DNA of 64,000 nucleotides. Origin: Yuukianura sp. NJ FZ-2021 (taxonomy: Eukaryota). The notes under the pieces were generated by a model. It was given only the letters and a program-made list of their open reading frames with translations, made no database searches and was not told where the DNA came from. Where the stretch lies: NCBI GenBank assembly GCA_046563655.1, contig CM102283.1, forward strand, positions 1,426,001-1,490,000, read 5' to 3'. The translations under genes were made by a program, and so were the position numbers. Positions 1 through 64,000 of the stretch are shown piece by piece; within the stretch, counting starts at the first letter, position 1, and each line of letters opens with the position of its first letter.

Positions 1-1207
1 AACTCTTTGAAAAAAAAATGTAATGTGCTGTCATTCAACATCCAGTTGGAGAAAAACTTTTTGAACTTTATGTTTATTACTTGACAGAATTCAATTTCGG
101 TTGTTGTTTTTTCTGTTAAAAAAAGTTTAAAATAAAAAAGTTTTTTCCACAAAGTTTTCACCAAACAGCTTCTTTCAATTCAAAATAAAAACATAAAAGT
201 TGGAGTAGGAAATTGGACAAAACAATTTCCGTTAGCATTTTATGTTTTTAAATTTTGAAATTTTGTTGGCGTGTTTTTTAGATGTATTTGAGCAGTAGTA
301 AACACTGAATTAAAATTTCAAAGGGAATGCGGATAGCCTCTAGCAGTTTCGGCTTGTCGCAAAGACTTCACATTTTATTTCTGTTTGTCCCCCTTGTAAA
401 GCCATTTTTTTTCGGAATCCTAGTTTCAATTTTTTTCAAAATGAGGATTTTGAACACCCAGAAATCCGGCGTTTTTCAAGTTTTATTCTCCGTTGTTCCA
501 TCAAGTCATAAATCATTTTGCTGTTGTTACCCCAGCAGCAGAGAAAGTAAGGCGAATTGCTGTACTTGGAAATTGAACCCCCGCGGCGTTTTCCTTCTAC
601 TACTCTCGAGACTTGAATTGAGTTCTCATCGCTGTACTTGGTGTGCTCCCCATGTGCATAAATGTACAATGTGTTTCAAAAGTCTGGCATAGCCTAACTT
701 AACCTAACCTAAATTTGAGCTCCTCAGTTCAGCAGGGGATTAATCTGGAGTGTTTATGGTTGAAGAACTAAACCGTTAGCGTTTTGTCTTCATTTTTGGA
801 ACACCTTGTACATTTCCAAATAAAGACGCAGGAAGCACAGTAAACGAAGTGCTGATGATGAGGTAAACGCTTTCTCCGTTCCCGCCTTTTCTCCTGGGTC
901 CCCACTTTGTGATTCTGCTCTCGTTCTAATGAAAGTTCTTGATATCTGAAGGCTTTACGTTGTTAGGTTAGGCATTGGGTTAGCCCTAGTGACCTCCCGA
1001 CCCTATGCCGCCAAATTGAAATTCTGAACACCACAAACGCCCACTTGAGAAGTTGTACTGTCTTTGGATCTTATTTACTACGAGGGCTTTGTGGATTGGG
1101 GAAAAGATGGGAATTAAATTGCGGAAGAAGTGGAGCAGAAAGTGAAAATCAGGAAGACCATAAATGTAGGGAGGGTTCAATTGACTTATGGGGGAGTATT
1201 GACTTAC

Positions 1208-4200
1208 GGAGTATTTGGCAAGGCGATTCACTGGACAGTTGAAAACTACAGATTCTGCTCCGGAATGAACGGTAATGTTGGTTGACGTGAAAAGCGAGTC
1301 GAAGAAAGGACTGTCTTCGGCACTTTCTCCATCATCTGAAAACAATTAATTAAAGTCAATTTGTAATTAAGTTTAATAGCAACTAAAATCAACTAAGAAT
1401 TAAAGTTGATCTGGAATTAAAAACTAAGCCTAATATTGACATTAGAAAGAGAAACCTGTGTGAATAAAAAGGAATATGTAGAAACATTGTCGTTTGACAT
1501 TCTTTTTGCATAAGGAAAGGTTAACGTTTGTTCCAAATTTTGCAATTTATGTAATCGATAAAAAATAGGCTATTGTATGAAAAACCGTTTGTATAAATCA
1601 TATACATTATATAATCAAACAATAACTCTGTTATGTAAATGATGTAACTATGCACAAGTTTTATACGAATTTGTCTTTTGTATCGGGTAAAGCTATATGG
1701 AGTGAATTTCGTTATGGAACAAGACGTTTTTATGTAAATGATGTAATGCCGATGATGTAAATTAAATGTAGATGTGAATTCTGTAAATTGTGTGAGGAGA
1801 GGAAAGGTGTGTTATGTAAATAAAAGTAAATTACGCATGAAAAGACAAACTTTTATGTAGATGACGCAAAGTTATGTAATGAAAGGAAATGTTTTATGTA
1901 AGAATTTTGTGTGAACATTCGAAAAAACGAGTTTTTATTTGCAAAAAGTTGAGTTATGTGGATCCTTGACTGATAATTTTTATGACGGTGAGATTTTGAA
2001 GATTCGCGGGAAGAGGGAGTTTGGGCGCTGACTGGCTAGCTGTTTGGTTCCCCGGTAAGTGCCCATTAATTCTTCCAGGAGAATAATTTCTGGCCTTGTT
2101 TCGAAAATAAATGGCTACTTGCGGAGACTTAATAAATGGGGGGCGAGGGGGCGGAGTCGGAACAAGAGAGAGATTCAAGTGGAAAGTTAGACTAGAGAGA
2201 GCCTAAATCCAAGTGAAAGTGAACCGAAGCCTGAACAATAAGAGCGGGATAGTATTGGATTTGCATTGGATTCTAACGGTTGTGAATCCCCATTCACAAC
2301 GACAATTTAATTCAATCTGATTAACCCTCAAACCAAAAGTTTTAAAGTTTCCGCCAAAAGAGAAGATCGAGGAATGTTTTGTTCTGCCAAATGCAGTGGA
2401 GTGGAGAAGTGGTGGGGCTGGTGGCTCGAAAAGAAACTAACTTTGGCGGGGCAAGAAAGTTCTTTGAATATTTTCTTGTTCAGTCCCCGTCCCACTACTG
2501 TTACTACAGACACTGTGAAATTGGATCGAATTCCATCAAATACTTTTTCCTTCTTTTGGCGCCAAAAAGGAAATTAAATTATTCCACTTTCACAAAAGGA
2601 AAAGCTCATTCCATTGACTTTTCACAACATTTTTCACAATAAGACGCACGTCCCGTTCACGTCTTTTACGACGGTCACGTCTAGTTTACAAAGGTCACAA
2701 ATCTCAACTTTTGTTTTTTATAGTTTTGCTTTCTAGTAGTTAAAAAGAAACTCTTTTTATACTAAAAATCTTTTGTGTTAAAAGAGCAAAGGTCAATAAA
2801 TGACCTCTTAGAAAGTGATGCGCATGTAAATCTTAGAATTTTTTCTTGAAAACGGATGAGGATTTTCATGATTTTTTGAAGATATTTTTTAGCGTCGTGA
2901 CCTCGTTTCTGAAAAAGAAATTGAGTCCGCTGCAATGCACACGAGTAGTACGCTACTTTTAATCCCCTATTTTATTTCCTGTCATAAATAAATTGAATTA
3001 TTTTCAGAGTGATGAAGTTGCCCACAGTCAGCAATCCGACTGCTATTATCTCCGAATCTCCAAATGTAGAGCAATGAGAATCTAAAAATCTACAAGGAAT
3101 TTGTAAAACCGAGAATCTTGAACGATTTTCTGTAGAAATTGTTCAAAGATTACAAAGAACAAACCAACTCGATAACAATTCCACTTCAAAATAAAGAGAT
3201 TAAACTTTCTCCATTAAATTCTTATTGGTCTTTGAAAATTACGCGTTTTCTCTTACGAAAAAAGTTCTTGAGGAAAGAAACTCACAAAAAATTCATCTTT
3301 CTCTAAAGTCCATGGTTTTTCAAGAATGAAATTTTTTTAAAAAAACATAAAGCAAAAAAATATTTTGTTCTGAACACTCATCTGATTTATTCTTATTTTT
3401 TGTTTTTTAGGATTTGGCTAATTCCGCAAGGACAATGTACTCCCGCTCTGCAGGTTTTGTTTTAAAAAGAATTGAGAAATTAAAAAAAAAAAAAATTAAG
3501 ACAATTTTTTTAAAGAAAAATTTGCCAAATCCTTTTGTTGTTGAACATTTTTGAAATGTTTACACGGATGGTGAGGGTGTGCATAAATGCGGATTATCTT
3601 CAGCTTAGGGTTTTTTTGTCGGTCTGCTCAAGTGAAAATCAAGTCTGCCTTGCTTTCTGCTTTCACTTTTCAACAAAAGCAGCTTTCATGATCCAAATCT
3701 TTAAAAATCTGCTTTCCTCTTCGAAATTCAAAAAACAGCTTTCCGGTTCTAAATTTCAAAAAAAGCTTTCCACTTGTACGTATCCCGGAGTAGTTTAACA
3801 AGAAAGATCATCAATTTAAAAGTTGTGAACTTCTGAAGGATTTTAATTTCCGCTTCAGTCACAAGCGCAGCTCAACTGGAGAAAGTGGGTGGAAAAGAAA
3901 AATAAGTTCCCCGTCGTGTCTTCCTTTCACGAAAAGCAAAAAAATCGAATAGCTAAGCACGCGAGAGGCGCCAAATTCAAAAAACAGAAAAACGCGTTTT
4001 TCCTCCTACTTTTTCAAACAAAAGAAGCGTAATTATTCGGAAGAAAGTTGAGGAAAGACTTAAGCTCTCCAGTGTCCCAAAACACCACGCAAAAAAAGTT
4101 CCTTAATCTTCCTCCGTCTCTCATTACGACCAGATAAAGAAGAAAGTCAGCTCATCTTTTGCGGTCGGAAACGAAAAAAAAGAGAGGGAAAGTAAACTAG

Positions 4201-7200
4201 ACGACGAACGCGCCGCCAAATTTCGGATTTTTAAAAAAAGAGAAAACGAAGAAACTTCTTCTCTCGTCTCTAGAATGCCGCCCCCAAATCCGCCTGTTTT
4301 ATATTACACACAAAACGATGATCTGATTCGCCCTCTTTCTCTTTTTATCTTTTACTTCGTACTTTGCTTTTTCTTTTGCTCTGAACACAGAAAAAGTTCC
4401 TTTTAAAACGTCAACTCCATCGAAAAGTTTAAGACTTGGCAGGAGGTCGGTTTTTGGCCTCCGAAATCTGATTCAAAAACTCCCGCACGAAATCCGAAAT
4501 TCTGAGGGAGAAAGGAAGAGGGAAGGAACAATGTTGGGAAATTATGACGTTTAACTTTCTTTTTTCTGCTCTCCTTCTCCCGAATCTTTGTGATCAGGAG
4601 CGAGAGAAGTGGTAGGCGGCCTACTTTTGGGAATTTGGCCAGGGCTAGCCTAATCCTCAGACAAAAGGGTTAGCCTAATCCTCGGAACTTAACCTAACTC
4701 TTGGTGGCGGCGGAATTTGAAGTGGAAGGAAAGCTAACTATTGTAACACTATCGGTTGTTATCTCAACCTTAAAGTTTTTAGCTTAAACACTGCTGGGGG
4801 CCAAAAAGTTCAAATTTTCAAAAAGTTGAAAAGAAATTTACAGAACAAAAACATATGTTTAAGTTTTGTAATCTGAAATTCCAAAAATGGTTGTAAAAAA
4901 CGCACCCCTTCGGGTAAACATCTATGTCCAAAGAAACTAACCTAAAATGTAGATCAAGCAACAAATAAAATTTAAAAAGCCCAACTTTTCAAAAATAAGT
5001 AACGCATTTCAATACTGGCCGAAGAACTGCTAAAGCAACTAAAAATTTGAACAACTAAAAATAACATTTCATAAAATTAGTCAAATATTTAAAAAAAAGT
5101 TAGCGTAGAATTTTGGTAAGATGAAAAAAATTGAAAAAACTGGTACGAAACTTGGAAAGGAAGCAAGAAATTTCGTAATTTGAAAAAATTGAGTTTATAA
5201 TTTAAAAAACTAGGCTAAAAATTTGAAATTTAAAGATCCCACCAGCGGGTATTTTGAAACAGTAGCGCGTGTAACCCGAGAGGGCTTGAAGGAACAAAGG
5301 TTTTAGAGCTAAGTGACTTTTTAAAAATACAAAGATGCGTAGGATATCATGTGCTCCTGGAGCGCATCATTCCAGACTAACTCTCTGTTTGAACATGTTC
5401 AAACGCTGAATATTTAAAGAATGCCAGAGGTTCAATAAATTTGAATATCCGTGTCCTTGGACTCGGAGCGCGGGAAAGTTTAAAGATGGCCGGCGGGAGG
5501 ATTTGAATGATTGAAGAGCGTGGGAGGAGGAGGGCGTGTAGGCCTGTTTGAACGATGTTTTAAACAAGATGAATTTGGCGGGTGGGAGCAGACGTGTCAG
5601 ATTAATAGACTTCTGCGTCCTCTTCGACGTGGCACCACATCCTCTTAAGACCTTTTTTTTTGAAATTTCAAGTCACTTTATTTGAACGAAAAAATTTCAA
5701 GTCACTTGCTTTTTTTGAAATTTCAAGTGGCGGGAAACTTGAAGTGGTAAGAGGGAAAGTACATGGTTGTCACTGACATGAAAAACGGGAAAATGAAAAA
5801 CTTGAAAACAAACTAGAAAAAAAGTTACGTAAAGCCAACTCGGAGATACTAAAACACTACAAATCCAGCATGCGAAAAATTTGAACTTGTTTACTTTTTG
5901 AAAGTTTATTAAAAAGCTTTAAATTGGGCTAAGTGGTACGCAACAAATATTTGTTTTGCTACACGTAATTCACATTTTAAGAATTTCCAAAGTTGGAAAA
6001 TTTAATACCCTGCGGTTCTAAATCGAAAAGTCAACAACTTCCATGTAATGATTAAATTCTTGTTTAATTTGTACACGTTTAAAACAAAAAACAAAATAAA
6101 AAATTGTCCAAGTGAGAGTTTGAAATTCAAAAAATGGAGCTTACTTTTTTTTTTACTTAGAACGTAACTTTTTACGTCTTCCTCTAAAATTTTGTGCTCC
6201 CAGTTTGACAAATGAGTTTTTGAACAAAGTGAGCCTGGTTGTACACTTTTCTCATTTGTACTTTCTCCCTAAATTTAATTTTTGAAAATCCCGGGTTCGG
6301 ATTTCTTAAACCTCCCCGCTTTCCCTTGACGCTTTTTTTTCTAAAATTTGTTCGTCTTGTGCCTCTCCTTCTTAAACTTCCGATTTAGAAAACGTCTTTA
6401 GTATTAGAAGTGTTGGATTTCAGGTCTTAAGTGCAAAGAAGTTGAAGCAGGGAACACATGAGGATGACATTGGTTGTTCTTGGGCTGAGACATTTGAGCA
6501 GTTCTGCCTTCTGTTCTTCTGTCAGTTGCGATATGCTGCTCTAATAAATTGATGTTTTCCACTTTCCTCTCCTTCGAACATCCAAATCCTGGATCAACCC
6601 TTTCACTTTCACTACTTCGCTTTTTAGAAAAGAGAAAGAAAGTAGGGAAAGCTAACACTGGAAAATCCCTGTAGCTTCTGCAAATACACTCCCCAAGTCT
6701 CCATTTCATCTCTCACGCCTCCCTTCCCATTGTTCTCTTACCGTTCACGACGCTGATGGACGGATACTCATCGACAGACTTGTGGACGGTAGTGAACATC
6801 TTACTACTTTAATATGGATGTAAAATTATGAAGGGATGAAAGTATGCAAAAGCAATCATTAGCCGAGATACTTAGAGCCGAATACTAAAGACAGAGATTT
6901 ATGAACGGAAACTTATGGCCAGATATGAGCTTGATGCCAATAAGCAGGTACTTAGGAACGAATGCTGCACGAGAGCACGCCATTGTTTCGAAAAGATTGT
7001 TTCGAATGCGAATTGCTTCGAAACACACATTTACAGACATTAGAGGAGAGATAATTATAGACAGACAAAGATAGACCGATGCGTGAGGGATAATACTAAT
7101 GAACGAAATTCTATATTATGAATATTAGGCATTTAGCTTAACTTTATTCTGTTTTTTGGCTATGCTTAATTAACCTAGCCTAACCTGACCGTCCATACTA

Positions 7201-7528
7201 GTCTGTGATTCTGTCCATAGAACCTGTGCATGAGCATCCGTCCACAAGAGTGCAGGAATTGTCTGCTTGAGAAAAGGCAGATAGAAGTGGTTCCAACTTT
7301 CACTTTCGCACAACGACAAAACAAACGTCTTCTGCCTCTCATGAAAATCATATAAAACGAGAGGAAAAAATCGTTTTCTTTTCTTCTTTTTTAAAAGAAA
7401 AGAAAAAGTAAAAGTAAATTTTCAGGTGGGAAGAGGAAAATAAACTTACCACTTCGAAGTGGAACTGCTTGAAATGTGACCAGAATCCACAAAAACAGAA
7501 GTCCTGTTTTGTCTGCTCTTCCACTCAT
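1208..7528 (-). CDS. Partial Dpr/DIP (IgLON-like) immunoglobulin cell-surface protein gene; remaining exons presumably run off the left end of the window
   Basis: Exon 1335-1208 (ttttcag| ... |gtaagt) encodes DDGESAEDSPFFDSLFTSTNITVHSGAESVVFNCPVNRLAKYS, matching the Dpr/DIP Ig1 start (P.F....N.T...G....L.C.V..L). It ends in a phase-0 intron where VSW normally follows. Candidate first exon 7528-7450 (MSGRADKTGLLFLWILVTFQAVPLRS, signal-like, G|GTAAGT) is phase-compatible. Intervening exons are not excluded. Confidence 0.6.
1630..1965. repeat. Degenerate dispersed TTATGTAAATGATG-type low-complexity repeat
   Basis: Many imperfect copies of ttatgtaaat/atgatgtaa over about 330 bp. Confidence 0.4.
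6757..7244. repeat. Degenerate inverted repeat, possible old MITE
   Basis: TGGACGGATACTCATCGACAGACTTGTGGAC at 6757 resembles the reverse complement of ~7212-7244 (TGGACGGATGCTCATGCACAGGTTCTATGGAC). No clear target-site duplication. Confidence 0.35.
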
Positions 7529-9575
7529 TTTGATTAGTTTAAAACTGGAACAGTAGAAAATGGAGCAGAAAATCTTTTCTTCTAGAAATTTTCTTCTTCA
7601 AAAATCAGAATTTTTTTTTTCGGAAAGGCACAATCACAAAAATGGTCACAAAAAATCAAATCAATTTTGGAGTGAAGTCTTTAATGTTCCTACCAAAAGA
7701 GAATAACGAATGTTAATGTTCTGGAAGAAGCACAAAACTTTGCACAAAAACGACCTTTTGCGCAACTTTTTAAAATTTCGTACTTTCTCCAAAAAGTTTT
7801 TTTCTTTTTGCAGAGCGTTTGTTTTTGTTTTGTGATGTTTACGACTCACTTAGTGTCTCAGTTTTTTTGCTTTTTTTTTAAAAAAACACACACAAAATTG
7901 TTGTATTTTCCTTCGTTTTACTTTTAGTTCCAAGTTCCTTTTGTTGGTCGTAATGGAATTAACCTTGGTTTAAACTCTTGAATGGACTCCAGAGAGGAAC
8001 TGAACCAGACCAAAGACGCTGCTCTCAGACAAGGCTGAAACACGTAACGGCTCGCCGCGGCGGCGCGGTTTGTTCAAACTTTCTCCGTTTGGCCAAAGCA
8101 CAAAGATTTCTCGTATGTAGAACCATTGTTTCCCCAGTTTTCTCCCGCAAACAGCAGAAATTGCCAAAACAAATCAGGCTAATTCAAAAGTAACCAATCA
8201 GAGGAAGCCCATTTCCCGATCAAACTTAGCAATACGAAGTTAGTGTCTCTTGAAATTGGCGGCTTTTGATTGGCTCGTTTTGATTTGGCCGAATTGGAAC
8301 GTGAACTGCTCCTATTGTAAGAAACGAGGCAAACGGGGGATGCAGAGAGGCGTAATAAGCAGGCAAAGATGCTTTCACCTCCTCAGCAGCCAAAACTGAC
8401 TTTTCAGCTCAAAACGACTTCGGTGGATCTTCCAACCTTTTCTTGCAACTTTCTGTGAGGGAGTTCTTTTTTGGTGTGGAAACTTTCTCCATGCAAATAA
8501 CATATCCGCAAACCGGCCAAAAAATTTACATCGTCCAAAGTGCAATTCCCAGACCACAAGTTTCAATAAGTTCCTTTGAGCATTTGTTCGGAGCCGTTTG
8601 GGAATCACATTCTGATTCAACGATCTCTTTGATCCGAACAGGAAGGAAAGAAAACTGTTACGCATATTGTTACTACTTCAAAAAAAGTTATGAAAATATA
8701 GAACAAGAATTTCAAAAACAAAAAGAGTTTTGGAAATAAACTGAAAAATTGTTTCATCGCTGCTGCTACTCTAATCGATCTCTGATTTTAAGAAAAGAAA
8801 ATTCTTAACAAAATTTTCAAATTTTGTGGGAGAGTTTCCTTATCGGTCGGTTTTAATTGCTTACACAGCTTGTTTCTGTTTTGAATTTAAATTTGGCGGA
8901 TAGTTTTGAAACTTAAAAATGAAAAAGTTGCTAGATTTTGAAAAGCGCAGAATGAGAAAAGTTTCAAGTTTTTGGATTTTGGAAGTGAACGAACGGTTGA
9001 GAGAATTTTAATAAAAGTTTTTAGGACTTCTGCCCTTCCAAGCTTTGGAGAAAGCCTACAACCCTTGAAAATCCAACAGTAGACAGAAGGACTTCGTTTT
9101 TGGAACTTGTCCCACTAGAGTCCCACCCTTGCCCCACCTCCCCCCGCACACAAAATCGGTGGGGCGGATACAAACTGTAACTTTTTGTGTCTGTCTACTC
9201 CCAATTGAGACGTTGATTGAATGAAAGGTGTGAAAAGCCAAATAATGTTGCGGAAGTGTCGCATTTTCTTTTTAGAACTATGGAGGCTAATGAAGTCACT
9301 TCGTCATAGAAGCTGGCGCCAAATTCAAATTCTTTGGTGGGAATTATTTCCTGGACTATACATTTCTCTTAAATCCATCTTTTTCAATTTGAATTCATAG
9401 TAACTCCGAAGACAACTTTCTTTTTCAGAAATTAATTAGAATTCACTTGTAAATGGAGGGGCGAATTATACTTGTGCTGATGCTGCTAAGAAATCTCTTC
9501 AAACCGGGCCACTTCAACTCAACTTTTGAAATTTCAAGTGGATTTTCTTTCACTTTCTTTACATTTCAGGAACTA

Positions 9576-10431
9576 TTGTTCATCTATTTTAAGAAGGCGG
9601 GTTTGAAATTCGCGCAAAAGTTTTATTTTTGTTTACTGTAACCCTCGTTGACTTAAGGTAGCTGTTGCGCATGTGTAACATGTGCAACAGCAACTGCGCG
9701 CGAGTGTCTTCTTTGTTCAAAACAGGTCAATTCCTTATTTTCATTTTATCTTATGTTTAACGTGGTTTCTCTTTCGCTAATTAATTGTTACCTCCATCAA
9801 TAATGGGTAAAGGGAAATCTTTTTCCTGGCAATCGAAGGAGATGATTGCCAGTACAGTGCTAACGTTTCTAGAAGAGAAAAGAAAATTTGAGAACGAAGT
9901 GAAGTTGGGACACATGAAGCATTCGGATATTCCCATAGACTATCTGAATGTGACCGATAGAACTGCCAAAACATTGCAGGTACGCAAGTGAAACTTAACT
10001 TTGTGAAATGACTTGGCGATGCACGGCTGGCTTGTATCAGGCATGTCATTGAATTAGAAAACCTAATCATGGAAACTGAAAACTTAGCAAATACCTTTAT
10101 GAGAACAAATCAAGATCGTATAATTATCGATTTGGAAAATGGATCGTCATCCGACACTGAGTACAGCTCAGAATCCAGCTCAGAATCCAGCGAAGAAGAG
10201 AGCGATTAAGTTTTAAAAACAAATTTCACTTAATTAGGATATGGGTTGTCGTAATTAAACTTTTGTCCATGGGTAACCTTCAGAGGAATTTAGCGTCAAT
10301 TTCAAATTTACCTTTTCTGAGTACGATAAATTGGTCGCGCCTTAACTCAACCCGTCAAATTTTACTTGCGTTGCTACTAGGAACAGCGCAAAAATAAATT
10401 TGAAACCCGCCTTCTTAAAATAGATGAACTA
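9576..10431 (+). mobile_element. Internally deleted IS630/Tc1/mariner-type DNA transposon
   Basis: About 35-bp TIRs (T[T/A]GTTCATCTATTTTAAGAAGGCGGGTTT[G/C]AAATT) flanked by TA at 9574-75 and 10432-33. Inside are an N-terminal exon (ATG 9803, MGKGKSFSWQSKEMIASTVLTFLEEK...NVTDRTAKTLQ|gt at 9980) and a C-terminal piece (ACIRHVIELE...DRIIIDLENGSSSDTE...ESD*, stop 10209). Both resemble the ends of insect Tc1-like DDE transposases; the DDE core is absent. Confidence 0.75.
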
Positions 10432-10627
10432 TAGATCTTTCGTCTCCTATTTCTACAGTACACAATTCCTTTCACTGGATTCTCATATTAATTTCAGCCT
10501 TAGCCAATCCCCGTGGTCCACAACGTCCCGGGTATTTTCAAAAGTTCAAAATTTCAAAACCTCCACAACAACAAACTTTCTCTTTCAATTTCAATTTCAT
10601 CGGAAAGGGCTTTTCGAAGTAACTCTC

Positions 10628-10860
10628 ATCGCAAAACGTTTTTTCATTGCTACACTCTCGTTGCAAAACGTTTGGTTTGCGTCACTACTGTGCCAAAAAC
10701 GTTTTTTTTACGCGGCTGTTGTGTTACAAAACGTTTGTTTTCACTTGCATTTTTATTTCATAGCTAAGCATATTCAATTAAAGCTTCTTTGTTGCAAAAC
10801 GTTTTTTATGCATACTGTGTTCATGAAGAACATAAAGTGATAAGTTTTCACAACGTTTTC
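10628..10860. repeat. Minisatellite of AAAACGTTT palindromic cores at ~32-33 bp spacing
   Basis: aaaacgttt-type cores near 10633, 10665, 10696, 10728 and 10796, with a weaker copy near 10850. Confidence 0.55.
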
Positions 10861-11103
10861 TGTTATGGATCACCTAGAAGAATTAAGTTAACTAGGAATT
10901 AAGAATTAAGTTAAGGCTATAGGCTCACAGTGAGGTTAATATTAGGTTTGCTGCGTTGGGCAATGAGGTTGCCCAACCCTGTTTGAGTTTTGAGTTTTGG
11001 CGTTTCTGTTTCGAATTTGAATGGAGATGAGGAGGGAAGTGAGAGCCAAGAATTTCGTTGGCGTGGAGACAGTGTCCGACTAAGTTATGAGGAGCAACCG
11101 AAG

Positions 11104-11535
11104 CACAGTGGGGCCGATTGCTTCAAACAACGACAAGCGTTTCGGGGAAACAAATTGATTGTTAGAAAATACACAATTATGGAGACAAAACAGTCGCTAA
11201 ATTATCGACATAGCAACCGATAGTACAGCGCGATTTCAGTTTTTATGTTTAGTGAACTGGTTTTCCCCTCATAGACGCAATTTTTCACCAACTTCAAAAA
11301 TCAGTTAAAAATACTAAATTGGTAAAGTGGCACCAAGTGGCAGTCGGACTTGGTACGTGATGCTGTCTAGTTTTTATTAAGATATTCAGGTTATCTGTAG
11401 GTAATGGAGATTTTTGGAGGATTTGATTTTTGTAAATCCTGATTTTGGCATTCATTTTTAATGTAATTTCTAAAAATCAACTTAACGTTTCCATTGACAA
11501 CCGTGGCGCCGGTTTGAAGCAACGGCCCCACTGTG
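11104..11535. mobile_element. Non-autonomous Transib-like MITE, 432 bp
   Basis: Both ends begin CACAGTGGGGCCG(A)TTGCTTCAAAC (inverted), with imperfect extension to about 70 bp. Perfect 5-bp TSD CGAAG at 11099-11103 and 11536-11540. Confidence 0.8.
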
Positions 11536-12717
11536 CGAAGGAAGTCGCTGTTGTGAACGGTTTGAATTACCCTCCCGCCATTCCAACTACAAACCGGGAG
11601 TACATAGGTTCCAATTTGAGGAAGTTGAGTTAGTTGGGGAGTTCCATTAAGCATGAGCATTCCCCTCTGATTATGTCCAGAGGAACCCATCGTCGGAATG
11701 ACTTTATCCAAAGTGTTCTTGGACTTTTTCCATCCAGCGATGGGCATCACAGAGGCTCAAGTTGGGGCTTCATAAAAACAGTTATACAAACAAATGTGCA
11801 GAAACGGAAGGAAAGGGAAAGAGTCGTAGATAAGGAGAAAGCAGGGACGATGCCAAGGAGGGGGCAGGAGATGCACATACATGGAATTCATGGACGCACA
11901 GCTATGGACGGTGTCCAATCCACGGAAATGTAAACAAGAAAGTTTTGGTAATCAAGGAGAAAGTAGAGAAGATGCCAACGAGAAGAGAGAGACGACCATA
12001 ACATGACTTTCACGTACGGCAAATGACGCACAGAAATAAATTGACGGTTGCGTCTTAACAATTTATTTTATGTCATCCGTCCATAAGTGTCCTTAAATGT
12101 TTTGTCTTGCTTGGTCTTAAGTAACGGCCGGAAAGAGTCCGTTCAAAAATGTCCGGTAACTGATTATTACCAGCCTTTGGAGCTCAACTGACAAAAAAAA
12201 GAATATTACGGAATTTTTATGACACTGAATCTCAAGTTGCAACTTCTGCGCAGTTACAACTAATGAGACAAATTCAAAAAATGTCAAAAATGGATTCAAT
12301 TTCAAACTTCTCACTTTTCATAACAAATTGCTTCTGTTGGAACAGCTTTACTTGTGGTGAGAAAACCGGTTCAAAAACTGCTTACCAGTAAACCACGCCT
12401 TAGAATTCTTTTGAACAAATGACTCTTGCGTGTTTAAATGACCAAAATTTGTTACAACTGGACGTTTTTTGTTGAAATTTTTCTTTTTATGGTGAGGATT
12501 TTGTTGAAAATTAGGTTAAGATCTAAAAGATTTTTAGTAAAAATTTGTTTTTCCATAAACGACAACACCTATTTCGAAAGTTTCATGAAATTTTTGAAAT
12601 TTGTGGTTGTAAAGACTATTTTGCGTGAGTGTGATGAAGGTGAGTGATGGATGTGACACAAGCAACAGTCGGATTTTGTTTTTATGAAAGTTAAAATGAA
12701 TCACCTTTGGACTTTGG

Positions 12718-13226
12718 TGTGAGGAAGCAAAAGTAAGGTTGGCAGTGTTGTCCACTGCACCATGGCTACCTCCTGGCCCACTAGAGGTAAACAACCAGAC
12801 TTTGCTATCCTCCGTGTGACTGGCCTAGCCACACACCCCACAGGCCCCCGCACATTAAGACCTGGACCCCAGGTCTCAGCCTTCAAGATCCCACTATCAC
12901 ACTGGACAGACAGAGCACCTTATCAGTTGGGTCGGATCTGATAAAGTCTGGGAAGGGGAGTAGGCATCAGGGACGTAGCGTCTTTAAGACAGTTACCTAT
13001 TCTGCTGTCCAGCAGTCAATGGTCAACCCGGCTCAGGCTAGGGTATGACAAGAAAAATTTTCTTGGCCACGGGGGAATCGAAACCCGTCTGAGCCCCCAC
13101 ATGTGAGGAAGCAAAAGTAAGGTTGGCAGTGTTGTCCACTGCACCATGGCTACCTCCTTGCCCACTAGAGGTAAACAACCAGACTTTGCTATCCTCCGTG
13201 TGACTGGCCTAGCCACACACCCCACA
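12718..13226 (-). mobile_element. TRIM-like miniature non-autonomous LTR retroelement, 509 bp
   Basis: Two 125-bp direct repeats (12718-12842 and 13102-13226), each TG...CA and differing at one base. 4-bp TSD TTGG (12714-17, 13227-30). On the minus strand TGGGGGCTCAGACGGG follows the 5' LTR and resembles a tRNA-Pro PBS (TGGGGGCTCGTCCGGG). The 259-bp interior is non-coding. Confidence 0.85.
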
Positions 13227-13589
13227 TTGGACAGACCTTGCTAAAAGCATGTCGGTCAAAGGTTATTTTTTGAGGTCAAAATTTTGAAAATGAATAACAT
13301 CTCATTAGGTATTCAAACACTTTCAGCAGCTGAAAGAAAAGTACTTAATCAAAATCTAGTACAAAACTGCTGCGAACTTTCACCTTTTGTATTTTGTAGC
13401 TTTTTTGTTTCAAAAAAGTACTAAAACCTCTGAAGTCTTTTCCATTTATTTTTTCAACACTCACCAATAGATTTATGGTTTTCTAGCACCGCCAAAATTT
13501 GCTTGATTGGAAATTTTTTGAAAATTAAAAAACTTTTCTTTTCATTCGGGAAACATGCCGTGTTTTTATTAATTATTTTTTGTTTTTTC

Positions 13590-13609
13590 AGGTCATTGAC
13601 CTTTGACCT
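13590..13609. promoter_or_regulatory. Composite nuclear-receptor motif (perfect IR1 AGGTCAtTGACCT overlapping DR1 TGACCTtTGACCT) about 260 bp upstream of the AROM-derived ORF
   Basis: Motif read directly from the sequence; function is unproven. It also overlaps a polypyrimidine-CAG splice-acceptor-like site ending at 13591. Confidence 0.3.
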
Positions 13610-13864
13610 GGAACTGTATCAAGCTACTTTAATCCCAGCATGTTGGGATTTATATGGAACAGTATTTGGATAATTAAAATTTTAAACCACAAACCTCAAT
13701 CCTCTTAGATTTTTAATCATTTCCAGACCGTATCGCTAGAATGATTGACTTTTTGAAACCAGTTGCTAATTAGAAGTTGATCGATCAACAACTTCCTCAT
13801 CACACAAATTGTTCAACATTGCACTCCTTCTATAACAGCTTTTTTAGAAATTAATTCGTACAAC

Positions 13865-16291
13865 ATGAATTCAGACCAAGAGAAAATTGTGCTCGATGCG
13901 TTTCGTTTAGGCATTGCCTGTTCTGAACAACTTTTTAAACTTTTAGAAGAAAATGCCCGATGTATTTTGACTGGCGATTTGACAGCCGTGGAAGAGTTGA
14001 ATTCAGTTTTTCAAAAAGTTGAAAAAGCCACTGACGCTGTTACGGTTGAAAAAGTCCGAAATTTTGGAAAATCAATTGCAGTAATTTTGGAATCAAGTGG
14101 ATACTCGCCAAGGGACTCTTCTGCTTTGGGAATTCTAAAACAAGTTCAAATTTCGCGCCATCTCGGATTTTGTTCTCTCGTGACCTTGAACAGAGTGACG
14201 AGATGTTTGGCCAGCTACGGCTTTTCGACTCGTCTTGACCTCAGACGACCAGCAGTCATTTCTGCGCAAAACAGACAAAAAATGGCAATGATTCTGCGCA
14301 TTGGCCAATTTGACCTCGTGGAGGTCAATGACCTTTTCATTTCTCTGGTTCTGGAATCTCAGATTTCAGTAACTCCGAGTGGACCGATTCACTGTGCAAT
14401 GACAGTGCCTGGATCCAAGAGTATATCAAATAGAGTACTGCTGATGGCAGCGCTTGGTCATGGCACATGCGCAATCGAAGGCCTTCTGGATTCAGATGAC
14501 ATTGTAGCCATGCTGAAAAGTTTGGAACAACTTGGAGTTAGATTTGAATGGACTCAAGGGGGTCAAAGGTTAGTCGTCTACGGTTCAGACGGGAAATTCA
14601 AACAACCAGAACAACCACTCTATCTGAACAACTCCGGTACTTCGGCTCGGTTTCTAACGTCGGCGGTTTGCCTTGTTCAAAGTGAGAATGAAAACGGCGG
14701 GAAAGGCCGAGCATCTACGATTCTTACCGGAAATGCCCGAATGCAGGAAAGGCCGATCGGACCACTCGTTTCGGCTCTTCAGTCCAACGGTTGCGAAATT
14801 TCATACTTTGAAAATACCGGATGTTTGCCAATTTCCGTTGGCGCCAAAACTTTTTCTGGCGGGAAAGTTTTTATTGAAGGGAAAGTCAGCAGTCAATACG
14901 TGTCGTCAATTCTAATTTCGGCGCCATACGCTCAGACGCCGCTTACGCTTCAATTGGCCGAAGAAAATCCAGTTTCCCTGCCATACATTCTAATGACGGT
15001 GAAATTGATGCAGGATTTTGGAATCCCCGTGAAATTTCTGGCGCCAAACGAACTTCAAATTCCCACAGGCGTTTATGCCAATCCGGCTAAATTTTTGGTT
15101 GAACCTGACGCTTCTTCAGCTACGTACCTCCTTGCTATGGCAGCTATCACTGGTGGAGACGTTACTGTCCGGCATCTTGGATCGCAAAGTCTCCAAGGAG
15201 ACGCCAAGTTCTACGAAGCGCTGGTAGCAATGGGATGCGATGCTGTTCAAACTGAGCTAGAAACGAGGGTGCGTGGACCGACGGATAAGCGTCTGCGCAG
15301 TGTCAAGATTAACATGGAGACGCTGACAGATGCGTTCATGACAATCGCTGTCTTGGCAGCAGTGGCTGAAGGAAAAACTGAAATTCGGGGAATTACGAAT
15401 CAACGTGTCAAGGAATGCAACAGAATTGCAGTTATGGTGGAAGAATTGACTAAACTTGGAGTCAATTGTGGTGAGCTGGAAGACGGACTTTGGATAGAAG
15501 GAATTCAAAATTTTGAAAACTTCAAAACTCCCGCCTTCATAAATTGTCACGATGATCATAGGATTGCTTTGAGTTTTGCTGTCCTTGGTTCCAAAATTCC
15601 TGGAATTGTCATACTGGACAAAGAATGCACTTCTAAAACCTATCCAGGATTCTGGGATGACTGCAGAGCAATCCAGGTATCACTTTGCCCCGGTTCCAGA
15701 ATTTGCACAGCCAATCAAAACTCTTCGTCGATTTTCTCGACCAATGAAAACTTCCCGCCGACTTTCTTGGTGGGCATGCGTGGTTGCGGCAAAACGACTT
15801 TTGGCAAACTTGCAGCATCCGCCCTTGGCTTGTCGTTTCTCTGCATGGACCAAGTGCTGGAATCGCAATTCGGAGAATCCATTTCTTGCTTTGTTGAAAA
15901 ACACGGATGGGCGGAGTTTCGTGCCGAAGAAGAAAGACTTCTGCGCAGACTCGTGGAATCAAATCCAATAAACACAATAGTCTCTTGTGGTGGTGGAGTA
16001 GTTGAAACTCCAGGGTGCCTTGACCTGTTAGGTCAATGCCTTTTGGTCATTAACATCGAAAGACCTTGGGAAGAAGTCAAATTTACTCTTCTGCAACCAA
16101 GTGACTCTCGACCGGAACTTCCCGAACAACTTGAAGTCGTGTGGAATCGGAGACGCCCTTTATATAAAAAATGTTCCCGCTACGAATTTCGAACGAGTTT
16201 CGACAACTCGGCGGCAGTCATTGAAAAATCTACTCAAGATTTTATCCAATTTTTAGAAAAGTTGTTAGCAAACCATAAACAAATCGCTTAA
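13865..16291 (+). CDS. Truncated AROM-derived protein, 808 aa: degenerate C-terminal DHQ-synthase remnant + EPSP synthase + shikimate kinase (aro1/aroM-like, horizontal-transfer candidate)
   Basis: Intronless ORF with CAAC-ATG start context. EPSPS motifs: PGSKSISNR (14408), LNNSGTSARFL, RMQERPI, VSSQYVSS, EPDASSA, TDAF, RVKECNRI, DDHRIA, KTYPGFW. Shikimate kinase from ~15761: Walker A GMRGCGKT, FRAEE, SCGGG, SRP, RRPLY. The N-terminal ~170 aa align by eye to the AROM DHQS C-domain (NFGKSIA for NFGHSIGH; SRHLG...RCLASYGF). Domain order matches AROM. Confidence 0.93.
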   Translation: MNSDQEKIVLDAFRLGIACSEQLFKLLEENARCILTGDLTAVEELNSVFQKVEKATDAVTVEKVRNFGKSIAVILESSGYSPRDSSALGILKQVQISRHLGFCSLVTLNRVTRCLASYGFSTRLDLRRPAVISAQNRQKMAMILRIGQFDLVEVNDLFISLVLESQISVTPSGPIHCAMTVPGSKSISNRVLLMAALGHGTCAIEGLLDSDDIVAMLKSLEQLGVRFEWTQGGQRLVVYGSDGKFKQPEQPLYLNNSGTSARFLTSAVCLVQSENENGGKGRASTILTGNARMQERPIGPLVSALQSNGCEISYFENTGCLPISVGAKTFSGGKVFIEGKVSSQYVSSILISAPYAQTPLTLQLAEENPVSLPYILMTVKLMQDFGIPVKFLAPNELQIPTGVYANPAKFLVEPDASSATYLLAMAAITGGDVTVRHLGSQSLQGDAKFYEALVAMGCDAVQTELETRVRGPTDKRLRSVKINMETLTDAFMTIAVLAAVAEGKTEIRGITNQRVKECNRIAVMVEELTKLGVNCGELEDGLWIEGIQNFENFKTPAFINCHDDHRIALSFAVLGSKIPGIVILDKECTSKTYPGFWDDCRAIQVSLCPGSRICTANQNSSSIFSTNENFPPTFLVGMRGCGKTTFGKLAASALGLSFLCMDQVLESQFGESISCFVEKHGWAEFRAEEERLLRRLVESNPINTIVSCGGGVVETPGCLDLLGQCLLVINIERPWEEVKFTLLQPSDSRPELPEQLEVVWNRRRPLYKKCSRYEFRTSFDNSAAVIEKSTQDFIQFLEKLLANHKQIA

Positions 16292-16819
16292 TCCAAACAT
16301 TATATAGATAAAAATCACTTAAAATGTTAGAAGGTTGTAAATATATTCAAAATATTTCAAAGATCCTTTAAATTATGAATTTCAGAAGAATTTTTAAAAG
16401 TCTTCATTAGAAAAAAATCGTTGATACAATGATTTCCAGAAAATCACTGAAAAGCCGGCCCGTATAAAATTTTTACAAGGTGTAAAAAATCGTTGAAGCT
16501 TTCGGTTTCACAAAAATTATTGTCGAACCTCTTATTAGTCATAAGCTGAACATCGAAAGCATGCGTTGTTGAAACAAATCAAAAAATCGTTCAAACTCTT
16601 TTAGTTTTAAGAAAATCCTCAAAAATCTCAGTTGTTGAAATATGAAAAAAACGTTCAAACTCTTTTAATTCTAAGAAAATCATCAATATGCTATGCAACT
16701 CGGTTTTTAGAAACACATGATTACTGCACTGAACTTTTAATCCAGAACATGACCCAGAAAAATTTACAGCATAGATAAAGATGAGATTACATACACAAAT
16801 CTGATGCAAATAGTTGACA

Positions 16820-17625
16820 CGCTTACATGTTTAGACCAATAACACAACAATGTCTCTTGACAGTTCATTAACTTAAGTTAAAGACTTCAATTTACGTAAT
16901 TTTGGAATGAAATATTAAGTTTTAGTAATTATTACTTAATAATTTATCTTAACAATTTCGTCCTTTAAGCAGAAAGTATTATACGCTGTCCAGTCAGCTC
17001 CCTACGACTACCATCCGTCATCATCATGATTAGTTATTGCCTGACCTGCGAATTTTGGTAGCTCTAACATATGCGAGCAATTGCTCGAGCAATTCTATTT
17101 CCGCATCGAGCGTTTGGACATCCATTCTGTCAATTTTGTACTTCATCGTACGAAGCTTCGTATCATAATCGACGGCCTGGAAAAGTGCTCAATAGTCATA
17201 CGCCGAAATTTCAAATTGGTTTTGTCGCTTTATGTAAAGTTACCTTCTTCGGGCTTTTCTCTGCAACGACAGCCATTGAACGGTTCGAGGTACTAGATCC
17301 TGCTTCAAATCAAATCTGCGTGTTCCTTCCTTCAATGTCTTCAAGTCATTGGGAAAATTTCTAAACCGTACAAGTACTTCAAGCCGATACAGACGCAAAT
17401 ATTTTGAAAAAATCCAACCTAGCTTAGCTTTACAACAACGCCAACGGTCAATACCCCGGTGGTCTCCCTCTGGCATTCAACTCTTGGAAATGGCCTTGCC
17501 AAATATAAAAATAAAATTCGAACGTCCTTCAAAGGATGAACGTTGTCCGTTGAAAAGTTGAAGGGACACATGCAACTGCGAGATAACTTCAAAGATACAA
17601 TCCTGCCATTTTATTCTTCAAATCC
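16820..17625 (-). pseudogene. Copy 1 of a tandemly duplicated small gene, deleted relative to copy 2
   Basis: Aligns to 17975-19275 but lacks the segments ~18455-18743 and ~18950-19155 of copy 2. Keeps the donor at 17243 and the terminal exon 17176-17030 (AVDYDTKLRTMKYKIDRMDVQTLDAEIELLEQLLAYVRATKIRRSGNN*). Confidence 0.6.
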
Positions 17626-17689
17626 AACTAAGGTCATAAAGGTATTTGAATTTCAATTAATGAAAATGGAAATCTAATTAATAGTAACT

Positions 17690-17946
17690 AATCGTAATTT
17701 TGAATTTCTCCTAAACCTTTCCTAAATAACCTCCATGTTTAATGAATAAATTGAATTAAGGAAGTTATTAAATAATAAATTTTTGAAGTTCCCCGCGCTT
17801 CCAGGCTCCAGTTCATTCGTTCCGTAAACCCAGAAACGAAATGCACTGCTCAAAACTTTGATGGATTACTTCCTTTACTGCATCGCCATCTGGTCTTGGA
17901 CTGGTGTAGTTTAAGTCCCTCCTCAGTAAAGAAGCCTTGATAACAT
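17690..17946 (-). pseudogene. Displaced fragment of the 3' end and 3' flank of the ZAD-ZF gene at 27953-29984
   Basis: Encodes KEVIHQSFEQCISFLGLRNE*, nearly identical to the C-terminus at 27953-28186. DNA similarity extends into the 3' flank (17690-17800 vs 27820-27930). The upstream part is frameshifted. Confidence 0.75.
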
Positions 17947-17974
17947 GAGTCATTACTAGTTTATTAGTTGACGT

Positions 17975-19275
17975 ACTTAAATGTTTGGACCAATAGCAGA
18001 CACAACCATGTGTCTTGACAGTTTTCAGACTTAAAGTTAAAGGGTTCAATCAACTTACGTAACTTTTGAATGAAATATTAAGTTTTAGTAATTATTACTA
18101 ATAAGTTATCTTAACAAATTCGTCGTTCAAGTAGAAAGCACCATCATTCAATGTCCAGCTTCATCAGCACCACCTTCATAGTTTGGTCCACCAAATCGGC
18201 GCATGCGCTGTGATTTGAAATGTTCGAACAATTGCTCGTAAATTTTCTCTTCTTTAAGAAACGTTTCGTTGTCCATGCGGTCCACCTTGAACTTCATGGT
18301 ACGAAGCTTCGTATCATAATAATCCACCTAGAAAAGCGCTCAATTGTCATAAGCCGTAATTTCAAATTGGTTTTGTCGCTTTATGTAACGTTACCTTTTT
18401 CGGGCTTTTCTCACTAGCGACAGCCATTGACCTGTTCGATGTGCTGGATCCCGCACCCGATTCCGTTGGGTTCCTAACTACACTTCTTGTTGGAATTTCT
18501 TCCAAGGATTGATGTATGTCTTCCCAGTCCCTAGAGAATTAATTCGACATTACTTCTACCTTTTACGTATGGCAATTTGAAAATGAAACTAAAACATAGA
18601 TTTTGCTCAAATGAAGACTTTCTTAGTCTTACATTAAAACTAATTTTACCTGTTTGTCCACGCTATGTGCAAAAATTATAACCTATTTTAGGATTATTAA
18701 GGATTTGCCAATCGGAAAGGTGAACAGAATCGCTGTAAACGTGTCAAATCAAATCTGCATGTTCCTTCCTTCAATGTCTTCAAGTCATTGGGAAACTTTC
18801 TAAACCGTACAAGTACTTCAAGCCGGTACAGACAAATTTTGAATAAATCCAACCTAGTTTAGCTTTACAACAACGCCAACGGTCATTACCCCCGGTGTTC
18901 TCCCTCTGGCATTCAACTCTTGGAAATGGCCTTGCTAAGTATAAAAACAAAATATTTTTTTAAGAATGAATTCCTTTATTTTCTTAGAATATAATTGTTT
19001 TACAAAGAACGTCGAACTGAGGAAAAAAGAAAGAATAGAAAAAAAAGAAGAAAACTAAATTTTGAGTTTCGAATTATAAAGTAAATTAAACATTTATTAT
19101 AAAGTATATAAAGTAAATTTATAACTTAATTTCAATAGATTTTTGGTTAATTTCAATAAAAGCAAAATTCGAACGTCCTTCAAAGGATGAACCTTGTCCG
19201 TTGAAAAGTTGAAGGGACACATTAAACTGATAGACAACTTCAAAGAACCAATCCTGCCAGTTTCTTCAAATCCAA
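17975..19275 (-). pseudogene. Copy 2 of the duplicated small gene; last two exons intact, upstream part not reconstructable
   Basis: Exon 18530-18395 (DWEDIHQSLEEIPTRS...EKSPKK|gtaacg) splices in frame to 18327-18148 (VDYYDTKLRTMKFKVDRMDNETFLKEEKIYEQLFEHFK...AGH*). Upstream frames contain stops. Confidence 0.55.
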
Positions 19276-20240
19276 CAAAAGTCGGGAATTTTACAGGAAA
19301 TTTCCTTTAAGACTCAACTGGCAATTTTTTTTTCAGTAAAAACGTTTTTAGCATGAAAATAACTGTATATTTTTGCATCAAATGACACGAAATACGGCAG
19401 CGTTAATTTTTTTTCTCGAGACATTGAGCATGCAGTGCTACTGCGGTTGAAAGAAAGTGTTTCGCATAACATAATTTTGGTGTATGATGACAAGGGGGGT
19501 TTAGAATTAAAAGTGAAAGCGAATACAAGTGAGAAGAGCTGGAAGAGGGGGAGGGGGGTTAAAGGGGGGCTATTGGCTGTGGTTTTCTCTGAATAATGAA
19601 TTATGAAATTCCAACTGGGTGCAGAGAAAGCAAAGGAAGGAGATCTGCAGATGGTGATAATGAGTCCACGCACGACACGACTTCAAAGCCACCGCCAGCA
19701 TCCAGCATCCCGTAAGAGCCAGAGAGGACGTGCCACAATTTCATAAAATTCGCGAGTTGGCCTCTCCCCTACACTTTCCGCTGCCACGGCCACGGTGTAG
19801 CAGCGTCATACATCATCCCAGTCCTAAGTGGAGCAGAGGATGCTTGGGTAGTCTCCAGAACCGCCGTTATGCTTTCGTGTCCACAACGATGTCTCCATCC
19901 GCAACTCAAAAATATGGAAATCAGAATCAAAGCCTTTAACCTCTCTGAGTCCGTTAGTGGTTTGGTCACAAGCTGTTCCCGCCTGGAAAAAAAATAGCAT
20001 CAACAACATAACGATTTTTGGATTTAAATAAACCACGAGAGTACTTTCTAACATGGCGCTCACATTTGCTTTAAAAAATTTGATTTTAACCGCAACGTCG
20101 TTAGGTCATATAATCTGTATTCCAAAAGCTAGAGTTTTTATAATGGAGTGTTTCGTTACGTGTTTCATTTGCGTTAGTAAATTTTAAAACTTCTATTGGT
20201 TAGAAACTTCTAGAAATACTGAAATAACGATTTTGGGTTA

Positions 20241-20359
20241 CCGTAAATTTCCAAATACAACCCCCGGGCACTATTTCTTTTGACACCTCTCGGGGGAAGG
20301 GGCACTAATAGGGACCCGGGGCAGTATTTGTGAGAGGGGTTGTATTTGGAAATTTACGG
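20241..20359. mobile_element. 119-bp Tc1/mariner-type MITE
   Basis: Perfect 24-bp TIR CCGTAAATTTCCAAATACAACCCC, with TA on both sides (20239-40, 20360-61). Confidence 0.8.
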
Positions 20360-20693
20360 TATTTCAGATCTGGTTTTTGCAGAAACAGAAACAAAGTACA
20401 TCTATGCATGTCTTTTAAAAATGTGTTAGTTCAATGCCAACTGCGGTGGGCCAGTTAAACCGCAAACGGAGCTGCAAGCTGAAACACCTTTCGAAATTTG
20501 CCCTTACAGAAGTTTAAGAAAAAACGTTTAATTTTAACTTCATTTTCTAATTGACAGAACAGTACACAATTTATTTATATTTCATATTGTCCTGCAACAT
20601 GTACAATGATACAATATTTCATAACAATGAAACATATGTCGCTTTGATCTGACAACTCTTTGCGGACAATGAGTCGTGTTACGGAGAAAAATG

Positions 20694-20702
20694 TATATAA
20701 AA
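20694..20702 (+). promoter_or_regulatory. Candidate TATA box of the secreted-protein gene
   Basis: TATATAAAA about 90 bp upstream of the ATG at 20785. Confidence 0.4.
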
Positions 20703-20784
20703 CAGAAATAAATGCTACGGTTTCTAAAATTATATCTTAATTTACTTTCCCGTAATTAGGTTTCCAAGTTTGTGGCAAAAAAAA

Positions 20785-22100
20785 ATGTTGAAAGCCCTAA
20801 TTTTTGTTGTAGGCGTTAGCGTGGCCTTGGGCAATTCCGATTTTGAAGGTAGGCGAAGCTGATTTATAGAACATAACCTGACTTAATTTATAATAAAACT
20901 AATTAAGTACACATTATTTGAATCGCAGAATTCGACTCCAAGTCCGCGGCCGCCGCCCAGTGTGGAGCACAAAAGGACGTCGACCTGTCATTTTTCAACC
21001 TTAAAGTAGCTGAGGTCAGAACGCTTCTCGCCGACAAGCTTGAGAAATCTGCAGCAGAAGAAACCTTCAGTAGCCGCGATGCGTCAGCAAACTCCATTCA
21101 AACCAGCGTGTCCGAGAGCGGAATGGGAGTCGTCCGCAAAACCGTGCATTTCCCCAACAAAACCCGGGTTTTAGTCAAAGTCATGAAAACCAACAAGGCC
21201 ACAGGGAACTTTGCCACAGACTTGACCAGGACACCGGAAAACAAAGTAGACGCCAGTACCTCGGGCAACTTTGACTTTGGCGTTGACTTGCAAGCTTTTA
21301 CCAAAGATACGAACGTACACAGGACGGTCAGCGGAGGCTCATCACTGACAGTAAAGTCGTCAACTGCATTCATCCAGCTAGGTGATACCAAGGTTTTACA
21401 AACTAATGCTTCAGCATCGGCTTCCACTTCGGTTTCCTCCGTTGATGCTTCAGGATCCGGCGGCAAAGGCCGTAGCTTTACGGCACAGGCGACCGCAACC
21501 TCATCAGCTGACACGTTTATCTTTTCAAAGAAGTGTTTCATATCTCGGGTCAAGTTTGACTTTGGCATCAAAGTCGACGGTATACGTGTGACTGCTTCGA
21601 TTGCTGGAAAAGGCAACGGCCGTGTCTTTACTCGTGTTCTCGTTGCTAACAAAAATGGAACTTCGGTTATTCATAGCTACGCAGAATTTAAAATCCAAAC
21701 TGAGCTGGACATACAAGGAAAAAATAAGTCCTTAAACAAGTCCTTTCAAGGGACCCAAAATATAACTATTACTGCTCATACCGAAACGATTGTTCGGAAG
21801 GTCAATGGTGCTGATGAAAACAGCGGTAGGGTTTTTGTTGTTTCAAATGAAATCAAGCTTCGAGTGGGCGTCCAAACTGTCTTGGACAACGGACCTAAGA
21901 TAGTATCAAGCGGTGGTCAAATTCTGTTTAGAAATTCACGGTTCAATATTCCCGTCTCTGCCTCTACGTTTGAAAATAAGGATAATGGTGATGGATCCGG
22001 TATCATGACAGACAGCATTTTGACGAAACAGGAACAAGGTGACGACGTTTTGGTCAACAACGACTTTGTCAACAATGTTGTGTCATCAGCAATAAACTAA
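20785..22100 (+). CDS. Secreted, Ser/Thr/Gly/Val-rich, predicted beta-rich protein of unknown family, 411 aa, 2 coding exons
   Basis: Exon 1 20785-20848 (MLKALIFVVGVSVALGNSDFE, signal peptide), 80-nt GT-AG intron 20849-20928, exon 2 20929-22100 in frame with the listed 330-aa ORF. AATAAA at 22125. Confidence 0.85.
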
Positions 22101-22189
22101 TGTCATGCCTATGTCAATTTGGAAAATAAATTTTCATTGGTTTTAAAGGGTTATATCAATATGTTCAAAATCTAACCTCAGTCTAAAAA

Positions 22190-22525
22190 TTTACATTAAA
22201 CGAAATTAAATCTCGGAAACCAGAGGTCAAAGGTCAAGGCCAACTTCACGCAAGTTGTTTGTCTCAATGAGATGAACAATAACTTTTGTAAAGGCCATTT
22301 TTTTCAATTTCGGTCAAAAATGCGGTTGACCTTGAGCTTTGACCCGGATGTTGCCCACTTCCGGTGAAACGGGAAACCGATTGATCACCCTTGTCCATAT
22401 GAAATTGATCTGTGAAGACAGATTAAGAATCGGTCCAACGGGTTATTTGGTTATTTGGAATAGTAGACAGACGGACAGACAAGGTCAAAAACATAAAGTA
22501 CCGAATAAATTCGCTGCTTGATAAA
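22190..22525. mobile_element. Possible Helentron/HINE (DINE-1-like) fragment
   Basis: GAATCGGTCCAACGGGTTATT followed by an AGACAGACGGACAGACA microsatellite and AGGTCA-rich sequence, an arrangement typical of HINEs. Ends not defined. Confidence 0.4.
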
Positions 22526-22833
22526 GTAAAGTAAAAAATGTAAAAATGCATTAACCTTATGTTTGAGAAACTAACTCGCAGTTTTGATTGATTGATTTGT
22601 TTGACATTCAGCATGAGGCTGTGCTCATCATGTTAAGATGTCGTTACTGTTTGACCCTTTTCTGGAATGAAGTTTTGGCACATTTATTGCTGGAATAAAA
22701 GCAGATCGTCAGATCTGGCATTATGACAAAGTTAATCTGTCTTAAAATGAAAATTTAGGAACAATTGTGTCCAGGAACTTTGATAATCTTTTGACAAGAT
22801 GTTTTAAAGCAGTAGTTAATTGGTCAATTAATC

Positions 22834-25800
22834 TTATGCAAAGTGAATAGCCGTTTGGATTTCCAGCTGAGCTGCTCTGACTTTGATCCTGTCGTCGAGC
22901 GTCTCAATGTCATCGACCAACACCATGGAAAAGGCGTCTTTTGGAATTTGCTCCTTTGTGAAGCTAAATTCTCTCAAAGCGCTCCCATCCCCAGCAGCGT
23001 CTGAACTTTTCTCATGACTTGAATGCAGAACCCAGACGAGCGGAATCTTTCCCTGTACACCAAATCATAATAACAATTAATATGTATAACTAATTAATTC
23101 TTATAATTAATATATTTAGAAAAGTACTCACCTCTTGAGCCAATCCATTCAAAGCTGCCGTTATGTTCTTAACTGATTGAAATTGTAGCACTCCTTTCGG
23201 CAAGTCTGCACTCCACTCTTCGTGCCATTGACGATTCTCATCTCCCGAGCCCGATTCAACAAAGACTGCCACAACAGCGCTTCTCTTACCCAGGGCCAAC
23301 AAAATTGTTTTCATAATTTGGTCCTTCGGTACAGGTCCATGGTAGATAATTCCAATAACTCCGTAGGGTCTCTGCCGAACAGCAACGACTCCTTGATTAC
23401 GAGTGAGATGATCTCCGCATTGAGTAGAAACCAAGAATTGCAACCTCAACAAATCGTTGTCTATCTTCGTTGGATCTTCTTCTGGAACGAGCTTCTTGGT
23501 ACATTTCCGAAATGCAACAGCAAGTTTTGAATTTCGCACCTCAAATTCCAAATCTGTCCAAGCCTTGAATCCCTTCTCGGCGTTCTCCGTAACTTGCTTC
23601 CAGTCAATCCTGATAGAAAAAAGGAAATTAAACAAAAAGCAAAGAAATTGGACAAAAAATAAATTCAAAAATTCAATTTCTATTTTTTTATGAATAAAAA
23701 TTGTGTCTATCTAGGCAAATACTTGGCAGTAGAAGAGCTTGCAGTGGCTTCCGGAGTTTTGTCCTTGTCATGGGCCTCCTTTCGTACAACCCCCAAGTTG
23801 CTATGGGTGGGTGGGATTAGCTGTCGTGGGATCATGTTTATCCAAATTCCACCAAGTGCCTGTGTGAAAGTGAAAGCACAAAATGTAACACTTTACGACC
23901 AACATTACAACTTCCTTATTCGCAAAGTGAAAGTCAAGTCTCTTCTCCAGAACTTATTCTCTGCACAACACAACTATTCCGTACTAAAACTTCATAAAAG
24001 TTGTGTTCCTACTAGAGATGCTCCAGCATCGTCACAAAGTGGAGTAATAATAGTAAAAACCGCTGGTAGCTTCGGTAGCGGAAGTCGCATAAAACGCAAA
24101 ATAGGGACCCAGTGTACCGTAGGGAGGGACAGAGAGACACAAAGATGTCACCAAGGGTCAACGCTCTCAACATAACCTCTCTAGCCCTTGTTCTCCACAA
24201 ATCCAGAAGTTCTGGAGTCACTTTGTCCAGAATCTCTTCAACTGTCTACTGTATTAGTTGCGCCTCATCAATATTAGGCAGTAGGAGAGACAAAGACTTC
24301 TGGACAGACGAAGGGAATTTCAAAATTACTCTGCTCGTCCATTACTCCTCCTCAGCTAAGCACTAGTTGCCTTTCCAGGAGTTCTGGAATGACTTTGAAC
24401 ACTTTCTAAAACTTGTTCAATGTCCATAAACTCCCAACTTAAGGAAAGAAGTGGGTTCTTTTCTTTCCACTTTCCCTTAACTCCTACGTTTTTTTTTCGA
24501 GTGTCGTTACCCTAATTCCTAAGGCATTTCACAGGTTTTCATTTAAATGGAATTCTAATTCCACACGTACTCCAATAAAAATTTACTTGGAACATCCGAT
24601 CCACAGTCTCCAAGGAAAACCCAATACTCGTCGACTCCTTGGAGCGACAAAGTTTAGTCCAAATGAAAAGAATTTAGAGAGGGTGGAGAATCGATTATTG
24701 CACTAAAACTCTCAATTACGCTGGATAAAGATCAGAACACTCCGGATCGATTCTCTTTCTCGTCACAAAAATATTCCAACCCTGACATCGTACAGAACCA
24801 TTAGGCTTAATGGGTCGTAGTAGGATGTATGTCGGACCTTTTTCAACTTGGGAAAGTCATGTTGTTCAAAAGTTTGCTCAAGTTTGTCCAGAGTCAGCGT
24901 CATCGTGTGCCTACTCCCCTGTTCTACTGTTCTTCCAGGGAAGACGAGTAATGACAGGAGAAAGTTGAGCAATTTAATTGGTCTCAATTGGGATGCCGGA
25001 CAGAGTCAAGTCTTAACTTTTTGCTTCCTACGCTCCATTAGTGTCATACCGACAGAGAACTAAACAACGGGGTGTCAAATTAAGACCAAAAATTTTACGG
25101 TGCTGGAAGAGCAGAGTTCGGTATCAAAGTTCTGGCGCGGGACACGAGAACTTCATTGCTAAAAAAAGTTTAACATTGGACATATTAGGAAAGAAAAGTC
25201 AGAAATTCACCTTGAAGGTCGTTGTAACTTCTTGAATAACCGAAGGATGAGACGTGAACAGCGAAACGGTCTTGTTGATTCCACCGAAACTGTTCGACAG
25301 AGCGATGAGTTCGGCAGTGTTTCGATAGGGAAGTATAAACAAAACACTTCGAGCTTTCCAACCAAGAGATTCAGTAATTGCGAACGGTGAGTTTGTCCCA
25401 ATGTTCCAAATGAGACATGCTTCCGGAAAGCCTCCTTCGACGTAAAAACTCTAAAAAAAATTCAACAGGAAAGAATAAGAACTACGCAAGGATTCGACGA
25501 TTAAATATAGGTATTAATTTTTGAGCAGTGAACCTGGCCTGTTTTGAGGATCGCTGGAGTGAGGCGGTTAGCGATAGACCAAAGACATTTGGATTTCTCA
25601 GCACTACATTCGGCATCTGACTTGAATTGCTTGTTCAACAACTTCTTGAAAATATCAATTACTCGGTCTTGAATGCTCTGCTCGACGAAAAGAAGCGCGA
25701 GACGCGAAGAGCTATGAACCTAAGAAACAAACAAGCAATAACAATAAGCAAATAACGTCATCATTTTTGTTCGAAGTGAAATGCCGAACTTGAGAGACGT

Positions 25801-27195
25801 TTAGCTAAGGCTACCATGGAACAGTAGTTACCTGGCTCCCAGAAATCCACATGTCTGTAGTTATTCCATCCACTGAAGATTCCACGTCGCCGGTTGAATC
25901 CAAAATGTATTGAATACATTTTCCATACGGGTTTGAAGGAAATACTGGACAAAACCGACAAAAATAGCGGTGTTGAAATTTATCACGTTCCAAAATCGTT
26001 AGTTAAGTTAAGTTACCTCCAGAGAAAAGTGACACGGAAAGGGTCGAAGGCCAAGAGAGAATTGTCTCTGGATTCCAGACTAAAAATGAGCTTAAGTCTT
26101 GGTCAGGAAGTTTAACCAAATCATACGATATATCCCGAATAAGCAGTAGATCGACGGGACTCTTCCAGACTCTACAAGAAAAAAATTAAACATTTGAACA
26201 CACATTAAAATCCATATCTCCATAGTCGATAATGTGATTCGTTTCTTTTTCCTTACTTCGTGTCGTTGATCTCGTCAATAAGACGCATGAGGGGAATGTA
26301 TTCTTCCACTGAACATGTAGTTTCGCTTTCGATTGGAAATATGACAATCCGTTTGTCCTCACCCTTCAAGGCAAGAAGAAGGCTCAGAAGTCTTTGTGTC
26401 GTTGATGTTCCGTTTTCACTGCTCACTGGGAAAAGAATCGGCTTGCAGCTAAGTTTGTGCGATCCGGCTAAGAACGTTAACAGAGTCATTAGCACTTATA
26501 ATTGAAGCAGTCATAAGTTCAAAAGCATGAAAACTAATTTTAGTTTTAACTAACAACTTGGAGTTTTAGAGATGGGGGCAACGTCTTTCTTTTTCAGAAG
26601 TTTCTTCCACAACGGGAGGTCATATTTTTCAATCTGCCAAAACGGAACGTTTGAGGCAAAGCTCTCCGCAACACAAAATGTCCTCTCGTTTTGCTTAGTA
26701 AGGAAAAACGGCAGGCTGGAATTCATTAATTAAACAAAAACTCTGAATGCAGTTGTTTTTAGCAAATTGTACCTCTGCAATTAAATAGTACCGTTACCTT
26801 GTTTCACCTCTTTTAGGTTCCCGAAGTTGCTCAACACTCGACTCTGCGTCAGAAGTGTCGTAAGGTTCATTAAGAAACAATGGTAGAATCCCGTCAAAGT
26901 CTTGTAAAAATTGAATAGTGATTTTGTATTCTTTAGAAGGTGGACCGCAAGTGGAACTTCTGGATTCATCGGAGTGTAGGCAAGAGGCATATCCATCGGT
27001 GATTGACATAACTTCGTCTCCAAACTCAGCAATAAATTTCTGAAAACAAGTCCCATCGGTTTTATAATCTTACATCTTCTAATTCATGAACTCATCGACT
27101 TTTTTACTTTTTAATCTTAACTTATCAATTTTCATTTCATTCAAAATCCACCTTACATCATACACCGCAATGGACGCCTCCTCACTGTACGCCAT
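22834..27195 (-). CDS. ALDH16A1-like aldehyde dehydrogenase-fold protein, 735 aa, 11 exons, probably non-catalytic
   Basis: Exons 27195-27157, 27039-26798, 26715-26555, 26494-26257, 26171-26017, 25944-25832, 25719-25534, 25450-25211, 23859-23723, 23609-23132 and 23052-22834. All introns are GT-AG and phases are consistent, giving 2208 nt with no internal stop. ALDH16-like motifs: ILDSTGDVESSVDGITTDMW, LLFVEQSIQDRVI, LPYRNTAELIALSN, GGIWIN, then a second Rossmann half (AEKGFKAW...R, RPYGVIGII). Confidence 0.8.
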
Positions 27196-27952
27196 TGTTT
27201 CAAAGTTCAACAGTGCTTTCGGCAACAATTGTTTCATTGCTCGATCCGATCACCAGCTTTGATGCTTCGCGTTCGATTCCTAATAAATCAGGTTCCGCTC
27301 CGGGGACTCAATTATAAACTGACAAAAACTGGACAAAACTTGTAACGCACGCGGTAAGTTGCACTGCTTGAAGTTTGCACAAGCACAGGACAAACCTGGA
27401 CACTGGATCATTTTGTCTCCCGCCACTATGTTTGAAATCGTAAGGAAATTTGAGACACCCATTGCAACAACCTTTACCATTAATGTAATCAGAATTCAGA
27501 AATGAACAATTAATTCTCAAGGTTATTTGAATTTTAGCAGTAGTTCAAATAAACCCGGAATTCACCTTGCACAGCACGGTGAAGGCATCACCTTGACCTT
27601 TAACAAAGTAATTACTTCTTTTAGTCATTTCATACTTTATTAAAATTATCCTGTTAGCGTCAACATTTGAAAAATATTTCCAAAATCCCACCTAAAATAT
27701 CATTACTATAGGTTTTTTTTTTTATAATTTCATCTTGAGTGTACCTCTCAAGGTTAAAGTCAAACTCATGAGCCTATATTGTGCCATAAAAAAAAACTGA
27801 AGTGACATCTAAGGTAGCTCGTAACTCTGAATTTCTCCTCCATCGTTGCTAAACAAATCATCCAATATCCTCAACATTTGAGAAATAAATTAAATAGCGC
27901 AACTTATTGAATAATCAATGTTGGAGTTTCCAGTCCTTAGAGTGTCCTCAGC

Positions 27953-29984
27953 TCATTCGTTCCTTAAACCCAGAAAGGAAACGCACTGCTGAAAGCTTTG
28001 ATGGATTACGTCCTTACTGCATCGTGCTGTGGACTTGGATTGATGTACGTTAAGGTCCTCGTTCCGTAAACCCAGAAACGAAATGCACTGTTCAAAACTT
28101 TTATGGATTACTTCCTTACTGCAACGACCTCTGCTCTTGGACTGATGTACTTTAAGTCCATCCTCAGTAAAGAAGCCCTGATAACATTTACTACAAAAGT
28201 ACTGGAAGTCTCTGCAATGTTCAAGTCTCGTGTGTCGTTCAAGAGCATCAACTGATGTGAGGAATTGGACGGAACAGCCTGCGACAGTACAGAAGTACCA
28301 TGACTCTGGTTCTGGATGTACGGTTTTCATGTGGAAATTTTTTAACGCCGCTGATGAGAACGTTTTTGGACAGTTGGGACATGGCAGTCTTGGTTTGAAA
28401 CTGGTGTTCAGCGATTTCACATCTCCTTTCCGTTTTCGATTTGCTGCTAACTTCATGCGGTCGATTAGTTGAGGAGTGTTGTTTTCCGAGTAAAACGGCC
28501 CATCACATCGATCAAGTTGTAACTTGGCTAGCTTCAACCGAAAGTATCCGTTCGGCCGCGTCATTATTCGTTCTAAAAGAGAAAGATAAAGCTTTGTAAT
28601 TGTATAACGTTTCGTTTCACTTAATACGAACACACATTTACCTAGGTATCTTGGAGCTGGATGGTCACCGCGATTCAAGGGTTGGTCTTCGTAATTTCGG
28701 ATTTCCATCACATCCGTTTGGTTTGTATGTAAATTATGCTGAGGTTGACAGAATTCTGCGGATTCATGGAATTAATATTATAATTCGAAATAATCCGACT
28801 AAAGGCTATGCTGATTGTTGAAAACGCTACCGGAATTATTTGCTGGTGTGTCATGAAGCCCCATCATGCCTAAACGATGGAGCCTGGTTGCAGCAGAACT
28901 ATGTTTTCTGGGTTGGTAGTATTTGTAGTATGCCACTTTCTTCTGGCATTGCTCACCGGTAACACGCAATCCAGAGATTTTTCCAATTTCCTCCGCGATT
29001 TCGTCATAAATATGAATCTTATTCGAATATTTGGCGCTGAGTTGACTACTTCGATCCCGGCAGAGTTTAAGCAAAAGTTCTAGATCATCGCCACTGAATC
29101 TAGTGTGAGAATTCTGAGGTGATGGAATGGTAGCATTATGATTGGACCAGTTGTCGTCGTCACTCTCTTGCTTGATCTGATCAACATGGTCGATATTATC
29201 ATTATGTTCGTCGCCAACGTCGTCATCGTTATGACCCTCCAGCGTATAATCCATTTCTGTGTCAGTATAACTTTGATTCACATCGTAGCCGTATCCATTC
29301 AATGACAGAATTGGCTCAACTGCCATATTGCTATGAAGTGCACCATCAATAATGTATGCAACCTGATGTGGAGTACCATTGAGTAGTAAACCTGAAACGT
29401 TCATACAATCAAAATGTTTCCTTATAATCCCAATTCTAGAAATTTTCTATAGTTATCGTTGTAGTTTATTTTGATTTTGCGTTTCTAGCTTACAATTAAC
29501 CAAGTCTTCGCGTAGGTCGATTGCCGACGTTTGGTTAGCGACAAAGTCCGACTCTGTGCCATGCTCCCCTGAGAAACTATTCTGGAAGGCCGTCCTAAGT
29601 TTGGATGAAACTTCCTTTACATTATTTTGAGTTTCAGCTATCAGCATTAGCAATTGGTGACCTTCTGCTGCAATTCTGCAGCAGCTAACACACAGTAGTG
29701 TTTGTGGTGGTTTTCCCTTCCAAATTGCAGTATTTCGAGGTTGGAAATTGAGGAGATGAGGTACCGATTCCAGTATTTCGGGAATCAGATGTTGCGAAAA
29801 CGAAGCATGGGCATAAATCGTTCGGCAGCATAGGATACACTGATCGTGATCGGAAGTAGTACCTCGTGGGTCCGCCAAGTGTCCTATGAAGAAAGAGCAA
29901 GTTCATACATATAAAAAAACTTCCGGTAAGGAAACAATTCAATAAGTGAAGTAACTCACCTAACTCTCTTCCAACTTGAAACAT
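27953..29984 (-). CDS. ZAD + Myb/SANT-like + 3 zinc-finger (2 C2H2, 1 atypical) transcription factor, ~569 aa (paralog B)
   Basis: Exons 29984-29960, 29883-29494, 29391-28831, 28755-28642 and 28572-27953, all phase-1 GT-AG introns. ZAD CILC...CVSC; Myb/SANT-like FSGDDLELLLKLC...IYDEIAEEI...VTGEQCQKK; fingers starting CPNC, CTVAGC, CSKC. Confidence 0.85.
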
Positions 29985-30330
29985 TCCTTATCACCGGCTT
30001 TCGATTCTCGATTCCAAAGTTCAGATTATGTCGCGTTTGAAAATTGAAATGAAGTTTAATTCTCCTCGAAGAAAGCAGAATTAACTTTAGTTTTTTACCA
30101 TTCGCTTCGTATACAAAAATTTGTAAATCGTATTACAAAAATACAAAACAAAAAAATAGTTAAAGGGACTGACTAAAACTCAGAATCCTCTGAATCAGAC
30201 GGTGGTAGGCTGAACGGGCAGCCTAATCGGCAGAATTAGCTGAACAATTTCGGTTTTTAAAATCGAGAATTCGTATTTTTCATTTTTTCCAAGTTGTCAG
30301 ATGCCGTCGATGACTTCTTAGATTTCGATT

Positions 30331-33075
30331 TCAACTTCTAGAGTCGCCTTGCCGACAAATGAGTTTGTGTCTGCCAAGGTTCTTCGTCGATGGAAATCCT
30401 TCGCCGCACTTTTCACAACGAACTCTTATTTGTGGGTCATGAACGACTTGAATGTGGGCTTTCAATGACTTCTTGCTGGCAAGGGACCTAGGACAATGTG
30501 GACACTGGACAGAAGGGACTCCACCATCGTGTCGCTTGAGATGGTCCTGTAGGTGTTGGTAGTATTTAAAACTGGATGGACATCGGTCGCACTGAAAATT
30601 CCTTTCGCCAGTGTGCTTGATATTGTGCATCCGAAGTAGTGCTGGACTATAAAAGTTAGCTTTACATCCCGGAAACGTACAAGGATATCTTACTATTGGT
30701 TGTTTTTCGGCAGTCGTATCGGGATGCTGCATCCGTACATGTCTGTTGAGGCCATCTATTCTGGCGTAAAATGCTCCACACACGGCACATGTGTATTTGT
30801 CTCTGCATTTGTCATGAACCTTTGCTTGATGATCTCTAAGGCCACCGCTGCGGGTGAACGCGACACTGCAGATCTCACAAACGAAGTTCCTTGCTAAATG
30901 TCGGTCCCTTTTGTGTCCAGAAAGTAATGCCCGGGTTCGGAACTTGAGGGGACAAGTATCGCAGCTGAAAGCTCGGAGCGATTCGTCGTGAACGATGGAC
31001 TCGTGGAATTTTAGAGCCGACTCGGTCAAGAACCCTTGACGACATGTGCCAATGTTGCAGAAGTACTGCAGGGCTCCGCCATGAACGTCTCTGACATGAT
31101 TTTCAAGGAGTAAAGGTGACTTGAATACTTCGGCGGAACAACCGTCGACTGAGCACGAGTACCGTTCTGATTTGCGGTGTACGGCAGCAACATGCTGAAT
31201 CTTTAGTGACTTTTCTGGAAACTTTTGCTGGCAGTATCGGCAAGAGTATTGATAATTACTACTACTGATATCTCTCGGATGTTCGGCTGCAACGTGCTGC
31301 ACCTTCTGTATCTTTTCTGGGAATTTCTGTGTGCAGTACCGACAAGAGTATTGTTTTCTCCTACCGGGTTCTCTCTTCCTCTTCTTTGATTCGTCCTCCA
31401 GTTCGCAAACTTTGAACTTGTTATGACTGGTTCGTTTCCTTTTCGGTTTGTGTTGAAGCACATTTTGATTCGACTTCGGAAGGATTCGGACAAGTTGTAA
31501 TTTCGCCAATTTCAGCCGGAACGATCCATTTGGTAGCATGACTGTACGTTCTAAGAAATATTGTTTTAGAGAGCTTTAGAATTTTTAGTTTCTAAAAGCC
31601 AAAAGCCAAACATAAATGCGAAAGCCCAAATGTTTTATGTCAGTAATACCTAAAACGCTTAGATCCTGCGCAGAAAGACTTTGTTCAAATTCGTATATCG
31701 GATCATAATCAGGATCCGAAGAATTATGTTCCTCCGGGTCATTACTATGCCTTATCCTCTCCTCAACTTCACCGTCGATTTCGTCCTTTTTCTCGTTTCG
31801 AAATATTAGATGTTTACCGGATTCTACGGAATAATGAAGCAATGCATTTGCATTTTATTAAAAACAAAGTGATTTGAGAGAAAGAATAAGTTATTCTGAA
31901 TAACTTTTGATTAGTAAACATACGATTAGAATGACCATCTTCAGCTGCAATACTCCTTTCACCAGCACCGCTATGTCTTGCTTTGTGTTTCAATTTCATG
32001 AGTTTTCTCCTGCATTGGTCACCGGTAACTCGGAGTGAAGTGGCTTTCCCAATTGCCTTTGCCATTTCTTCATAAATTGGAGCTTTATCAGTATGTTTGT
32101 CCGATAACTCACTGCTACGTTCATGGCAGAGTTTCATCAGAAGACCAACTTCAATGTCGCCGAACTTCAGACGGGGTTTTCTGGGAACAACGGTATCATG
32201 ACTCTTCAGTTTATCTTCATCCACAGTTTTTTCTTTTGTAATATCACCGTCGTCGACAGCGTTACTTGCTTCCGGCGTAATCCTGCTGTCGAACTGATCG
32301 TGATTATCCTCCTCCAGCGGTAAGGGTGAGTCTGGAAAACTTTGCGGCTCATCTTCGTCATGTTTCACCAACACAAGACTTGCTTCGGTAATAATACTGT
32401 TACGACTCGTAATCTCAGGAAGGTCAGTGTCTTGATGAAGATCAGTCTTGAACTGAAGGCCTAAAACGATTTACAATTACAATATACTTCACGTGATATG
32501 ACTGAATATCGATTATACTGTAGTTGAAGTTTCTATCCTTACAGTTAACCAACTCTTCTCGCAATCTTGTTGATGCAGTTTTGTTGCCCACAAAGGCCGA
32601 ATGCCTACTATGACCTTCTGATAAACTGTTGTTGATGGTCACCAGTACTTTTGATGTAACTTGCTTTATATTCTTTCGAGTTTCGACCAGTAGCTGTAGC
32701 AATTGATGTCCTTCTGCTGCGATCCTACAACATTGTCCGCAAAGCAGTGCGTTTGGTGAGTGCCCCTTCCAAATTGTTTTATTCCGAGGTTGAAAATCGA
32801 GGAGAAGAGGTACACATTCAATTACTTTTGGAATTAGTTGTGGAGTAGGAGCGTCAGAGAAAGTGGCAGAAATGAATTGGCAGCAAAATATACATTGATC
32901 ACAAGCATCGTGTTCTGGATCAATGGCAAGCCCGACTCCTGAAAAATAATATAAAAAAAAAAACAAAATTAGTCTTATTTTTCGATTACAATGAACTTAA
33001 TAAATACTTACCTGGGTCTCCAACTCCAACATCTTGCCGCCAACCGGTAACAACACTTGCTGCTTGGCTCGTCAT
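30331..33075 (-). CDS. ZAD + Myb/SANT-like + 11 zinc-finger (10 C2H2, 1 C2HC) transcription factor, ~796 aa (paralog A)
   Basis: Exons 33075-33012, 32938-32543, 32460-31924, 31823-31650 and 31550-30331, all phase-1 GT-AG introns. ZAD CIFC...CGQC; Myb/SANT-like FGDIEVGLLMKLC...IYEEMAKAI...VTGDQCRRK; HTGERNF linker. Exon structure is the same as paralog B. Confidence 0.88.
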
Positions 33076-33734
33076 TGTATCGATAAAATTGATAACGATC
33101 AAAGAATTTACGAACAACGTTTGAGTTAACTTTTAGAGTTTGACGTTTTGTACATTTTTTTTTATAAATTGCAACAAAACTAACAACAAAATGGGAGTAA
33201 GGATTAACGACAGTCCATGTAGTCACAAAGTAGCCACACCGGCCATCTTTTGTTAGTTGTAAATACAATAAGTTGGCCATACAATCGTGGCAACATGGGC
33301 AGTTTAACATAATCTAACTGAAGGTTAGTGTCAAGATTTGTTGCCGCACAGTATAACCACCTATTCTGTTGCCTGCATTTGCCATCGGGTACAAGGATAG
33401 TTGTACACCTTACACCAACCAAAAACCAAAAGAATTCGCAGTCTGAACCGCCTATTCCACAGAATGCATCTGAAATTTCCGATCGAAATGTTTTTGGTGT
33501 TTTAGTGTACAAGATTTCACAACTACTGCAGTAAATTCACATTAGTATTGCTTTGAATTAAGTTTACAATTGTTAAATTAAATGTATTATTTTACAATCC
33601 TTACTAATCAAATCCCATAAGTATTCAGTAAATAGTACTTTATACTCAGTTAGCATTCTTGCCAATCAAGTCATGGAAGCACCTTCCTTAACGTTAACGA
33701 ATCAATTTTATTGTGTTGCATAGTGCGCGTTATA

Positions 33735-33968
33735 CAGGGTGTGGCAGCCAAAAGTAGACACCTTAAATTCGTTGTTAGGGGTGACCGACGAAAAAATGGT
33801 AAATAATGGGGGGAGAATTTAGCCAAATTCAAAAATTGTCAAAAGTCAAAACAATTTTGCACCGAAGCGCAAAAATTTTTTGCGCTTCGGTGCAAGTTTC
33901 CTCCCATAGTTACGAAAATAAACAAAATATTTATAATTGAGGTGTCTACTTTTGGCTGCCACACCCTG
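33735..33968. mobile_element. 234-bp Tc1/mariner MITE with an internal perfect hairpin
   Basis: Perfect 29-bp TIR CAGGGTGTGGCAGCCAAAAGTAGACACCT, TA on both sides (33733-34, 33969-70). Internal palindrome with 19-bp arms at 33857-33895. Confidence 0.85.
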
Positions 33969-34600
33969 TACATGAACTTGAATTGAACACTGCGCATATG
34001 TCTGCTTATGCTCACAACAGTTACATAACGCCAACGCAAAGAAAGAAACCACCATGTGCTTTTCACTTTCACTGCAACAAGCAAACAGTCTTCACATTGC
34101 TCTCGCAGAGAAAGGACGCCAATAATCGCTCTTGCTTCATCGCTGTTTTTTTCAAAACATTAAAAGCATTCTATTTCTACATAACAAAAACTAACATTTT
34201 TTCAATAGATTTCGGATTTTGAAGAGCAAAACTTTTAAACAAAATTCTTGTAAACTACCCAAATGTTCAATTTTGTCATCAACTGATTCACTAATTAGCC
34301 AGTCTTACTTGCAAAATTTCAATTCAATACGGCCACAGCCCCGAAGAGGGTGTACTCAAGTATCTGGACAACTTTGTGTCCTTGAAAAGTTGGTAAAGCT
34401 AAAAATTAAGTCCGAAATTGGCCAATTGAACAAAATTCACTTCAAAACTTCTGGCACTTGAAGTTTCATCACTGGACAGACAAGAAAAAAACATAAGTTG
34501 ACCTTTGACCCTTGGCAAAAGTGAAGTGCTCTTGACTTTTCAAAGCGTAAGTGCACAAAAGTGTCATTTGGAACAAGAACGTCATTAAAAGCGTCTTTTC

Positions 34601-37600
34601 ATGATGAACCGTGTCATTACACGGCTAGAAGTGGTGGTCCTTGTCCTCTTCTTTGTCACTCTCGCTGGTAAGTGCTTCCTTAAAGAACTAACTAAAACTT
34701 TTTTTTTTGAAAAAGTAAAATTTTGAAAAAAAGGTTTACATTCGGAAAAAAAAAGTCAACTTTTTGTAAGGTTGTGGATGAAGTGTGGAAGGTGTAGCAC
34801 AGTTTCCTCCTGTCATCCATAATATTTCATCTATTTTCGTATTCTACTCATTCTTCTTCATTTTCTCTGAAATGAGGTACTTACACTTGAAAGTTCCGAA
34901 TAACTTTCTTTCCTCTCTCGAAAAAACGAAAAAGAAAAAGAAAAGAAATGCAAATGGAACTTTTGGTAGCCCAAAATTTGAAAGTGTCGAGAACGTGCGC
35001 GTTCTGCTGCAAAAGACATTTTTTCTAGCGGGAGAACGACAATTTAAAAAAATGAAACGAAAGGAACGCGGGAAAGTCGAAAGGTCAAGTTACAAAGGAA
35101 AGCTTGTCACTTTGTAACTTTCTCCTTGATGTGTTCATTAGGCATAAAATTTTGTAATGAAGATAAAGATAGGTTTAGCTCCTACTTTTTGAAAAAAGTA
35201 TGAAAAAAGCGGGAGAACTGCGTGTGGAAATTTGAAAAGTGAAAGTTGGGTGGTTTCTCCGGGGGGAAGTGGAAATAGACTTCAAAGGGAAGAAGATGGA
35301 ATGGGTTGATGGAGGAGACTAAATTTTTAATAGGCCTCTCAACTCCATTTACGCAAAACGCTTCTAACTAGTAAAAAAACTAAGGAGATAGTCGATAGTT
35401 GGATAGTTTGGATAGTTGGGGCTATAGACGAGCAGGCCTTTGATTCTTTGAAGATAAAAGACAGGAGCAGAATGTCTTAGCAGATTCATGTTCCAGATAA
35501 TAATGAAAAAAAGAAGAAGAATGGAGAAAAGAAAGGAAGAAAATGAAGAAAGAGTTTATGAGTTTTACGTTTTGAACACATGAAAAAAAAGTTTGAAAAA
35601 TTCACCTGGGTAGCCCGCTTTTTCCTTTTTCTTTTATTTTCAAATGCTCGCCTCCCGCTTTTTTTGGGGTTCTAAAGCCTCTCCTTTAATTTATTTTTTC
35701 TTTGTCTCCTTTTTTGTGACTTTTTCAAAAAGGAATTCCAATTTTCCCGCAGCTTTTACACAATTTTTCGCGTTTCGCAAATTTTTGCCGGTTCTAAGCT
35801 ATAGTGTGAGTGTTTAGAAATTTTGGCGACGTGAATTTTTCGGATTTTGTACTTCTGCAAACATCGAAGGACTTTGAAGGCGGGAGAAGTCCAAATGTTT
35901 GCAATCTCTGCAAGTATTTAAACTCAAACTAAAAACGTCACTTTTTGTCTAATTTGTTGTCTTTTTTGGAAAAATTAAAATTTACCTCACAATATTTGAC
36001 GCTAAATGTGAGTGTTTTTTTTTGTTCTTGTATTACTTTTATTTTGAACTTTGAAGTTTAGTTTGAAAAGTTCCAAAAGTTTTTGACTGACGTATAAACT
36101 TTTTTACGTCTTGTTTTCATGTACCTTTGGATGGGATTTGATTGAGAACGGGAGCAAAAAGGATGATTTTAGCACCTTTTAAAAAGTGCGTAAAAAGGGC
36201 CACGTAAAAGTGCCTAACAACAAAACTGTGAAAGTTGAACAAAACGCTTCGATTTTTATGCCAGCTTTTCGTTTTTTACAGTTTTCAGATTTTATGTCAC
36301 TTTGAAACGGGTGTGTGGAGGGTACTTAACGCCTTTTGAGGAGATTTCAAAATTTCTGAAAGAGGTTCTGGAATTTTTGAGTTCATGGAAATCATAAACT
36401 GAAAAGGGAAGTGTGTCGGAGTAAAGATTTTTAGTGTTAGTAGTTATGCGTTGCTGTCAAATTTGAAAAAAGCGCGTTCCGCACTTTGCAAATCTGCATT
36501 TCTTCCCATCTCTCGTTTTTTCCTTCAGTATATTTTGAGAACCAATTTTTATTTATCCCGCCATTTATCCCCGTCTGACGGGCGGGTTTTAGGAGCGGGA
36601 AATTCAATCGAAGAGAACGTTAGGCACTGCTTTTGAAGCAGGAGAGGTTAGACTTTTTTAGATTTTTTAGATTCTGGAATCCTTAGGATCCTGCACTTCA
36701 AACAATCAATTTTTAGAGCAAGGTGAGTGTAAACCCCGGCGCCATTTTGAATCTTGTCAAATCCAGAACTTTTTACTCCATCTTCTTCAGGATAAGAATA
36801 AACTTTGCATCTCCGAACAGATTTACCCTGTCAAGTTCCATTTCAATTTTACTCAATATTTCCATTCCACTTACTAACAACTTTGAGTTTAAGAAAAAAC
36901 CGCCTTTTTTGAATAAATTTTGCAAAATAGTTTGCGTACGAACTTGATGCACTTTTCCATAAATCAATCCCACTTTCTTGGAGAAAGTGTCTGGAACTAA
37001 GAAAAAAGCACAGAAGTAAGAGAAAATTGAACTTTGACGGCGGAAAAAGTACGTTTTTTGGATCTCTCTGGAGATTTTTTGGATGGAAAAGTGCGGCTGA
37101 CTATTCGTCGGAAAAGAGCAGAAAATAGAAGCGTGAAATGGTGAAAACATGAAAGCGAACAGAGGAACTGTGAAAGCAAAGAAAGTGAACAAGGGAAAAG
37201 TAAGTAAAGGAAAAGGTGTGTTACTAAATTGTGAATGATGTACAGGATTCACAGTCATGGAAAATTTACAACTCCTTTTGTTTTCTACTTTTCCTTCGTG
37301 TTTGATCACTTTTAAAAAAAAAAACTTCCAAAAAAAACTTTAGAGAAAAATTTCCAACCTCTATAGAAAGTGTTTTGTCTCAGAAAGTTGCAATGCCAGA
37401 ATCGCTGGGTTTTGTCAATTTTTGTCAATCTTATAATTTTGTTTTGCCGTGTACTCAAATTATGAATTTTTTCTTCTTGACTTTTTTTTAATTTTGAGCA
37501 GTTTCGTTGAGTTTTTGAATTTTTTTAAAAATTTAAAAACTTTTAATATATGTTTCGCATCTATAGTTGCCGGTTACTTTTTTTTCGTTCTTTTTTTCAT

Positions 37601-40600
37601 ACATTGTCTTTTTTTTTTGCTTTTCTGGATGTTTTTAGAACAGCATAACATTTGAAAGTCGTTTTTTTTTTGTAAAGGATTCACGCTATCTGGTCACCCC
37701 AGCTTGACTTCCTTTTCCTATCGAAACGGTTAGTTGTGGAATAAACGTAAAAAATACAATGGAGTGCGGCAGATGCGAAGAAACGGAAGTGCAGAACGTG
37801 CGTCTAGTGCTTCATGTGTTATGATATGGGAGGGTGGATCTCATTTCATGAAGCTTTGACTCTGTCCAAATCCTTTTAGAAAACCTTACAAATTCATGAG
37901 CCTGACTTTCATGTACATTGTACATTGTACAAACACTTTTTTTGAAATGGGGAATTTCGAAAACCGCGTCTTTTTTTCGAAAAGTTTTCAACCGATGAAA
38001 GTATACAGCCTCTGTCAAAACGCTGAACGAAAAGCAACAACATTTCAATTATAAATAAAAAAACCTTCAAAAATTATTTTGTGTAAAAAAATGTTTTTTC
38101 TTTAAAAATTTTTTGGAATTCAAAATTTTCAACGTTACGTTGGAACTGTTTCTAGAAATGTTCATTTCTAAGAAGCACAAAGTTGTTAGAAACGGAGAAA
38201 TTGTTTGGAATGTGCTGCGCGTGTGCAGTGGCAGGTTGACAAAATTTATTTGTCAAAGTTTCTGGTGAGGCGGCTGTGTTTAATTACTGCTTCCGCCTGC
38301 TTAAGAACTATTTAGCACCAGCAGTCAGGAAGGGCTTTGACAAATTAATGACCAAAGGAGGAGGTCTGTTGACCTTTGAACTTTCCCGCTCATTTGTCTC
38401 CAGAAATAATTATGTTCAGAGTGCGCAGTCATCATTTCAAAGCCTCTGCAAATGAGTATTTCAACAGTCTAAGTTTCTAAACCGTTTCTGCCAAGAAGCA
38501 GTTTGAACTAAATGATTCACAAAATGGAGTCATAGCAGGAGTAAATTGAATTTTGAGGGGTAAAATGACATTCAATGTGGTCTACTTCTGGTTAGGTTAC
38601 TCCAATAACCTAACAATCCTAACTTCAATTTGATCGTCAGAACACATGATACCATCGATAAGGACAGACGCGACATCACCTCATGCCTAACCTAACATAA
38701 AGCTTTGACAAACATGACTAACTGGTGTGTCCACAAGTGATTCCAAAAGTTTGTTCAAGATGTTTCAAAATCACTTCGATTATCCAAAATTTATCCAAAT
38801 TTTTGGGCATAACTTAATAATTTATGAGTTTCCTTTTCCATTTCCAATCGAATCTAATTTTTAACCTGAGAAACTTACTAAAGTTTTTAATTTAAAAACT
38901 CATTTCAACTTAAGCCTAAGCCTAACGTAAGCAAACCTAGTGCGAAATTAACTTTTATATTTTTTGCTTAAACATAACCCAGCTGAGACTTCATATTAAA
39001 CATAATTTTCCGAATGCTTTTAATGCATAAATATAAAATCCAATACATAAAATAGGTTTGGGTAGGCTAAACCTTAAACCTAAAACATATTATTTTAGGA
39101 ACACAAAAGAAAAAGAAGTACTAAAGTATTACTAAAAAAGTACTAGAAAAAAGACGTTTTTGCACTGTGATTAGGTTATTCCAGTAAATTTAATTATGTA
39201 TAATTTCCAGAAATCCATTTTGAGGCTAGTAAGGTTAGTAGTCTAAAAACCCAATTTCTTTTTGCGTCGCAGAATTCAATTTCCATGTCATCTCAATTAG
39301 ATCCCACGGCTTTTGTCTTTAGTTTTCCGATGGCCACTAATGGAAAATATTGGACTCTAGTTGGAACTGTGCTTTGTACGCACTCACAAATCCACTCAAT
39401 TTCCCACAGAAAAGACAGAATTGGGAAAAACTGAGGGAAAATACAAAAACGCAGACAAAAAAACGTTGTTTTTTTTTTTCAAAAAAAAGTAGGACAGCAA
39501 TATGCAATTATAGCGAAACACAAAATATCACTTTCTCCGTTCTCCAGCCTATTTTGGCCCTAATTCGAAATTCAATATAATTATTTTCGTTTTTTTTCTT
39601 TTACTTTGGTATACAAAAAAAAATCCACGAAAAACATTGAACGAGCAGTATTTCATTTTTATGCTTTTGTTTTTGTTTTACTTTTTATTTTGGCTTTTTC
39701 TCTCTTCCTTTTCTCTGCTTCGTTCCAGTCTTTTAAATTTGAATTCAAATTTTCTTTTTTCTATTGAAAGTATTTCACTTTGTATTTTCGTTTCAATTTT
39801 TCATTTGTCTGTTTTGTTCTGTTGAAAATTGGTGGTCATGTTTTCCGTTGAATTCTTCTGTTTTGGTAAGGCCGATGTCATCATATCGCTGATTGTCCTC
39901 AATTAGGTTGAAACCTAGAAGCGAGCCTAATAGCCTAACTTTTGGGTTAGGTTATTAGCCTATTTGAAACAAAGTCTTTGGAGCAAACAAGTTGAGTTGA
40001 CAGAAAATGGAGCATGTTAGAAAAGTGGGGCAGAGCAGTGTAGTTACTCCCTCCATTTCTGCTTAATTGTTCGTAAAATGCGGGTGAGCTTTTAACTTTT
40101 CCAGTTTGTCCCAAGTCTTTATGGAAATGGGACTTTTCGGGGGATAATGAGCCAGTAAGCACAAAATTTTACGCTTCGCAACAACAACCAGCACTCGAAG
40201 TGTCTCTGGTGCTGCAACCAACGACATCGTGTAAAAAAGGAGCCGCTATTTTTAGAATCGGGCTAAAATATTGACGGGTGAATGTTAAGGAAAGATGGGC
40301 TCTTGAGTTTCATTTAAACTGACAAAGTTTAACTCAAATTTGTCATGGGCTTTTGCATGTGTAAGATGGAAAAATTGTGGGAACATTTTGAAAAGTGTAA
40401 ACATGTGGTATGGGACGGGAAGTAACTAATTTCCGGTTGTTATGAATAACATGTTAAAAATAACATTGTTTGAATGATGCATCTTGTAAAACCACAATCA
40501 CTGAGCATAACAATTCCATGCCATGCAAACGAAAAACCTACTTTATGGTTTTATCATGTCTGTCTGTCTGCCTGGTTATGATTTGTTTGTTTTTGTTCAA

Positions 40601-43600
40601 AATTAAACAATAATTTTCATAAATCTCCATACACATAAACACAAAGACTGCTTAATAATTTCCACAAGTCTGTTTGTCTGTGCTCATCGTTTGTTTTGTT
40701 TATTAGGAGTATCTAGATTAAATTATCTGATGAGCTACATGGCGTTTTCTCTTATAAAGTTTTAGTAAAATTGAGAAAGTAGAAACAGTTTTGGTCTGGT
40801 GAAAAGTGTGACCTCGAACTCTAAAAAGCATCAAAGGTCACATTGTTCAGAAATCCAATTATGTAAGATTCATAGGCTCTGCGCTAACTTTTTGAATGTC
40901 ACTTTTGTCCAAAGTCATTTTTTCAACTTCTTCCAATAAGACAAGTTTTCTCCAAATGCCAAAAGGCTTTTGAAATGATGTGAACTTTCACTTTACCGGA
41001 AATTGAATGTCCTCCATTTCACATCGTTTTAGAAGGTCAAACAAGGTCACCTAAAATTAAAACTTTTATCATTGTCCAGAAATTAACTTTTCAATTCCTT
41101 TTTTCAAAGCATCAATATTCGAATAGTAACAGAATTTTATTGAGACGTCAGGAGTAAGAAGCGAGAGCGCCTGAGCTACCACTTTCTGCTCCGCCGTGAC
41201 CCGAATACTCGTCGAACATTGACCTAAATCACGTACGTCGAAACGTTCTTTTTTGATATTTCCCGCTTTTGAAGCGATTCGAAAGTACGAAAGCAAGAAG
41301 TAGTAAGAAAACGGTTTTTTAAGACTTTTAGTAACTTTCGAATTTTTTTTGGAAGTAAAAGAATATCCGGATTTTTTTAAGAAAAGAACATCCCAAAAAG
41401 CGGGAAAAGTTTGAGAATCCTTCCTCTCTTCCAGAAAGTGAAAAGCTGAACAATTCCAGTGTAATTCCGTTCTCATGCCTCAACGCCATTCCCTCATGTT
41501 TCCCTTCGTTTCCCGTTTCCGTTTCCGTTGTCAAAAGTTCCGTTTCGGTGAAGACAGCATGCAGGATAGGATAGACTAAAAAAGTATCCGGAGGAAATTC
41601 CATTTATACTTATACACTTTGAAATCAAACTTTAAAAATTTTCCGTATTTAAAAATGAATTGGGATTAAAAAATTAAACCAATTTCAATTTTTGTGGTGC
41701 ATTCACGCTGCATTTTGTTTGGCAGAGTGTAGTCAGCCCTTCTTACAAAAAATGTTTTGAATAAATTTCAGCAACTGAAATTTTGAGTTTTTTTTTCAGA
41801 TTTTTTGCAATAGTAGAGGCTTTATGGTTCAAAAATTGAAAGTTGGAGTTCAGTGACAGGAATGCATTGTTTTTGAGAGTAAAATGTTAGTACATAGAAA
41901 ACCGAAAGTTCAGTGCGTTTGTTTTTCAAGAAAACCGAGCGTTGTGGAGGAACCGAAGTTGCGTTGTGCTCGTGGGAATTGAATGGTTGTTGACTTGATG
42001 CTTAGAATAGAAACGGGCTGCTCAACGGTAGCAAGCGATGGGCAGAGATGCGTAGCTGGAACGAGAGAAGGAGGCATACAATAAATTGAAATAAATTGCA
42101 ACTTCCTGTAATCATGGGGGAGAAGTTTTTGGAAGAAAAAATGTTTAGAAAACATTTATTGGATTCATTCTCACCATTTTGAAACACCAAGGGAGAGTAC
42201 ATTTGGCTTCTTACTTTTCGTTTTTCCGAAAAAAAAAGAAACACAAGCGGGGAAGCGAACGCAGGGGTTCATGAAACCTTTTTACGTCAAGTTTCTGAAA
42301 CTTTAAAGACTTTTGGAGCGTGCCGACGCCGTTTTTTGGGCAGTTGTAACTCAGGAGGGTCAAGATCAGGAGCCACGCCCTTATTTCTTACATTACCCTT
42401 ATTAGTTTCAAAAACTGAAATTTTGAAAGTAAATTTACTAAAATTTCGAAAACTCAAAGCGAATTTTTTTTGAAGCTGGCCACCGACTTTAGAACTCCTC
42501 AAAAAATTTGCTTTTTACTTGACATATGCTTTTGTGAGAAAGGACGTTCAGCCTTTTTGGTCTTTTTTTTTGAAATATTAAAATATTGAGAAAAATATTA
42601 CCCGTATGACATTTTCCAAAAACGAAATTTGGATGAAAAAAGACTCTGAATTTGAAAAAAAGCGAACGTGACGTAAATCAATAGTGTTATTTGGTAGAGC
42701 CATTTTTCATTTTGGAGGAAACAAGGACAAAAAGAGTCTTTTCACGTCAGTTGGAAAGACGCTGAAGAAAGGACAAAATCCAGTTGACCACTTCCTCCAA
42801 TTTGGCCATTTATCCATCACCCTCACACGTCCCAAAGGGTGTTAATCATGTTCGAGGGCAGTGACCTCGGGGTCAATGACCTTTTACCCCAGTTTGAAAA
42901 ACTCGGGAATGAAATCCTGATGGATGAAGCACTTTGGGCAAGCAGAGAGTTAGTATCGTAAGGTGACCATAAAGCTCTAGTAAGCTTCAAAAAAAAATAT
43001 TGTGGTCAGTAGTATGCGCACCCCGGTCGAATGGATTTGGAGCAGAGAGGGTGACCACACAGCTCAGCTTGAGTTTTGCATTATTAAGGTGTTTTGACCT
43101 CCTGGTGTGACCTGTAGTGACGTCCTGTACTCAAATGTGATTGATGGACGTAGGAAATGTGAGTTTCACTGTAGGGGGTTCATGAAGGTGAATTTAAGCA
43201 AATTAAGCCAGGAAACACTTTCACACACCTAGAGCTTTTCCCGCACTTTTTTGAATTTCAATCCTTCCAGTACAAATCCTCATCAATTTTAAATTTCACT
43301 TTTTATGTTAAAGTTCACCACTTTCACGCCGGAGAGGGAGAGAGGGAAATAATCCACAAATCATGATTTTAAACTCCTGTCATATCAAATGCCCCTATTT
43401 TAAATTAGATTTCAGGTTTTGAATTAGGTTAGAAAAACTTTGTTACGTTATTTCTTTGTACTTGGGTTTCCGTCACAATGATTTTTTTAATGAGCACTAA
43501 AATGTTGAAAAAAAAATTATTTTGATGGGGTGAGGAAAACAAAGCATTTTTTTTTTCATTTAGTTCATCAAGCGGTAGAGGCTCAACCCACAGAAAACAC

Positions 43601-46600
43601 TTGAATGACTCTTTCAATTGTTTTCAAAAAATGCCGGACTCCCCCAATCCTAAAAACGGAAATTGAGATGCCCGTTTCCCCAAACTTTCTTTTTCCTTTC
43701 ATTGTTGGTGAAAAGGAAAAGAATGAAGTTCGTTTTGCCCTTGAGGGTGTGTGGGATTGGATGCATTTATGATTCATATTTGGCTGTTAGCCGCTTATTA
43801 AAATCCAATTCCGCACGGCTCACTTCCTCTACTGCTCCCCTCCATGGCTTGTTCCTGACAGTTGAAACATGCTTCATTATTTTCCAATCAAAACATATGA
43901 ACAATCAGCCCAAAATTGTAGGCTCTGTACTTACTTGTATTTAAATGAAAATTGAGTTTCCACTTTCTAGCCTAACATGTATGAACCTTGATTAAAACGT
44001 AAAATACATAACATGTCGGGAAAATACAACTTTCTAAACAATCAATTGTCATATTCAAAATTTTGAAACTCATTACAACTTACTAAAATTTAAGCTAACT
44101 ATAAGTCAGGGGCGAAAGTTTATACGAAGGATGATTGGCTCTAAACTAAGTCCGTCATTCAAGCTTTCCATATTAAACAAAAATACTAACAAAAAATTAC
44201 AATTCGGTTTCTAAAATTCAAATGCTTTGATTTTTAATACATTTCAAGTTGGTTTATTGTCAACTAAACAATTGAGAAATTAATACAAATTTGAAAGGTT
44301 TTCGAGGCAGTTTTAAAACATATAGTCGCTCGAGGATTATAAAAAAAAATTGTTGTATGAAAATTTTGAGTTTTTGAGACAACATTAAGTTGGTACGATA
44401 CACTGAAATTTTGTGAGCGTAAGAGATGACTTTGAACTGGTGAGTAAGTGTGTTGGCTTCTTGGGAGAAAGCACGTCCTGAGTCATGGGCTATGGCAGGT
44501 GGATGGCATTAGAATCACTTCACGCCCTGCATACAGACGGACACGAAGCGATTTGGAATCGCTGAATGGACACAGTTGTTACCTCGAAGCGCCAGCGATA
44601 GCGGGAACAAGCGGAAATTGAATTTGGCTCCATTTGTAACTTTCACTTTACTCAATTTCCACTAAAGCTCATTCACGTCAAGGAGGATGAAGGAGCAGGA
44701 CAGGTCAAAAGGTCAATTTCAAGCATTGACTCACACAAACTCAATTTTGACACTGTCCAAAAACATTTTCAAGATTTCTTTGGCCTCCAAAATTTTCAGT
44801 TTTATCGACAAAAAAAATTATAACAACGTCCTGACAAAAACGAAACAAAATCACTCAAATTCAAATTTGCCAATTTTTTGGAAACAGCTCTTCTTTTCTG
44901 ATTTTCTGTTTCATTGTTGTAGCTTTGTTGGCAATGATATCGCCTATTTCAGTAAAAGTTTTACTTTTTCAAAATTTTGTCTTCCCAGTCTAAACTTCGG
45001 TATAGTAGATACTTAAAATGCTAAAATCTTATGCCTTAAAAGGCCATGAATAGTAAGTAGTAGGGAAATTTAAATCAAGCCGCTTCGCAAAATACTTTTC
45101 CCGCTCTACTTTTGAATTTACATAAAACCACAAAAGTGCATACGGACAAAACAAAACGAAGAGTCGTGTTCTAGAAACCACCGCCAAAATTTTTAGGACT
45201 CTAAATTAAATTTTTTGCGTCCTCATAGTGTTTTCAATGAAAACTTAAATTCAGTGCAAAGCAAACCCAAAAAACTCAATTAAAATTCTCGCTTGTTTTT
45301 GTTTAAATAAGTTTACTAAAAAATGAACAAGAAAAATAAATTTCTTAAAACACCGCTAAGACAATTGTAAACTACCTTTACTGTTTTTCCAATTAAAAAA
45401 CTGTTCAACTTTATTTCAAAATTTTGAAAAGGTTTCACAAAGGTTAACATAACGTGAAAGAACAAAGTGTCTAATTTCTTTCACTTTTATGAGTTTTCTC
45501 CCCCAATTTGCAAAAGTTTGAGTGTAGAGAAAACTGGAAACTTTCCAGGAACAAATCATCATCAGTCTGATGCTTATTAATTAACACTTATTTCAAAAGT
45601 TAGTTAAAACGAACCTGACACTTCAACCACTCAATTAACACTACTATTCACTCTTCACTAACCTAACTAACCTAACTTCAGCCTAACCTAACAAAGAAAC
45701 AAAGGAAAGAGGGGAAGATGGCGCTCTGTTCTTAATTATTCCTTTGAGGCCACTCCTTTCAAATGGAAAATTACGCAGTTTTCACCACTACTGAATTTCA
45801 TGCTCTTCTGATTCTTCGAGTGCTGTGTTGTCTCCGTGCGGTTATTCTGCGGAATAGTCAGCTACAACTTTGCATCCTAATTAATAGGCACTAAAACTAT
45901 GATATACTAGGAGTTAGGTTAGTTAGGTTTAGACTATAGCCTAATTTCTAAGCCTAAATGAATAGGAGCGGCAAAACTACAAATTCAAAAGACAGTTCCA
46001 GAACGTGACTTCGGCAGCGGCAAACGTTCGACTGAGTTTGAAAATTCAAATTTTAAATTCATCTCAAACTACGAGAACACGCGTCTTTCAAGTTCACAAA
46101 ATTTAAATTTTGTCATCATCTGCCAAACGCAGACTTTGTGCATGTGCATAGCAGGTTTTAGAATTTTAAATTTTTCAAAAACTGAAAAAACTCAACATTT
46201 TAGGCAGTTGAAATCATCTTTAACTTTTTAAAAACTCACAATTTGACTTTATGGAAGACAGAAGTGTTAAAATTTTCACTTTTTTGAAGTTTTGAAATTT
46301 TTATGTCCGTTTTGCACTTGAATTGGTAGTTAAAGTTTGTGTTGATGGTGAATACAATTAAAGTTGTAAAAGGGGGATGACTAAAAGTGTGAGTTTAGGA
46401 TGATTCCTTTTCTGCAAAATGTTTACTGAGGTTTAGTAGCCATTTTCCAGTTGGTTTGAAGCACTCCCTCGTCGTCCATTCTCCACTTATCGCACAACTG
46501 GTTTCTCTATGCAATTTTAGCTTTGTGCCTGTCTGTTGGGATCCACTTATTTCCTGGAAGATGAAAATAAGAACATCCATTCACTTGAGTTGGTGGTGCG

Positions 46601-49600
46601 CAGAGATGAAATCAAAAGATTTGGTGTTGTAATAGTGTGTGGTGATGCGCAGAGTGGTATATGAAGAGACCATGAAATTGATCGTTTTTGACAGAGGAAA
46701 AACAGGGAGAGATGAAGATAATTTGGAACTTTTGTCTGGAGGGAACTTTCGGTTTCGGTGATTGAGATCGCTTTTCAAAAAGAGCCTCCTGCTCCCGCTC
46801 TTCCTCTTAATAACACTCAAAAATTACTACTTCAAAACACAGATTTTGTAGCCTGATTCACCTTATTTTCAAATTTTCAAAAGGCACTATATCACCAAAA
46901 TTGCAAAACAAACGATCCAAAAACTGGCGCCAAGGTTCGAAAATAAAAAATTGTTCTGAAATGAGAAAAACTTTGGTAAAAGATGAAAATGAGAGTAAGC
47001 TTTACATTCTTTACTTTATACTATAATGCGCAGAGAAAATTACAAAAAGAAAACACACTCCTTTGAGTTAGAAATTGAAATTATTCTTGGCAAGAGTGCG
47101 CATTATACTCTCGTGTCGTATAACGCGCACCCAAACTGACTTAAAGCAAAAGTATTTCCAGCTACAATGCAAAATTTTAAAATTGATTAACTATACTGAC
47201 ATGGAACTTCGCCTAATGTGTTTCATATTGTATAAAACGCACTCTGTAAAAAGTTGAAGAACTTGGAGATGCTTTTGTTGTGCTAAAAGGAAAAACTGTG
47301 TTTGTGTTTGGGTTTTGCAATTTTTTTTAAAAAGAAAGAAGGTTTAAAAAGAATATATTTAGTACTACTAAAAGCAAAAGTGGAAAAGTTTTTTTTTGTA
47401 AAAAGAAAGAAAATTTTTTTTGTAGAATAAATGAACGTTTTTTGAATTTGTGAAAGGAAACAGGAGAAATGTGGTTTGTGTTTCTACTTCTCCATTGATT
47501 TATTTTTGTTGTTCTTTGGAAGACGATTGTATCTGGTGGTACTTTTGGAAGAGAGAGATGAGAATGGAGATGTTATTAAAATTGATACTTTTTGGAACAC
47601 AAAACTTCCATCTTCTCTCCTTACAATTTTATCCATCAATTTAAACTACAAAACTACAAAGGAGAAACTACATCTCTGTCTCTGTGCTGCAGGATAGGGG
47701 AAACAAAATTCAAAAAAAGCGGGCAAAGCCTACGCGGTTTTTTCTGGATTGAGAACCATTCTGTCGGAAGGATGTTTACGGTTAGTGAATTTTGATGCAT
47801 GGAAATGCTTCTAGCTCATCTTTCCAAAATGGATTTTTTTTCGGTTTGACCTGACAGGTCTTAGGAAAGATTTTTCAAAAAAAAAATTCCTTGTACATTT
47901 TTTACAAAAAGTTTCCAATTTTTACTATGACAGCGGCGTTTCTGCTACTCATTGGATAGAAATTCCTCAGTTTCTAACGGTGTTAAAAGATTTTCCATTT
48001 TGGAAAGAAAAGTATTGGATTTGGTAATCCTTATTAATTTTAGAATGGTATCCATTAGCGATTTTTTTTTGAAATGTTGCATTACTAAGTAAAACGTGTT
48101 GGAAAATTTTTTTTTGAATTATTAATGATACTTGTCAAATCCCCCTTCGTTTTTTGTGAAAACTCATATCCGCCCTAGAGAAAACAAATTGGAAAATGTT
48201 GCGCATTATACTGTCAAAAATTTTAGTTTAAAAATGGATTTCTGGAGGAAAAAAAAACTTTTTCTAAAATTTAGTATTTCTCGCATTACCTTTGCTGCTC
48301 GGCATAACAAATGGATCTTAGGATTGTAAATTCAAAATAAAATAAGAGTAAAAAAAAATTTTGTTGAAAAAGTGCAGGAAAAGAGTTGTTGATCAAAATT
48401 TGTGTCTGCTCGTAAGTGGTAGTATGTTTTGTTTTTATTTCTCTTCGTAAGAAAACAAAAGATTTTTGGTGAAAGTGTTTTTGTGCGAAAGTATGTTGAC
48501 AAGTTGTACTAAAGTTGATGCTCTACAGTGGAGTGTATGTGTTTGAGTTGAGTAAAACATGAAAATGGAGTTGGGAAAAGTGGCAAATTTGAAAACGGCG
48601 TTGAGCGAAAGTGCAAATTTTGTACAAAGAGGATAATGGAACAAGCTAAACAAAAGGGAAAGTGGGAAGACAAATTGGAACTGCACATTGGAGACACAAC
48701 ACACTACACTTTTTTTTATTTTGCAAAGTGTCGGGTAGATTCGAACCCTGAGAAAAACCAAACAATTCTATGCGACCTGCTTTCCCTGGTGCTGGTGGTG
48801 CGTTCTCTGGTGCTGCTGAAGCAGAGGAAAGTAGGAATTTCTCAGGAGAATTAAGTTTGTATCTTTGTGCTTCCTTGGACTGGAGAGTGTGAACTGAATT
48901 TGATGACAGTGACGAGGGAGCTGTATTCACTCCACTTCAAACGCATGCAGACATGAACTACCTCTGCACCTACAAAATACCCGGGTAACAAGTCGCTAGA
49001 AAACTCCCGCCTTTTTTGAATTTGACCTCCAGGAGGAGAAATCCCATTTCAATTGGAGTCGAGGAATGACGGAAGCCTGGAGCGGAGGGGACGGAGCAGT
49101 AGAAGGTGAACTCTCCATTGTCATCCAGGGACAAAATTACGTTTAATGTAGTCGAAAGACATAGTACAAGAAGAAAAGGTCAATGACCTTTGACCTCAGT
49201 GTTGCCTGAGGCCAAAGCACCGGAGAAAGACTGAGGACGGCGGGAAACACGGTTTCAATTTTTGGTCCAACAGTGGCAGAAGTTATGATAAGAACGCCGC
49301 TCTAAGACTGAAATATTTTTTGATAAGATTTTTTTTGTAGACTAAATAAAACTTGTTTTTGAGTTTTTTTAAGTTTTTTTTTTACTTTGCTCAATTTTTC
49401 TTAAGAAAAAAGAGTGATGACAGTGGAGCTTACAAACCTGTCATGCGAAAATGTCATTTCCCAGTGGATTCGAATGTCGTGGCGTCGTTTAATAGTTGCC
49501 GTCCAAAACGTAGGAGAGAAAGTTTCATAAAAACGATTGAAAAGAGAAAAGTTTTTCTAAAATTGGAACTTTGTGTGTAAGTGTAAGTGAAAGTGAGTGG

Positions 49601-52600
49601 AAATCTTTTGGCTAGAGGAATGACTGGAGAATGAATAGGAGAAGACAGCCTTTCACTTAACTTTTTCTTGTCATCAATAAAAATGGTCCATCGACCTCAT
49701 GAGCTTCTGCGCACAGTCACCGAACCATGTTCATCTGCGCATCTTCATCTCCAGCTGAGCAATTTCCACGCTTCGTTCCATCTGTGTAACTTCCTCTTTG
49801 CTTGACTTTGTTCTTTATCTCTCTTGACTTTCACTTTGTCTCACGAAAACGTGTGGAATTAGTTGTGATTAGTGGAAGGATCGAGCAAACAAATTACGAA
49901 ACTACAACTTTCTGGCGGGTAGCTTAAGAGAAAAATTGCGGTAACGCCTCAATCTAACATGAAAGATTATGATAACGTTTCACCTTAACTTGAAAAACTA
50001 AACTAAACTTATTAACCCAGCCTTAAGGAGTTTGGCTACAAGCCTTACCAATTACAACTTGAACTATTATGATAAAGTACTCTACGATGAAAATTTACGG
50101 TAACGCCGTTAAGTTAAAAACGGTTGGACAAATGCAAAACGCTATACCAAAATTCTCAGTTTCTTTAAAATTTCAACTCACGCTCCAAACCACTGTAAGT
50201 TTTTACCAAGGTCAAAAGTCAATTTCCGGCGGTCAATGGAGAAAACTAAAGTGCAATAGAAGATGCACCGAAGTTTAATCCAGTTTTATTGCGTCTGTTT
50301 AAACATTTGTTTGTAAGTTGATGTTCCATTACTCCTCTCCCTTCCTTCCTGGATGGTGAAAATGGAAGCTGGATTGCCCCTGCAAATGTCTTTTCGTTGC
50401 ATTTTACTGTCAGAGAGTTGTGTAAAATATTTCTTTTCTTCCCCCTCCGAATTGCAGTATACAATGCAGTTTAGCAGCTCCAAAGAATTTCCATTACGTT
50501 CACGTTTTCTTCAAAAAATGAAATCTCCCAAAACTAAGTTGCATGTGAAATCGGAATTCAATATTTTCTCCAACATGTCACTAAAAGTTTAGCCTTTTCC
50601 AAAAATTTCAAATCTTGAAAAATTATAAACAATTTTCTAACCGAAACTTTACATCAATCTAGTAAAACTTAAGTTAAAGTTAAACTCCGTGACATTTTTT
50701 TTTTCAAAATTCTGTAACTTCTGATCAAACAGTGAAAAAAAAAGGACTTCGAAACTTACTTTTTCATACTAGGGAGCTTGATTTGAGTAAAGTTTTGTAA
50801 AACAAAAGGAAATTTTAAACAAAATTGTGTGTAAAACAGGCGGGTTTTTTGGTAGTGTTGAAGTTAGAACAAAGGGTAATAACAGTTTGTTTGAATCTGG
50901 TCGTGAGTGTATTGCATATTGTACAATTCCGCTATTTGAATTCCGAAGCTGATCTTGCTTTTTCAAAAAAAAAAAAAAAAAAAACGAAGAATAGGCACTA
51001 ACAGTTATGCAAATAAAAGAACTCTTCCACTTTTCAAGTTCTGTCGTAGACACTCCAGTAGAATTTAGTCTAAGCACATAGTTTTAAAGGCAAAAGGTCA
51101 AAGGTCAAGTCTTAACAACTTAGCATATGCTGGATTTTGGAAGTGGAACATCAATAGTATACTTGATGCAGGTTATTTTTCAACTAAACATCGGTATGGT
51201 AGTGATCAAATTTTGTCAAAGGTCAAAGGTCAAGCTGATTTGAAACACTTTTAAACAAGTTTTTGCGTTTTTCTTGTGACTTTAGGTGTGACTGGAGTAC
51301 ACATCAATGACCTCCGAGTTCCCGCCATAATTCGAAATGGGACAGAGGAGACAGTGACGTTGGACTGTGACTATACACTGGAAGACCACGAGAGGGAGGG
51401 ACTGGTTGTGCAATGGTACTTTAACAACGAAGAGTCACCCGTCTTCCAGTGGATTCCAACACAGAGGCCACAGGATTTGGGGATTCTGCGCGGGAAGCTC
51501 AACCTCAACTACCAAGCGTCATCTGACAGATACAAAATGTACAGGGCACTTCAAATACAGCGCCCTCATACCAATCTTAGCGGAAAGTACTTATGCAAAG
51601 TGTCAACCATTAGCAACGACGCCTACAAATCTGGAACCATGCTCATCTACTGTAAGTTCACAACAATTCTTTCAATTTTTCAAAAAAAAAAAAAAATAAT
51701 AATAATTCTTTAAAAGTATGTACGTCTCGAGTTTTAAAAAAGTTACGCGATTTGTTAATTTTGGTGAGTTTTGCTCAACCGCAATCGCAGCATAAGCAAA
51801 ATACTCGGCAAAATTTTCTACTTGGGAGAGCAAAATTTTAAATTTTTGGTTCAATCCAAAAACTTGGCAAAATGTTCAACTTGGTAGAGCAAAATTTACA
51901 ATTTCTGGTTCAATCAGTATATAGTTACTCCCCCCCAGTTGGAAAACGATGCCAAACCACGCTATGGTATAGTTACTCCCTCCGGTTAGCAGAACTTTTT
52001 TTCTTACTTTTGAAATCTCCCGCTGAAGAGGCTTATGCTGAAATTGTGATCCTTATGAACTTTGAGCCTGGAGCTGAGACTTGAGTTTTTGGAATAAGGT
52101 TTTGTGTGGATCAGCATAATCTTCAAAATCACTTAAGTGGTTTGACTCCAGTCATCCAGGAAGCGCCAGATACCTGACAAAGGACTTGAGGACTCAATTT
52201 AAACTTAAGTTTAGAAGGAAATTGGGACCATCAAAGGACATATGATCTTGCAAAATTGAGTTTGTGCACCACTTCACTTATGACAATCTAGAAAGCCGTA
52301 TCATTTTGTTAGCATGCGGTACGGTTGTGGCTGCACAAAACTCTTCAAATCAGTTCGCACATTTGTCAAATTAGGTTAGGCAAAAAAAAAATTAGAGTGT
52401 TTTGAAGTTTTTAGTTATGCATTTTGAAAAATCTTAGTTTTCATCTTTGTAAATCTTTGTAAGTGGAATTTTTGAAATGTGCACTGGAAATTCTATAGTT
52501 TTTTCTTATCGAAATTTACTTTTCAGAATTTTGTTTTCGCTAAAAATTTGCGAGGGGGAAATGACTTCCCGTTAAAATTTTTTTTTAGCAGAAGCACGAA

Positions 52601-55600
52601 CAACTTTTGGTCTATCAACGTTTTGTAGTTTGTACTTTGAAAATGTTAGTTTTGGTCTAAAAATTTATAGTTTAGGCGCCAGATTTCCAACTTCCGTTTT
52701 AGTTTTCTCGCAGTTTTAACCTTTCTGCCGCTGTAAGTTGTAACCACAAAGAGTAACTGAAACCAAAATCCATAGAAAGGCACGTAGAAACAGCAAGAAA
52801 GTTTTCCATGGTAGTAAATTGAAACCGGAACTTTAGTTTTTCCTTTGGGAGGTTACAAACAATACCGTCCTTTAGTCATAAAGGACAGTATACACACACA
52901 ACTTACAGAAAGAGAAAGAGAAGAAAAAAACAATAGACTTTGTTCCGTCATAATTCTTTCTTAACTTCTCCAAAGAACAAGTAAAAGAAAAAAGTAAAAG
53001 TTGGAAATCTATCAGAAAGAAGAAAGGAAGTGGCAGTGGTAAGAACAACTTTCACTTTTGTTCTCCAGTCCATGAAATCTCCAGGACCAGATATCCTCTG
53101 AATTATTAGCGACCATGAGAGCCAGCTTTCACTTTCCCAACACTTTCACTCCCTCTTTTCTCTACTTGCATCTTTAAGGAAGATGGAAAAAGCAATAATA
53201 ATTGACAAAAGTTCACTTTCCGAGAGAAAAGGGTTAAATGAAAAGCGAAGAGAAAGTCCGTTTTGAGTAAAAGAAAGTCCTTTGAGCGGGAAAAACGCTT
53301 CTACGAGTGGAGAAAACGATGTTTGAGAAAGTCCATGCTGAGCAAAGAAAGTCTTTTTGAACGAAGAAAGTCGGTTTAGAGCAAAGAACATCTTTAAGCG
53401 GGAAAAACGGGTTCGGAGGGAAAGGAAACGCTTTCTGAGCGGAGATAGTTCGTTTGGAGCTGGAAAATGAGAGTTAAAGCCCTTTGTCTTGACTTTATAA
53501 AGAAAATTAAATGAGACAGAAATAATATTCTTACTTTAAGTCTCAAAATTTCAAAAAAAAAAAAAACATTTTAATTTTTCTTTTTGTAGAATATTTCAAT
53601 TTCGTCCCTTCGATTGCTGGGAGAATTTTGAAAATTTTTTCTTTTAATTTTTTCTCTCATTTTCCTAGTTTTTGCTGTGAAGTAGCGTGTCACATTAAGT
53701 TTAATTTTCGTGAAGCAGTAAAAATTTAATTGCTGGGTATGTTTTGGGGTCAGGTTTAATGAATTTTGGAAATATTTTTCGGTAGGGTTAAACTGCTTAG
53801 GTTTTGGGTGAACGCGGGAGCCATAAAACACTTTCACCTTGGCTTTCACTCGGCTCGTTAAAGTGGAAACAAGGACTTTAGTTTCGTTTGGTAATGTTGA
53901 AGAAAATGAAATGAATTTTATAGCGTCAAATAAAATGGAGAATTTTGGAAATGCGAGAGAAAAGTGAAACAAGTTTAGCGTGTATTTCGAATTTCGTGTT
54001 TCATGGTGTGTGTTAAATTTTCAAAATTTTGTTGCCCATAAACAAAAACTAAGTCTGCACTTTGTTTGACAAAAACTTGTAGGCGCAAAGGCTTGAATAT
54101 TACGAAATGAAAAAATTGCCTCAATATGCGCCAAAACGACAAAAACCGGTTTAAAAATGTAAATACTTTTTCTTTTCTAGAATTTGCAATTTTTTGCACA
54201 GAGTGAAGAGGATTAGTGTTAGAGTAAATTCGAATTTATGGGTGTTTCTGGACAAAGCTTGTAAGGGACAAGAAGGAGCAAGACATGTTTGGAACCTCTG
54301 CGCATAAATCACTTTTTGTGCTTCTGCGCATAAATCACTTTTTTGTGTTCAAATGAATTACATAAGGGATGAAGTGGTAGTAGAAGACATTAGAAGAGAG
54401 CTTGAGCTTTGGCGTCGTTGAATAAAGCAGAAGCAGTTGGAATGCTCCATTTCTTAGCATTTCCAGGAAACAGTTTCAATTCGAAGGCTTAACTTCCACA
54501 AGCACTTTCTCTCGCTGGACGCAGACTTTTGGCTTCGGTTCACTTCTTTTGAAATTTTTTGAAATTTTATGGCCTCTTTCTTTCCAAAAGAAATAAAACT
54601 AATCCTAGAAAATTAAAAAAATACGAAGTTGCATTTTCTCATTTTAGAAAAAAAGAGAGCGACGCTTAAGTCAGACGCCCTCCAAATACTTGACCTTTGC
54701 CATAAAAAATTGTTGATTTAGCATTATTCATACAAAAAAAAAACTTTTATTCAACTCAAATTTGTTTTATGAAATCTTTTGTGCAGAATTTCGGAATGAC
54801 ATTGCTAACGGAAAGTTGTCACGTGAAATGTTTAAGCATCTGGGGAAGAAATTTTTCACTAAATTTTTCACGAAGAAATTTTTTTGGCGATTTTTTTTTC
54901 TCTAGAAATGATTTCCTCCAAATGGCATGTTTTTCAACGAAACTTTTTGTTTGATTTTTTTTTCAAATATTGCCTTCTGTGAAATTTTTTTAGATAAAAT
55001 TTGCTCTCCGTGAAAATTTTCTAGACAAAATTCGAGTCGACGGAGTAATTTTTGTATTTTCTGGAAAAGTGTGGAATCAGAGCTTAAAAACTTTGTTCTG
55101 GCCTTGAGTAATTTCAAAACTAATTTAAGATTTGAACTTGATGAAGAGGGAGGGCAACGCGGGAAAGTTTAATGAAACAATTCAAGAATTATTTTCATCT
55201 CGGAGGAGGAGGGGGAGAAACTGTAGGTTCCGGAGCCTGCAGAAAGCGTGGCCAGAGTCCTCCGTACTTATTTATTGATGATGATGAAAATGCTTGAGAA
55301 CCTAGCCTAACATAGCCTAACTTAACGTGGCAAGGGCACAGAATGTTGAAGGGAGAGACTTAATGAAGAAACAGTTTCCTTCGCACACCATCACAGTCCC
55401 ATTGTTCCTCAAGGAACAGGAAACGCAACAGATGCCAACAACCACTCAGCACTTACACGCCCAGGACCCACTCAAAAAACTATTCCCACAACACGGAATC
55501 CTCAAATTCCAAATTTCCCTTCAAGCTTTCATCAAGAGTTTTCAAAGATAAACAAAAACTTGCTAAGAAAAAAAATTTCCAGAGAAATTCCTTTCCAGGA

Positions 55601-58600
55601 AATTTCTCTTTACAAAATTCGAAGAAATTTCTCTCGCCGCAATACGTACTCTGCTGTGTATTTTAAAAATTCAAAATCTTAAACCTTACTATGCAAACTT
55701 TTTTAAGTTTCAATATTTCTTTAAAAAAATATTTTTTGTTTTCAAAAAACTGAAAACTATAAAGCTTACATAGGTTGGTTAGCCCATAATGTCCACACAG
55801 TATGTTGTTGGACTGTAACTAAAAGTTTCTTGAGAGAAAAAACAAAGTAACAATAGAAAAGTAGATTTTTTGAAAAAAAAGAAGAATATATCGATATAGC
55901 AAAAACGAAATTACTAAAGTAGAATGTGATCACTCTGAAATTTTTGAAATCCTGGAAAGTCTTTGAGAAATATGAAAGCTGAAAAGCTAAAAGAGACCCA
56001 TTAGACTACATTTTCAAAATTCTAGTTGATTTTGGAAAAACCTTTCGAAGTGAGTTGAGTGTTTGATTTTGAAAAGTGAAGACTTTTATGCATAAGCCTT
56101 CATATAATTTTAATGGAGTTGGAGTAAAAAGTGAAAGTTTTGAAAAGCGGCAGGAGAGGAGTTGAATGACTCCTTTGGTTTTTAGAAAGCCTTTAAGCCC
56201 CTCTCTCTCAATATTTTAAGTCCATTGCAAATAAAAGGCACAGGGGAAAAAGAGATATACTTTCTGCAAAAACCAACGTGTACTCAAGGCTTTAGTTTTC
56301 ACCGAATTCCAAGGTAAAGTAAGACTTCGACTTTCTCAAAGCCAAATTCCTTCTGAAATGCTTTCTGCAAAATTCCTTGGGAATTCTACAGAAAATCAAC
56401 GAAAAAAAAAGTTTTTCAGGAAAATACTATGGAGGGCTAACGATTCCACAAAACTTTTTTTTTTCAAAAGGAATTGTCAAAATCTTTTCTTGGAATTCTT
56501 CAAATGGACATAAAAACTACTTTGAAGTTTTGTAATTTGACGTAGAATGTGACATGTGATAGACGTAGTTTTCGCTCCTGAGTTTTACCAGCAATTAGGA
56601 AATGTAAACAGAGTAGAATCAGAGTGTTGCTTAATTGATAATTTCTAATTAATTAGTTTCCTTTGAAGCCATGCCAGAGCACACAGTGTCATTGTCTCCA
56701 AAACTTGCTGGAAGGGTGACATGTGCGTAGTGAGCGTCAAGAGATGTCCAATCCAATAACGTAAAATGTTACGTGTCCATTTAAGGGGATTTCAATTAGA
56801 GCTTTTCCACTTCAGTCACTTACGCCCCTCCATGTTTGTTTTACGCTCCGCAGATCATGCTGGGTTATACGCTCGTCTAATCATGTACAAATTTCTTCTT
56901 TACGCGAATTTCGGTTTAGTTATATTAGTATACTTCTCCACTTCTGAAGTCAGGAATCAGCTGTCAAATAAGGTCAAAGGTCAACAATTTCAAAATTCCC
57001 AGCAACAACTACGTCACAAATTACTAAACGTAAGAATGGGAGAGATCAAGCGTACTTTTTGCAAAAAAAAACATCTTAAAAAAACTGGAGTCTTCTTCTT
57101 ATTCCTTAGTTTTTCTGAGATTTAAAAAAAAATTTTTTTTTTGAAAATGGAAGAGTTGAAAAGGTGAATGACCTTTTACTTTACTTTCTCCTGTGGTTTT
57201 TCTTGAGAAAGTAGTTAGGTGGAGCATAGCCTGAGGGAAGGTGGGACTGAGATAACTAAATAATTAGTTGAATGAGATATGAACTTTTGGCGGGAGTGGG
57301 TTGGTGATTCTATTCAAATTTGTTTAATGGACACGCAGAAGGATTAATGGGAGACGCATCTTTCTCTTCTGTGAGCACGGCAGAAAGAGGCTTAACATTT
57401 GAAACCAAAAGTTTCAAAAGTTACCGCACTTTCACTATTGAGTTCAAACAAAATTCAAAAGTTCCGCTTTCACTGCGAATGGAATTTAAACTTCAAAGTT
57501 TCAAATTCGACAAATTAAAATTTCTCGAAACTGGAAATCATGATTCACAAAATTACTTACTCTCACACATTTCACAAAATTTGACTCCTTTTGTTTATGA
57601 AAGAATGAATTTTTTGACTTGGTCAAAAAATTAAATATCAAACTATTTTGCCTCTGATGTCCTAAAAAAAAGCAGGCGGACTAATTAATTAAAAGTAGGA
57701 AGCTTTGAAGGTTTCTCTGCAGATTAGGTTGAGTTATGCTAAAATAAGTTTGTTCATATTAGGTTAGTTAGGGTAAGCTAACGTAGTCTAAGTAATTAGA
57801 GTTGTTCTGATTGGTTTCTGTTTTTGTGTGTAGCTCCACAGAAGGACATGGGGATTAAGGTGTCTGCGACTGCTGTTCCGGGCTTTGTGAACGTGTCATG
57901 CTGGGCCTCCGGCGTCTACCCAGAACCCAGACTAGCCATCTACTTTGGAGAAAGTGCTGACGAGAGGTAAAAATACTAAAAATAGATTCAATAGTCGGTA
58001 CATTCCTAATTAATTAAGATCTGTTAATTAATTCAAATTTATTAATTAGTTAATTCCGCCTAGTTTCATTAACATCTCCTCACTTTTTGCCCGTTCATCT
58101 CAAAACTTTCACAGCCAAAAGCCAAGTTACACTACTTTTTCCAAATTGGGCACTTCCTCTATTTCTTTTCATATTTGCCAAAATGAGTTTTAAAAAAATG
58201 CTGCTGAAGATAAAGTAAGTGGAAGTTTGTTTTTGAAAGCATTTCAGAAATTTTCATTCTTTTTCAAAATTTCGAAAAATGAGTTGTTGACAATTCATTC
58301 CTGTCATTTTCGCTTTGAGATTAACAACCGGGTTTACCCAAATTAGTCTACTTGACTGCACACCCATGTGTCACCTCAACCACGCCCAGAGCTCACGCGC
58401 AATTTTCAAAATTGAGCCAATTTTGAAAAAAAAACGGTTATGTCAACAAAAAATAGCCTACGTTTGAAAACCAGGCAGAAAATTAGCCCTATAATTTTTA
58501 GTCTATAATTTTCGGCAGAATTATGACGTCAGCAACAAAGTATTCAAAGAAATTTCAAAAAGTGTGGTCATTTTTGGTCAAATTTTTCTGTCTCTTTTTT

Positions 58601-60993
58601 CAGAAAATATTTTTTGATTATTTGTCTCCCCTCTGGTGAAAGCATACTTTCTCCCTGCTTCCCTTTTGTTGACAATGGGATCTAATATTTCCATTGGCTG
58701 TCACCACTGTCATCTCCACTGTTTCACAGAAATACAATAGAAAAAGAGCAATTTCCTGCACTTTCAGTTCCATTTTCCAAAAGAACAAAAATTTCGAAAA
58801 ACTTTTTGGATTTCTTCGCCCGTTTCCCCAAAGGGAGAGAACTGTTTCACTGGAGGGAAATAAATGTCAAAGTGGCCGTCAATCATGTTCTTGTCTCTTG
58901 AGATATCCGGGACGAGTGGAGGGAGTAACTATCACAAAGTCAAAAAATCTTGAACGCAGCAGACGAGCGGAGGGAGAAACTATTCAGAAGTTAAGAAAAA
59001 ATCTTGAACATGACAAAAGTCCAAGTTCGCTTGACTAGAAACTCTCCCTTTCTGACTTTCACTTTATCACAGAAATCAGCCACGGTTGTCCAGAAAAGTA
59101 AGATGTCCGTTGGACTGGTATAGTTTGTCACTTCAAAAAAATCGAGAGGGAGATGTCTCTTGAGACATAACCTAACGCAAGCTAACATGGAGAGGTCACA
59201 CTATCGTGCGTAAAGTGACCTCGTAGTTGAATTAGGGGAAGAGGGAAGTGGTGAGTGATAGCTTTCCCCGCGGTCACGCGGGAGTTCGGACCTTAATTCA
59301 ATTTTGGTTAATGTTGAAAAACTTTTCAAAAAAGCGCCAAAGTTTGGTCGGAGTTAAGCAATGAAAACGAAAAAAACACAATGATTTTCTTTTGCGTAGA
59401 CTCAACACTGAACCACACTGAAAGTGTAAACATTTTTATTTCGAAATTTTTGTCCTTTAGAAGTTGCCAATTTTTGTGAAAGTTGCAACTTTACAAGTTT
59501 GCTGTTCCTTGGCCGTGATTAGCTTAACTTTTTAAAACAGAGAAAATACTAAGAGAAAGTTTTGCATTTTTAGGAGTTTTTTGTTCCAAAAAAGTCCACT
59601 GCAGAACGGCGGGATGATTTAAAACTTTTTTTGAGCAAGAGTGGCTTGGCTGCCGTCGCTGTACCAAAGGAAAGTCCATTACGAAAATTAGAGACAGAGA
59701 TGGAAAGATAAAGCAGAAAAAAGGCATAGGCGGGCTCGGAGTTAGGCATCGCCTAATTTTCTTGTCACAAAAGAAGAAAAATTAGAGTTGGGCATTTATG
59801 CGGGTTTTTTGAAAATAGAAGAGTGTCACTGTCATTCCAAAATTTAGTCATAGTGTTCACGACGCGGGAAAGTTTGGAAAACTTTGCTGAGGGCAACTCT
59901 TAACTTTTGTGTCTCCTTCAAAGTCAGCCTTTTAATTTCAATAAAACGAAACCAATTTGGATCTCATTTGTCATGGGAGAGGTCAAAGGTCACGCAACCA
60001 GCAGAAAACGACTTTAGATTAAACACACAAAAAAGTGTCACACAGAATCAAAGTTTTTTACTTGTTCAAAAGATGTTAAGAAACGGTCGTGAGTTGTTGC
60101 AAAGGTTTTTGGAAAGTGAAAGTCTCACAGATTGGATTTCAAAATTTTTCATTATTTTGTTAATTCCAGTTAAGCCCTCTTAGCCTAACCTAACCTCTTA
60201 GCTACTCCCTTAATCCTTGTGAGCTTTAAACTTAATTACTCTCACTTGTGGGTGCACGTACTTCGTTAACCTAACACTATCTAACCTAACACTGCCTAAC
60301 CTAACTTTAGCCTAAACTGAGAAAAAAGTGGAAAGCCAGAGAAATCAGGTTAATTAAATTTTGGACAGCCTCCTCAATGGCACAGCTTTCACAACATTTT
60401 GCCAAAAGATTTTTTTGACGATGAGCTCGTTTTAGTTTTTGTCATTTTACCTGAAAATCGTTAGATAGTTTTTTTTATTTTGCAGGGTTGAGGATTTGAA
60501 CGTGGAGACGCGATTTGTGAATGGTGCCTATGAAATACGAGCCTACCGAATTATGGAGGAAACCAACTTTTCCTCTGTCACTTCCTTTTTTGAATGTGAG
60601 CTTACAATTCCTAACACGGACTATGTCGTACGCAAAGGAACTCTATATGAAACTGGTAAGTATTTTATTTTGCCAAAAAATTTCGAAACCAAAAAAAAAT
60701 TTTTTTTTGGATTTTCAAATTTTGCAAAACTTGGTTCTGTTTAGGTTCGTTGGAACTGAGAGATGGGAGCATGAGTAAGCAGAATTATTTTAACTTTTCT
60801 AGAAACTTTTAATTTTTGATTTGAAATTTTAGTTCATTTGAAAATTTTGAACAAAGGTGGGAGCTCGCGGGTTTTCAATTTGAACTTTCGCGGTGATGTT
60901 CAATTCCTCATTGTTCTGCTGCCTTCGGTTGTGCTTCTGTTCAGCTCCAGTGGGACGAGAGCCACGAGAGGGTTGCTACCCGGGTTTCGGTGA
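34601..60993 (+). CDS. Beat-like two-immunoglobulin-domain cell-surface protein, ~300 aa, with a hydrophobic (GPI/TM-like) C-terminus
   Basis: Exons 34601-34667 (MMNRVITRLEVVVLVLFFVTLA, signal, G|GTAAGT; linkage inferred), 51286-51651 (Ig-V: LDCDY, VVQWYF, FQWIP, SGKYLCKVST), 57834-57966 (NVSCWASGVYPEP), 60486-60655 (FECELTIPNTDY), 60745-60774 (30-nt microexon) and 60857-60993 (FLIVLLPSVVLLF...*). All phases are compatible. Confidence 0.8.
53220..53470. repeat. Degenerate ~20-21 bp minisatellite (GAGCxxAGAAAGTC-like) in an intron of the Beat-like gene
   Basis: Recurrent gag..agaaagtc / gagcgggaaaaacg units. Confidence 0.5.
60180..60316. repeat. Degenerate CCTAA (TTAGG) telomere-like motif cluster
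   Basis: Several cctaac/cctaa copies. Similar short clusters occur near 690-712, 38910-38940, 45658-45692 and 55300-55325. Confidence 0.4.
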
Positions 60994-63900
60994 TTTCGGA
61001 CTGGACCAAAATTTACCTACAAATGCAATTTATTTCTAAGTCTCAGAATTATGGAGAAGAGGTGAGTAATTGATGCGTCTTTTGACATTTTTTTTTAAAT
61101 TTGAAACTGTTTTTGAAAGTTTTTAAAAAATTAAGATTTTTTTGAACGTTTCAGAAACTGCGCCAACCTGCTGCTGGAGAAGTCTATAGTTGGTTTACAC
61201 TTAGAGTTGCAAAAAGCTCAAAATCGCATATTTGTATTAACTTATTCCTTTAACTTTACTTTAACCTTAATTGCTTTAGGTTTTAAATAAGTAAAACTTA
61301 ACCAAAATTAAACTGTCTTAACTTTCAAAATAGTCGAGCAAAATGTTATTTAAAATATTTGTATTTAATTTCAAATTTTGTCAATTCACAGATTGAGGAA
61401 ATTTTTATTGTGAATTTGCCCTGGAAAAAAATTTGATACTCAAAAATGGGCAAGAGTTTTTCACTTTGTTTAACTTTTTCCGAACATTTGTTTTGTATTT
61501 CAAGAGTTTTTCCACATTTAGTTTTTGAAAGTTTTTTGCCACTTTTTTTTTTGAAAATGACTTTTTACTTATAAATTTTTGAAATTCCAGTGTGTGTGAA
61601 AAGTAGGCTTAAGCTTAACAAAAACATGAAGGTGTGTAATACTCAGACTGTAGAAGTGAAAGTCATGAAAAATGCAAGAATTGTTTTCTCTTTATTCGAC
61701 TTTTCCATTTCGACTGCCATTCCATTGTACTCATAAAAATTTGATTCGTGAACGAGAGAATGTCGTTTGGAGGAAAAACCACGGAGGTCATGCGGTCATG
61801 TCAGGTCAGCAACACTTTTTAGTTTTTTATGGACGAATTTGATTGGTTGAAACAAAATGGTCCGATTCCGTATTGCACCAAATTTAAATTCTAACTCTAC
61901 CAGAACACAAAGTCATGCGCAGAATCAGAAAACATGACCGTAGTGGCAATGTCAAACGAGAAATAGGCGCATTTATGTTCTCGCTACCCGAATTCGGGTA
62001 ACAGAACTTCAGAATCCTTGAGAATGCAATTATGAAAGATTTATAGCTTTCGGGTCGGTTGCCGGGAAATCGAATGTCACTGTCCAGGATGAAAATGTTA
62101 CTGAAGCTCTACCATTGGTTCATACTGTCCGTAACATCGATTTAAACATATATTTTACTTAAACTCGATTAACACCACATATAAATCATTTAAAAAGTGC
62201 TCTGGTATAAATTTATTCACTCTTGGAAAACTGAAGTCACAACCTTTTGAATGCAGAGAAAACGTCAAATCTTGTTGAATAATTTTATAATTTGGAATTT
62301 TCTTGATTTGTAAGAATGAGCAAGAAAAAACTACTTCTTGTTCAATTTATTTTTGTCTGTTTTCTGAGAATTCTAAAATTCTGAAGGTTTTCACAAAATA
62401 AATTTCGCACCTTTTGAATTTTGCAAAAATTTGCAACGTGATTTGCACCCCGAATGAGCCGATATTTGATTGAGAAAAGGCGCCAGAGTGTGAAGTTAAA
62501 AGAAGCTTCGATGGGCGAACTGCTCTTCTTCCTTCCTGCTCCACCGTGATCAGAATTCTTCTTACCGTACGTGTACGATATCGCGTACGTGATAGCACGT
62601 ACACGTAACTTTCTTACTTTCTCTATCCTGAGCTTCATATTTGACGTTTCCCGCCAAAAGAAGAAGTTGCTAAGCGAAACTGTTCTGCTCAACTGTTTCA
62701 CGTTTCTTCCAGAAATCCTGGAAAAACGGAAGGCGGAAGTTTAGTTCTTTTCAAGAAACCAATTGTTACACGCTTCGCTTATTCGCACTACCACCGGACG
62801 CTTCCTTACGCTTCCGTTTCCTTTAACCCACTTTTCGAAAGACGAAGAACTTTTTGAAAAAGTATTTCAACAACTTACCATTTTTGAAACAAGTTTGCAA
62901 CTAAAAATTTTAGGTTTATAGCTTGAGGAAAACGGGTAATTGGCTTCTTGTTTGTGATATCTAAAAGAACGAAGTCTTTTATTTAATTTTATCATTTTTC
63001 AAAAAAAAAAGACTCAGATTTTTGAAATAAAAAAGTTCATATTTAATAAGCAAGAACGGGGGATGCCGTTTCATAAAAGTTTCACAATGTCATAATTATT
63101 TTGCATGTAGTTCTTGTACATCTAGAAACAAAAATGCTAGGTTTAGTCGTTTTTTAACAAACTCATTAGTTTCAAATCAGGAATTTAAAAAAGTCTTTGT
63201 TTTTAACGCAAGTGTAGAATTAAGAAAGCGGAAATTGTTTGTCCTGAGAAACTGAAAACCCAGAATTATCCACTTTTGGGTTCCAGAGTGTCACCACCCA
63301 CTAAAGTAGAAACCTCTCAGCAATTGAACATGTCATGAACCAAAGGTCACGATAGGTCACGCACTCTGCAAATCTTTTTTTGAAATGCTAAGCATGAAAC
63401 TTATTTTCCTCACAATTCCGTTGGCCGTTCAAACTAATTAAAACGTCAGTTTTTCGACATTCTTCAGCTCAACAACTCGATAATGTCCCGTTTTTAATCT
63501 TTTGCACGCAAAAAACGCGTTAAGATTTTCATGAGTTGTGAATTTCCAAAACGAAAACATTTCACGCTTTTCCGAACTCAAATCAAAACGTTAGCACAAT
63601 TCAGCCAAACTTCTAAAAAAACGTCAGAGAAATTTTTGAGTAAACCTGAATAAGAAAAAAAATTCGGAAAAAAAAGCTCTATTGTTTGATTTGAGTTGAG
63701 CCGATTTTGTTTTATACTGTAAAAATCATTTTAGCTTGTTAGAAGTTTGCATGCAATTTGGAAGGATTTTCGCAATTTTGAAAAAAAAAATTGAAAACAA
63801 ACACACTTTTCCAAAAACGTGCAAAAAGAGTGCAAAAGAGTAAAGGTAAGAAGGATTTTGAAAAATGTAGGATCACAGGTGATCGCTATTAGGATAAGCT

Positions 63901-64000
63901 TGAATCCTGAATACATAAGGATATTGGAGTCCCAAAGTTCTTGGAAAATGGAAAAAGTTGAAAATCAAATTTACTCGCGTTTGCACGTTTCGTTGACCAA

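Follow-up and report, generated by a model that had tools for sequence, protein, structure and literature searches.

A trimmed oomycete-type AROM gene with EPSP synthase and shikimate kinase domains, probably acquired horizontally by an arthropod

The window analysed here, a stretch of DNA 64 kb long, carries an intronless gene for predicted EPSP synthase (EPSPS) and shikimate kinase (SK) domains. We read it, with a probability of roughly 0.7, as a real and conserved horizontal acquisition, in which a pancrustacean arthropod took up a fragment of an oomycete-type AROM gene into its nuclear genome, where the fragment was trimmed and selectively kept. This reading is built on the observed anatomy, ancestry, residue-level integrity, long-term constraint and animal neighbourhood of the gene. 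Textbooks describe animals as being without EPSPS and the shikimate pathway, and the safety rationale for glyphosate was built on that.

Results

A single long reading frame with the AROM domain order

The gene and its parts were annotated as follows.

13865..16291, + strand: intronless CDS of 808 codons plus a TAA stop, with an ATG start; AROM proteins align to it without a break from end to end
13865..14359, + strand: DHQS C-domain remnant, residues 1-165 (match to 1dqs_A; homology to the DHQS_C domain of P0002)
14360..15673, + strand: EPSP synthase domain (3-phosphoshikimate 1-carboxyvinyltransferase), class I-like by prediction, residues 166-603 (Pfam, TIGR01356)
15674..15754, + strand: EPSPS-SK linker, little conserved, residues 604-630 (alignment to P0001; pLDDT)
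15755..16288, + strand: shikimate kinase domain, residues 631-808 (Pfam SKI)

The uninterrupted 808-aa intronless ORF of the original prediction was recovered with identical coordinates. An in-frame TGA lies 5' of the start codon at 13778-13780, and the frame from stop to stop (13781..16291) comprises 836 codons, the runner-up frame in the window having 414. At the stop frequency of the window (0.053 per codon), the probability that a frame of 836 codons is open by chance is about 1e-20. The Pfam EPSP_synthase profile matched residues 170-598 over profile positions 2-415 of 417 (E = 6.5e-111; 371.4 bits against a cutoff of 22.8), and the NCBIfam aroA equivalog TIGR01356 exceeded its cutoff of 287.25 bits with a score of 419.5, which assigns the domain to EPSP synthase. 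Pfam SKI matched residues 639-791 (E = 1.5e-29; 103.7 bits against a cutoff of 22.1). The bacterial SK equivalogs stayed below their cutoffs (AroL, 69.8 versus 161 bits; AroK, 48.8 versus 195 bits), a shortfall that might be expected of a fused eukaryotic SK domain. Furthermore, a single continuous alignment (E = 6.8e-159) joins residues 65-802 of the query to residues 274-1043 of 6hqv_A, the AROM chain from Chaetomium. The proposed presence of EPSPS and SK in AROM order is therefore confirmed by Pfam, TIGR01356 and this collinear alignment. The label 'EPSPS-SK fusion' holds in that both domains are there, but it overlooks a dead DHQS C-domain remnant and a clade-wide substitution in SK (D660C), both described below.

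The ORF spans residues 188-992 of P0002, from the start of its DHQS_C domain (residue 185) to the linker after SK, and both cuts thus fall at domain boundaries. No DHQS-N, DHQase or SDH was found elsewhere in the window by tblastn with six AROM queries, all matches outside the ORF having E values of at least 1.9. Judged from its sequence, the gene is AROM-derived yet no pentafunctional AROM, with only EPSPS, SK and the C-terminal half of DHQS present. Neither canonical polyA hexamer (AATAAA or ATTAAA) occurs in the 700 nt 3' of the stop codon. A scan for bacterial promoters and terminators showed no enrichment (3 promoter-like sites versus 6.7 expected), and an Rfam search of the window gave 0 matches.

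Ancestry among oomycete-type AROMs

In the tree, the window protein and P0001 were joined with a support of 100/99, and P0004 joined them at 100/99. This trio, whose stem branches are long (0.52 and 0.68), was nested in a 22-row clade (100/100) that contains all 4 named oomycetes and no other named members, while the 6 named fungi formed a separate clade (100/100). The same grouping was seen in a 64-row quick tree. The collinear alignment and the trees thus bear out the proposed AROM origin, as opposed to a bacterial aroA, and of the proposed donors the oomycetes are upheld by the phylogeny, in which the ORF is nested among oomycete-type AROMs. The window protein shows 59% and 55% identity to P0001 and P0004, two metagenome proteins trimmed in the same way, and 45-48% to oomycete-type proteins. 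No animal homologue was present among its best 120 or its best 150 relatives.

The oomycete-type AROM has the domain order DHQS-EPSPS-SK-DHQase (for example, P0002, P0008 of Nothophytophthora and P0016 of Aphanomyces), which the window protein shares. Unlike these proteins and the fungal pentafunctional AROM (Aro1), it is without the DHQS N-domain, DHQase and SDH, and unlike fungal and oomycete AROM genes, its gene lies in an arthropod-type neighbourhood. Trimmed relatives comprise P0001 (801 aa, contig L001), P0004 (639 aa) and a group formed by P0018, P0019, P0020, P0022 and P0025. All 8 trimmed proteins, that of the window included, stop just after SK without a DHQase, have a dead or missing DHQS part and belong to the oomycete-type clade; a single clade for all 8 is compatible with the outcome of the AU test (p = 0.40). 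The P0018 group, unlike the window protein, retains a decayed DHQS N-domain and has a very long stem (1.26), and P0004, whose contig is too short to tell, may be without the DHQS remnant altogether. The window gene and the gene of P0001 on L001, which is likewise intronless, begin at the same homologous position. A metagenome scan returned L001 as the one close locus; the other 79 kept loci, with the P0004 contig not among them, were ordinary AROMs of 35-45% identity.

An intact EPSPS domain behind a dead DHQS remnant

Near-invariant positions, defined as those conserved in at least 95% of 169 full-length AROM references, were compared domain by domain. The EPSPS domain retains 82 of its 83 near-invariant positions, the sole change being M569L. 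Retained residues include K185, S186, R190, G258, T259, R292, S342, S343 and Q344 as well as D415, K516, E517, R520, H565, R566 and K591, some of which are presumed to be catalytic by comparison with E. coli EPSPS. An AlphaFold2 model of the 808-aa protein reached a mean pLDDT of 90.4 and a pTM of 0.75, and the top structural match of the predicted fold was the AROM chain 6hqv, with 7u5s also matching overall. In the Foldseek search, E. coli EPSPS (1g6s) matched with a TMt of 0.91 and 36% identity, and CP4 EPSPS (2gg4/2ggd) with a TMt of about 0.80 and 23-24% identity; the sequence scores for the ORF were 258 bits for 1g6s versus 93 bits for CP4. The modelled EPSPS domain is a two-domain inside-out alpha/beta fold that is class I-like (the glyphosate-sensitive type) and not class II. 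In the linker that follows, 22 codons align with P0001 at an identity of 36%, and the pLDDT falls below 50 at residues 619-622.

The DHQS remnant is in a different state. The DHQS chain 1dqs_A matched residues 68-128 of the query (E = 4.2e-5), and Pfam DHQS_C gave no match to the ORF at E ≤ 0.01. Of its 9 near-invariant positions just 2 are retained, and the 7 altered ones include H69K, where K69 (14069-14071) replaces a near-invariant His, and H80Y. In this domain, the window protein is 20-25% identical to oomycete-type AROMs, as against 57-62% among the intact oomycete-type AROMs themselves. With the N-domain absent and the C-domain residues mostly changed, the protein does not classify as a DHQS/EEVS-type sugar-phosphate cyclase. 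By these residues, the remnant is predicted to be catalytically dead. It is modelled as helical with a pLDDT of 85-94, and, though dead, it is probably still folded.

Shikimate kinase and the altered D-x-D motif

The SK domain retains 15 of 17 near-invariant positions across the same 169 references. G637, G642, the P-loop Lys K643 (15791-15793), D662, R686, the GGG loop (G709-G711), R749 and R763 are all kept, and in the D-x-D motif Cys (C660, 15842-15844; D660C) has taken the place of the first Asp. In the alignment to the solved shikimate kinase 1l4u_A, C660 stands opposite D32 and D662 opposite D34. Asp occupies this first position in 98.8% of the 169 references; the window protein and P0001 have Cys there, and P0004 has Asn. 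We take this Asp (D32 of 1l4u) to be linked to Mg2+ binding, and its replacement could weaken or alter the predicted kinase activity.

Selection on the domains was examined by comparison with the L001 gene, in which pS was 0.73-0.78 (saturated) and pN was 0.20 for EPSPS, 0.32 for SK and 0.40 for the DHQS remnant. EPSPS of the window is 58-60% identical to oomycete-type AROMs, with 64-71% among the intact ones, and SK is 40-41% identical, with 38-45% among the intact ones. On these comparisons, EPSPS and SK seem to evolve at native-like rates, and both are apparently intact and constrained. Reading this as conservation since the transfer assumes that P0001 and P0004 share the acquisition, rather than sampling a donor lineage that was already trimmed. 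Retention of the gene, as in the earlier claim of a domesticated enzyme, is supported by low pN beside saturated pS and by the 97 of 100 near-invariant positions kept in the two catalytic domains.

The SK data also bear on the possibility that the integration is real while the two-step shikimate function has been lost, which we consider unlikely. EPSPS alone might be under selection, making EPSP from external shikimate-3-phosphate or having taken on a new role in binding or in carboxyvinyl transfer; alternatively, the protein might have been reused for a non-metabolic purpose with an altered SK. Such a loss is suggested by the replacement of the first D-x-D Asp throughout the trio, by the stronger constraint on EPSPS than on SK, by the missed AroL model and by the long stem branches of the trio. 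However, SK is as similar to oomycete-type AROMs as these are to one another, K643 of the P-loop is in place together with D662, R686, the GGG loop, R749 and R763, and all 8 trimmed relatives possess SK with the same end point, which argues against such a loss.

Composition, neighbourhood and linkage

The GC3 of the ORF is 0.406, and that of four other ORFs in the window is 0.41-0.50; its GC is 0.45, and the immediate flanks have 0.33-0.39. The signature of purifying selection and the host-like composition are both those expected of a horizontally transferred gene resident in an animal genome. The following features surround it.

12713..13227, strand not assigned: 513-bp element within 125-bp direct repeats (12718-12842 and 13102-13226; 99.2% identical), from self-BLAST and contig joints
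17305..19356, strand not assigned: polymorphic block with local duplication on the 3' side of the ORF, from joints 17549>19356 and 17513>19194 and self-BLAST
27953..32996, - strand: tandem pair of paralogous C2H2 zinc-finger genes of animal type, from Pfam zf-C2H2, relatives and motif scan
27953-28771 and 30331-31575, - strand: C2H2 finger exons of these genes, from Pfam zf-C2H2
29453-29902 and 32442-32996, - strand: their N-terminal ORFs with a CxxC...CxxC motif of ZAD-like spacing, from motif scan
51255..51713, + strand: exon of an arthropod gene, Ig V-set-like and Beat-like, from Pfam V-set (E = 5.4e-5, under the gathering score)

Pfam matches were obtained for 4 of the first 10 neighbouring long ORFs (C2H2 twice, Myb_DNA-bind_4 and V-set) and for 1 of the second 10 (a sub-threshold Pet100). 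The relatives of the zinc-finger ORFs are animal zinc-finger proteins, with P0121 the best at 36% and no close named taxon. The Ig exon is related to proteins of the springtail Orchesella dallaii (55%), Daphnia (50-52%) and Cryptotermes (46%), and its closest atlas clusters are mostly from Arthropoda. Its best solved structure is Drosophila Beaten path Vb (9np7_A), a weak match (E = 0.11), and a strict scan for Ig motifs found nothing. The original prediction of arthropod-type flanks is therefore supported in part, by the C2H2 genes and the Beat-like Ig exon, while its ZAD assignment would rest on motif spacing in two paralogous ORFs, Pfam zf-AD having matched none of the 20 neighbouring long ORFs. 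An ORF of 392 aa at 20922-22100 was left without an assignment.

The small transposons that had been proposed would correspond to small repeated elements beside the ORF, which are backed by presence/absence joints and very high run depth. About 640 bp separate the 513-bp element from the start codon downstream of it; some contigs carry the element and others do not, as seen from the joint 12713>13227 (X1, X2 and X5). A stretch of the 3' flank of the ORF (17692-17946) recurs as a paralogous copy next to a zinc-finger ORF, at 27819-28187.

The 64-kb sequence runs unbroken from the ORF to the animal genes. A mis-join to arthropod DNA of an ORF from an oomycete-like microbe that inhabits the animal or its surface is quite improbable in our estimation, although the closest named relatives are oomycetes and the GC of the ORF exceeds that of its immediate flanks. 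Runs X1-X4 come from one sample, and X1-X3, probably taken from the sample used for the assembly, do not provide independent evidence. At the 3' junction, no listed contig bridges by at least 31 nt, record 3 of X1 stopping 17 nt after the stop codon. On the other hand, the 5' junction is crossed by record 9 of X2, a contig of 497 nt (13612-14108), and the GC and GC3 of the ORF match those of other coding ORFs in the window. Run X5, which has another organism label and belongs to another study, covers the ORF and its two flanks to a similar depth. Its internal ORF piece (14993-15558) differs by 36 substitutions in 566 positions and 0 gaps, and its flank pieces contain 4-34 gap letters each, except 19759-20367 with none; the substitution level of the ORF is not below that of most flank pieces, and the absence of indels alone distinguishes the ORF piece. 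The depth of X1 contigs is 61-88 in the ORF bins, inside the 44-93 range of neighbouring non-repeat bins, a weak comparison because the run data consist of contigs. Loose ends near 15504 were treated as spurious, as they fall in an A/T-rich low-complexity stretch. Moreover, an identity of 45-48% to any oomycete-type protein does not fit a known associate, the named oomycete proteins differ in build from the window protein with its dead DHQS remnant and no DHQase, and a flank segment recurs by a zinc-finger ORF 10 kb away.

A recent neutral insertion still open by chance, to which the lack of introns and of a canonical downstream hexamer would lend some colour, can be dismissed almost entirely given the chance probability of such an open frame, the host-like composition, about 50% protein divergence from donor-type sequences with 97 of 100 near-invariant catalytic-domain positions kept, and the low pN beside saturated pS against the gene of P0001.

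Discussion

Under the horizontal acquisition that we favour, part of a multifunctional AROM gene of oomycete type would have moved into a pancrustacean arthropod lineage. SK would convert shikimate to shikimate-3-phosphate, and the adjoining EPSPS would join this product with phosphoenolpyruvate to give EPSP, two consecutive steps as performed by the same domains in AROM, with the DHQS remnant acting solely as a structural scaffold. In this scheme we infer transcription of the gene, both activities, a dietary or microbial source of shikimate and the fate of EPSP.

Genes related to this pathway have been reported in several animals. Shikimate-pathway genes reported in the sea anemone Nematostella vectensis and attributed to horizontal transfer (Starcevic et al. 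2008, cited in PMC3018139 and PMC4237138) were traced to bacteria (Tenacibaculum-like) and a dinoflagellate, with an associated bacterium of that type also noted; that case is unlike the window gene, with its oomycete-type AROM source, trimmed fusion and long divergence. Chorismate mutase, according to PMC4943190, was horizontally acquired and retained in hemipteran insects and plant-parasitic nematodes, and the nematode enzyme has been proposed to manipulate the shikimate pathway of the host plant. It is a different enzyme from those of the window, acting one step after chorismate and outside AROM. Vertebrate EEVS genes are annotated as 'pentafunctional AROM polypeptide-like', and an algal or stramenopile horizontal origin has been suggested for them (PMC4426668). 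EEVS is a DHQS-like sugar-phosphate cyclase and corresponds to the part that is dead or truncated in the window protein, the working parts of which are predicted to be EPSPS and SK. An Artemia gene carries the same label (PMC8406910, Table 4); we rejected it as evidence because in animals this label covers EEVS (DHQS-like) genes, and the Artemia gene may be either EEVS-like or EPSPS-like. Outside the supplementary HGT tables of genome papers, our literature search found no report of an EPSPS, SK or other AROM-derived gene in an arthropod, and the words shikimate, chorismate and EPSP have 0 occurrences in the main text of the Folsomia genome paper.

A more far-reaching proposal, which we offer tentatively and regard as possible though rather doubtful, is that some arthropods, probably of soil or aquatic habitats, have a partial shikimate pathway of their own. 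Dietary or microbial shikimate would be turned into EPSP, an acquired or symbiont chorismate synthase would lead on to chorismate products, and the animals would be direct targets of glyphosate; the 8 trimmed proteins would then form one undescribed 'AROM remnant' family derived from one old eukaryote-to-animal transfer.

If the arthropod EPSPS is intact, class I-like and constrained over the long term, it would offer a direct animal target for testing the effects of glyphosate. The transfer itself would be a rare case of core metabolism passing from a eukaryote, of oomycete type, to an animal. It would also be a natural experiment on which parts of AROM are able to stand alone, with EPSPS and SK evolving at native rates and half of the DHQS domain left as a scaffold, and it may provide an entry point to the question of whether animals can use shikimate derived from food or microbes. 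Overall, even on a conservative reading, the gene would be a well-supported new case of horizontal transfer with an unusual trimmed architecture.

Domain anatomy of the EPSPS-SK reading frame

The original prediction described an uninterrupted 808-aa reading frame, and the same coordinates were recovered here:

13865..16291, + strand: EPSPS-SK ORF, ATG start, 808 aa

The stop-to-stop frame around this ORF comprises 836 codons, compared with 414 for the second-longest frame within the whole 64-kb window; at the window-derived stop frequency (0.053 per codon), an open frame of 836 codons would arise by chance with P ~1e-20. The GC content is 0.46 within the ORF versus 0.32-0.38 in the adjoining kilobases, and no canonical polyA hexamer was found within 700 nt past the stop. 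Three ORF variants were listed from the sequencing runs, two being synonymous and one being K577R.

The Pfam search assigned residues 170-598 to EPSP_synthase (E 6.5e-111) and residues 639-791 to SKI (E 1.5e-29). The protein passed the NCBIfam aroA equivalog (419.5 bits vs a cutoff of 287.25) and scored below the NCBIfam bacterial shikimate-kinase equivalog cutoffs. The top solved-structure matches were the fungal pentafunctional AROM chains 6hqv_A and 7u5s_A, with query residues 65-802 aligned collinearly to 274-1043 of 6hqv_A (E 6.8e-159), which, together with the Pfam domains, agrees with the predicted AROM order of EPSPS and shikimate kinase. Residues 68-128 gave a separate weak match to the 3-dehydroquinate synthase 1dqs_A; this match and the AROM alignment identify residues 1 to ~165 as the C-terminal half of DHQS. 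When six AROM-type proteins were compared with the whole window by tblastn, the ORF spanned residues 188-992 of P0002 (an oomycete-type AROM reference). The relevant domain limits of P0002 are residue 185 for the start of DHQS_C, 971 for the end of SKI and 1011 for the start of DHquinase_I; thus, both ORF ends are cut at domain boundaries. The DHQS N-domain, DHQase and SDH are absent from the ORF protein, and these six queries detected no other AROM parts in the window (all matches outside the ORF had E values of at least 1.9).

The AlphaFold2 model (40-row alignment) had a mean pLDDT of 90.4 and a pTM of 0.75. Its N-terminal remnant was predicted to be helical with a pLDDT of 85-94, which intact DHQS domains in the alignment may inflate. 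Foldseek again returned AROM 6hqv_A as the top match (TMq 0.67), and the EPSPS part gave a closer superposition with class I enzymes (1g6s, TMt 0.91, 36% identity) than with CP4 (TMt ~0.80, 23-24%).

Relatives and oomycete-type ancestry

Relatives were sought among 5.8 billion clustered proteins, and the best 120 of 917 matches were listed. The top match, P0001, is an 801-aa protein from a 2961-bp metagenome contig, with 59% identity and the same two Pfam domains. Among these best 120 of 917, the oomycete-type AROMs ranked after P0001 (45-48% identity; the named ones from Nothophytophthora, Peronosclerospora and two Aphanomyces), followed by fungal matches at about 40-42%. An exhaustive search of representatives placed another metagenome protein, P0004 (639 aa, 55%), first, with no animal-length homologue prominent. 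The exact window protein was absent from the protein collection, in which P0001, P0004 and P0025 are singletons. P0001 starts at the position homologous to the window ORF start, and P0001 and P0004 share an end point directly past SK.

Four further AROM-type proteins (P0018, P0019, P0020 and P0022; 977-1004 aa) likewise end past SK. Their DHQS_C match is weak, and Pfam detected no DHQS N-domain in them; the N-terminus of this group can be aligned to the P0002 DHQS N-domain, with the conserved motifs replaced. Together with P0025 and P0324, they are fast-evolving AROM remnants (stem branch 1.26); in the P0018-group remnants, DHQS is full-length but decayed, EPSPS and SK look intact, and DHQase is missing. 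These six proteins may mark a different transfer, or the same one.

A 64-row quick tree and a careful 34-row IQ-TREE analysis (LG+C20+F+G4) agreed. The window protein grouped with P0001 (support 100/99), and with P0004 added (100/99); this trio was nested in a 22-row clade (100/100) into which the P0018 group and each of the four named oomycetes also fell, and the six named fungal rows formed their own 100/100 clade. This clade and the 6hqv_A alignment support the predicted derivation from AROM. Branching within the 22-row clade had no resolution. The AU test did not reject the union of the eight trimmed proteins (the window protein, P0001, P0004, P0018, P0019, P0020, P0022 and P0025) in one clade (p = 0.40, delta lnL 0.9); this grouping was chosen after tree inspection, and non-rejection is no proof of a clade. 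The putative donor is best described as oomycete-type, a label resting on four named rows.

Residue integrity and constraint

We compared the window protein with 169 full-length relatives (at least 1200 aa), taking columns at least 95% conserved as near-invariant. The results showed that it keeps 82/83 such positions in EPSPS (the sole change being M569L), 15/17 in SK and 2/9 in the DHQS remnant, where the changes include H69K (also in P0001), H80Y and E72A. The corresponding counts for P0018, P0019, P0020 and P0022 were 77-79/83 for EPSPS and 16/16-17 for SK. One apparent SK miss, R808, is an end-of-alignment artefact rather than a real change. The genuine one is D660C, a position occupied by C in P0001 and N in P0004. 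In the alignment with 1l4u, C660 is matched to chain residue D32, the leading Asp of the D-x-D motif, which we take to contribute to Mg2+ binding; D662/D34, K643/K15 and R686/R58 are paired, and the GGG loop is kept. D660C could affect the kinase. A gene retained with an altered function is unlikely, although it is the most probable of the rival readings.

The window protein shares 58-60% identity with oomycete-type AROMs in EPSPS and 40-41% in SK, compared with 64-71% and 38-45%, respectively, among the intact oomycete-type AROMs themselves. The DHQS_C values are 20-25% versus 57-62%, and 44% between the window protein and P0001. In the codon comparison with the P0001 gene, pS was saturated (0.73-0.78), and pN was lowest in EPSPS (0.20), higher in SK (0.32) and highest in the remnant (0.40). 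Relaxed constraint is confined to the DHQS remnant.

Probable linkage to an arthropod chromosome

Two animal-type features lie further along the window:

27953-32996, - strand: two tandem paralogous C2H2 zinc-finger genes (Pfam, protein search)
51255-51713: Ig V-set-like exon (relatives by protein search)

The zinc-finger relatives are animal zinc-finger proteins, the best being a metagenome protein (36%). The predicted ZAD type was borne out in part: Pfam confirmed the C2H2 genes, and their N-terminal ORFs (29453-29902 and 32442-32996) have a common CxxC...CxxC motif with ZAD-like spacing, but the Pfam zf-AD model did not match these two ORFs. ORF 31814-32470 gave a weak Myb_DNA-bind_4 match. 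The relatives of the Ig exon are P0374 (79%), the springtail Orchesella dallaii (55%), three Daphnia (50-52%) and a termite (46%), and its closest atlas clusters are mostly Arthropoda; as for the suggested Beat-like identity, the top solved-structure match was indeed Beaten path Vb, at a weak E of 0.11. The Ig-exon and zinc-finger relatives indicate that the host is a pancrustacean arthropod.

The composition of the ORF is host-like, with a GC3 of 0.406 versus 0.41-0.50 in other window ORFs (the P0001 gene has 0.55, with AT-rich flanks). A piece of its 3' flank (17692-17946) is repeated at 27819-28187, adjoining a zinc-finger ORF. At 20922-22100 (+), 4.6 kb beyond the end of the EPSPS-SK gene, sits another long, uninterrupted ORF, a putative gene of 392 aa (rich in Ser, Thr and Val; GC 0.46); it had no Pfam match, and its top atlas score (0.77) was within noise, the nearest clusters being bacterial hypotheticals.

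Five DNA sequencing runs matched the stretch, four from one sample (probably the assembly source) and X5 from another study; their contigs were aligned over 9000-22000. The 5' junction is bridged by a 497-nt contig (X2 record 9, 13612-14108). No independent bridge of the 3' junction was found among the contigs examined, X1 record 3 ending 17 nt beyond the stop. X5, which carries a different organism label, covers ORF piece 14993-15558 with 36 substitutions and 0 gaps; its flank pieces 11536-12104, 12075-13631, 17312-17875 and 19356-19492 have 4-34 gap letters each, and 19759-20367 has 0. The X1 contig depth in the ORF bins (61-88) is inside the range of neighbouring non-repeat bins, although depth is weak evidence since the runs are contigs. 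Taking the unbridged 3' end together with the bridged 5' end and the host-like composition, we consider a chimera or contaminant improbable.

The small transposon-like flanks noticed earlier correspond to elements around the ORF that are present or absent between contigs and have very high depth. Just upstream of the gene, a 513-bp element (12713-13227) lies between 125-bp direct repeats (99.2% identical) and is missing from some contigs of X1, X2 and X5, a pattern that suggests either a small, polymorphic mobile element or a repeat-mediated deletion. Further presence/absence elements occupy 9573-10432 (858 bp) and 11098-11536 (437 bp). In bin 11170-11603, contigs are 10-30x as deep as in neighbouring bins, indicating a high-copy repeat family common to both organism labels. 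Downstream, 16811-17303 resembles 17965-18454 (74%), 17305-17517 resembles 18744-18953 (92.5%) and 17505-17635 resembles 19156-19283 (88%); contigs of all four runs compared skip ~1.7-1.8 kb within 16811-19356, indicating a structural polymorphism there.

Interpretation

The nesting in the oomycete-type clade, the host-like GC3 and the animal neighbours support the predicted horizontal acquisition. A young neutral relic is scarcely credible beside the saturated pS and the open frame. We favour, with a probability of about 0.72, a genuine old horizontal transfer of an oomycete-type AROM fragment into an arthropod lineage, kept as a bifunctional SK and EPSPS. The lineage would have acquired the fragment and retained it as a predicted SK plus EPSPS, with the DHQS half-domain serving as scaffold only. 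By inference, the gene would be transcribed and both enzymes active, with a source of substrate and a downstream fate for EPSP; the shikimate salvage pathway of the original prediction would be a hypothetical extension of this reading.

For the shikimate genes of Nematostella, bacterial and dinoflagellate sources have been reported, and a bacterial associate was also mentioned (PMC3018139, PMC4237138); chorismate mutase transfers are known in hemipterans and nematodes (PMC4943190), and some bdelloid rotifer transfer candidates match shikimate biosynthesis (PMC11258130). One paper states that soil invertebrates have no EPSPS pathway, although glyphosate does affect some of them (PMC8226473). 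In Artemia franciscana, the 20 genes most strongly induced by anoxia include artfr2034g00020 (LogFC 1.88; PMC8406910, Table 4), which is labelled 'pentafunctional AROM polypeptide-like'; the main text of that paper discusses neither shikimate nor horizontal transfer. Judged from its annotation label, this gene could be EEVS-like or EPSPS-type; because the same label in vertebrates denotes EEVS, a DHQS-like cyclase (PMC4426668), the label without sequence does not equate it with the window ORF. Within the full-text literature covered, no arthropod gene of EPSPS/SK type or AROM derivation was described; supplementary tables might list one. We rate the finding as a known kind of event, a horizontally acquired metabolic gene in an arthropod, that is new in its trimmed AROM architecture and oomycete-type source.

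Follow-up and report, generated by a model that had tools for sequence, protein, structure and literature searches.

A trimmed AROM-type gene predicted to encode a shikimate kinase-EPSP synthase on a probable springtail chromosome

Main finding

In the reading that we favor, with a probability of about 0.65, the DNA analyzed here (a 64 kb stretch, hereafter the window) carries a horizontally acquired AROM gene of the oomycete type that has been integrated into its host and trimmed to a bifunctional shikimate kinase-EPSP synthase, alongside which an inactive, still folded piece of another domain persists. The kinase domain would convert shikimate to shikimate-3-phosphate (S3P; step 5 of the shikimate pathway), and the EPSP synthase (EPSPS) domain would then convert S3P and phosphoenolpyruvate (PEP) to EPSP (step 6), whereas the N-terminal remnant of dehydroquinate synthase (DHQS) would probably be only a structural or dimerization scaffold. 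The EPSPS should bind glyphosate because it is class-I-like, retains Gly96 and Thr97 (E. coli numbering) and has a predicted closed-state model that superposes on glyphosate complexes; the affinity is uncertain given Ser95 and Ser98. We infer that the gene is expressed, that its product is catalytically active and inhibited by glyphosate, and that it has a part in a full pathway. Two features could count against this reading, namely the minority loop states A95S and A98S and the replacement by Cys (C660) of the leading Asp in the DxD motif of the kinase. The features of the gene are listed in Table 1.

Table 1. Features of the AROM-type gene in the window and counterparts of E. coli AroA residues in its predicted product
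Feature	Position	Strand	Description
Possible splice acceptor TTTTTTAG	13840..13847	+	17 nt 5' of the ATG; speculative acceptor of a 5'-UTR intron, by direct reading
Whole gene	13865..16291	+	808-codon intronless ORF plus stop; truncated AROM-type polypeptide
Vestigial C-terminal half of 3-dehydroquinate synthase	13865..14359	+	Residues 1-165; predicted to fold, catalytic residues lost
EPSP synthase domain, class-I-like	14360..15673	+	Residues 166-603; PF00275, TIGR01356, AroA alignment
Loop N255-N-S-G-T-S-A-R-F263	14627..14653	+	Equivalent to E. coli G93-P101; governs glyphosate sensitivity
Linker, poorly conserved	15674..15757	+	Residues 604-631; 36% identity to P0001; pLDDT <50 at 619-624
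Shikimate kinase domain	15758..16288	+	Residues 632-808; PF01202 E 1.5e-29
Cys660 codon	15842..15844	+	In place of the first Asp of the kinase DxD motif; sequence SFLCMD
AroA K22/S23/R27			K185/S186/R190; motif PGSKSISNR
AroA G96/T97			G258/T259
AroA R124			R296
AroA S169/S170/Q171			S342/S343/Q344
AroA D242			D415
AroA D313			D489
AroA K340/E341/R344			K516/E517/R520; motif KECNR
AroA H385/R386			H565/R566
AroA K411			K591

Gene architecture

All seven of the seven AROM-type queries used in tblastn produced a single HSP at 13895-16273, and residues 65-802 of the ORF product are colinear, in one stretch, with residues 274-1043 of the pentafunctional AROM in PDB entry 6hqv (E 6.8e-159). Pfam recognizes the EPSP_synthase and SKI families in the product, NCBIfam reports aroA above its cut-off, and the AF2 model of the 808-codon product has a mean pLDDT of 91.1. 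The length of the ORF is far beyond chance: in 2000 versions of it shuffled at the mononucleotide level, the longest open frame had a mean of 76 codons and never exceeded 180. As judged by these alignments, the ORF is a cut-down AROM of three parts: a catalytically inactive vestige of the C-terminal DHQS half, an EPSP synthase and a shikimate kinase.

The five-domain AROM set (DHQS, EPSPS, shikimate kinase, dehydroquinase and shikimate dehydrogenase) is incomplete, being represented by EPSPS, the kinase and the DHQS half-remnant only. The N-terminal half of DHQS, dehydroquinase and shikimate dehydrogenase were absent across the 64 kb in both tblastn and HMM searches (best E 7 and 1.2, respectively). 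A hidden AROM exon upstream or downstream was also considered and was rejected because HMMs for the absent N- and C-terminal regions gave at best E = 1.2 anywhere in the six frames. Neither tblastn nor HMM searches found a coding exon upstream of the ATG, and direct reading of approximately 400 nt past the stop codon revealed no promoter and no canonical AATAAA. The initial annotation had described an EPSPS gene at 14360-15670; this region is indeed the EPSPS domain (residues 166-602), but the larger fusion gene that includes the shikimate kinase had been missed. By itself, the ORF product is predicted to yield EPSP, not aromatic amino acids.

Dehydroquinate synthase remnant and constraint by domain

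The N-terminal remnant aligns from residue 65 onward with 6hqv, starting at chain residue 274, and its residues 68-128 correspond to residues 270-333 of the DHQS structure 1dqs; the homology seen by tblastn sets in at about position 188 of an oomycete AROM. Both DHQS motifs are altered (NFGHSIGH to NFGKSIAV and HGEC to RDSS), with the conserved His replaced. The available text of PMC9074039 describes the His residues of these two motifs as Zn ligands. No Pfam match to the DHQS family (PF01761 / PF24621) was obtained in the ORF product. In the AF2 model, pLDDT is 85-95 over residues 1-120, which is consistent with a remnant that still folds.

Constraint was measured on the alignment columns with a conservation of 90% or more among 47 further AROM-type proteins. 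The EPSPS domain retains 138 of 145 such columns and the kinase 27 of 28, or 95% for the two together, versus 12 of 36 (33%) in the adjoining remnant of the same ORF. The nearest relative, the metagenome protein P0001, is 70% identical over the EPSPS domain, 53% over the kinase and 42% over the remnant. Because column retention is high in the two enzymatic domains and low in the remnant, the pattern points to selection that would act on the EPSPS and kinase activities only.

These figures also bear on a second explanation, according to which the ORF is a neutral relic, that is, a transferred fragment that is still open but unexpressed or unused, as a piece of a decaying shikimate pathway. The DHQS part has clearly decayed and the DxD motif of the kinase is altered, as would be expected of such a relic. 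However, 808 codons have stayed open despite approximately 47% identity to donor-type proteins and 59-60% to the nearest relative, and so long a divergence would have broken an unconstrained frame; the retention of 95% of the conserved EPSPS and kinase columns, against 33% in the remnant, likewise disagrees with neutrality. We thus regard a neutral relic as quite improbable.

EPSP synthase domain and glyphosate loop

Within the product, PF00275 covers residues 170-598 (E 6.5e-111, 371.4 bits versus a cut-off of 22.8), and TIGR01356 (aroA) matches with 419.5 bits, well above its cut-off of 287.25. In the alignment with AroA of E. coli K-12, 26 positions were tabulated, 21 of which are identical; all five changes are confined to loop 93-101. 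The S3P/PEP-binding and catalytic residues are identical at 21 of 21 positions, and E. coli N94, R100, S197 and N336 are retained along with the residues listed in Table 1. A complete EPSPS active site had been proposed beforehand, and every residue on that list is present in our alignment. An intact EPSP synthase with a full catalytic and substrate-binding set is thus supported, and the DNA in which it lies resembles an animal chromosome. The predicted structure adopts a two-lobed inside-out alpha/beta fold (pLDDT mostly >90 over residues 166-603), and Foldseek superposes it on 1g6s, the E. coli EPSPS-S3P-glyphosate complex, with a TM of 0.91 and an rmsd of 2.8, versus a TM of 0.79 to CP4. 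The domain is predicted to form EPSP from S3P and PEP.

The loop reads LYLNNSGTSARFLT, exactly as first annotated. It differs from E. coli AroA by G93N, A95S, A98S, M99A and P101F, so that the E. coli-type Pro101, Ala95 and Ala98 are not matched (F263, S257 and S260), while Gly96 and Thr97 are retained. Among 243 AROM-type relatives, Ser95 is present in 32, Ser98 in 17, Phe101 in 239 and Gly96 in 242. The initial annotation was thus right about the sequence and its departure from E. coli, but the RFL segment that it singled out is no peculiarity, F101 being the state in 239/243 of these relatives; what sets this loop apart is Ser at both 95 and 98, together with Asn93. According to the titles of PDB entries, the G96A enzyme is glyphosate-insensitive, T97I and P101S/L are mutant forms, and the corresponding residue of CP4 is Ala100. 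Position 98 presumably matches A103 of the plant enzyme, which is implicated in target-site resistance.

Sequence comparison gave E values of 1.6e-75, 5.1e-81 and 1.4e-82 for the class I enzymes of E. coli, V. cholerae and the 8umj-series EPSPS, respectively, versus 1e-20 to 1e-42 for the tolerant class II set of CP4, S. pneumoniae, Coxiella and M. tuberculosis (CP4 1.4e-25, S. pneumoniae 1e-20, Coxiella 2.1e-33), where the class labels of the PDB entries are in part our own assumption. In the available text of the EPSPSClass preprint (10.1101/2020.05.27.118265), V. cholerae is the class I reference and Coxiella the class II reference. By these scores, the EPSPS in the window is much nearer to the glyphosate-sensitive class I than to the tolerant class II. 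Glyphosate sensitivity is plausible because the domain is class-I-like and has both Gly96 and Thr97, although the two Ser residues at 95 and 98 leave the affinity uncertain and could reduce sensitivity.

Shikimate kinase domain

The kinase domain scores 103.7 bits against PF01202 (cut-off 22.1) and has the Walker A sequence GMRGCGKTT. Compared with M. tuberculosis shikimate kinase (1l4u), K15, D34, R58, GGG79-81, R117 and R136 are all kept, the last five of these being D662, R686, G709-711, R749 and R763 in the protein studied here; they are presumably the shikimate-binding Asp, Arg and GGG and the lid and adenine Arg residues. Position 660 is Asp in at least 90% of the 47 other AROM-type proteins, Cys in P0001 and Asn in P0004, a second metagenome protein.

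The changes in the two domains raise the possibility of an active but repurposed enzyme with no role in de novo synthesis of aromatic amino acids, for example in turning shikimate salvaged from a diet of plant or fungal litter into EPSP or chorismate-derived cofactors, or in making a secondary metabolite. Such a role would fit the presence of steps 5 and 6 only in this gene, the shared truncated layout of P0001 and the lineage-specific substitutions close to each active site (S95/S98 and C660). Moreover, the available text of PMC9074039 treats AROM domains as autonomous and inactive single domains as replaceable by other genes. On the other hand, the S3P- and PEP-binding residues are all canonical, so the chemistry is probably unchanged, and we consider such a repurposing unlikely.

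Origin and nearest relatives

The nearest relatives of the protein are the metagenome proteins P0001 (801 aa; 59-60% identity) and P0004 (639 aa; 52-55%). P0001 shares with it the start point, the dead synthase remnant, the NSGTSARF loop and the Cys in the kinase motif, whereas in P0004 the remnant is largely missing and positions 95 and 98 are both Ala. Since the 801-aa P0001 begins at the same homologous point, the truncated layout has been conserved over approximately 40% sequence divergence. When 1.84 billion representatives were searched exhaustively with HMMER, nothing closer than these two proteins emerged, and the best named full-length match was the AROM of Bremia lactucae (48%). Two metagenome scans were carried out for the DNA of the relatives: 116 stretches matched in the first, with no relative among them, and the second gave 80 loci with at most 48% identity, which did not include the contig of P0001 and were set aside.

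In the phylogenetic tree, the protein forms a clade with P0001 and P0004 (SH-aLRT 98), and this trio nests within a 24-row clade (support 100) that also contains the AROMs of Aphanomyces, Nothophytophthora and Peronosclerospora; fungi and Amoebozoa are placed apart. The origin of the gene is therefore best explained, on the sequence evidence, as oomycete-like and by horizontal acquisition. An oomycete-like origin had not been noticed in the initial annotation. A fungal origin was also considered and was ruled out because fungal AROMs form a separate and well-supported clade. In an AU test, a topology that unites the clade studied here with the P0018-P0025 group was not rejected (p = 0.42), a result that settles nothing because that group was chosen after the tree had been seen.

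Genomic setting

The chromosome appears to be of animal type and is probably that of a springtail. A C2H2 zinc-finger ORF approximately 12 kb downstream of the gene has named relatives that are nearly all animal, mostly arthropod; the other neighboring matches are weak, those to V-set and Myb-like families falling below the Pfam cut-offs. Of the other ORFs in the window, 102 with a length of 75 codons or more were searched against Pfam and none matched a family, and a tRNA scan of the window found none. The first start codon of a neighboring 392-codon, stop-to-stop ORF opens a 330-aa stretch (21108-22097), for which a search found no homolog.

This setting was also weighed for signs that the window is a contaminant or a misassembly, in which the ORF of an oomycete or another associated microbe was misjoined to animal DNA, or in which the window is not animal at all. 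Several observations would fit: the ORF is intronless, its GC content of 45% is above the 37-39% of the flanks, its closest relatives are metagenome proteins, and the V-set and Myb-like matches of its neighborhood are below cut-off. Nevertheless, its GC3 of 0.41 equals that of neighboring ORFs (0.31-0.50), no further microbial gene was found in the 64 kb (none of the 102 other ORFs having a Pfam family), and the ORF lies 13.8 kb inside the window, with AT-rich DNA bearing local repeats on both sides and the animal-type zinc-finger gene beyond. Known oomycetes also offer no matching source, since none is closer than approximately 48% identity and the truncated layout was seen in no known oomycete among the relatives listed. 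Contamination is hence most improbable, and the gene appears to combine a host-like composition with purifying selection that differs by domain, in agreement with host integration.

Implications

Glyphosate risk assessment presumes that animals have no EPSP synthase. The available text of a springtail toxicity paper (PMC8226473) likewise describes EPSP synthase as absent from soil invertebrates, yet reports that glyphosate lowers reproduction. If the reading favored here is true, a host-encoded, selectively maintained and class-I-like EPSPS would be a direct molecular target of glyphosate in a soil hexapod, this ecotoxicological puzzle would become a testable hypothesis, and the animal itself would own part of a pathway presumed missing from animals. 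It would also mean that a multi-enzyme fusion was transferred from a eukaryote to an animal. The fusion would have been trimmed domain by domain, and the fossil half-domain left over would show how fusion proteins get dismantled. In the full-text literature, subscription journals and supplements aside, we found no report of an EPSPS or AROM gene in the genome of a springtail or other arthropod.

A broader scenario is possible, and we put it forward only tentatively: a soil hexapod lineage (springtail-like) may have its own nuclear shikimate pathway, made up of complementary genes into which an oomycete-type AROM was divided, with the gene in the window supplying steps 5-6. Such animals would make chorismate-derived aromatics, and glyphosate would act on them directly, not via the microbiota only.

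Comparison with known systems

Oomycete AROMs (Bremia lactucae A0A976FEQ7, 1545 aa, and those of Aphanomyces, Nothophytophthora and Peronosclerospora) have the same order DHQS-EPSPS-shikimate kinase, are 45-48% identical to the protein over residues 10-800 and form a strongly supported common clade with it. Their loops and that of the protein both have Phe at 101 and a residue other than Gly at 93. Unlike them, the protein lacks the NAD-binding N-terminal half of DHQS and everything past the kinase, its remnant has lost the conserved His of NFGHSIGH/HGEC, and its gene is located in animal-type DNA with a host-like composition.

Among solved structures, the best matches are the fungal AROM/Aro1 proteins of Chaetomium thermophilum (6hqv) and Candida albicans (7u5s, 7tbu), with E values of 6.8e-159 and 1.1e-139 by sequence and a Foldseek E of 5.5e-71. 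They have the same EPSPS and kinase active sites, and a dead domain inside an AROM has a precedent in the dehydroquinase domain of C. albicans (available text of PMC9074039). However, fungal AROMs form a separate clade and have four or five active domains versus the two predicted here, and they dimerize via a complete DHQS domain, of which the protein keeps half. Class I EPSPSs (E. coli AroA 1g6s, V. cholerae 3nvs and the 8umj-series) have the catalytic and ligand-binding residues, Gly96 and Thr97 in common with the predicted domain, with TM values of 0.88-0.92 to its model; the bacterial and plant enzymes of this class are single-domain proteins, and the E. coli loop has Pro101, Ala95 and Ala98 where the window protein has Phe, Ser and Ser.

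A comparable animal case is that of Nematostella vectensis, whose shikimate-pathway genes (Starcevic et al. 2008, as summarized in the available text of PMC4237138) were traced to bacteria, namely a Tenacibaculum-like flavobacterium that is also a symbiont of the host. Both cases are claims of horizontally acquired shikimate enzymes in an animal. According to that summary, the Nematostella source is bacterial, whereas the source proposed here would be a eukaryotic AROM fusion, now embedded in AT-rich host DNA.

A putative truncated AROM gene

The initial annotation had placed an EPSPS with apparently complete active-site residues at positions 14360-15670. This interval lies inside one open frame on the forward strand (13865-16291), which comprises 808 codons from the first ATG and 836 codons from stop to stop, starting at 13781. 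In 2000 same-base shuffles of this ORF, the longest frame had a mean of 76 codons and reached 180 codons at most; therefore, the 808-codon frame is not due to chance. Pfam detected EPSP synthase and shikimate kinase domains in the encoded protein (see the table below) and no match to the dehydroquinate synthase (DHQS) family, and the NCBIfam aroA equivalog gave 419.5 bits (cut-off 287.25). The top solved-structure matches were pentafunctional AROM proteins, such as those of Chaetomium thermophilum (6hqv, E 6.8e-159) and Candida albicans (7u5s, E 1.1e-139). The alignment with 6hqv is colinear (window residues 65-802 with 6hqv residues 274-1043); thus, the first ~165 residues represent the C-terminal portion of the DHQS domain, and this remnant is followed by EPSPS and then kinase, the usual AROM order. 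The annotated feature is real and larger than had been recognized, namely a truncated AROM and not EPSPS alone, which is predicted to encode a shikimate kinase together with a class-I-like EPSP synthase.

Each of seven AROM-type tblastn queries gave one HSP in the window, all between 13895 and 16273, with homology beginning at about residues 180-207 of five full-length AROM queries and stopping at the kinase end. HMMs for the missing N-terminal (30 sequences) and C-terminal (41 sequences) AROM parts were searched against all six frames of the 64 kb, and the best E values were 7 and 1.2, respectively; therefore, the NAD-binding half of DHQS, dehydroquinase, and shikimate dehydrogenase are absent from this stretch. 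Within the remnant, the motif NFGHSIGH is changed to NFGKSIAV and HGEC to RDSS. The equivalent histidines of C. albicans Aro1 (H264, H268, and H280) hold the catalytic zinc (PMC9074039). Because these zinc-holding histidines are replaced, the remnant is catalytically dead. AF2 nonetheless models it as a folded helical domain (pLDDT 85-95 for residues 1-120); the whole AF2 model, made from an input alignment of 50 sequences, has a mean pLDDT of 91.1 and a pTM of 0.76.

Features of the window protein and its surroundings
Feature	Position	Strand	Details
Inverted repeat arms	9570-9610 and 10397-10437		41 nt, 93% complementary, 786 nt apart
Direct repeats	12718-12842 and 13102-13226		125 nt, 99% identical, 384 nt apart, ~0.6-1.1 kb upstream of the gene
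Synthase remnant	residues 1-165		Consensus residue kept in 12/36 conserved columns; 42% identity to P0001
EPSPS (Pfam EPSP_synthase)	residues 170-598		E 6.5e-111; consensus residue kept in 138/145 conserved columns; 70% identity to P0001
Linker			36% identity to P0001
Shikimate kinase (Pfam SKI)	residues 639-791		E 1.5e-29; consensus residue kept in 27/28 conserved columns; 53% identity to P0001
Diverged local duplication	16887-19267		Directly downstream of the gene; seven repeat families, 83-97% identity, spacings 1151-1651 nt
Stop-to-stop frame	20922-22100	+	392 codons; 330 aa from first start codon 21108; GC3 0.49
Run of six long ORFs	27953-32996	-	Two C2H2 zinc-finger, one weak Myb/SANT-like
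Weak Ig V-set match	51255-51713	+	152-codon ORF; E 5.4e-05; 23.8 bits vs cut-off 26

Conservation of the domains

Conserved columns were defined as those at least 90% conserved in 47 other AROM-type proteins, with the two closest relatives left out. Identity to P0001, the nearest relative found in protein searches (801 aa, from a 2961-base metagenome contig), falls along the same gradient as the retention of consensus residues in these columns. P0001 starts at the same homologous point as the window protein, and the dead remnant is also common to both; therefore, the truncated layout is common to two lineages differing at ~40% of residues. Judging from sequence, the window gene appears to be selectively maintained.

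Compared with Mycobacterium tuberculosis shikimate kinase (1l4u), the kinase domain keeps the Walker A lysine (GMRGCGKTT), the shikimate-binding D662 (equivalent to Asp34), Arg58, the GGG motif, Arg117, and Arg136. The one deviation is Cys660 in place of the first Asp of DxD (SFLCMD), a position occupied by C in P0001, N in P0004 (the other nearest relative), and D in at least 90% of other AROM-type proteins.

EPSPS active site and glyphosate sensitivity

Alignment of the window protein and eleven relatives with E. coli K-12 AroA bore out the annotated active site: every residue named there was found. Identity was observed at 21 of 26 tabulated AroA positions, and the five differences (G93N, A95S, A98S, M99A, and P101F) all fall within the glyphosate-sensitivity loop, which reads LYLNNSGTSARFLT. 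The same annotation had singled out RFL instead of RPL in this loop as a peculiarity, but it is not special: of the 243 relatives whose loop could be recognised, 239 carry F101. The unusual states are Ser at 95 (32/243 relatives) and Ser at 98 (17/243); position 98 corresponds to plant A103, one of the sites altered in a triple target-site resistance allele.

The window EPSPS matched the E. coli, Vibrio cholerae, and 8umj-series enzymes with E values of 1e-75 to 1e-82, and the CP4, Streptococcus pneumoniae, and Coxiella enzymes with E values of 1.4e-25, 1e-20, and 2.1e-33, respectively; by sequence, it is far nearer to the former than to the tolerant types. Superposition of the predicted model gave a TM score of 0.91 with 1g6s, the E. 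coli enzyme in complex with S3P and glyphosate, and 0.79 with CP4. Both Gly96 and Thr97 are kept. T97I and P101S/L are tolerance mutations. PDB titles describe G96A as glyphosate-insensitive and T97I and P101S/L as mutant enzymes, and they place Ala100 of CP4 at the Gly96 position. The EPSPS of Neurospora arom, which is of the F type, is inhibited by glyphosate with a micromolar Ki. Sequence and model together suggest that the window EPSPS would likely bind glyphosate, affinity aside.

Relatives and origin

A word-indexed search yielded 917 matches among 8000 scored candidates, the best being P0001 (59% identity) and P0004 (52%). These were followed at 45-47% identity by proteins of ~1250 aa with a DHQS-EPSPS-SK-DHQase layout, whose named members are oomycetes (Nothophytophthora, Peronosclerospora, and Aphanomyces). 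An exhaustive HMMER search of 1.84 billion representatives gave 32,968 matches, none closer than P0004 (55% in this search), after which came the Bremia lactucae AROM (P0127, 48% identity). In a quick IQ-TREE analysis of the EPSPS and kinase regions (57 rows, 633 columns, SH-aLRT support only), the window protein grouped with P0001 (support 100) and then with P0004 (98). A 24-row clade with support of 100 joined this group to oomycete-type sequences, apart from Acanthamoeba, euglenid-like sequences, and all fungi; the exact branching inside it is unsure, since long branches were flagged, P0004 among them. The window gene appears to be of oomycete-like ancestry and to reside in an animal-type genome.

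A second set of AROM derivatives lies on a long stem within the oomycete-type clade (five in the tree: P0018, P0019, P0020, P0022, and P0025; complete members 977-1004 aa). Their layout is a full-length but degenerate DHQS followed by EPSPS and kinase, without dehydroquinase, and their EPSPS carries N94H, as well as Q171T in the two members aligned. Forcing this set together with the window clade was not rejected (p-AU 0.42), which proves nothing because the grouping was chosen after viewing the tree.

Genomic neighbourhood

The GC3 of the window ORF (0.41) falls within the interval spanned by seven neighbouring ORFs, 0.31-0.50. The 5-kb flanks of the gene have 37-39% GC and contain local direct repeats, and a GC peak is local to the gene (0.46 in 14001-16000 vs 0.35-0.39 on both sides). 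Domain matches were obtained for four of 17 long ORFs (two C2H2 zinc-finger, one Myb/SANT-like, and one Ig V-set, the latter two under Pfam cut-offs), and a scan of 102 further window ORFs gave no domain match. A 414-aa zinc-finger ORF has 109 relatives, of which the organism-named ones are nearly all animals, mostly arthropods, with two fungi; the nearest is a 400-aa metagenome protein (36% identity). That the AROM-type ORF entered this assembly as contamination is unlikely.

The run of six minus-strand ORFs could represent a small cluster or else a single gene interrupted by introns or frameshifts. No Pfam family was found in the 392-codon frame, and none of 3398 scored candidates was homologous to its 330-aa part; this frame either represents an orphan gene or was extended by chance. 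ORFs spanning the 125-nt direct repeats encode the same peptide again, and this pair may be a short dispersed element. The 41-nt inverted arms may mark the termini of a small transposon.

Comparison with known systems

Our full-text literature search, with most subscription journals and supplements outside it, found no report of a gene for EPSPS or AROM in the genome of any arthropod, springtails included. The relevant passages of a review of horizontal transfer in arthropods name chorismate mutase alone (PMC4943190). According to a springtail toxicity study, soil invertebrates lack the EPSPS pathway, yet the EC50 for reproduction was 93.5 mg/kg (PMC8226473). Nematostella, the known animal precedent, has genes of bacterial type (PMC4237138), whereas the window gene appears to be an oomycete-like AROM.

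Follow-up and report, generated by a model that had tools for sequence, protein, structure and literature searches.

An oomycete-type AROM in an arthropod chromosome, cut down to EPSP synthase, shikimate kinase and a decayed half of DHQ synthase

The AROM proteins of oomycetes (Bremia lactucae P0127, Globisporangium polare P0282, Albugo candida and Aphanomyces spp.) form the nearest named clade, in all trees, to the protein described here (P0001), and they share with it the domain order DHQ synthase (DHQS), EPSP synthase (EPSPS), shikimate kinase and an EPSPS domain of 58-61% identity. Unlike them, P0001 is without the N-terminal half of DHQS, DHQase and SDH, has its DHQS metal ligands replaced, and is encoded in an arthropod chromosome. 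The fungal AROM/Aro1 proteins (C. thermophilum 6HQV; C. albicans 7U5S/7U5T; A. nidulans DHQS 1DQS) have the same folds. For C. albicans Aro1, the accessible part of PMC9074039 describes a dead domain that is offset by a separate gene, although there the loss of activity is confined to DHQase and every domain is still present. A probable bifunctional protein of Plasmodium, PFB0280w, likewise joins recognisable EPSPS and kinase activities in one AROM-like chain (accessible part of PMC3333189); unlike P0001, this is a parasite protein reported as hard to align, the likeness is one of description, and no transfer to an animal is involved. In the AroA-kinase fusions P0207, P0220 and P0234 (about 600-620 aa, probably bacterial), EPSPS is followed by the kinase and nothing beyond, as in P0001, but they carry no DHQS remnant, are 34-39% identical to it and fall far outside the AROM clade. 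The shikimate genes of Nematostella vectensis (Starcevic 2008, as cited in the accessible text of PMC3018139) are an earlier claim of transfer into an animal genome; unlike P0001 they were ascribed to bacteria and a dinoflagellate, and that text suspects that the data include a bacterial symbiont.

In the literature searched, no arthropod AROM derivative was reported, the supplementary files for Folsomia candida gave no match to shikimate pathway terms, and the portion of the Orchesella cincta supplementary text that was accessible gave no shikimate pathway match. The absence of the pathway from animals underlies the argument for the safety of glyphosate, and it is the textbook rule behind the essential status of aromatic amino acids. 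That animals lack the pathway is stated as a rule in PMC3018139. An arthropod chromosome with an EPSP synthase and a shikimate kinase that are long-conserved and apparently intact puts that rule to a direct and cheap test.

Domain layout and active sites

The window is the whole 64-kb stretch of DNA that was analysed, and the gene and its parts lie in it as follows.

13865..16291, + strand: single-exon ORF of 808 aa (P0001), with DHQS C-half remnant, EPSP synthase and shikimate kinase; oomycete-type AROM descent
13865..14359, + strand: helical C-terminal half of DHQ synthase (aa 1-165), catalytically dead
13895..13906, + strand: ExxK motif, whose conserved E and K are here D11 and R14 (aligned via Bremia AROM E197/K200)
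14060..14116, + strand: decayed zinc site, with K69, V73 and P82 where A. nidulans DHQS has H271, H275 and H287 (aligned to 1dqs; aa 46-83 identical to P0002 at 5 of 34 positions)
14114..14239, + strand: conserved helix bundle of the remnant, aa 84-125 (29/42 identical to P0002)
14360..15664, + strand: EPSP synthase domain (step 6), apparently intact
15755..16264, + strand: shikimate kinase domain (step 5; PF01202, 103.7 bits)

The frame runs from the ATG at 13865 to the TAA at 16289-16291 with no internal stop in 808 aa and no intron. Pfam matches P0001 only to EPSP_synthase (residues 170-598) and SKI (639-791), with no match on residues 1-165. When columns at least 90% conserved among 55 intact AROMs are counted, P0001 retains 0/36 in the DHQS N-half, 8/28 in the C-half, 97/100 in EPSPS and 18/19 in the kinase. 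What is left of the five-domain order DHQS-EPSPS-kinase-DHQase-SDH is the DHQS C-half, EPSPS and kinase, and AROM descent is supported by both domain order and phylogeny. The original prediction, made from the sequence, had placed only the C-half of DHQS at the N-terminus, had the ORF end directly after the kinase, and had the lost activities as those that make shikimate and the kept ones as those that use it. All three descriptions agree with the analysis, through the empty N-half columns and the C-half profile match, the stop codon with no later domain, and the profiles and column counts, respectively.

The PF00275 match scores 371 bits against a cut-off of 22.8 and covers profile positions 2-415 of 417, while the EPSPS fold of the structure model superposes on 3nvs with Z 37 and an rmsd of 2.1 Å over 424 residues. 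Residues D489 and H565 of P0001 correspond to C. albicans D715 and H796, and D662 and R749 to C. albicans D890 and R980, all four being named in the accessible part of PMC9074039. The EPSP synthase active site is apparently intact, and catalysis is predicted. The kinase in turn keeps its P-loop (G637-T645), the GGG element (G709-711) and the residues D662, R686, R749 and R763, among which are the Asp and Arg that bind shikimate and the Arg of the lid.

Decay and constraint in the DHQ synthase remnant

P0001 aligns to A. nidulans DHQS (PDB 1dqs) with an E value of 7e-07, and in this alignment H271 is replaced by K69, H275 by V73 and H287 by P82. With D11 at the position of E194, none of the metal ligands (E194, H271 and H287) is kept, nor is the catalytic H275; the ExxK motif of the remnant is one that we take to be A. 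nidulans E194/K197. The replacements expected at the outset, of NFGHSIGH by NFGKSIAV at 14060 and of LHGE by SPRD, are confirmed, with SPRD beginning at 14105, and the proposed alignment to the catalytic sites of Aspergillus AROM, carried out via 1dqs and Bremia AROM, finds those residues replaced. The NAD-binding N-terminal domain is absent altogether. With a custom profile of the DHQS C-half, the remnant reaches 49.7 bits (E 2e-14), whereas the seven AROM pieces listed with most of the domain intact reach 176-237 bits.

A relative of 801 aa, P0002, is 59% identical to P0001, has the same start and end points and has also lost the DHQS metal ligands, and comparison of the two by segment separates decay from constraint. 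Their identity is 15% in the zinc-site segment, 69% in the helix bundle, 71% in EPSPS and about 53-54% in the kinase, whereas the averages for 45 pairs of intact AROMs at like EPSPS distance, which are not independent, are 73% for the zinc-site segment, 70% for the bundle and 44% for the kinase. Since the zinc-site segment has drifted and the bundle matches EPSPS in conservation, the remnant appears to be a selected non-catalytic scaffold, and the bundle (aa 84-125) is the probable structural reason for its retention. The expectation that the loss was selective and not random is borne out by the column counts and by the segment identities relative to intact pairs.

A structure model made without templates (pLDDT 84.8) superposes on C. 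albicans DHQS/EPSPS 7u5t over 377 residues at 2.8 Å, drawn from model range 1-615, although intact AROMs in its input alignment may have supplied the remnant/EPSPS interface; a fold from a two-sequence alignment reached a pLDDT of 32. The remnant is mainly helical in the model, with pLDDT of 79-92 except at residues 121-140, and its residue 1 aligns to residue 181 of C. albicans Aro1 and residue 191 of C. thermophilum AROM, positions that presumably lie near the boundary between the DHQS halves. Of the suggestion that the remnant was kept for folding or dimerisation, the structural role fits both the model and the segment conservation, but a role in dimerisation is doubtful because it is the lost N-half that forms the DHQS dimer. 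Intact AROM is a homodimer built through its DHQS and DHQase domains, and P0001 is without both the DHQS N-half and DHQase. A homodimer prediction for residues 1-168 (score 0.01 against a mark of 0.32) has no bearing for or against a dimer.

Origin, relatives and host context

In a tree of EPSPS and kinase together, P0001 groups with P0002 and P0005 (100/99), nested within an oomycete-type clade (100/99); a mixture-model tree recovers the same two groupings with support of 99 and 99, and a grouping of P0001 with fungi is rejected (p-AU 0.002). The named oomycete AROMs are five-domain proteins of 1545 aa (Bremia), 1596 aa (Albugo) and 1537 aa (Globisporangium). Oomycete-type matches of about 1250 aa suggested a donor AROM already without SDH, but this was rejected: the matches are gene calls cut short, since two clusters include full 1537-1596-aa NCBI members and separate 270-312-aa pieces, and they most likely end at an intron.

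Wider searches gave no further orthologue. A first metagenome scan (116 stretches) held no relative of P0001, a second gave 80 loci of 29-48% identity with no orthologue among them, and residues 1-215, used as query against short proteins, gave 88 matches, 8 of which were examined, and no further orthologue.

The neighbours of the ORF include an arthropod-type Ig protein and C2H2 and Myb/SANT ORFs, and its GC3 of 0.41 falls within the 0.36-0.55 of seven neighbouring ORF stretches. The gene is covered by four DNA runs, drawn from two samples and two studies, at a depth of the same order as the flanks. One of these runs, X5, which belongs to the second sample and study, covers each of the four bins of the gene, and the runs listed as carrying the gene include none of RNA, which has no bearing on expression; among the matches listed there was no contig piece bridging gene and flank. 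Loose ends at 14023 and 15504, together with raised depth in two bins, suggested a second gene copy, but both ends fall on short AT-rich stretches and are for that reason read as chance matches. The original prediction that the gene is not contamination holds up on GC3, arthropod neighbours, two-sample coverage and the tree. By phylogeny, context and composition, this is an oomycete-type AROM that was acquired horizontally long ago by an arthropod lineage.

Explanations for the pruning

The explanation toward which we lean combines an old transfer with pruning by division of labour with other acquired genes, the DHQS C-half being kept as a scaffold. An arthropod lineage would have acquired an oomycete-type AROM by old horizontal transfer, and deletion would have halted near the boundary of the DHQS halves. 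Judging from its intact active sites, P0001 would be a two-activity enzyme: shikimate-3-phosphate would come from the kinase and be turned into EPSP by EPSP synthase, the step from there to chorismate would fall to a separate chorismate synthase, and the upstream activities would be covered by a putative DAHP synthase and another putative AROM-derived gene, for steps 2-4, in the same genome. The three upstream activities would then have been lost because other acquired genes supply them, two AROM-derived genes being pruned to complementary halves. A compensation of this kind is described in the accessible part of PMC9074039, where the dead DHQase domain of C. albicans Aro1 is made good by a separate enzyme. 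The retained C-half would pack on EPSP synthase; the pattern of drift and constraint within it is observed. Among the best 120 of 904 matches, a set from which a gene of fungal origin or one split by introns would be crowded out, no protein with DHQS, DHQase and SDH but without EPSPS was found, bar one Pythium model that looks internally deleted.

Tentatively, one may go further and suppose a complete working shikimate pathway in the arthropod, with a class II DAHP synthase, two complementary AROM-derived genes, and chorismate synthase and mutase, from several microbial donors, a possibility that we rate below the division of labour itself. If it is true, chorismate-derived compounds, perhaps including Phe/Tyr precursors, would be made from sugar, and the glyphosate target would be carried in the arthropod's own genome. 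P0001 by itself illustrates the trimming, after transfer, of a protein with five enzyme activities in which a dead domain apparently stays on as a scaffold, and if the complementary gene works, the two would be a clean natural split of a multi-enzyme protein into complementary halves.

The original prediction had read the pruning as selection, after transfer, for the use of exogenous shikimate. Scavenging of shikimate from litter, fungi or gut microbes would need only steps 5-7 and let steps 2-4 decay, and in a variant redundancy would have driven the pruning, the upper-pathway gene later dying and the lower half running on dietary shikimate. The lost and kept activities do divide exactly at shikimate, and in Plasmodium the only enzyme then identified besides a probable EPSPS-kinase protein was chorismate synthase (accessible part of PMC3333189). 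Complementary pruning equally predicts that split, however. A dietary source is not needed to explain the losses, and we regard scavenging as rather unlikely. The timing "after transfer" is not shown, as relatives end at the same place as P0001, and pruning may predate transfer. The donor could thus have been an unsampled oomycete or related protist that already had a protein of dead DHQS, EPSPS and kinase, with at most further trimming in the animal. Five Logan proteins (P0019, P0020, P0021, P0023 and P0026) end directly after the kinase, and in the four that reach the N-terminus DHQS is decayed over its full length. The five belong to the same oomycete-type clade, and the hypothesis that they share one origin with the P0001 clade is not rejected (p-AU 0.46); an atlas search on the decayed-DHQS group gave bacterial DHQS clusters only. 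The unconstrained trees nevertheless keep the two shortened groups apart, P0001 and P0002 have 10 derived EPSPS/kinase states in common with P0005 against 3 with the decayed-DHQS group, the named oomycete relatives are all five-domain or gene calls cut at an intron, and the decayed-DHQS group could itself be animal; a donor pruned beforehand seems unlikely.

The remaining readings question the gene product or the gene itself. In a detail absent from the original prediction, P0001 has Cys660 at the first Asp position of the kinase DxD motif (Cys in P0002 and Asn in P0005), where 54/55 intact AROMs and 310/323 aligned kinases have Asp; this is Asp32 of the M. tuberculosis kinase, listed as a Mg2+ ligand (PMC2593004). 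The kinase might then be impaired, leaving a one-activity enzyme or a changed substrate, with the domain structural or with an altered metal site. This is very unlikely, given that the other 18 conserved kinase columns are all kept, that kinase identity to P0002 (about 53%) reaches the upper end of what intact AROM pairs show (37-53%), and that ten other kinases in the aligned set are also without this Asp. We find it hardly credible that the gene is an artefact through contamination, a recent non-functional insertion or missing domains in distant spliced exons. The ORF is intronless, a Bremia AROM tblastn match extends 8 codons past the P0001 ATG, and both acceptor AGs named in the original prediction are present.

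13839..13847, + strand: acceptor-like pyrimidine tract with AG at 13846-13847, 18 nt 5' of the ATG; a putative upstream exon would join in phase 1
13571..13591, + strand: second acceptor-like tract with AG at 13590-13591; separated by in-frame stops from the ORF, whose open frame starts at 13781

The first site has a compatible phase, whereas the second, because of the in-frame stops, fits only a non-coding exon or a further intron. Against an artefact, GC3 is host-like, coverage comes from two samples, EPSPS is only 58-61% identical to oomycete-type AROMs, the 808-codon frame is open with intact active sites and P0002 has the same ends. The DHQS N-half, DHQase and SDH were not found in the 64-kb window (profiles and tblastn, all frames; best E 0.4 or worse), that is, within 13.8 kb upstream or 47 kb downstream of the ORF, and, since the metal ligands have been lost, no upstream exon could bring DHQS activity back.

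Searches of this DNA gave no tRNA and no Rfam match. A palindrome resembling an ecdysone element (13590-13602) was set aside, since the palindrome occurs 6 times and a related direct repeat 13 times in the window; one copy of this set falls inside the ORF.

Domain content and origin of the gene

The gene is a real, selectively pruned fragment of an oomycete-derived AROM (the five-domain DHQS-EPSPS-kinase-DHQase-SDH protein) in an arthropod. It occupies one open frame encoding P0001.

Features of the gene and its setting
13865 (ATG) to 16291 (TAA), + strand: single open frame, 808 residues
Residues 170-598 of P0001, + strand: EPSP synthase domain (Pfam, 371 bits)
Residues 639-791 of P0001, + strand: shikimate kinase domain (Pfam, 104 bits)
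51255-51713, + strand: exon of an Ig V-set protein, arthropod-type (Pfam, Atlas cluster)

The closest solved structures are fungal AROM proteins, aligned over residues 65-802. Residues 1-165 have no Pfam match; they match A. nidulans DHQ synthase with an E of 7e-07, and a DHQS C-half profile built from 55 AROMs scores this N-terminal remnant at 49.7 bits. Of the columns conserved in at least 90% of 55 intact AROMs, P0001 keeps 0 of 36 in the DHQS N-half, 8 of 28 in the C-half, 97 of 100 in EPSPS and 18 of 19 in the kinase. The predicted motif changes of the NFGKSIAV type are present where expected, and the DHQS histidines are indeed replaced, with A. nidulans H271, H275 and H287 aligning to K69, V73 and P82 and the ExxK motif reading D11/R14 in the alignment; the remnant does not qualify as a DHQ synthase. 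The further claim that three activities are missing from the ORF agrees with six-frame profile searches and tblastn of the whole 64-kb window, in which the DHQS N-half, DHQase and SDH all go undetected. P0001 is predicted to do the work of the central part of AROM, but is not itself pentafunctional.

The gene is of oomycete-type origin. In an IQ-TREE analysis of EPSPS plus kinase (28 rows chosen from 62), P0001 groups with the JGI proteins P0002 and P0005 (support 100/99), and the three are nested in the oomycete-type AROM clade (again 100/99), a placement that recurs in FastTree (62 rows) and in a mixture-model tree (25 rows). Monophyly of P0001 with fungi is rejected (p-AU 0.002), and no animal-named protein appears among the 120 of 917 matches listed. 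Named oomycete AROMs have five domains, and the many oomycete-type matches of ~1250 aa are truncated gene calls, not naturally shorter AROMs; the donor lineage therefore most probably carried the full set of five activities. Separately, DHQase-SDH proteins of brown algae, Nannochloropsis, Vaucheria and Tribonema (P0294-P0296, P0300, P0309, P0333) are related to the oomycete AROM C-terminus, which suggests a putative AROM fission in ochrophytes.

Genomic setting

The gene sits in arthropod context. Pfam matches in surrounding ORFs are to C2H2 zinc fingers, Myb/SANT-like domains and, in one case, an Ig domain; the Ig protein's top Atlas cluster (score 0.96) consists mostly of arthropod sequences, and GC3 is 0.41 in the gene vs. 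0.36-0.55 in seven nearby ORF stretches. Four DNA runs (two samples, two studies) cover all four gene bins at depths of flank order, 60-93 vs. mostly 25-90 in run X1 and 6-14 vs. mostly 1-10 in run X5, where depth from contigs is coarse and one of the two samples may be the source of the assembly; among the contig pieces listed, none spans the gene plus flank.

A miniature LTR-type element of 509 nt (12718-13226) lies 640 nt upstream of the gene. Its direct repeats are 125 nt long, 99% identical and bounded by TG...CA; the element also shows a target-site duplication (TTGG), and one repeat is adjoined by a tRNA-3'-like stretch that closes with CCA. The element is polymorphic, as it is missing from contigs of three of the four runs (joint 12713 to 13227). 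Downstream, 16887-19356 is a multi-block tandem duplication (83-97% identical) whose copy number may be polymorphic, because a contig in each of the four runs skips 17549-19356. Duplicated genes at 27953-32996 (- strand) combine a Cys-rich N-terminal exon, a Myb/SANT-like domain and C2H2 zinc fingers, with a 300-nt repeat at 70% and a decayed 3'-end piece again at 17817-17914. At 20922-22100 (+ strand) lies a 392-codon open frame rich in Ser/Thr/Val, which long contigs of the runs cover and which has no Pfam match. The sequence TGACCTTTGACCY has 13 sites in the window at up to one mismatch (0.26 expected; e.g., 13597, 22224, 49184, 51095, 56971) and the palindrome RGGTCANTGACCY has 6 (0.29 expected); we take both to resemble nuclear-receptor elements, and they may be a genome-wide motif.

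Age of the pruning and role of the remnant

The pruning happened long ago and was selective. P0002 (801 aa, 59% identity to P0001, branch distance 0.63) begins and stops where P0001 does and lacks the same ligands. The two proteins are identical at 21/45 positions in the first helices, 5/34 in the zinc-site segment, 29/42 in the helix bundle (84-125), 307/435 in EPSPS and 91/167 in the kinase, whereas 45 intact-AROM pairs of similar EPSPS distance (not independent, segments matched approximately) average 73% (65-83) in the zinc-site segment and 70% in the bundle. Selection has therefore been lifted from the catalytic segment but not from the bundle, which leaves the dead remnant under structural constraint.

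In an AlphaFold2 model (pLDDT 84.8, 14-row alignment) the remnant folds as helices, and 377 residues of the model fit the DHQS/EPSPS structure of C. albicans (7u5t) at 2.8 A, with model residue 1 at chain residue 181. The remnant and one EPSPS subdomain read as matching 7u5t as a unit, a geometry that may come from the intact AROMs included among the aligned rows. A scaffold role fits this model, and would also agree with the requirement of the AROM EPSPS domain for an attached DHQS domain that Moore and Hawkins reportedly described in 1993. The N-half, now gone, is the DHQS dimer surface. Dimerisation is a weaker idea, because AROM dimers form via DHQS and DHQase (excerpts of PMC9074039) and the DHQase is gone as well.

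Function and the loss of three activities

The EPSPS and kinase sites of P0001 are conserved: D715, H796, D890 and R980, named for C. albicans Aro1 in those excerpts, align to D489, H565, D662 and R749. In the kinase DxD motif, P0001 has Cys660 in place of the first Asp, which part of PMC2593004 lists as a Mg2+ ligand; 310 of 323 aligned kinases have Asp here, and P0001, P0002 and P0005 are among the 13 that do not. Because of this replacement, kinase activity is likely, judging from sequence, but less than certain, and an impaired kinase is a minor and very improbable reading.

P0001 would convert shikimate to EPSP for use by a chorismate synthase, and we find it somewhat probable that the shikimate is made by partner genes. 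The domains lost would be exactly those kept in the partners, and redundancy would account for the loss pattern, just as the dead DHQase domain of C. albicans Aro1 goes with a DHQase encoded elsewhere (PMC9074039, in part). Among the best 120 of 904 public protein matches, no DHQS+DHQase+SDH protein lacking EPSPS is recognisable, apart from one Pythium model with what looks like an internal deletion. The original prediction had P0001 acting on shikimate taken from food, which the loss of the shikimate-making domains would also allow and which we consider unlikely; in a variant, the upper half of the pathway may be dead today while the lower half scavenges shikimate. That the pruned form was inherited from the donor is more doubtful still, given the five-domain oomycete AROMs. 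A second truncated group bears on this point: P0019, P0020, P0021, P0023 and P0026, all Logan only, fall within oomycete-type AROMs and stop just past the kinase, four of the five with a full-length DHQS and the NFGHSIGH histidines lost (P0005 also stops there, its N-terminus possibly incomplete). The trees leave this group unjoined to the P0001 clade, but the AU test does not reject a single origin (p-AU 0.46). The group may represent an intermediate form in a different animal, pruning that took place in parallel, or a lineage of microbes; a microbial source would place the truncated architecture in microbes, which the original prediction named as evidence against itself. An artefact is a minor reading that the arthropod context and the coverage in two samples make scarcely credible.

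Returning to partner genes, P0001 is of value as the part that would cover steps 5-6 of a possible whole shikimate pathway in an animal, the existence of which we suggest only tentatively. Shikimate genes have been claimed for Nematostella, with a symbiont suspected (as cited in part of PMC3018139). In the openly accessible literature searched, and in the searched supplement files of two springtail genome papers, no AROM-derived gene of this kind is reported for an arthropod. The same two domains as in P0001 form an EPSPS-kinase protein in Plasmodium (PMC3333189, in part), and this architecture is also present as distant fusions in the mixture-model tree.
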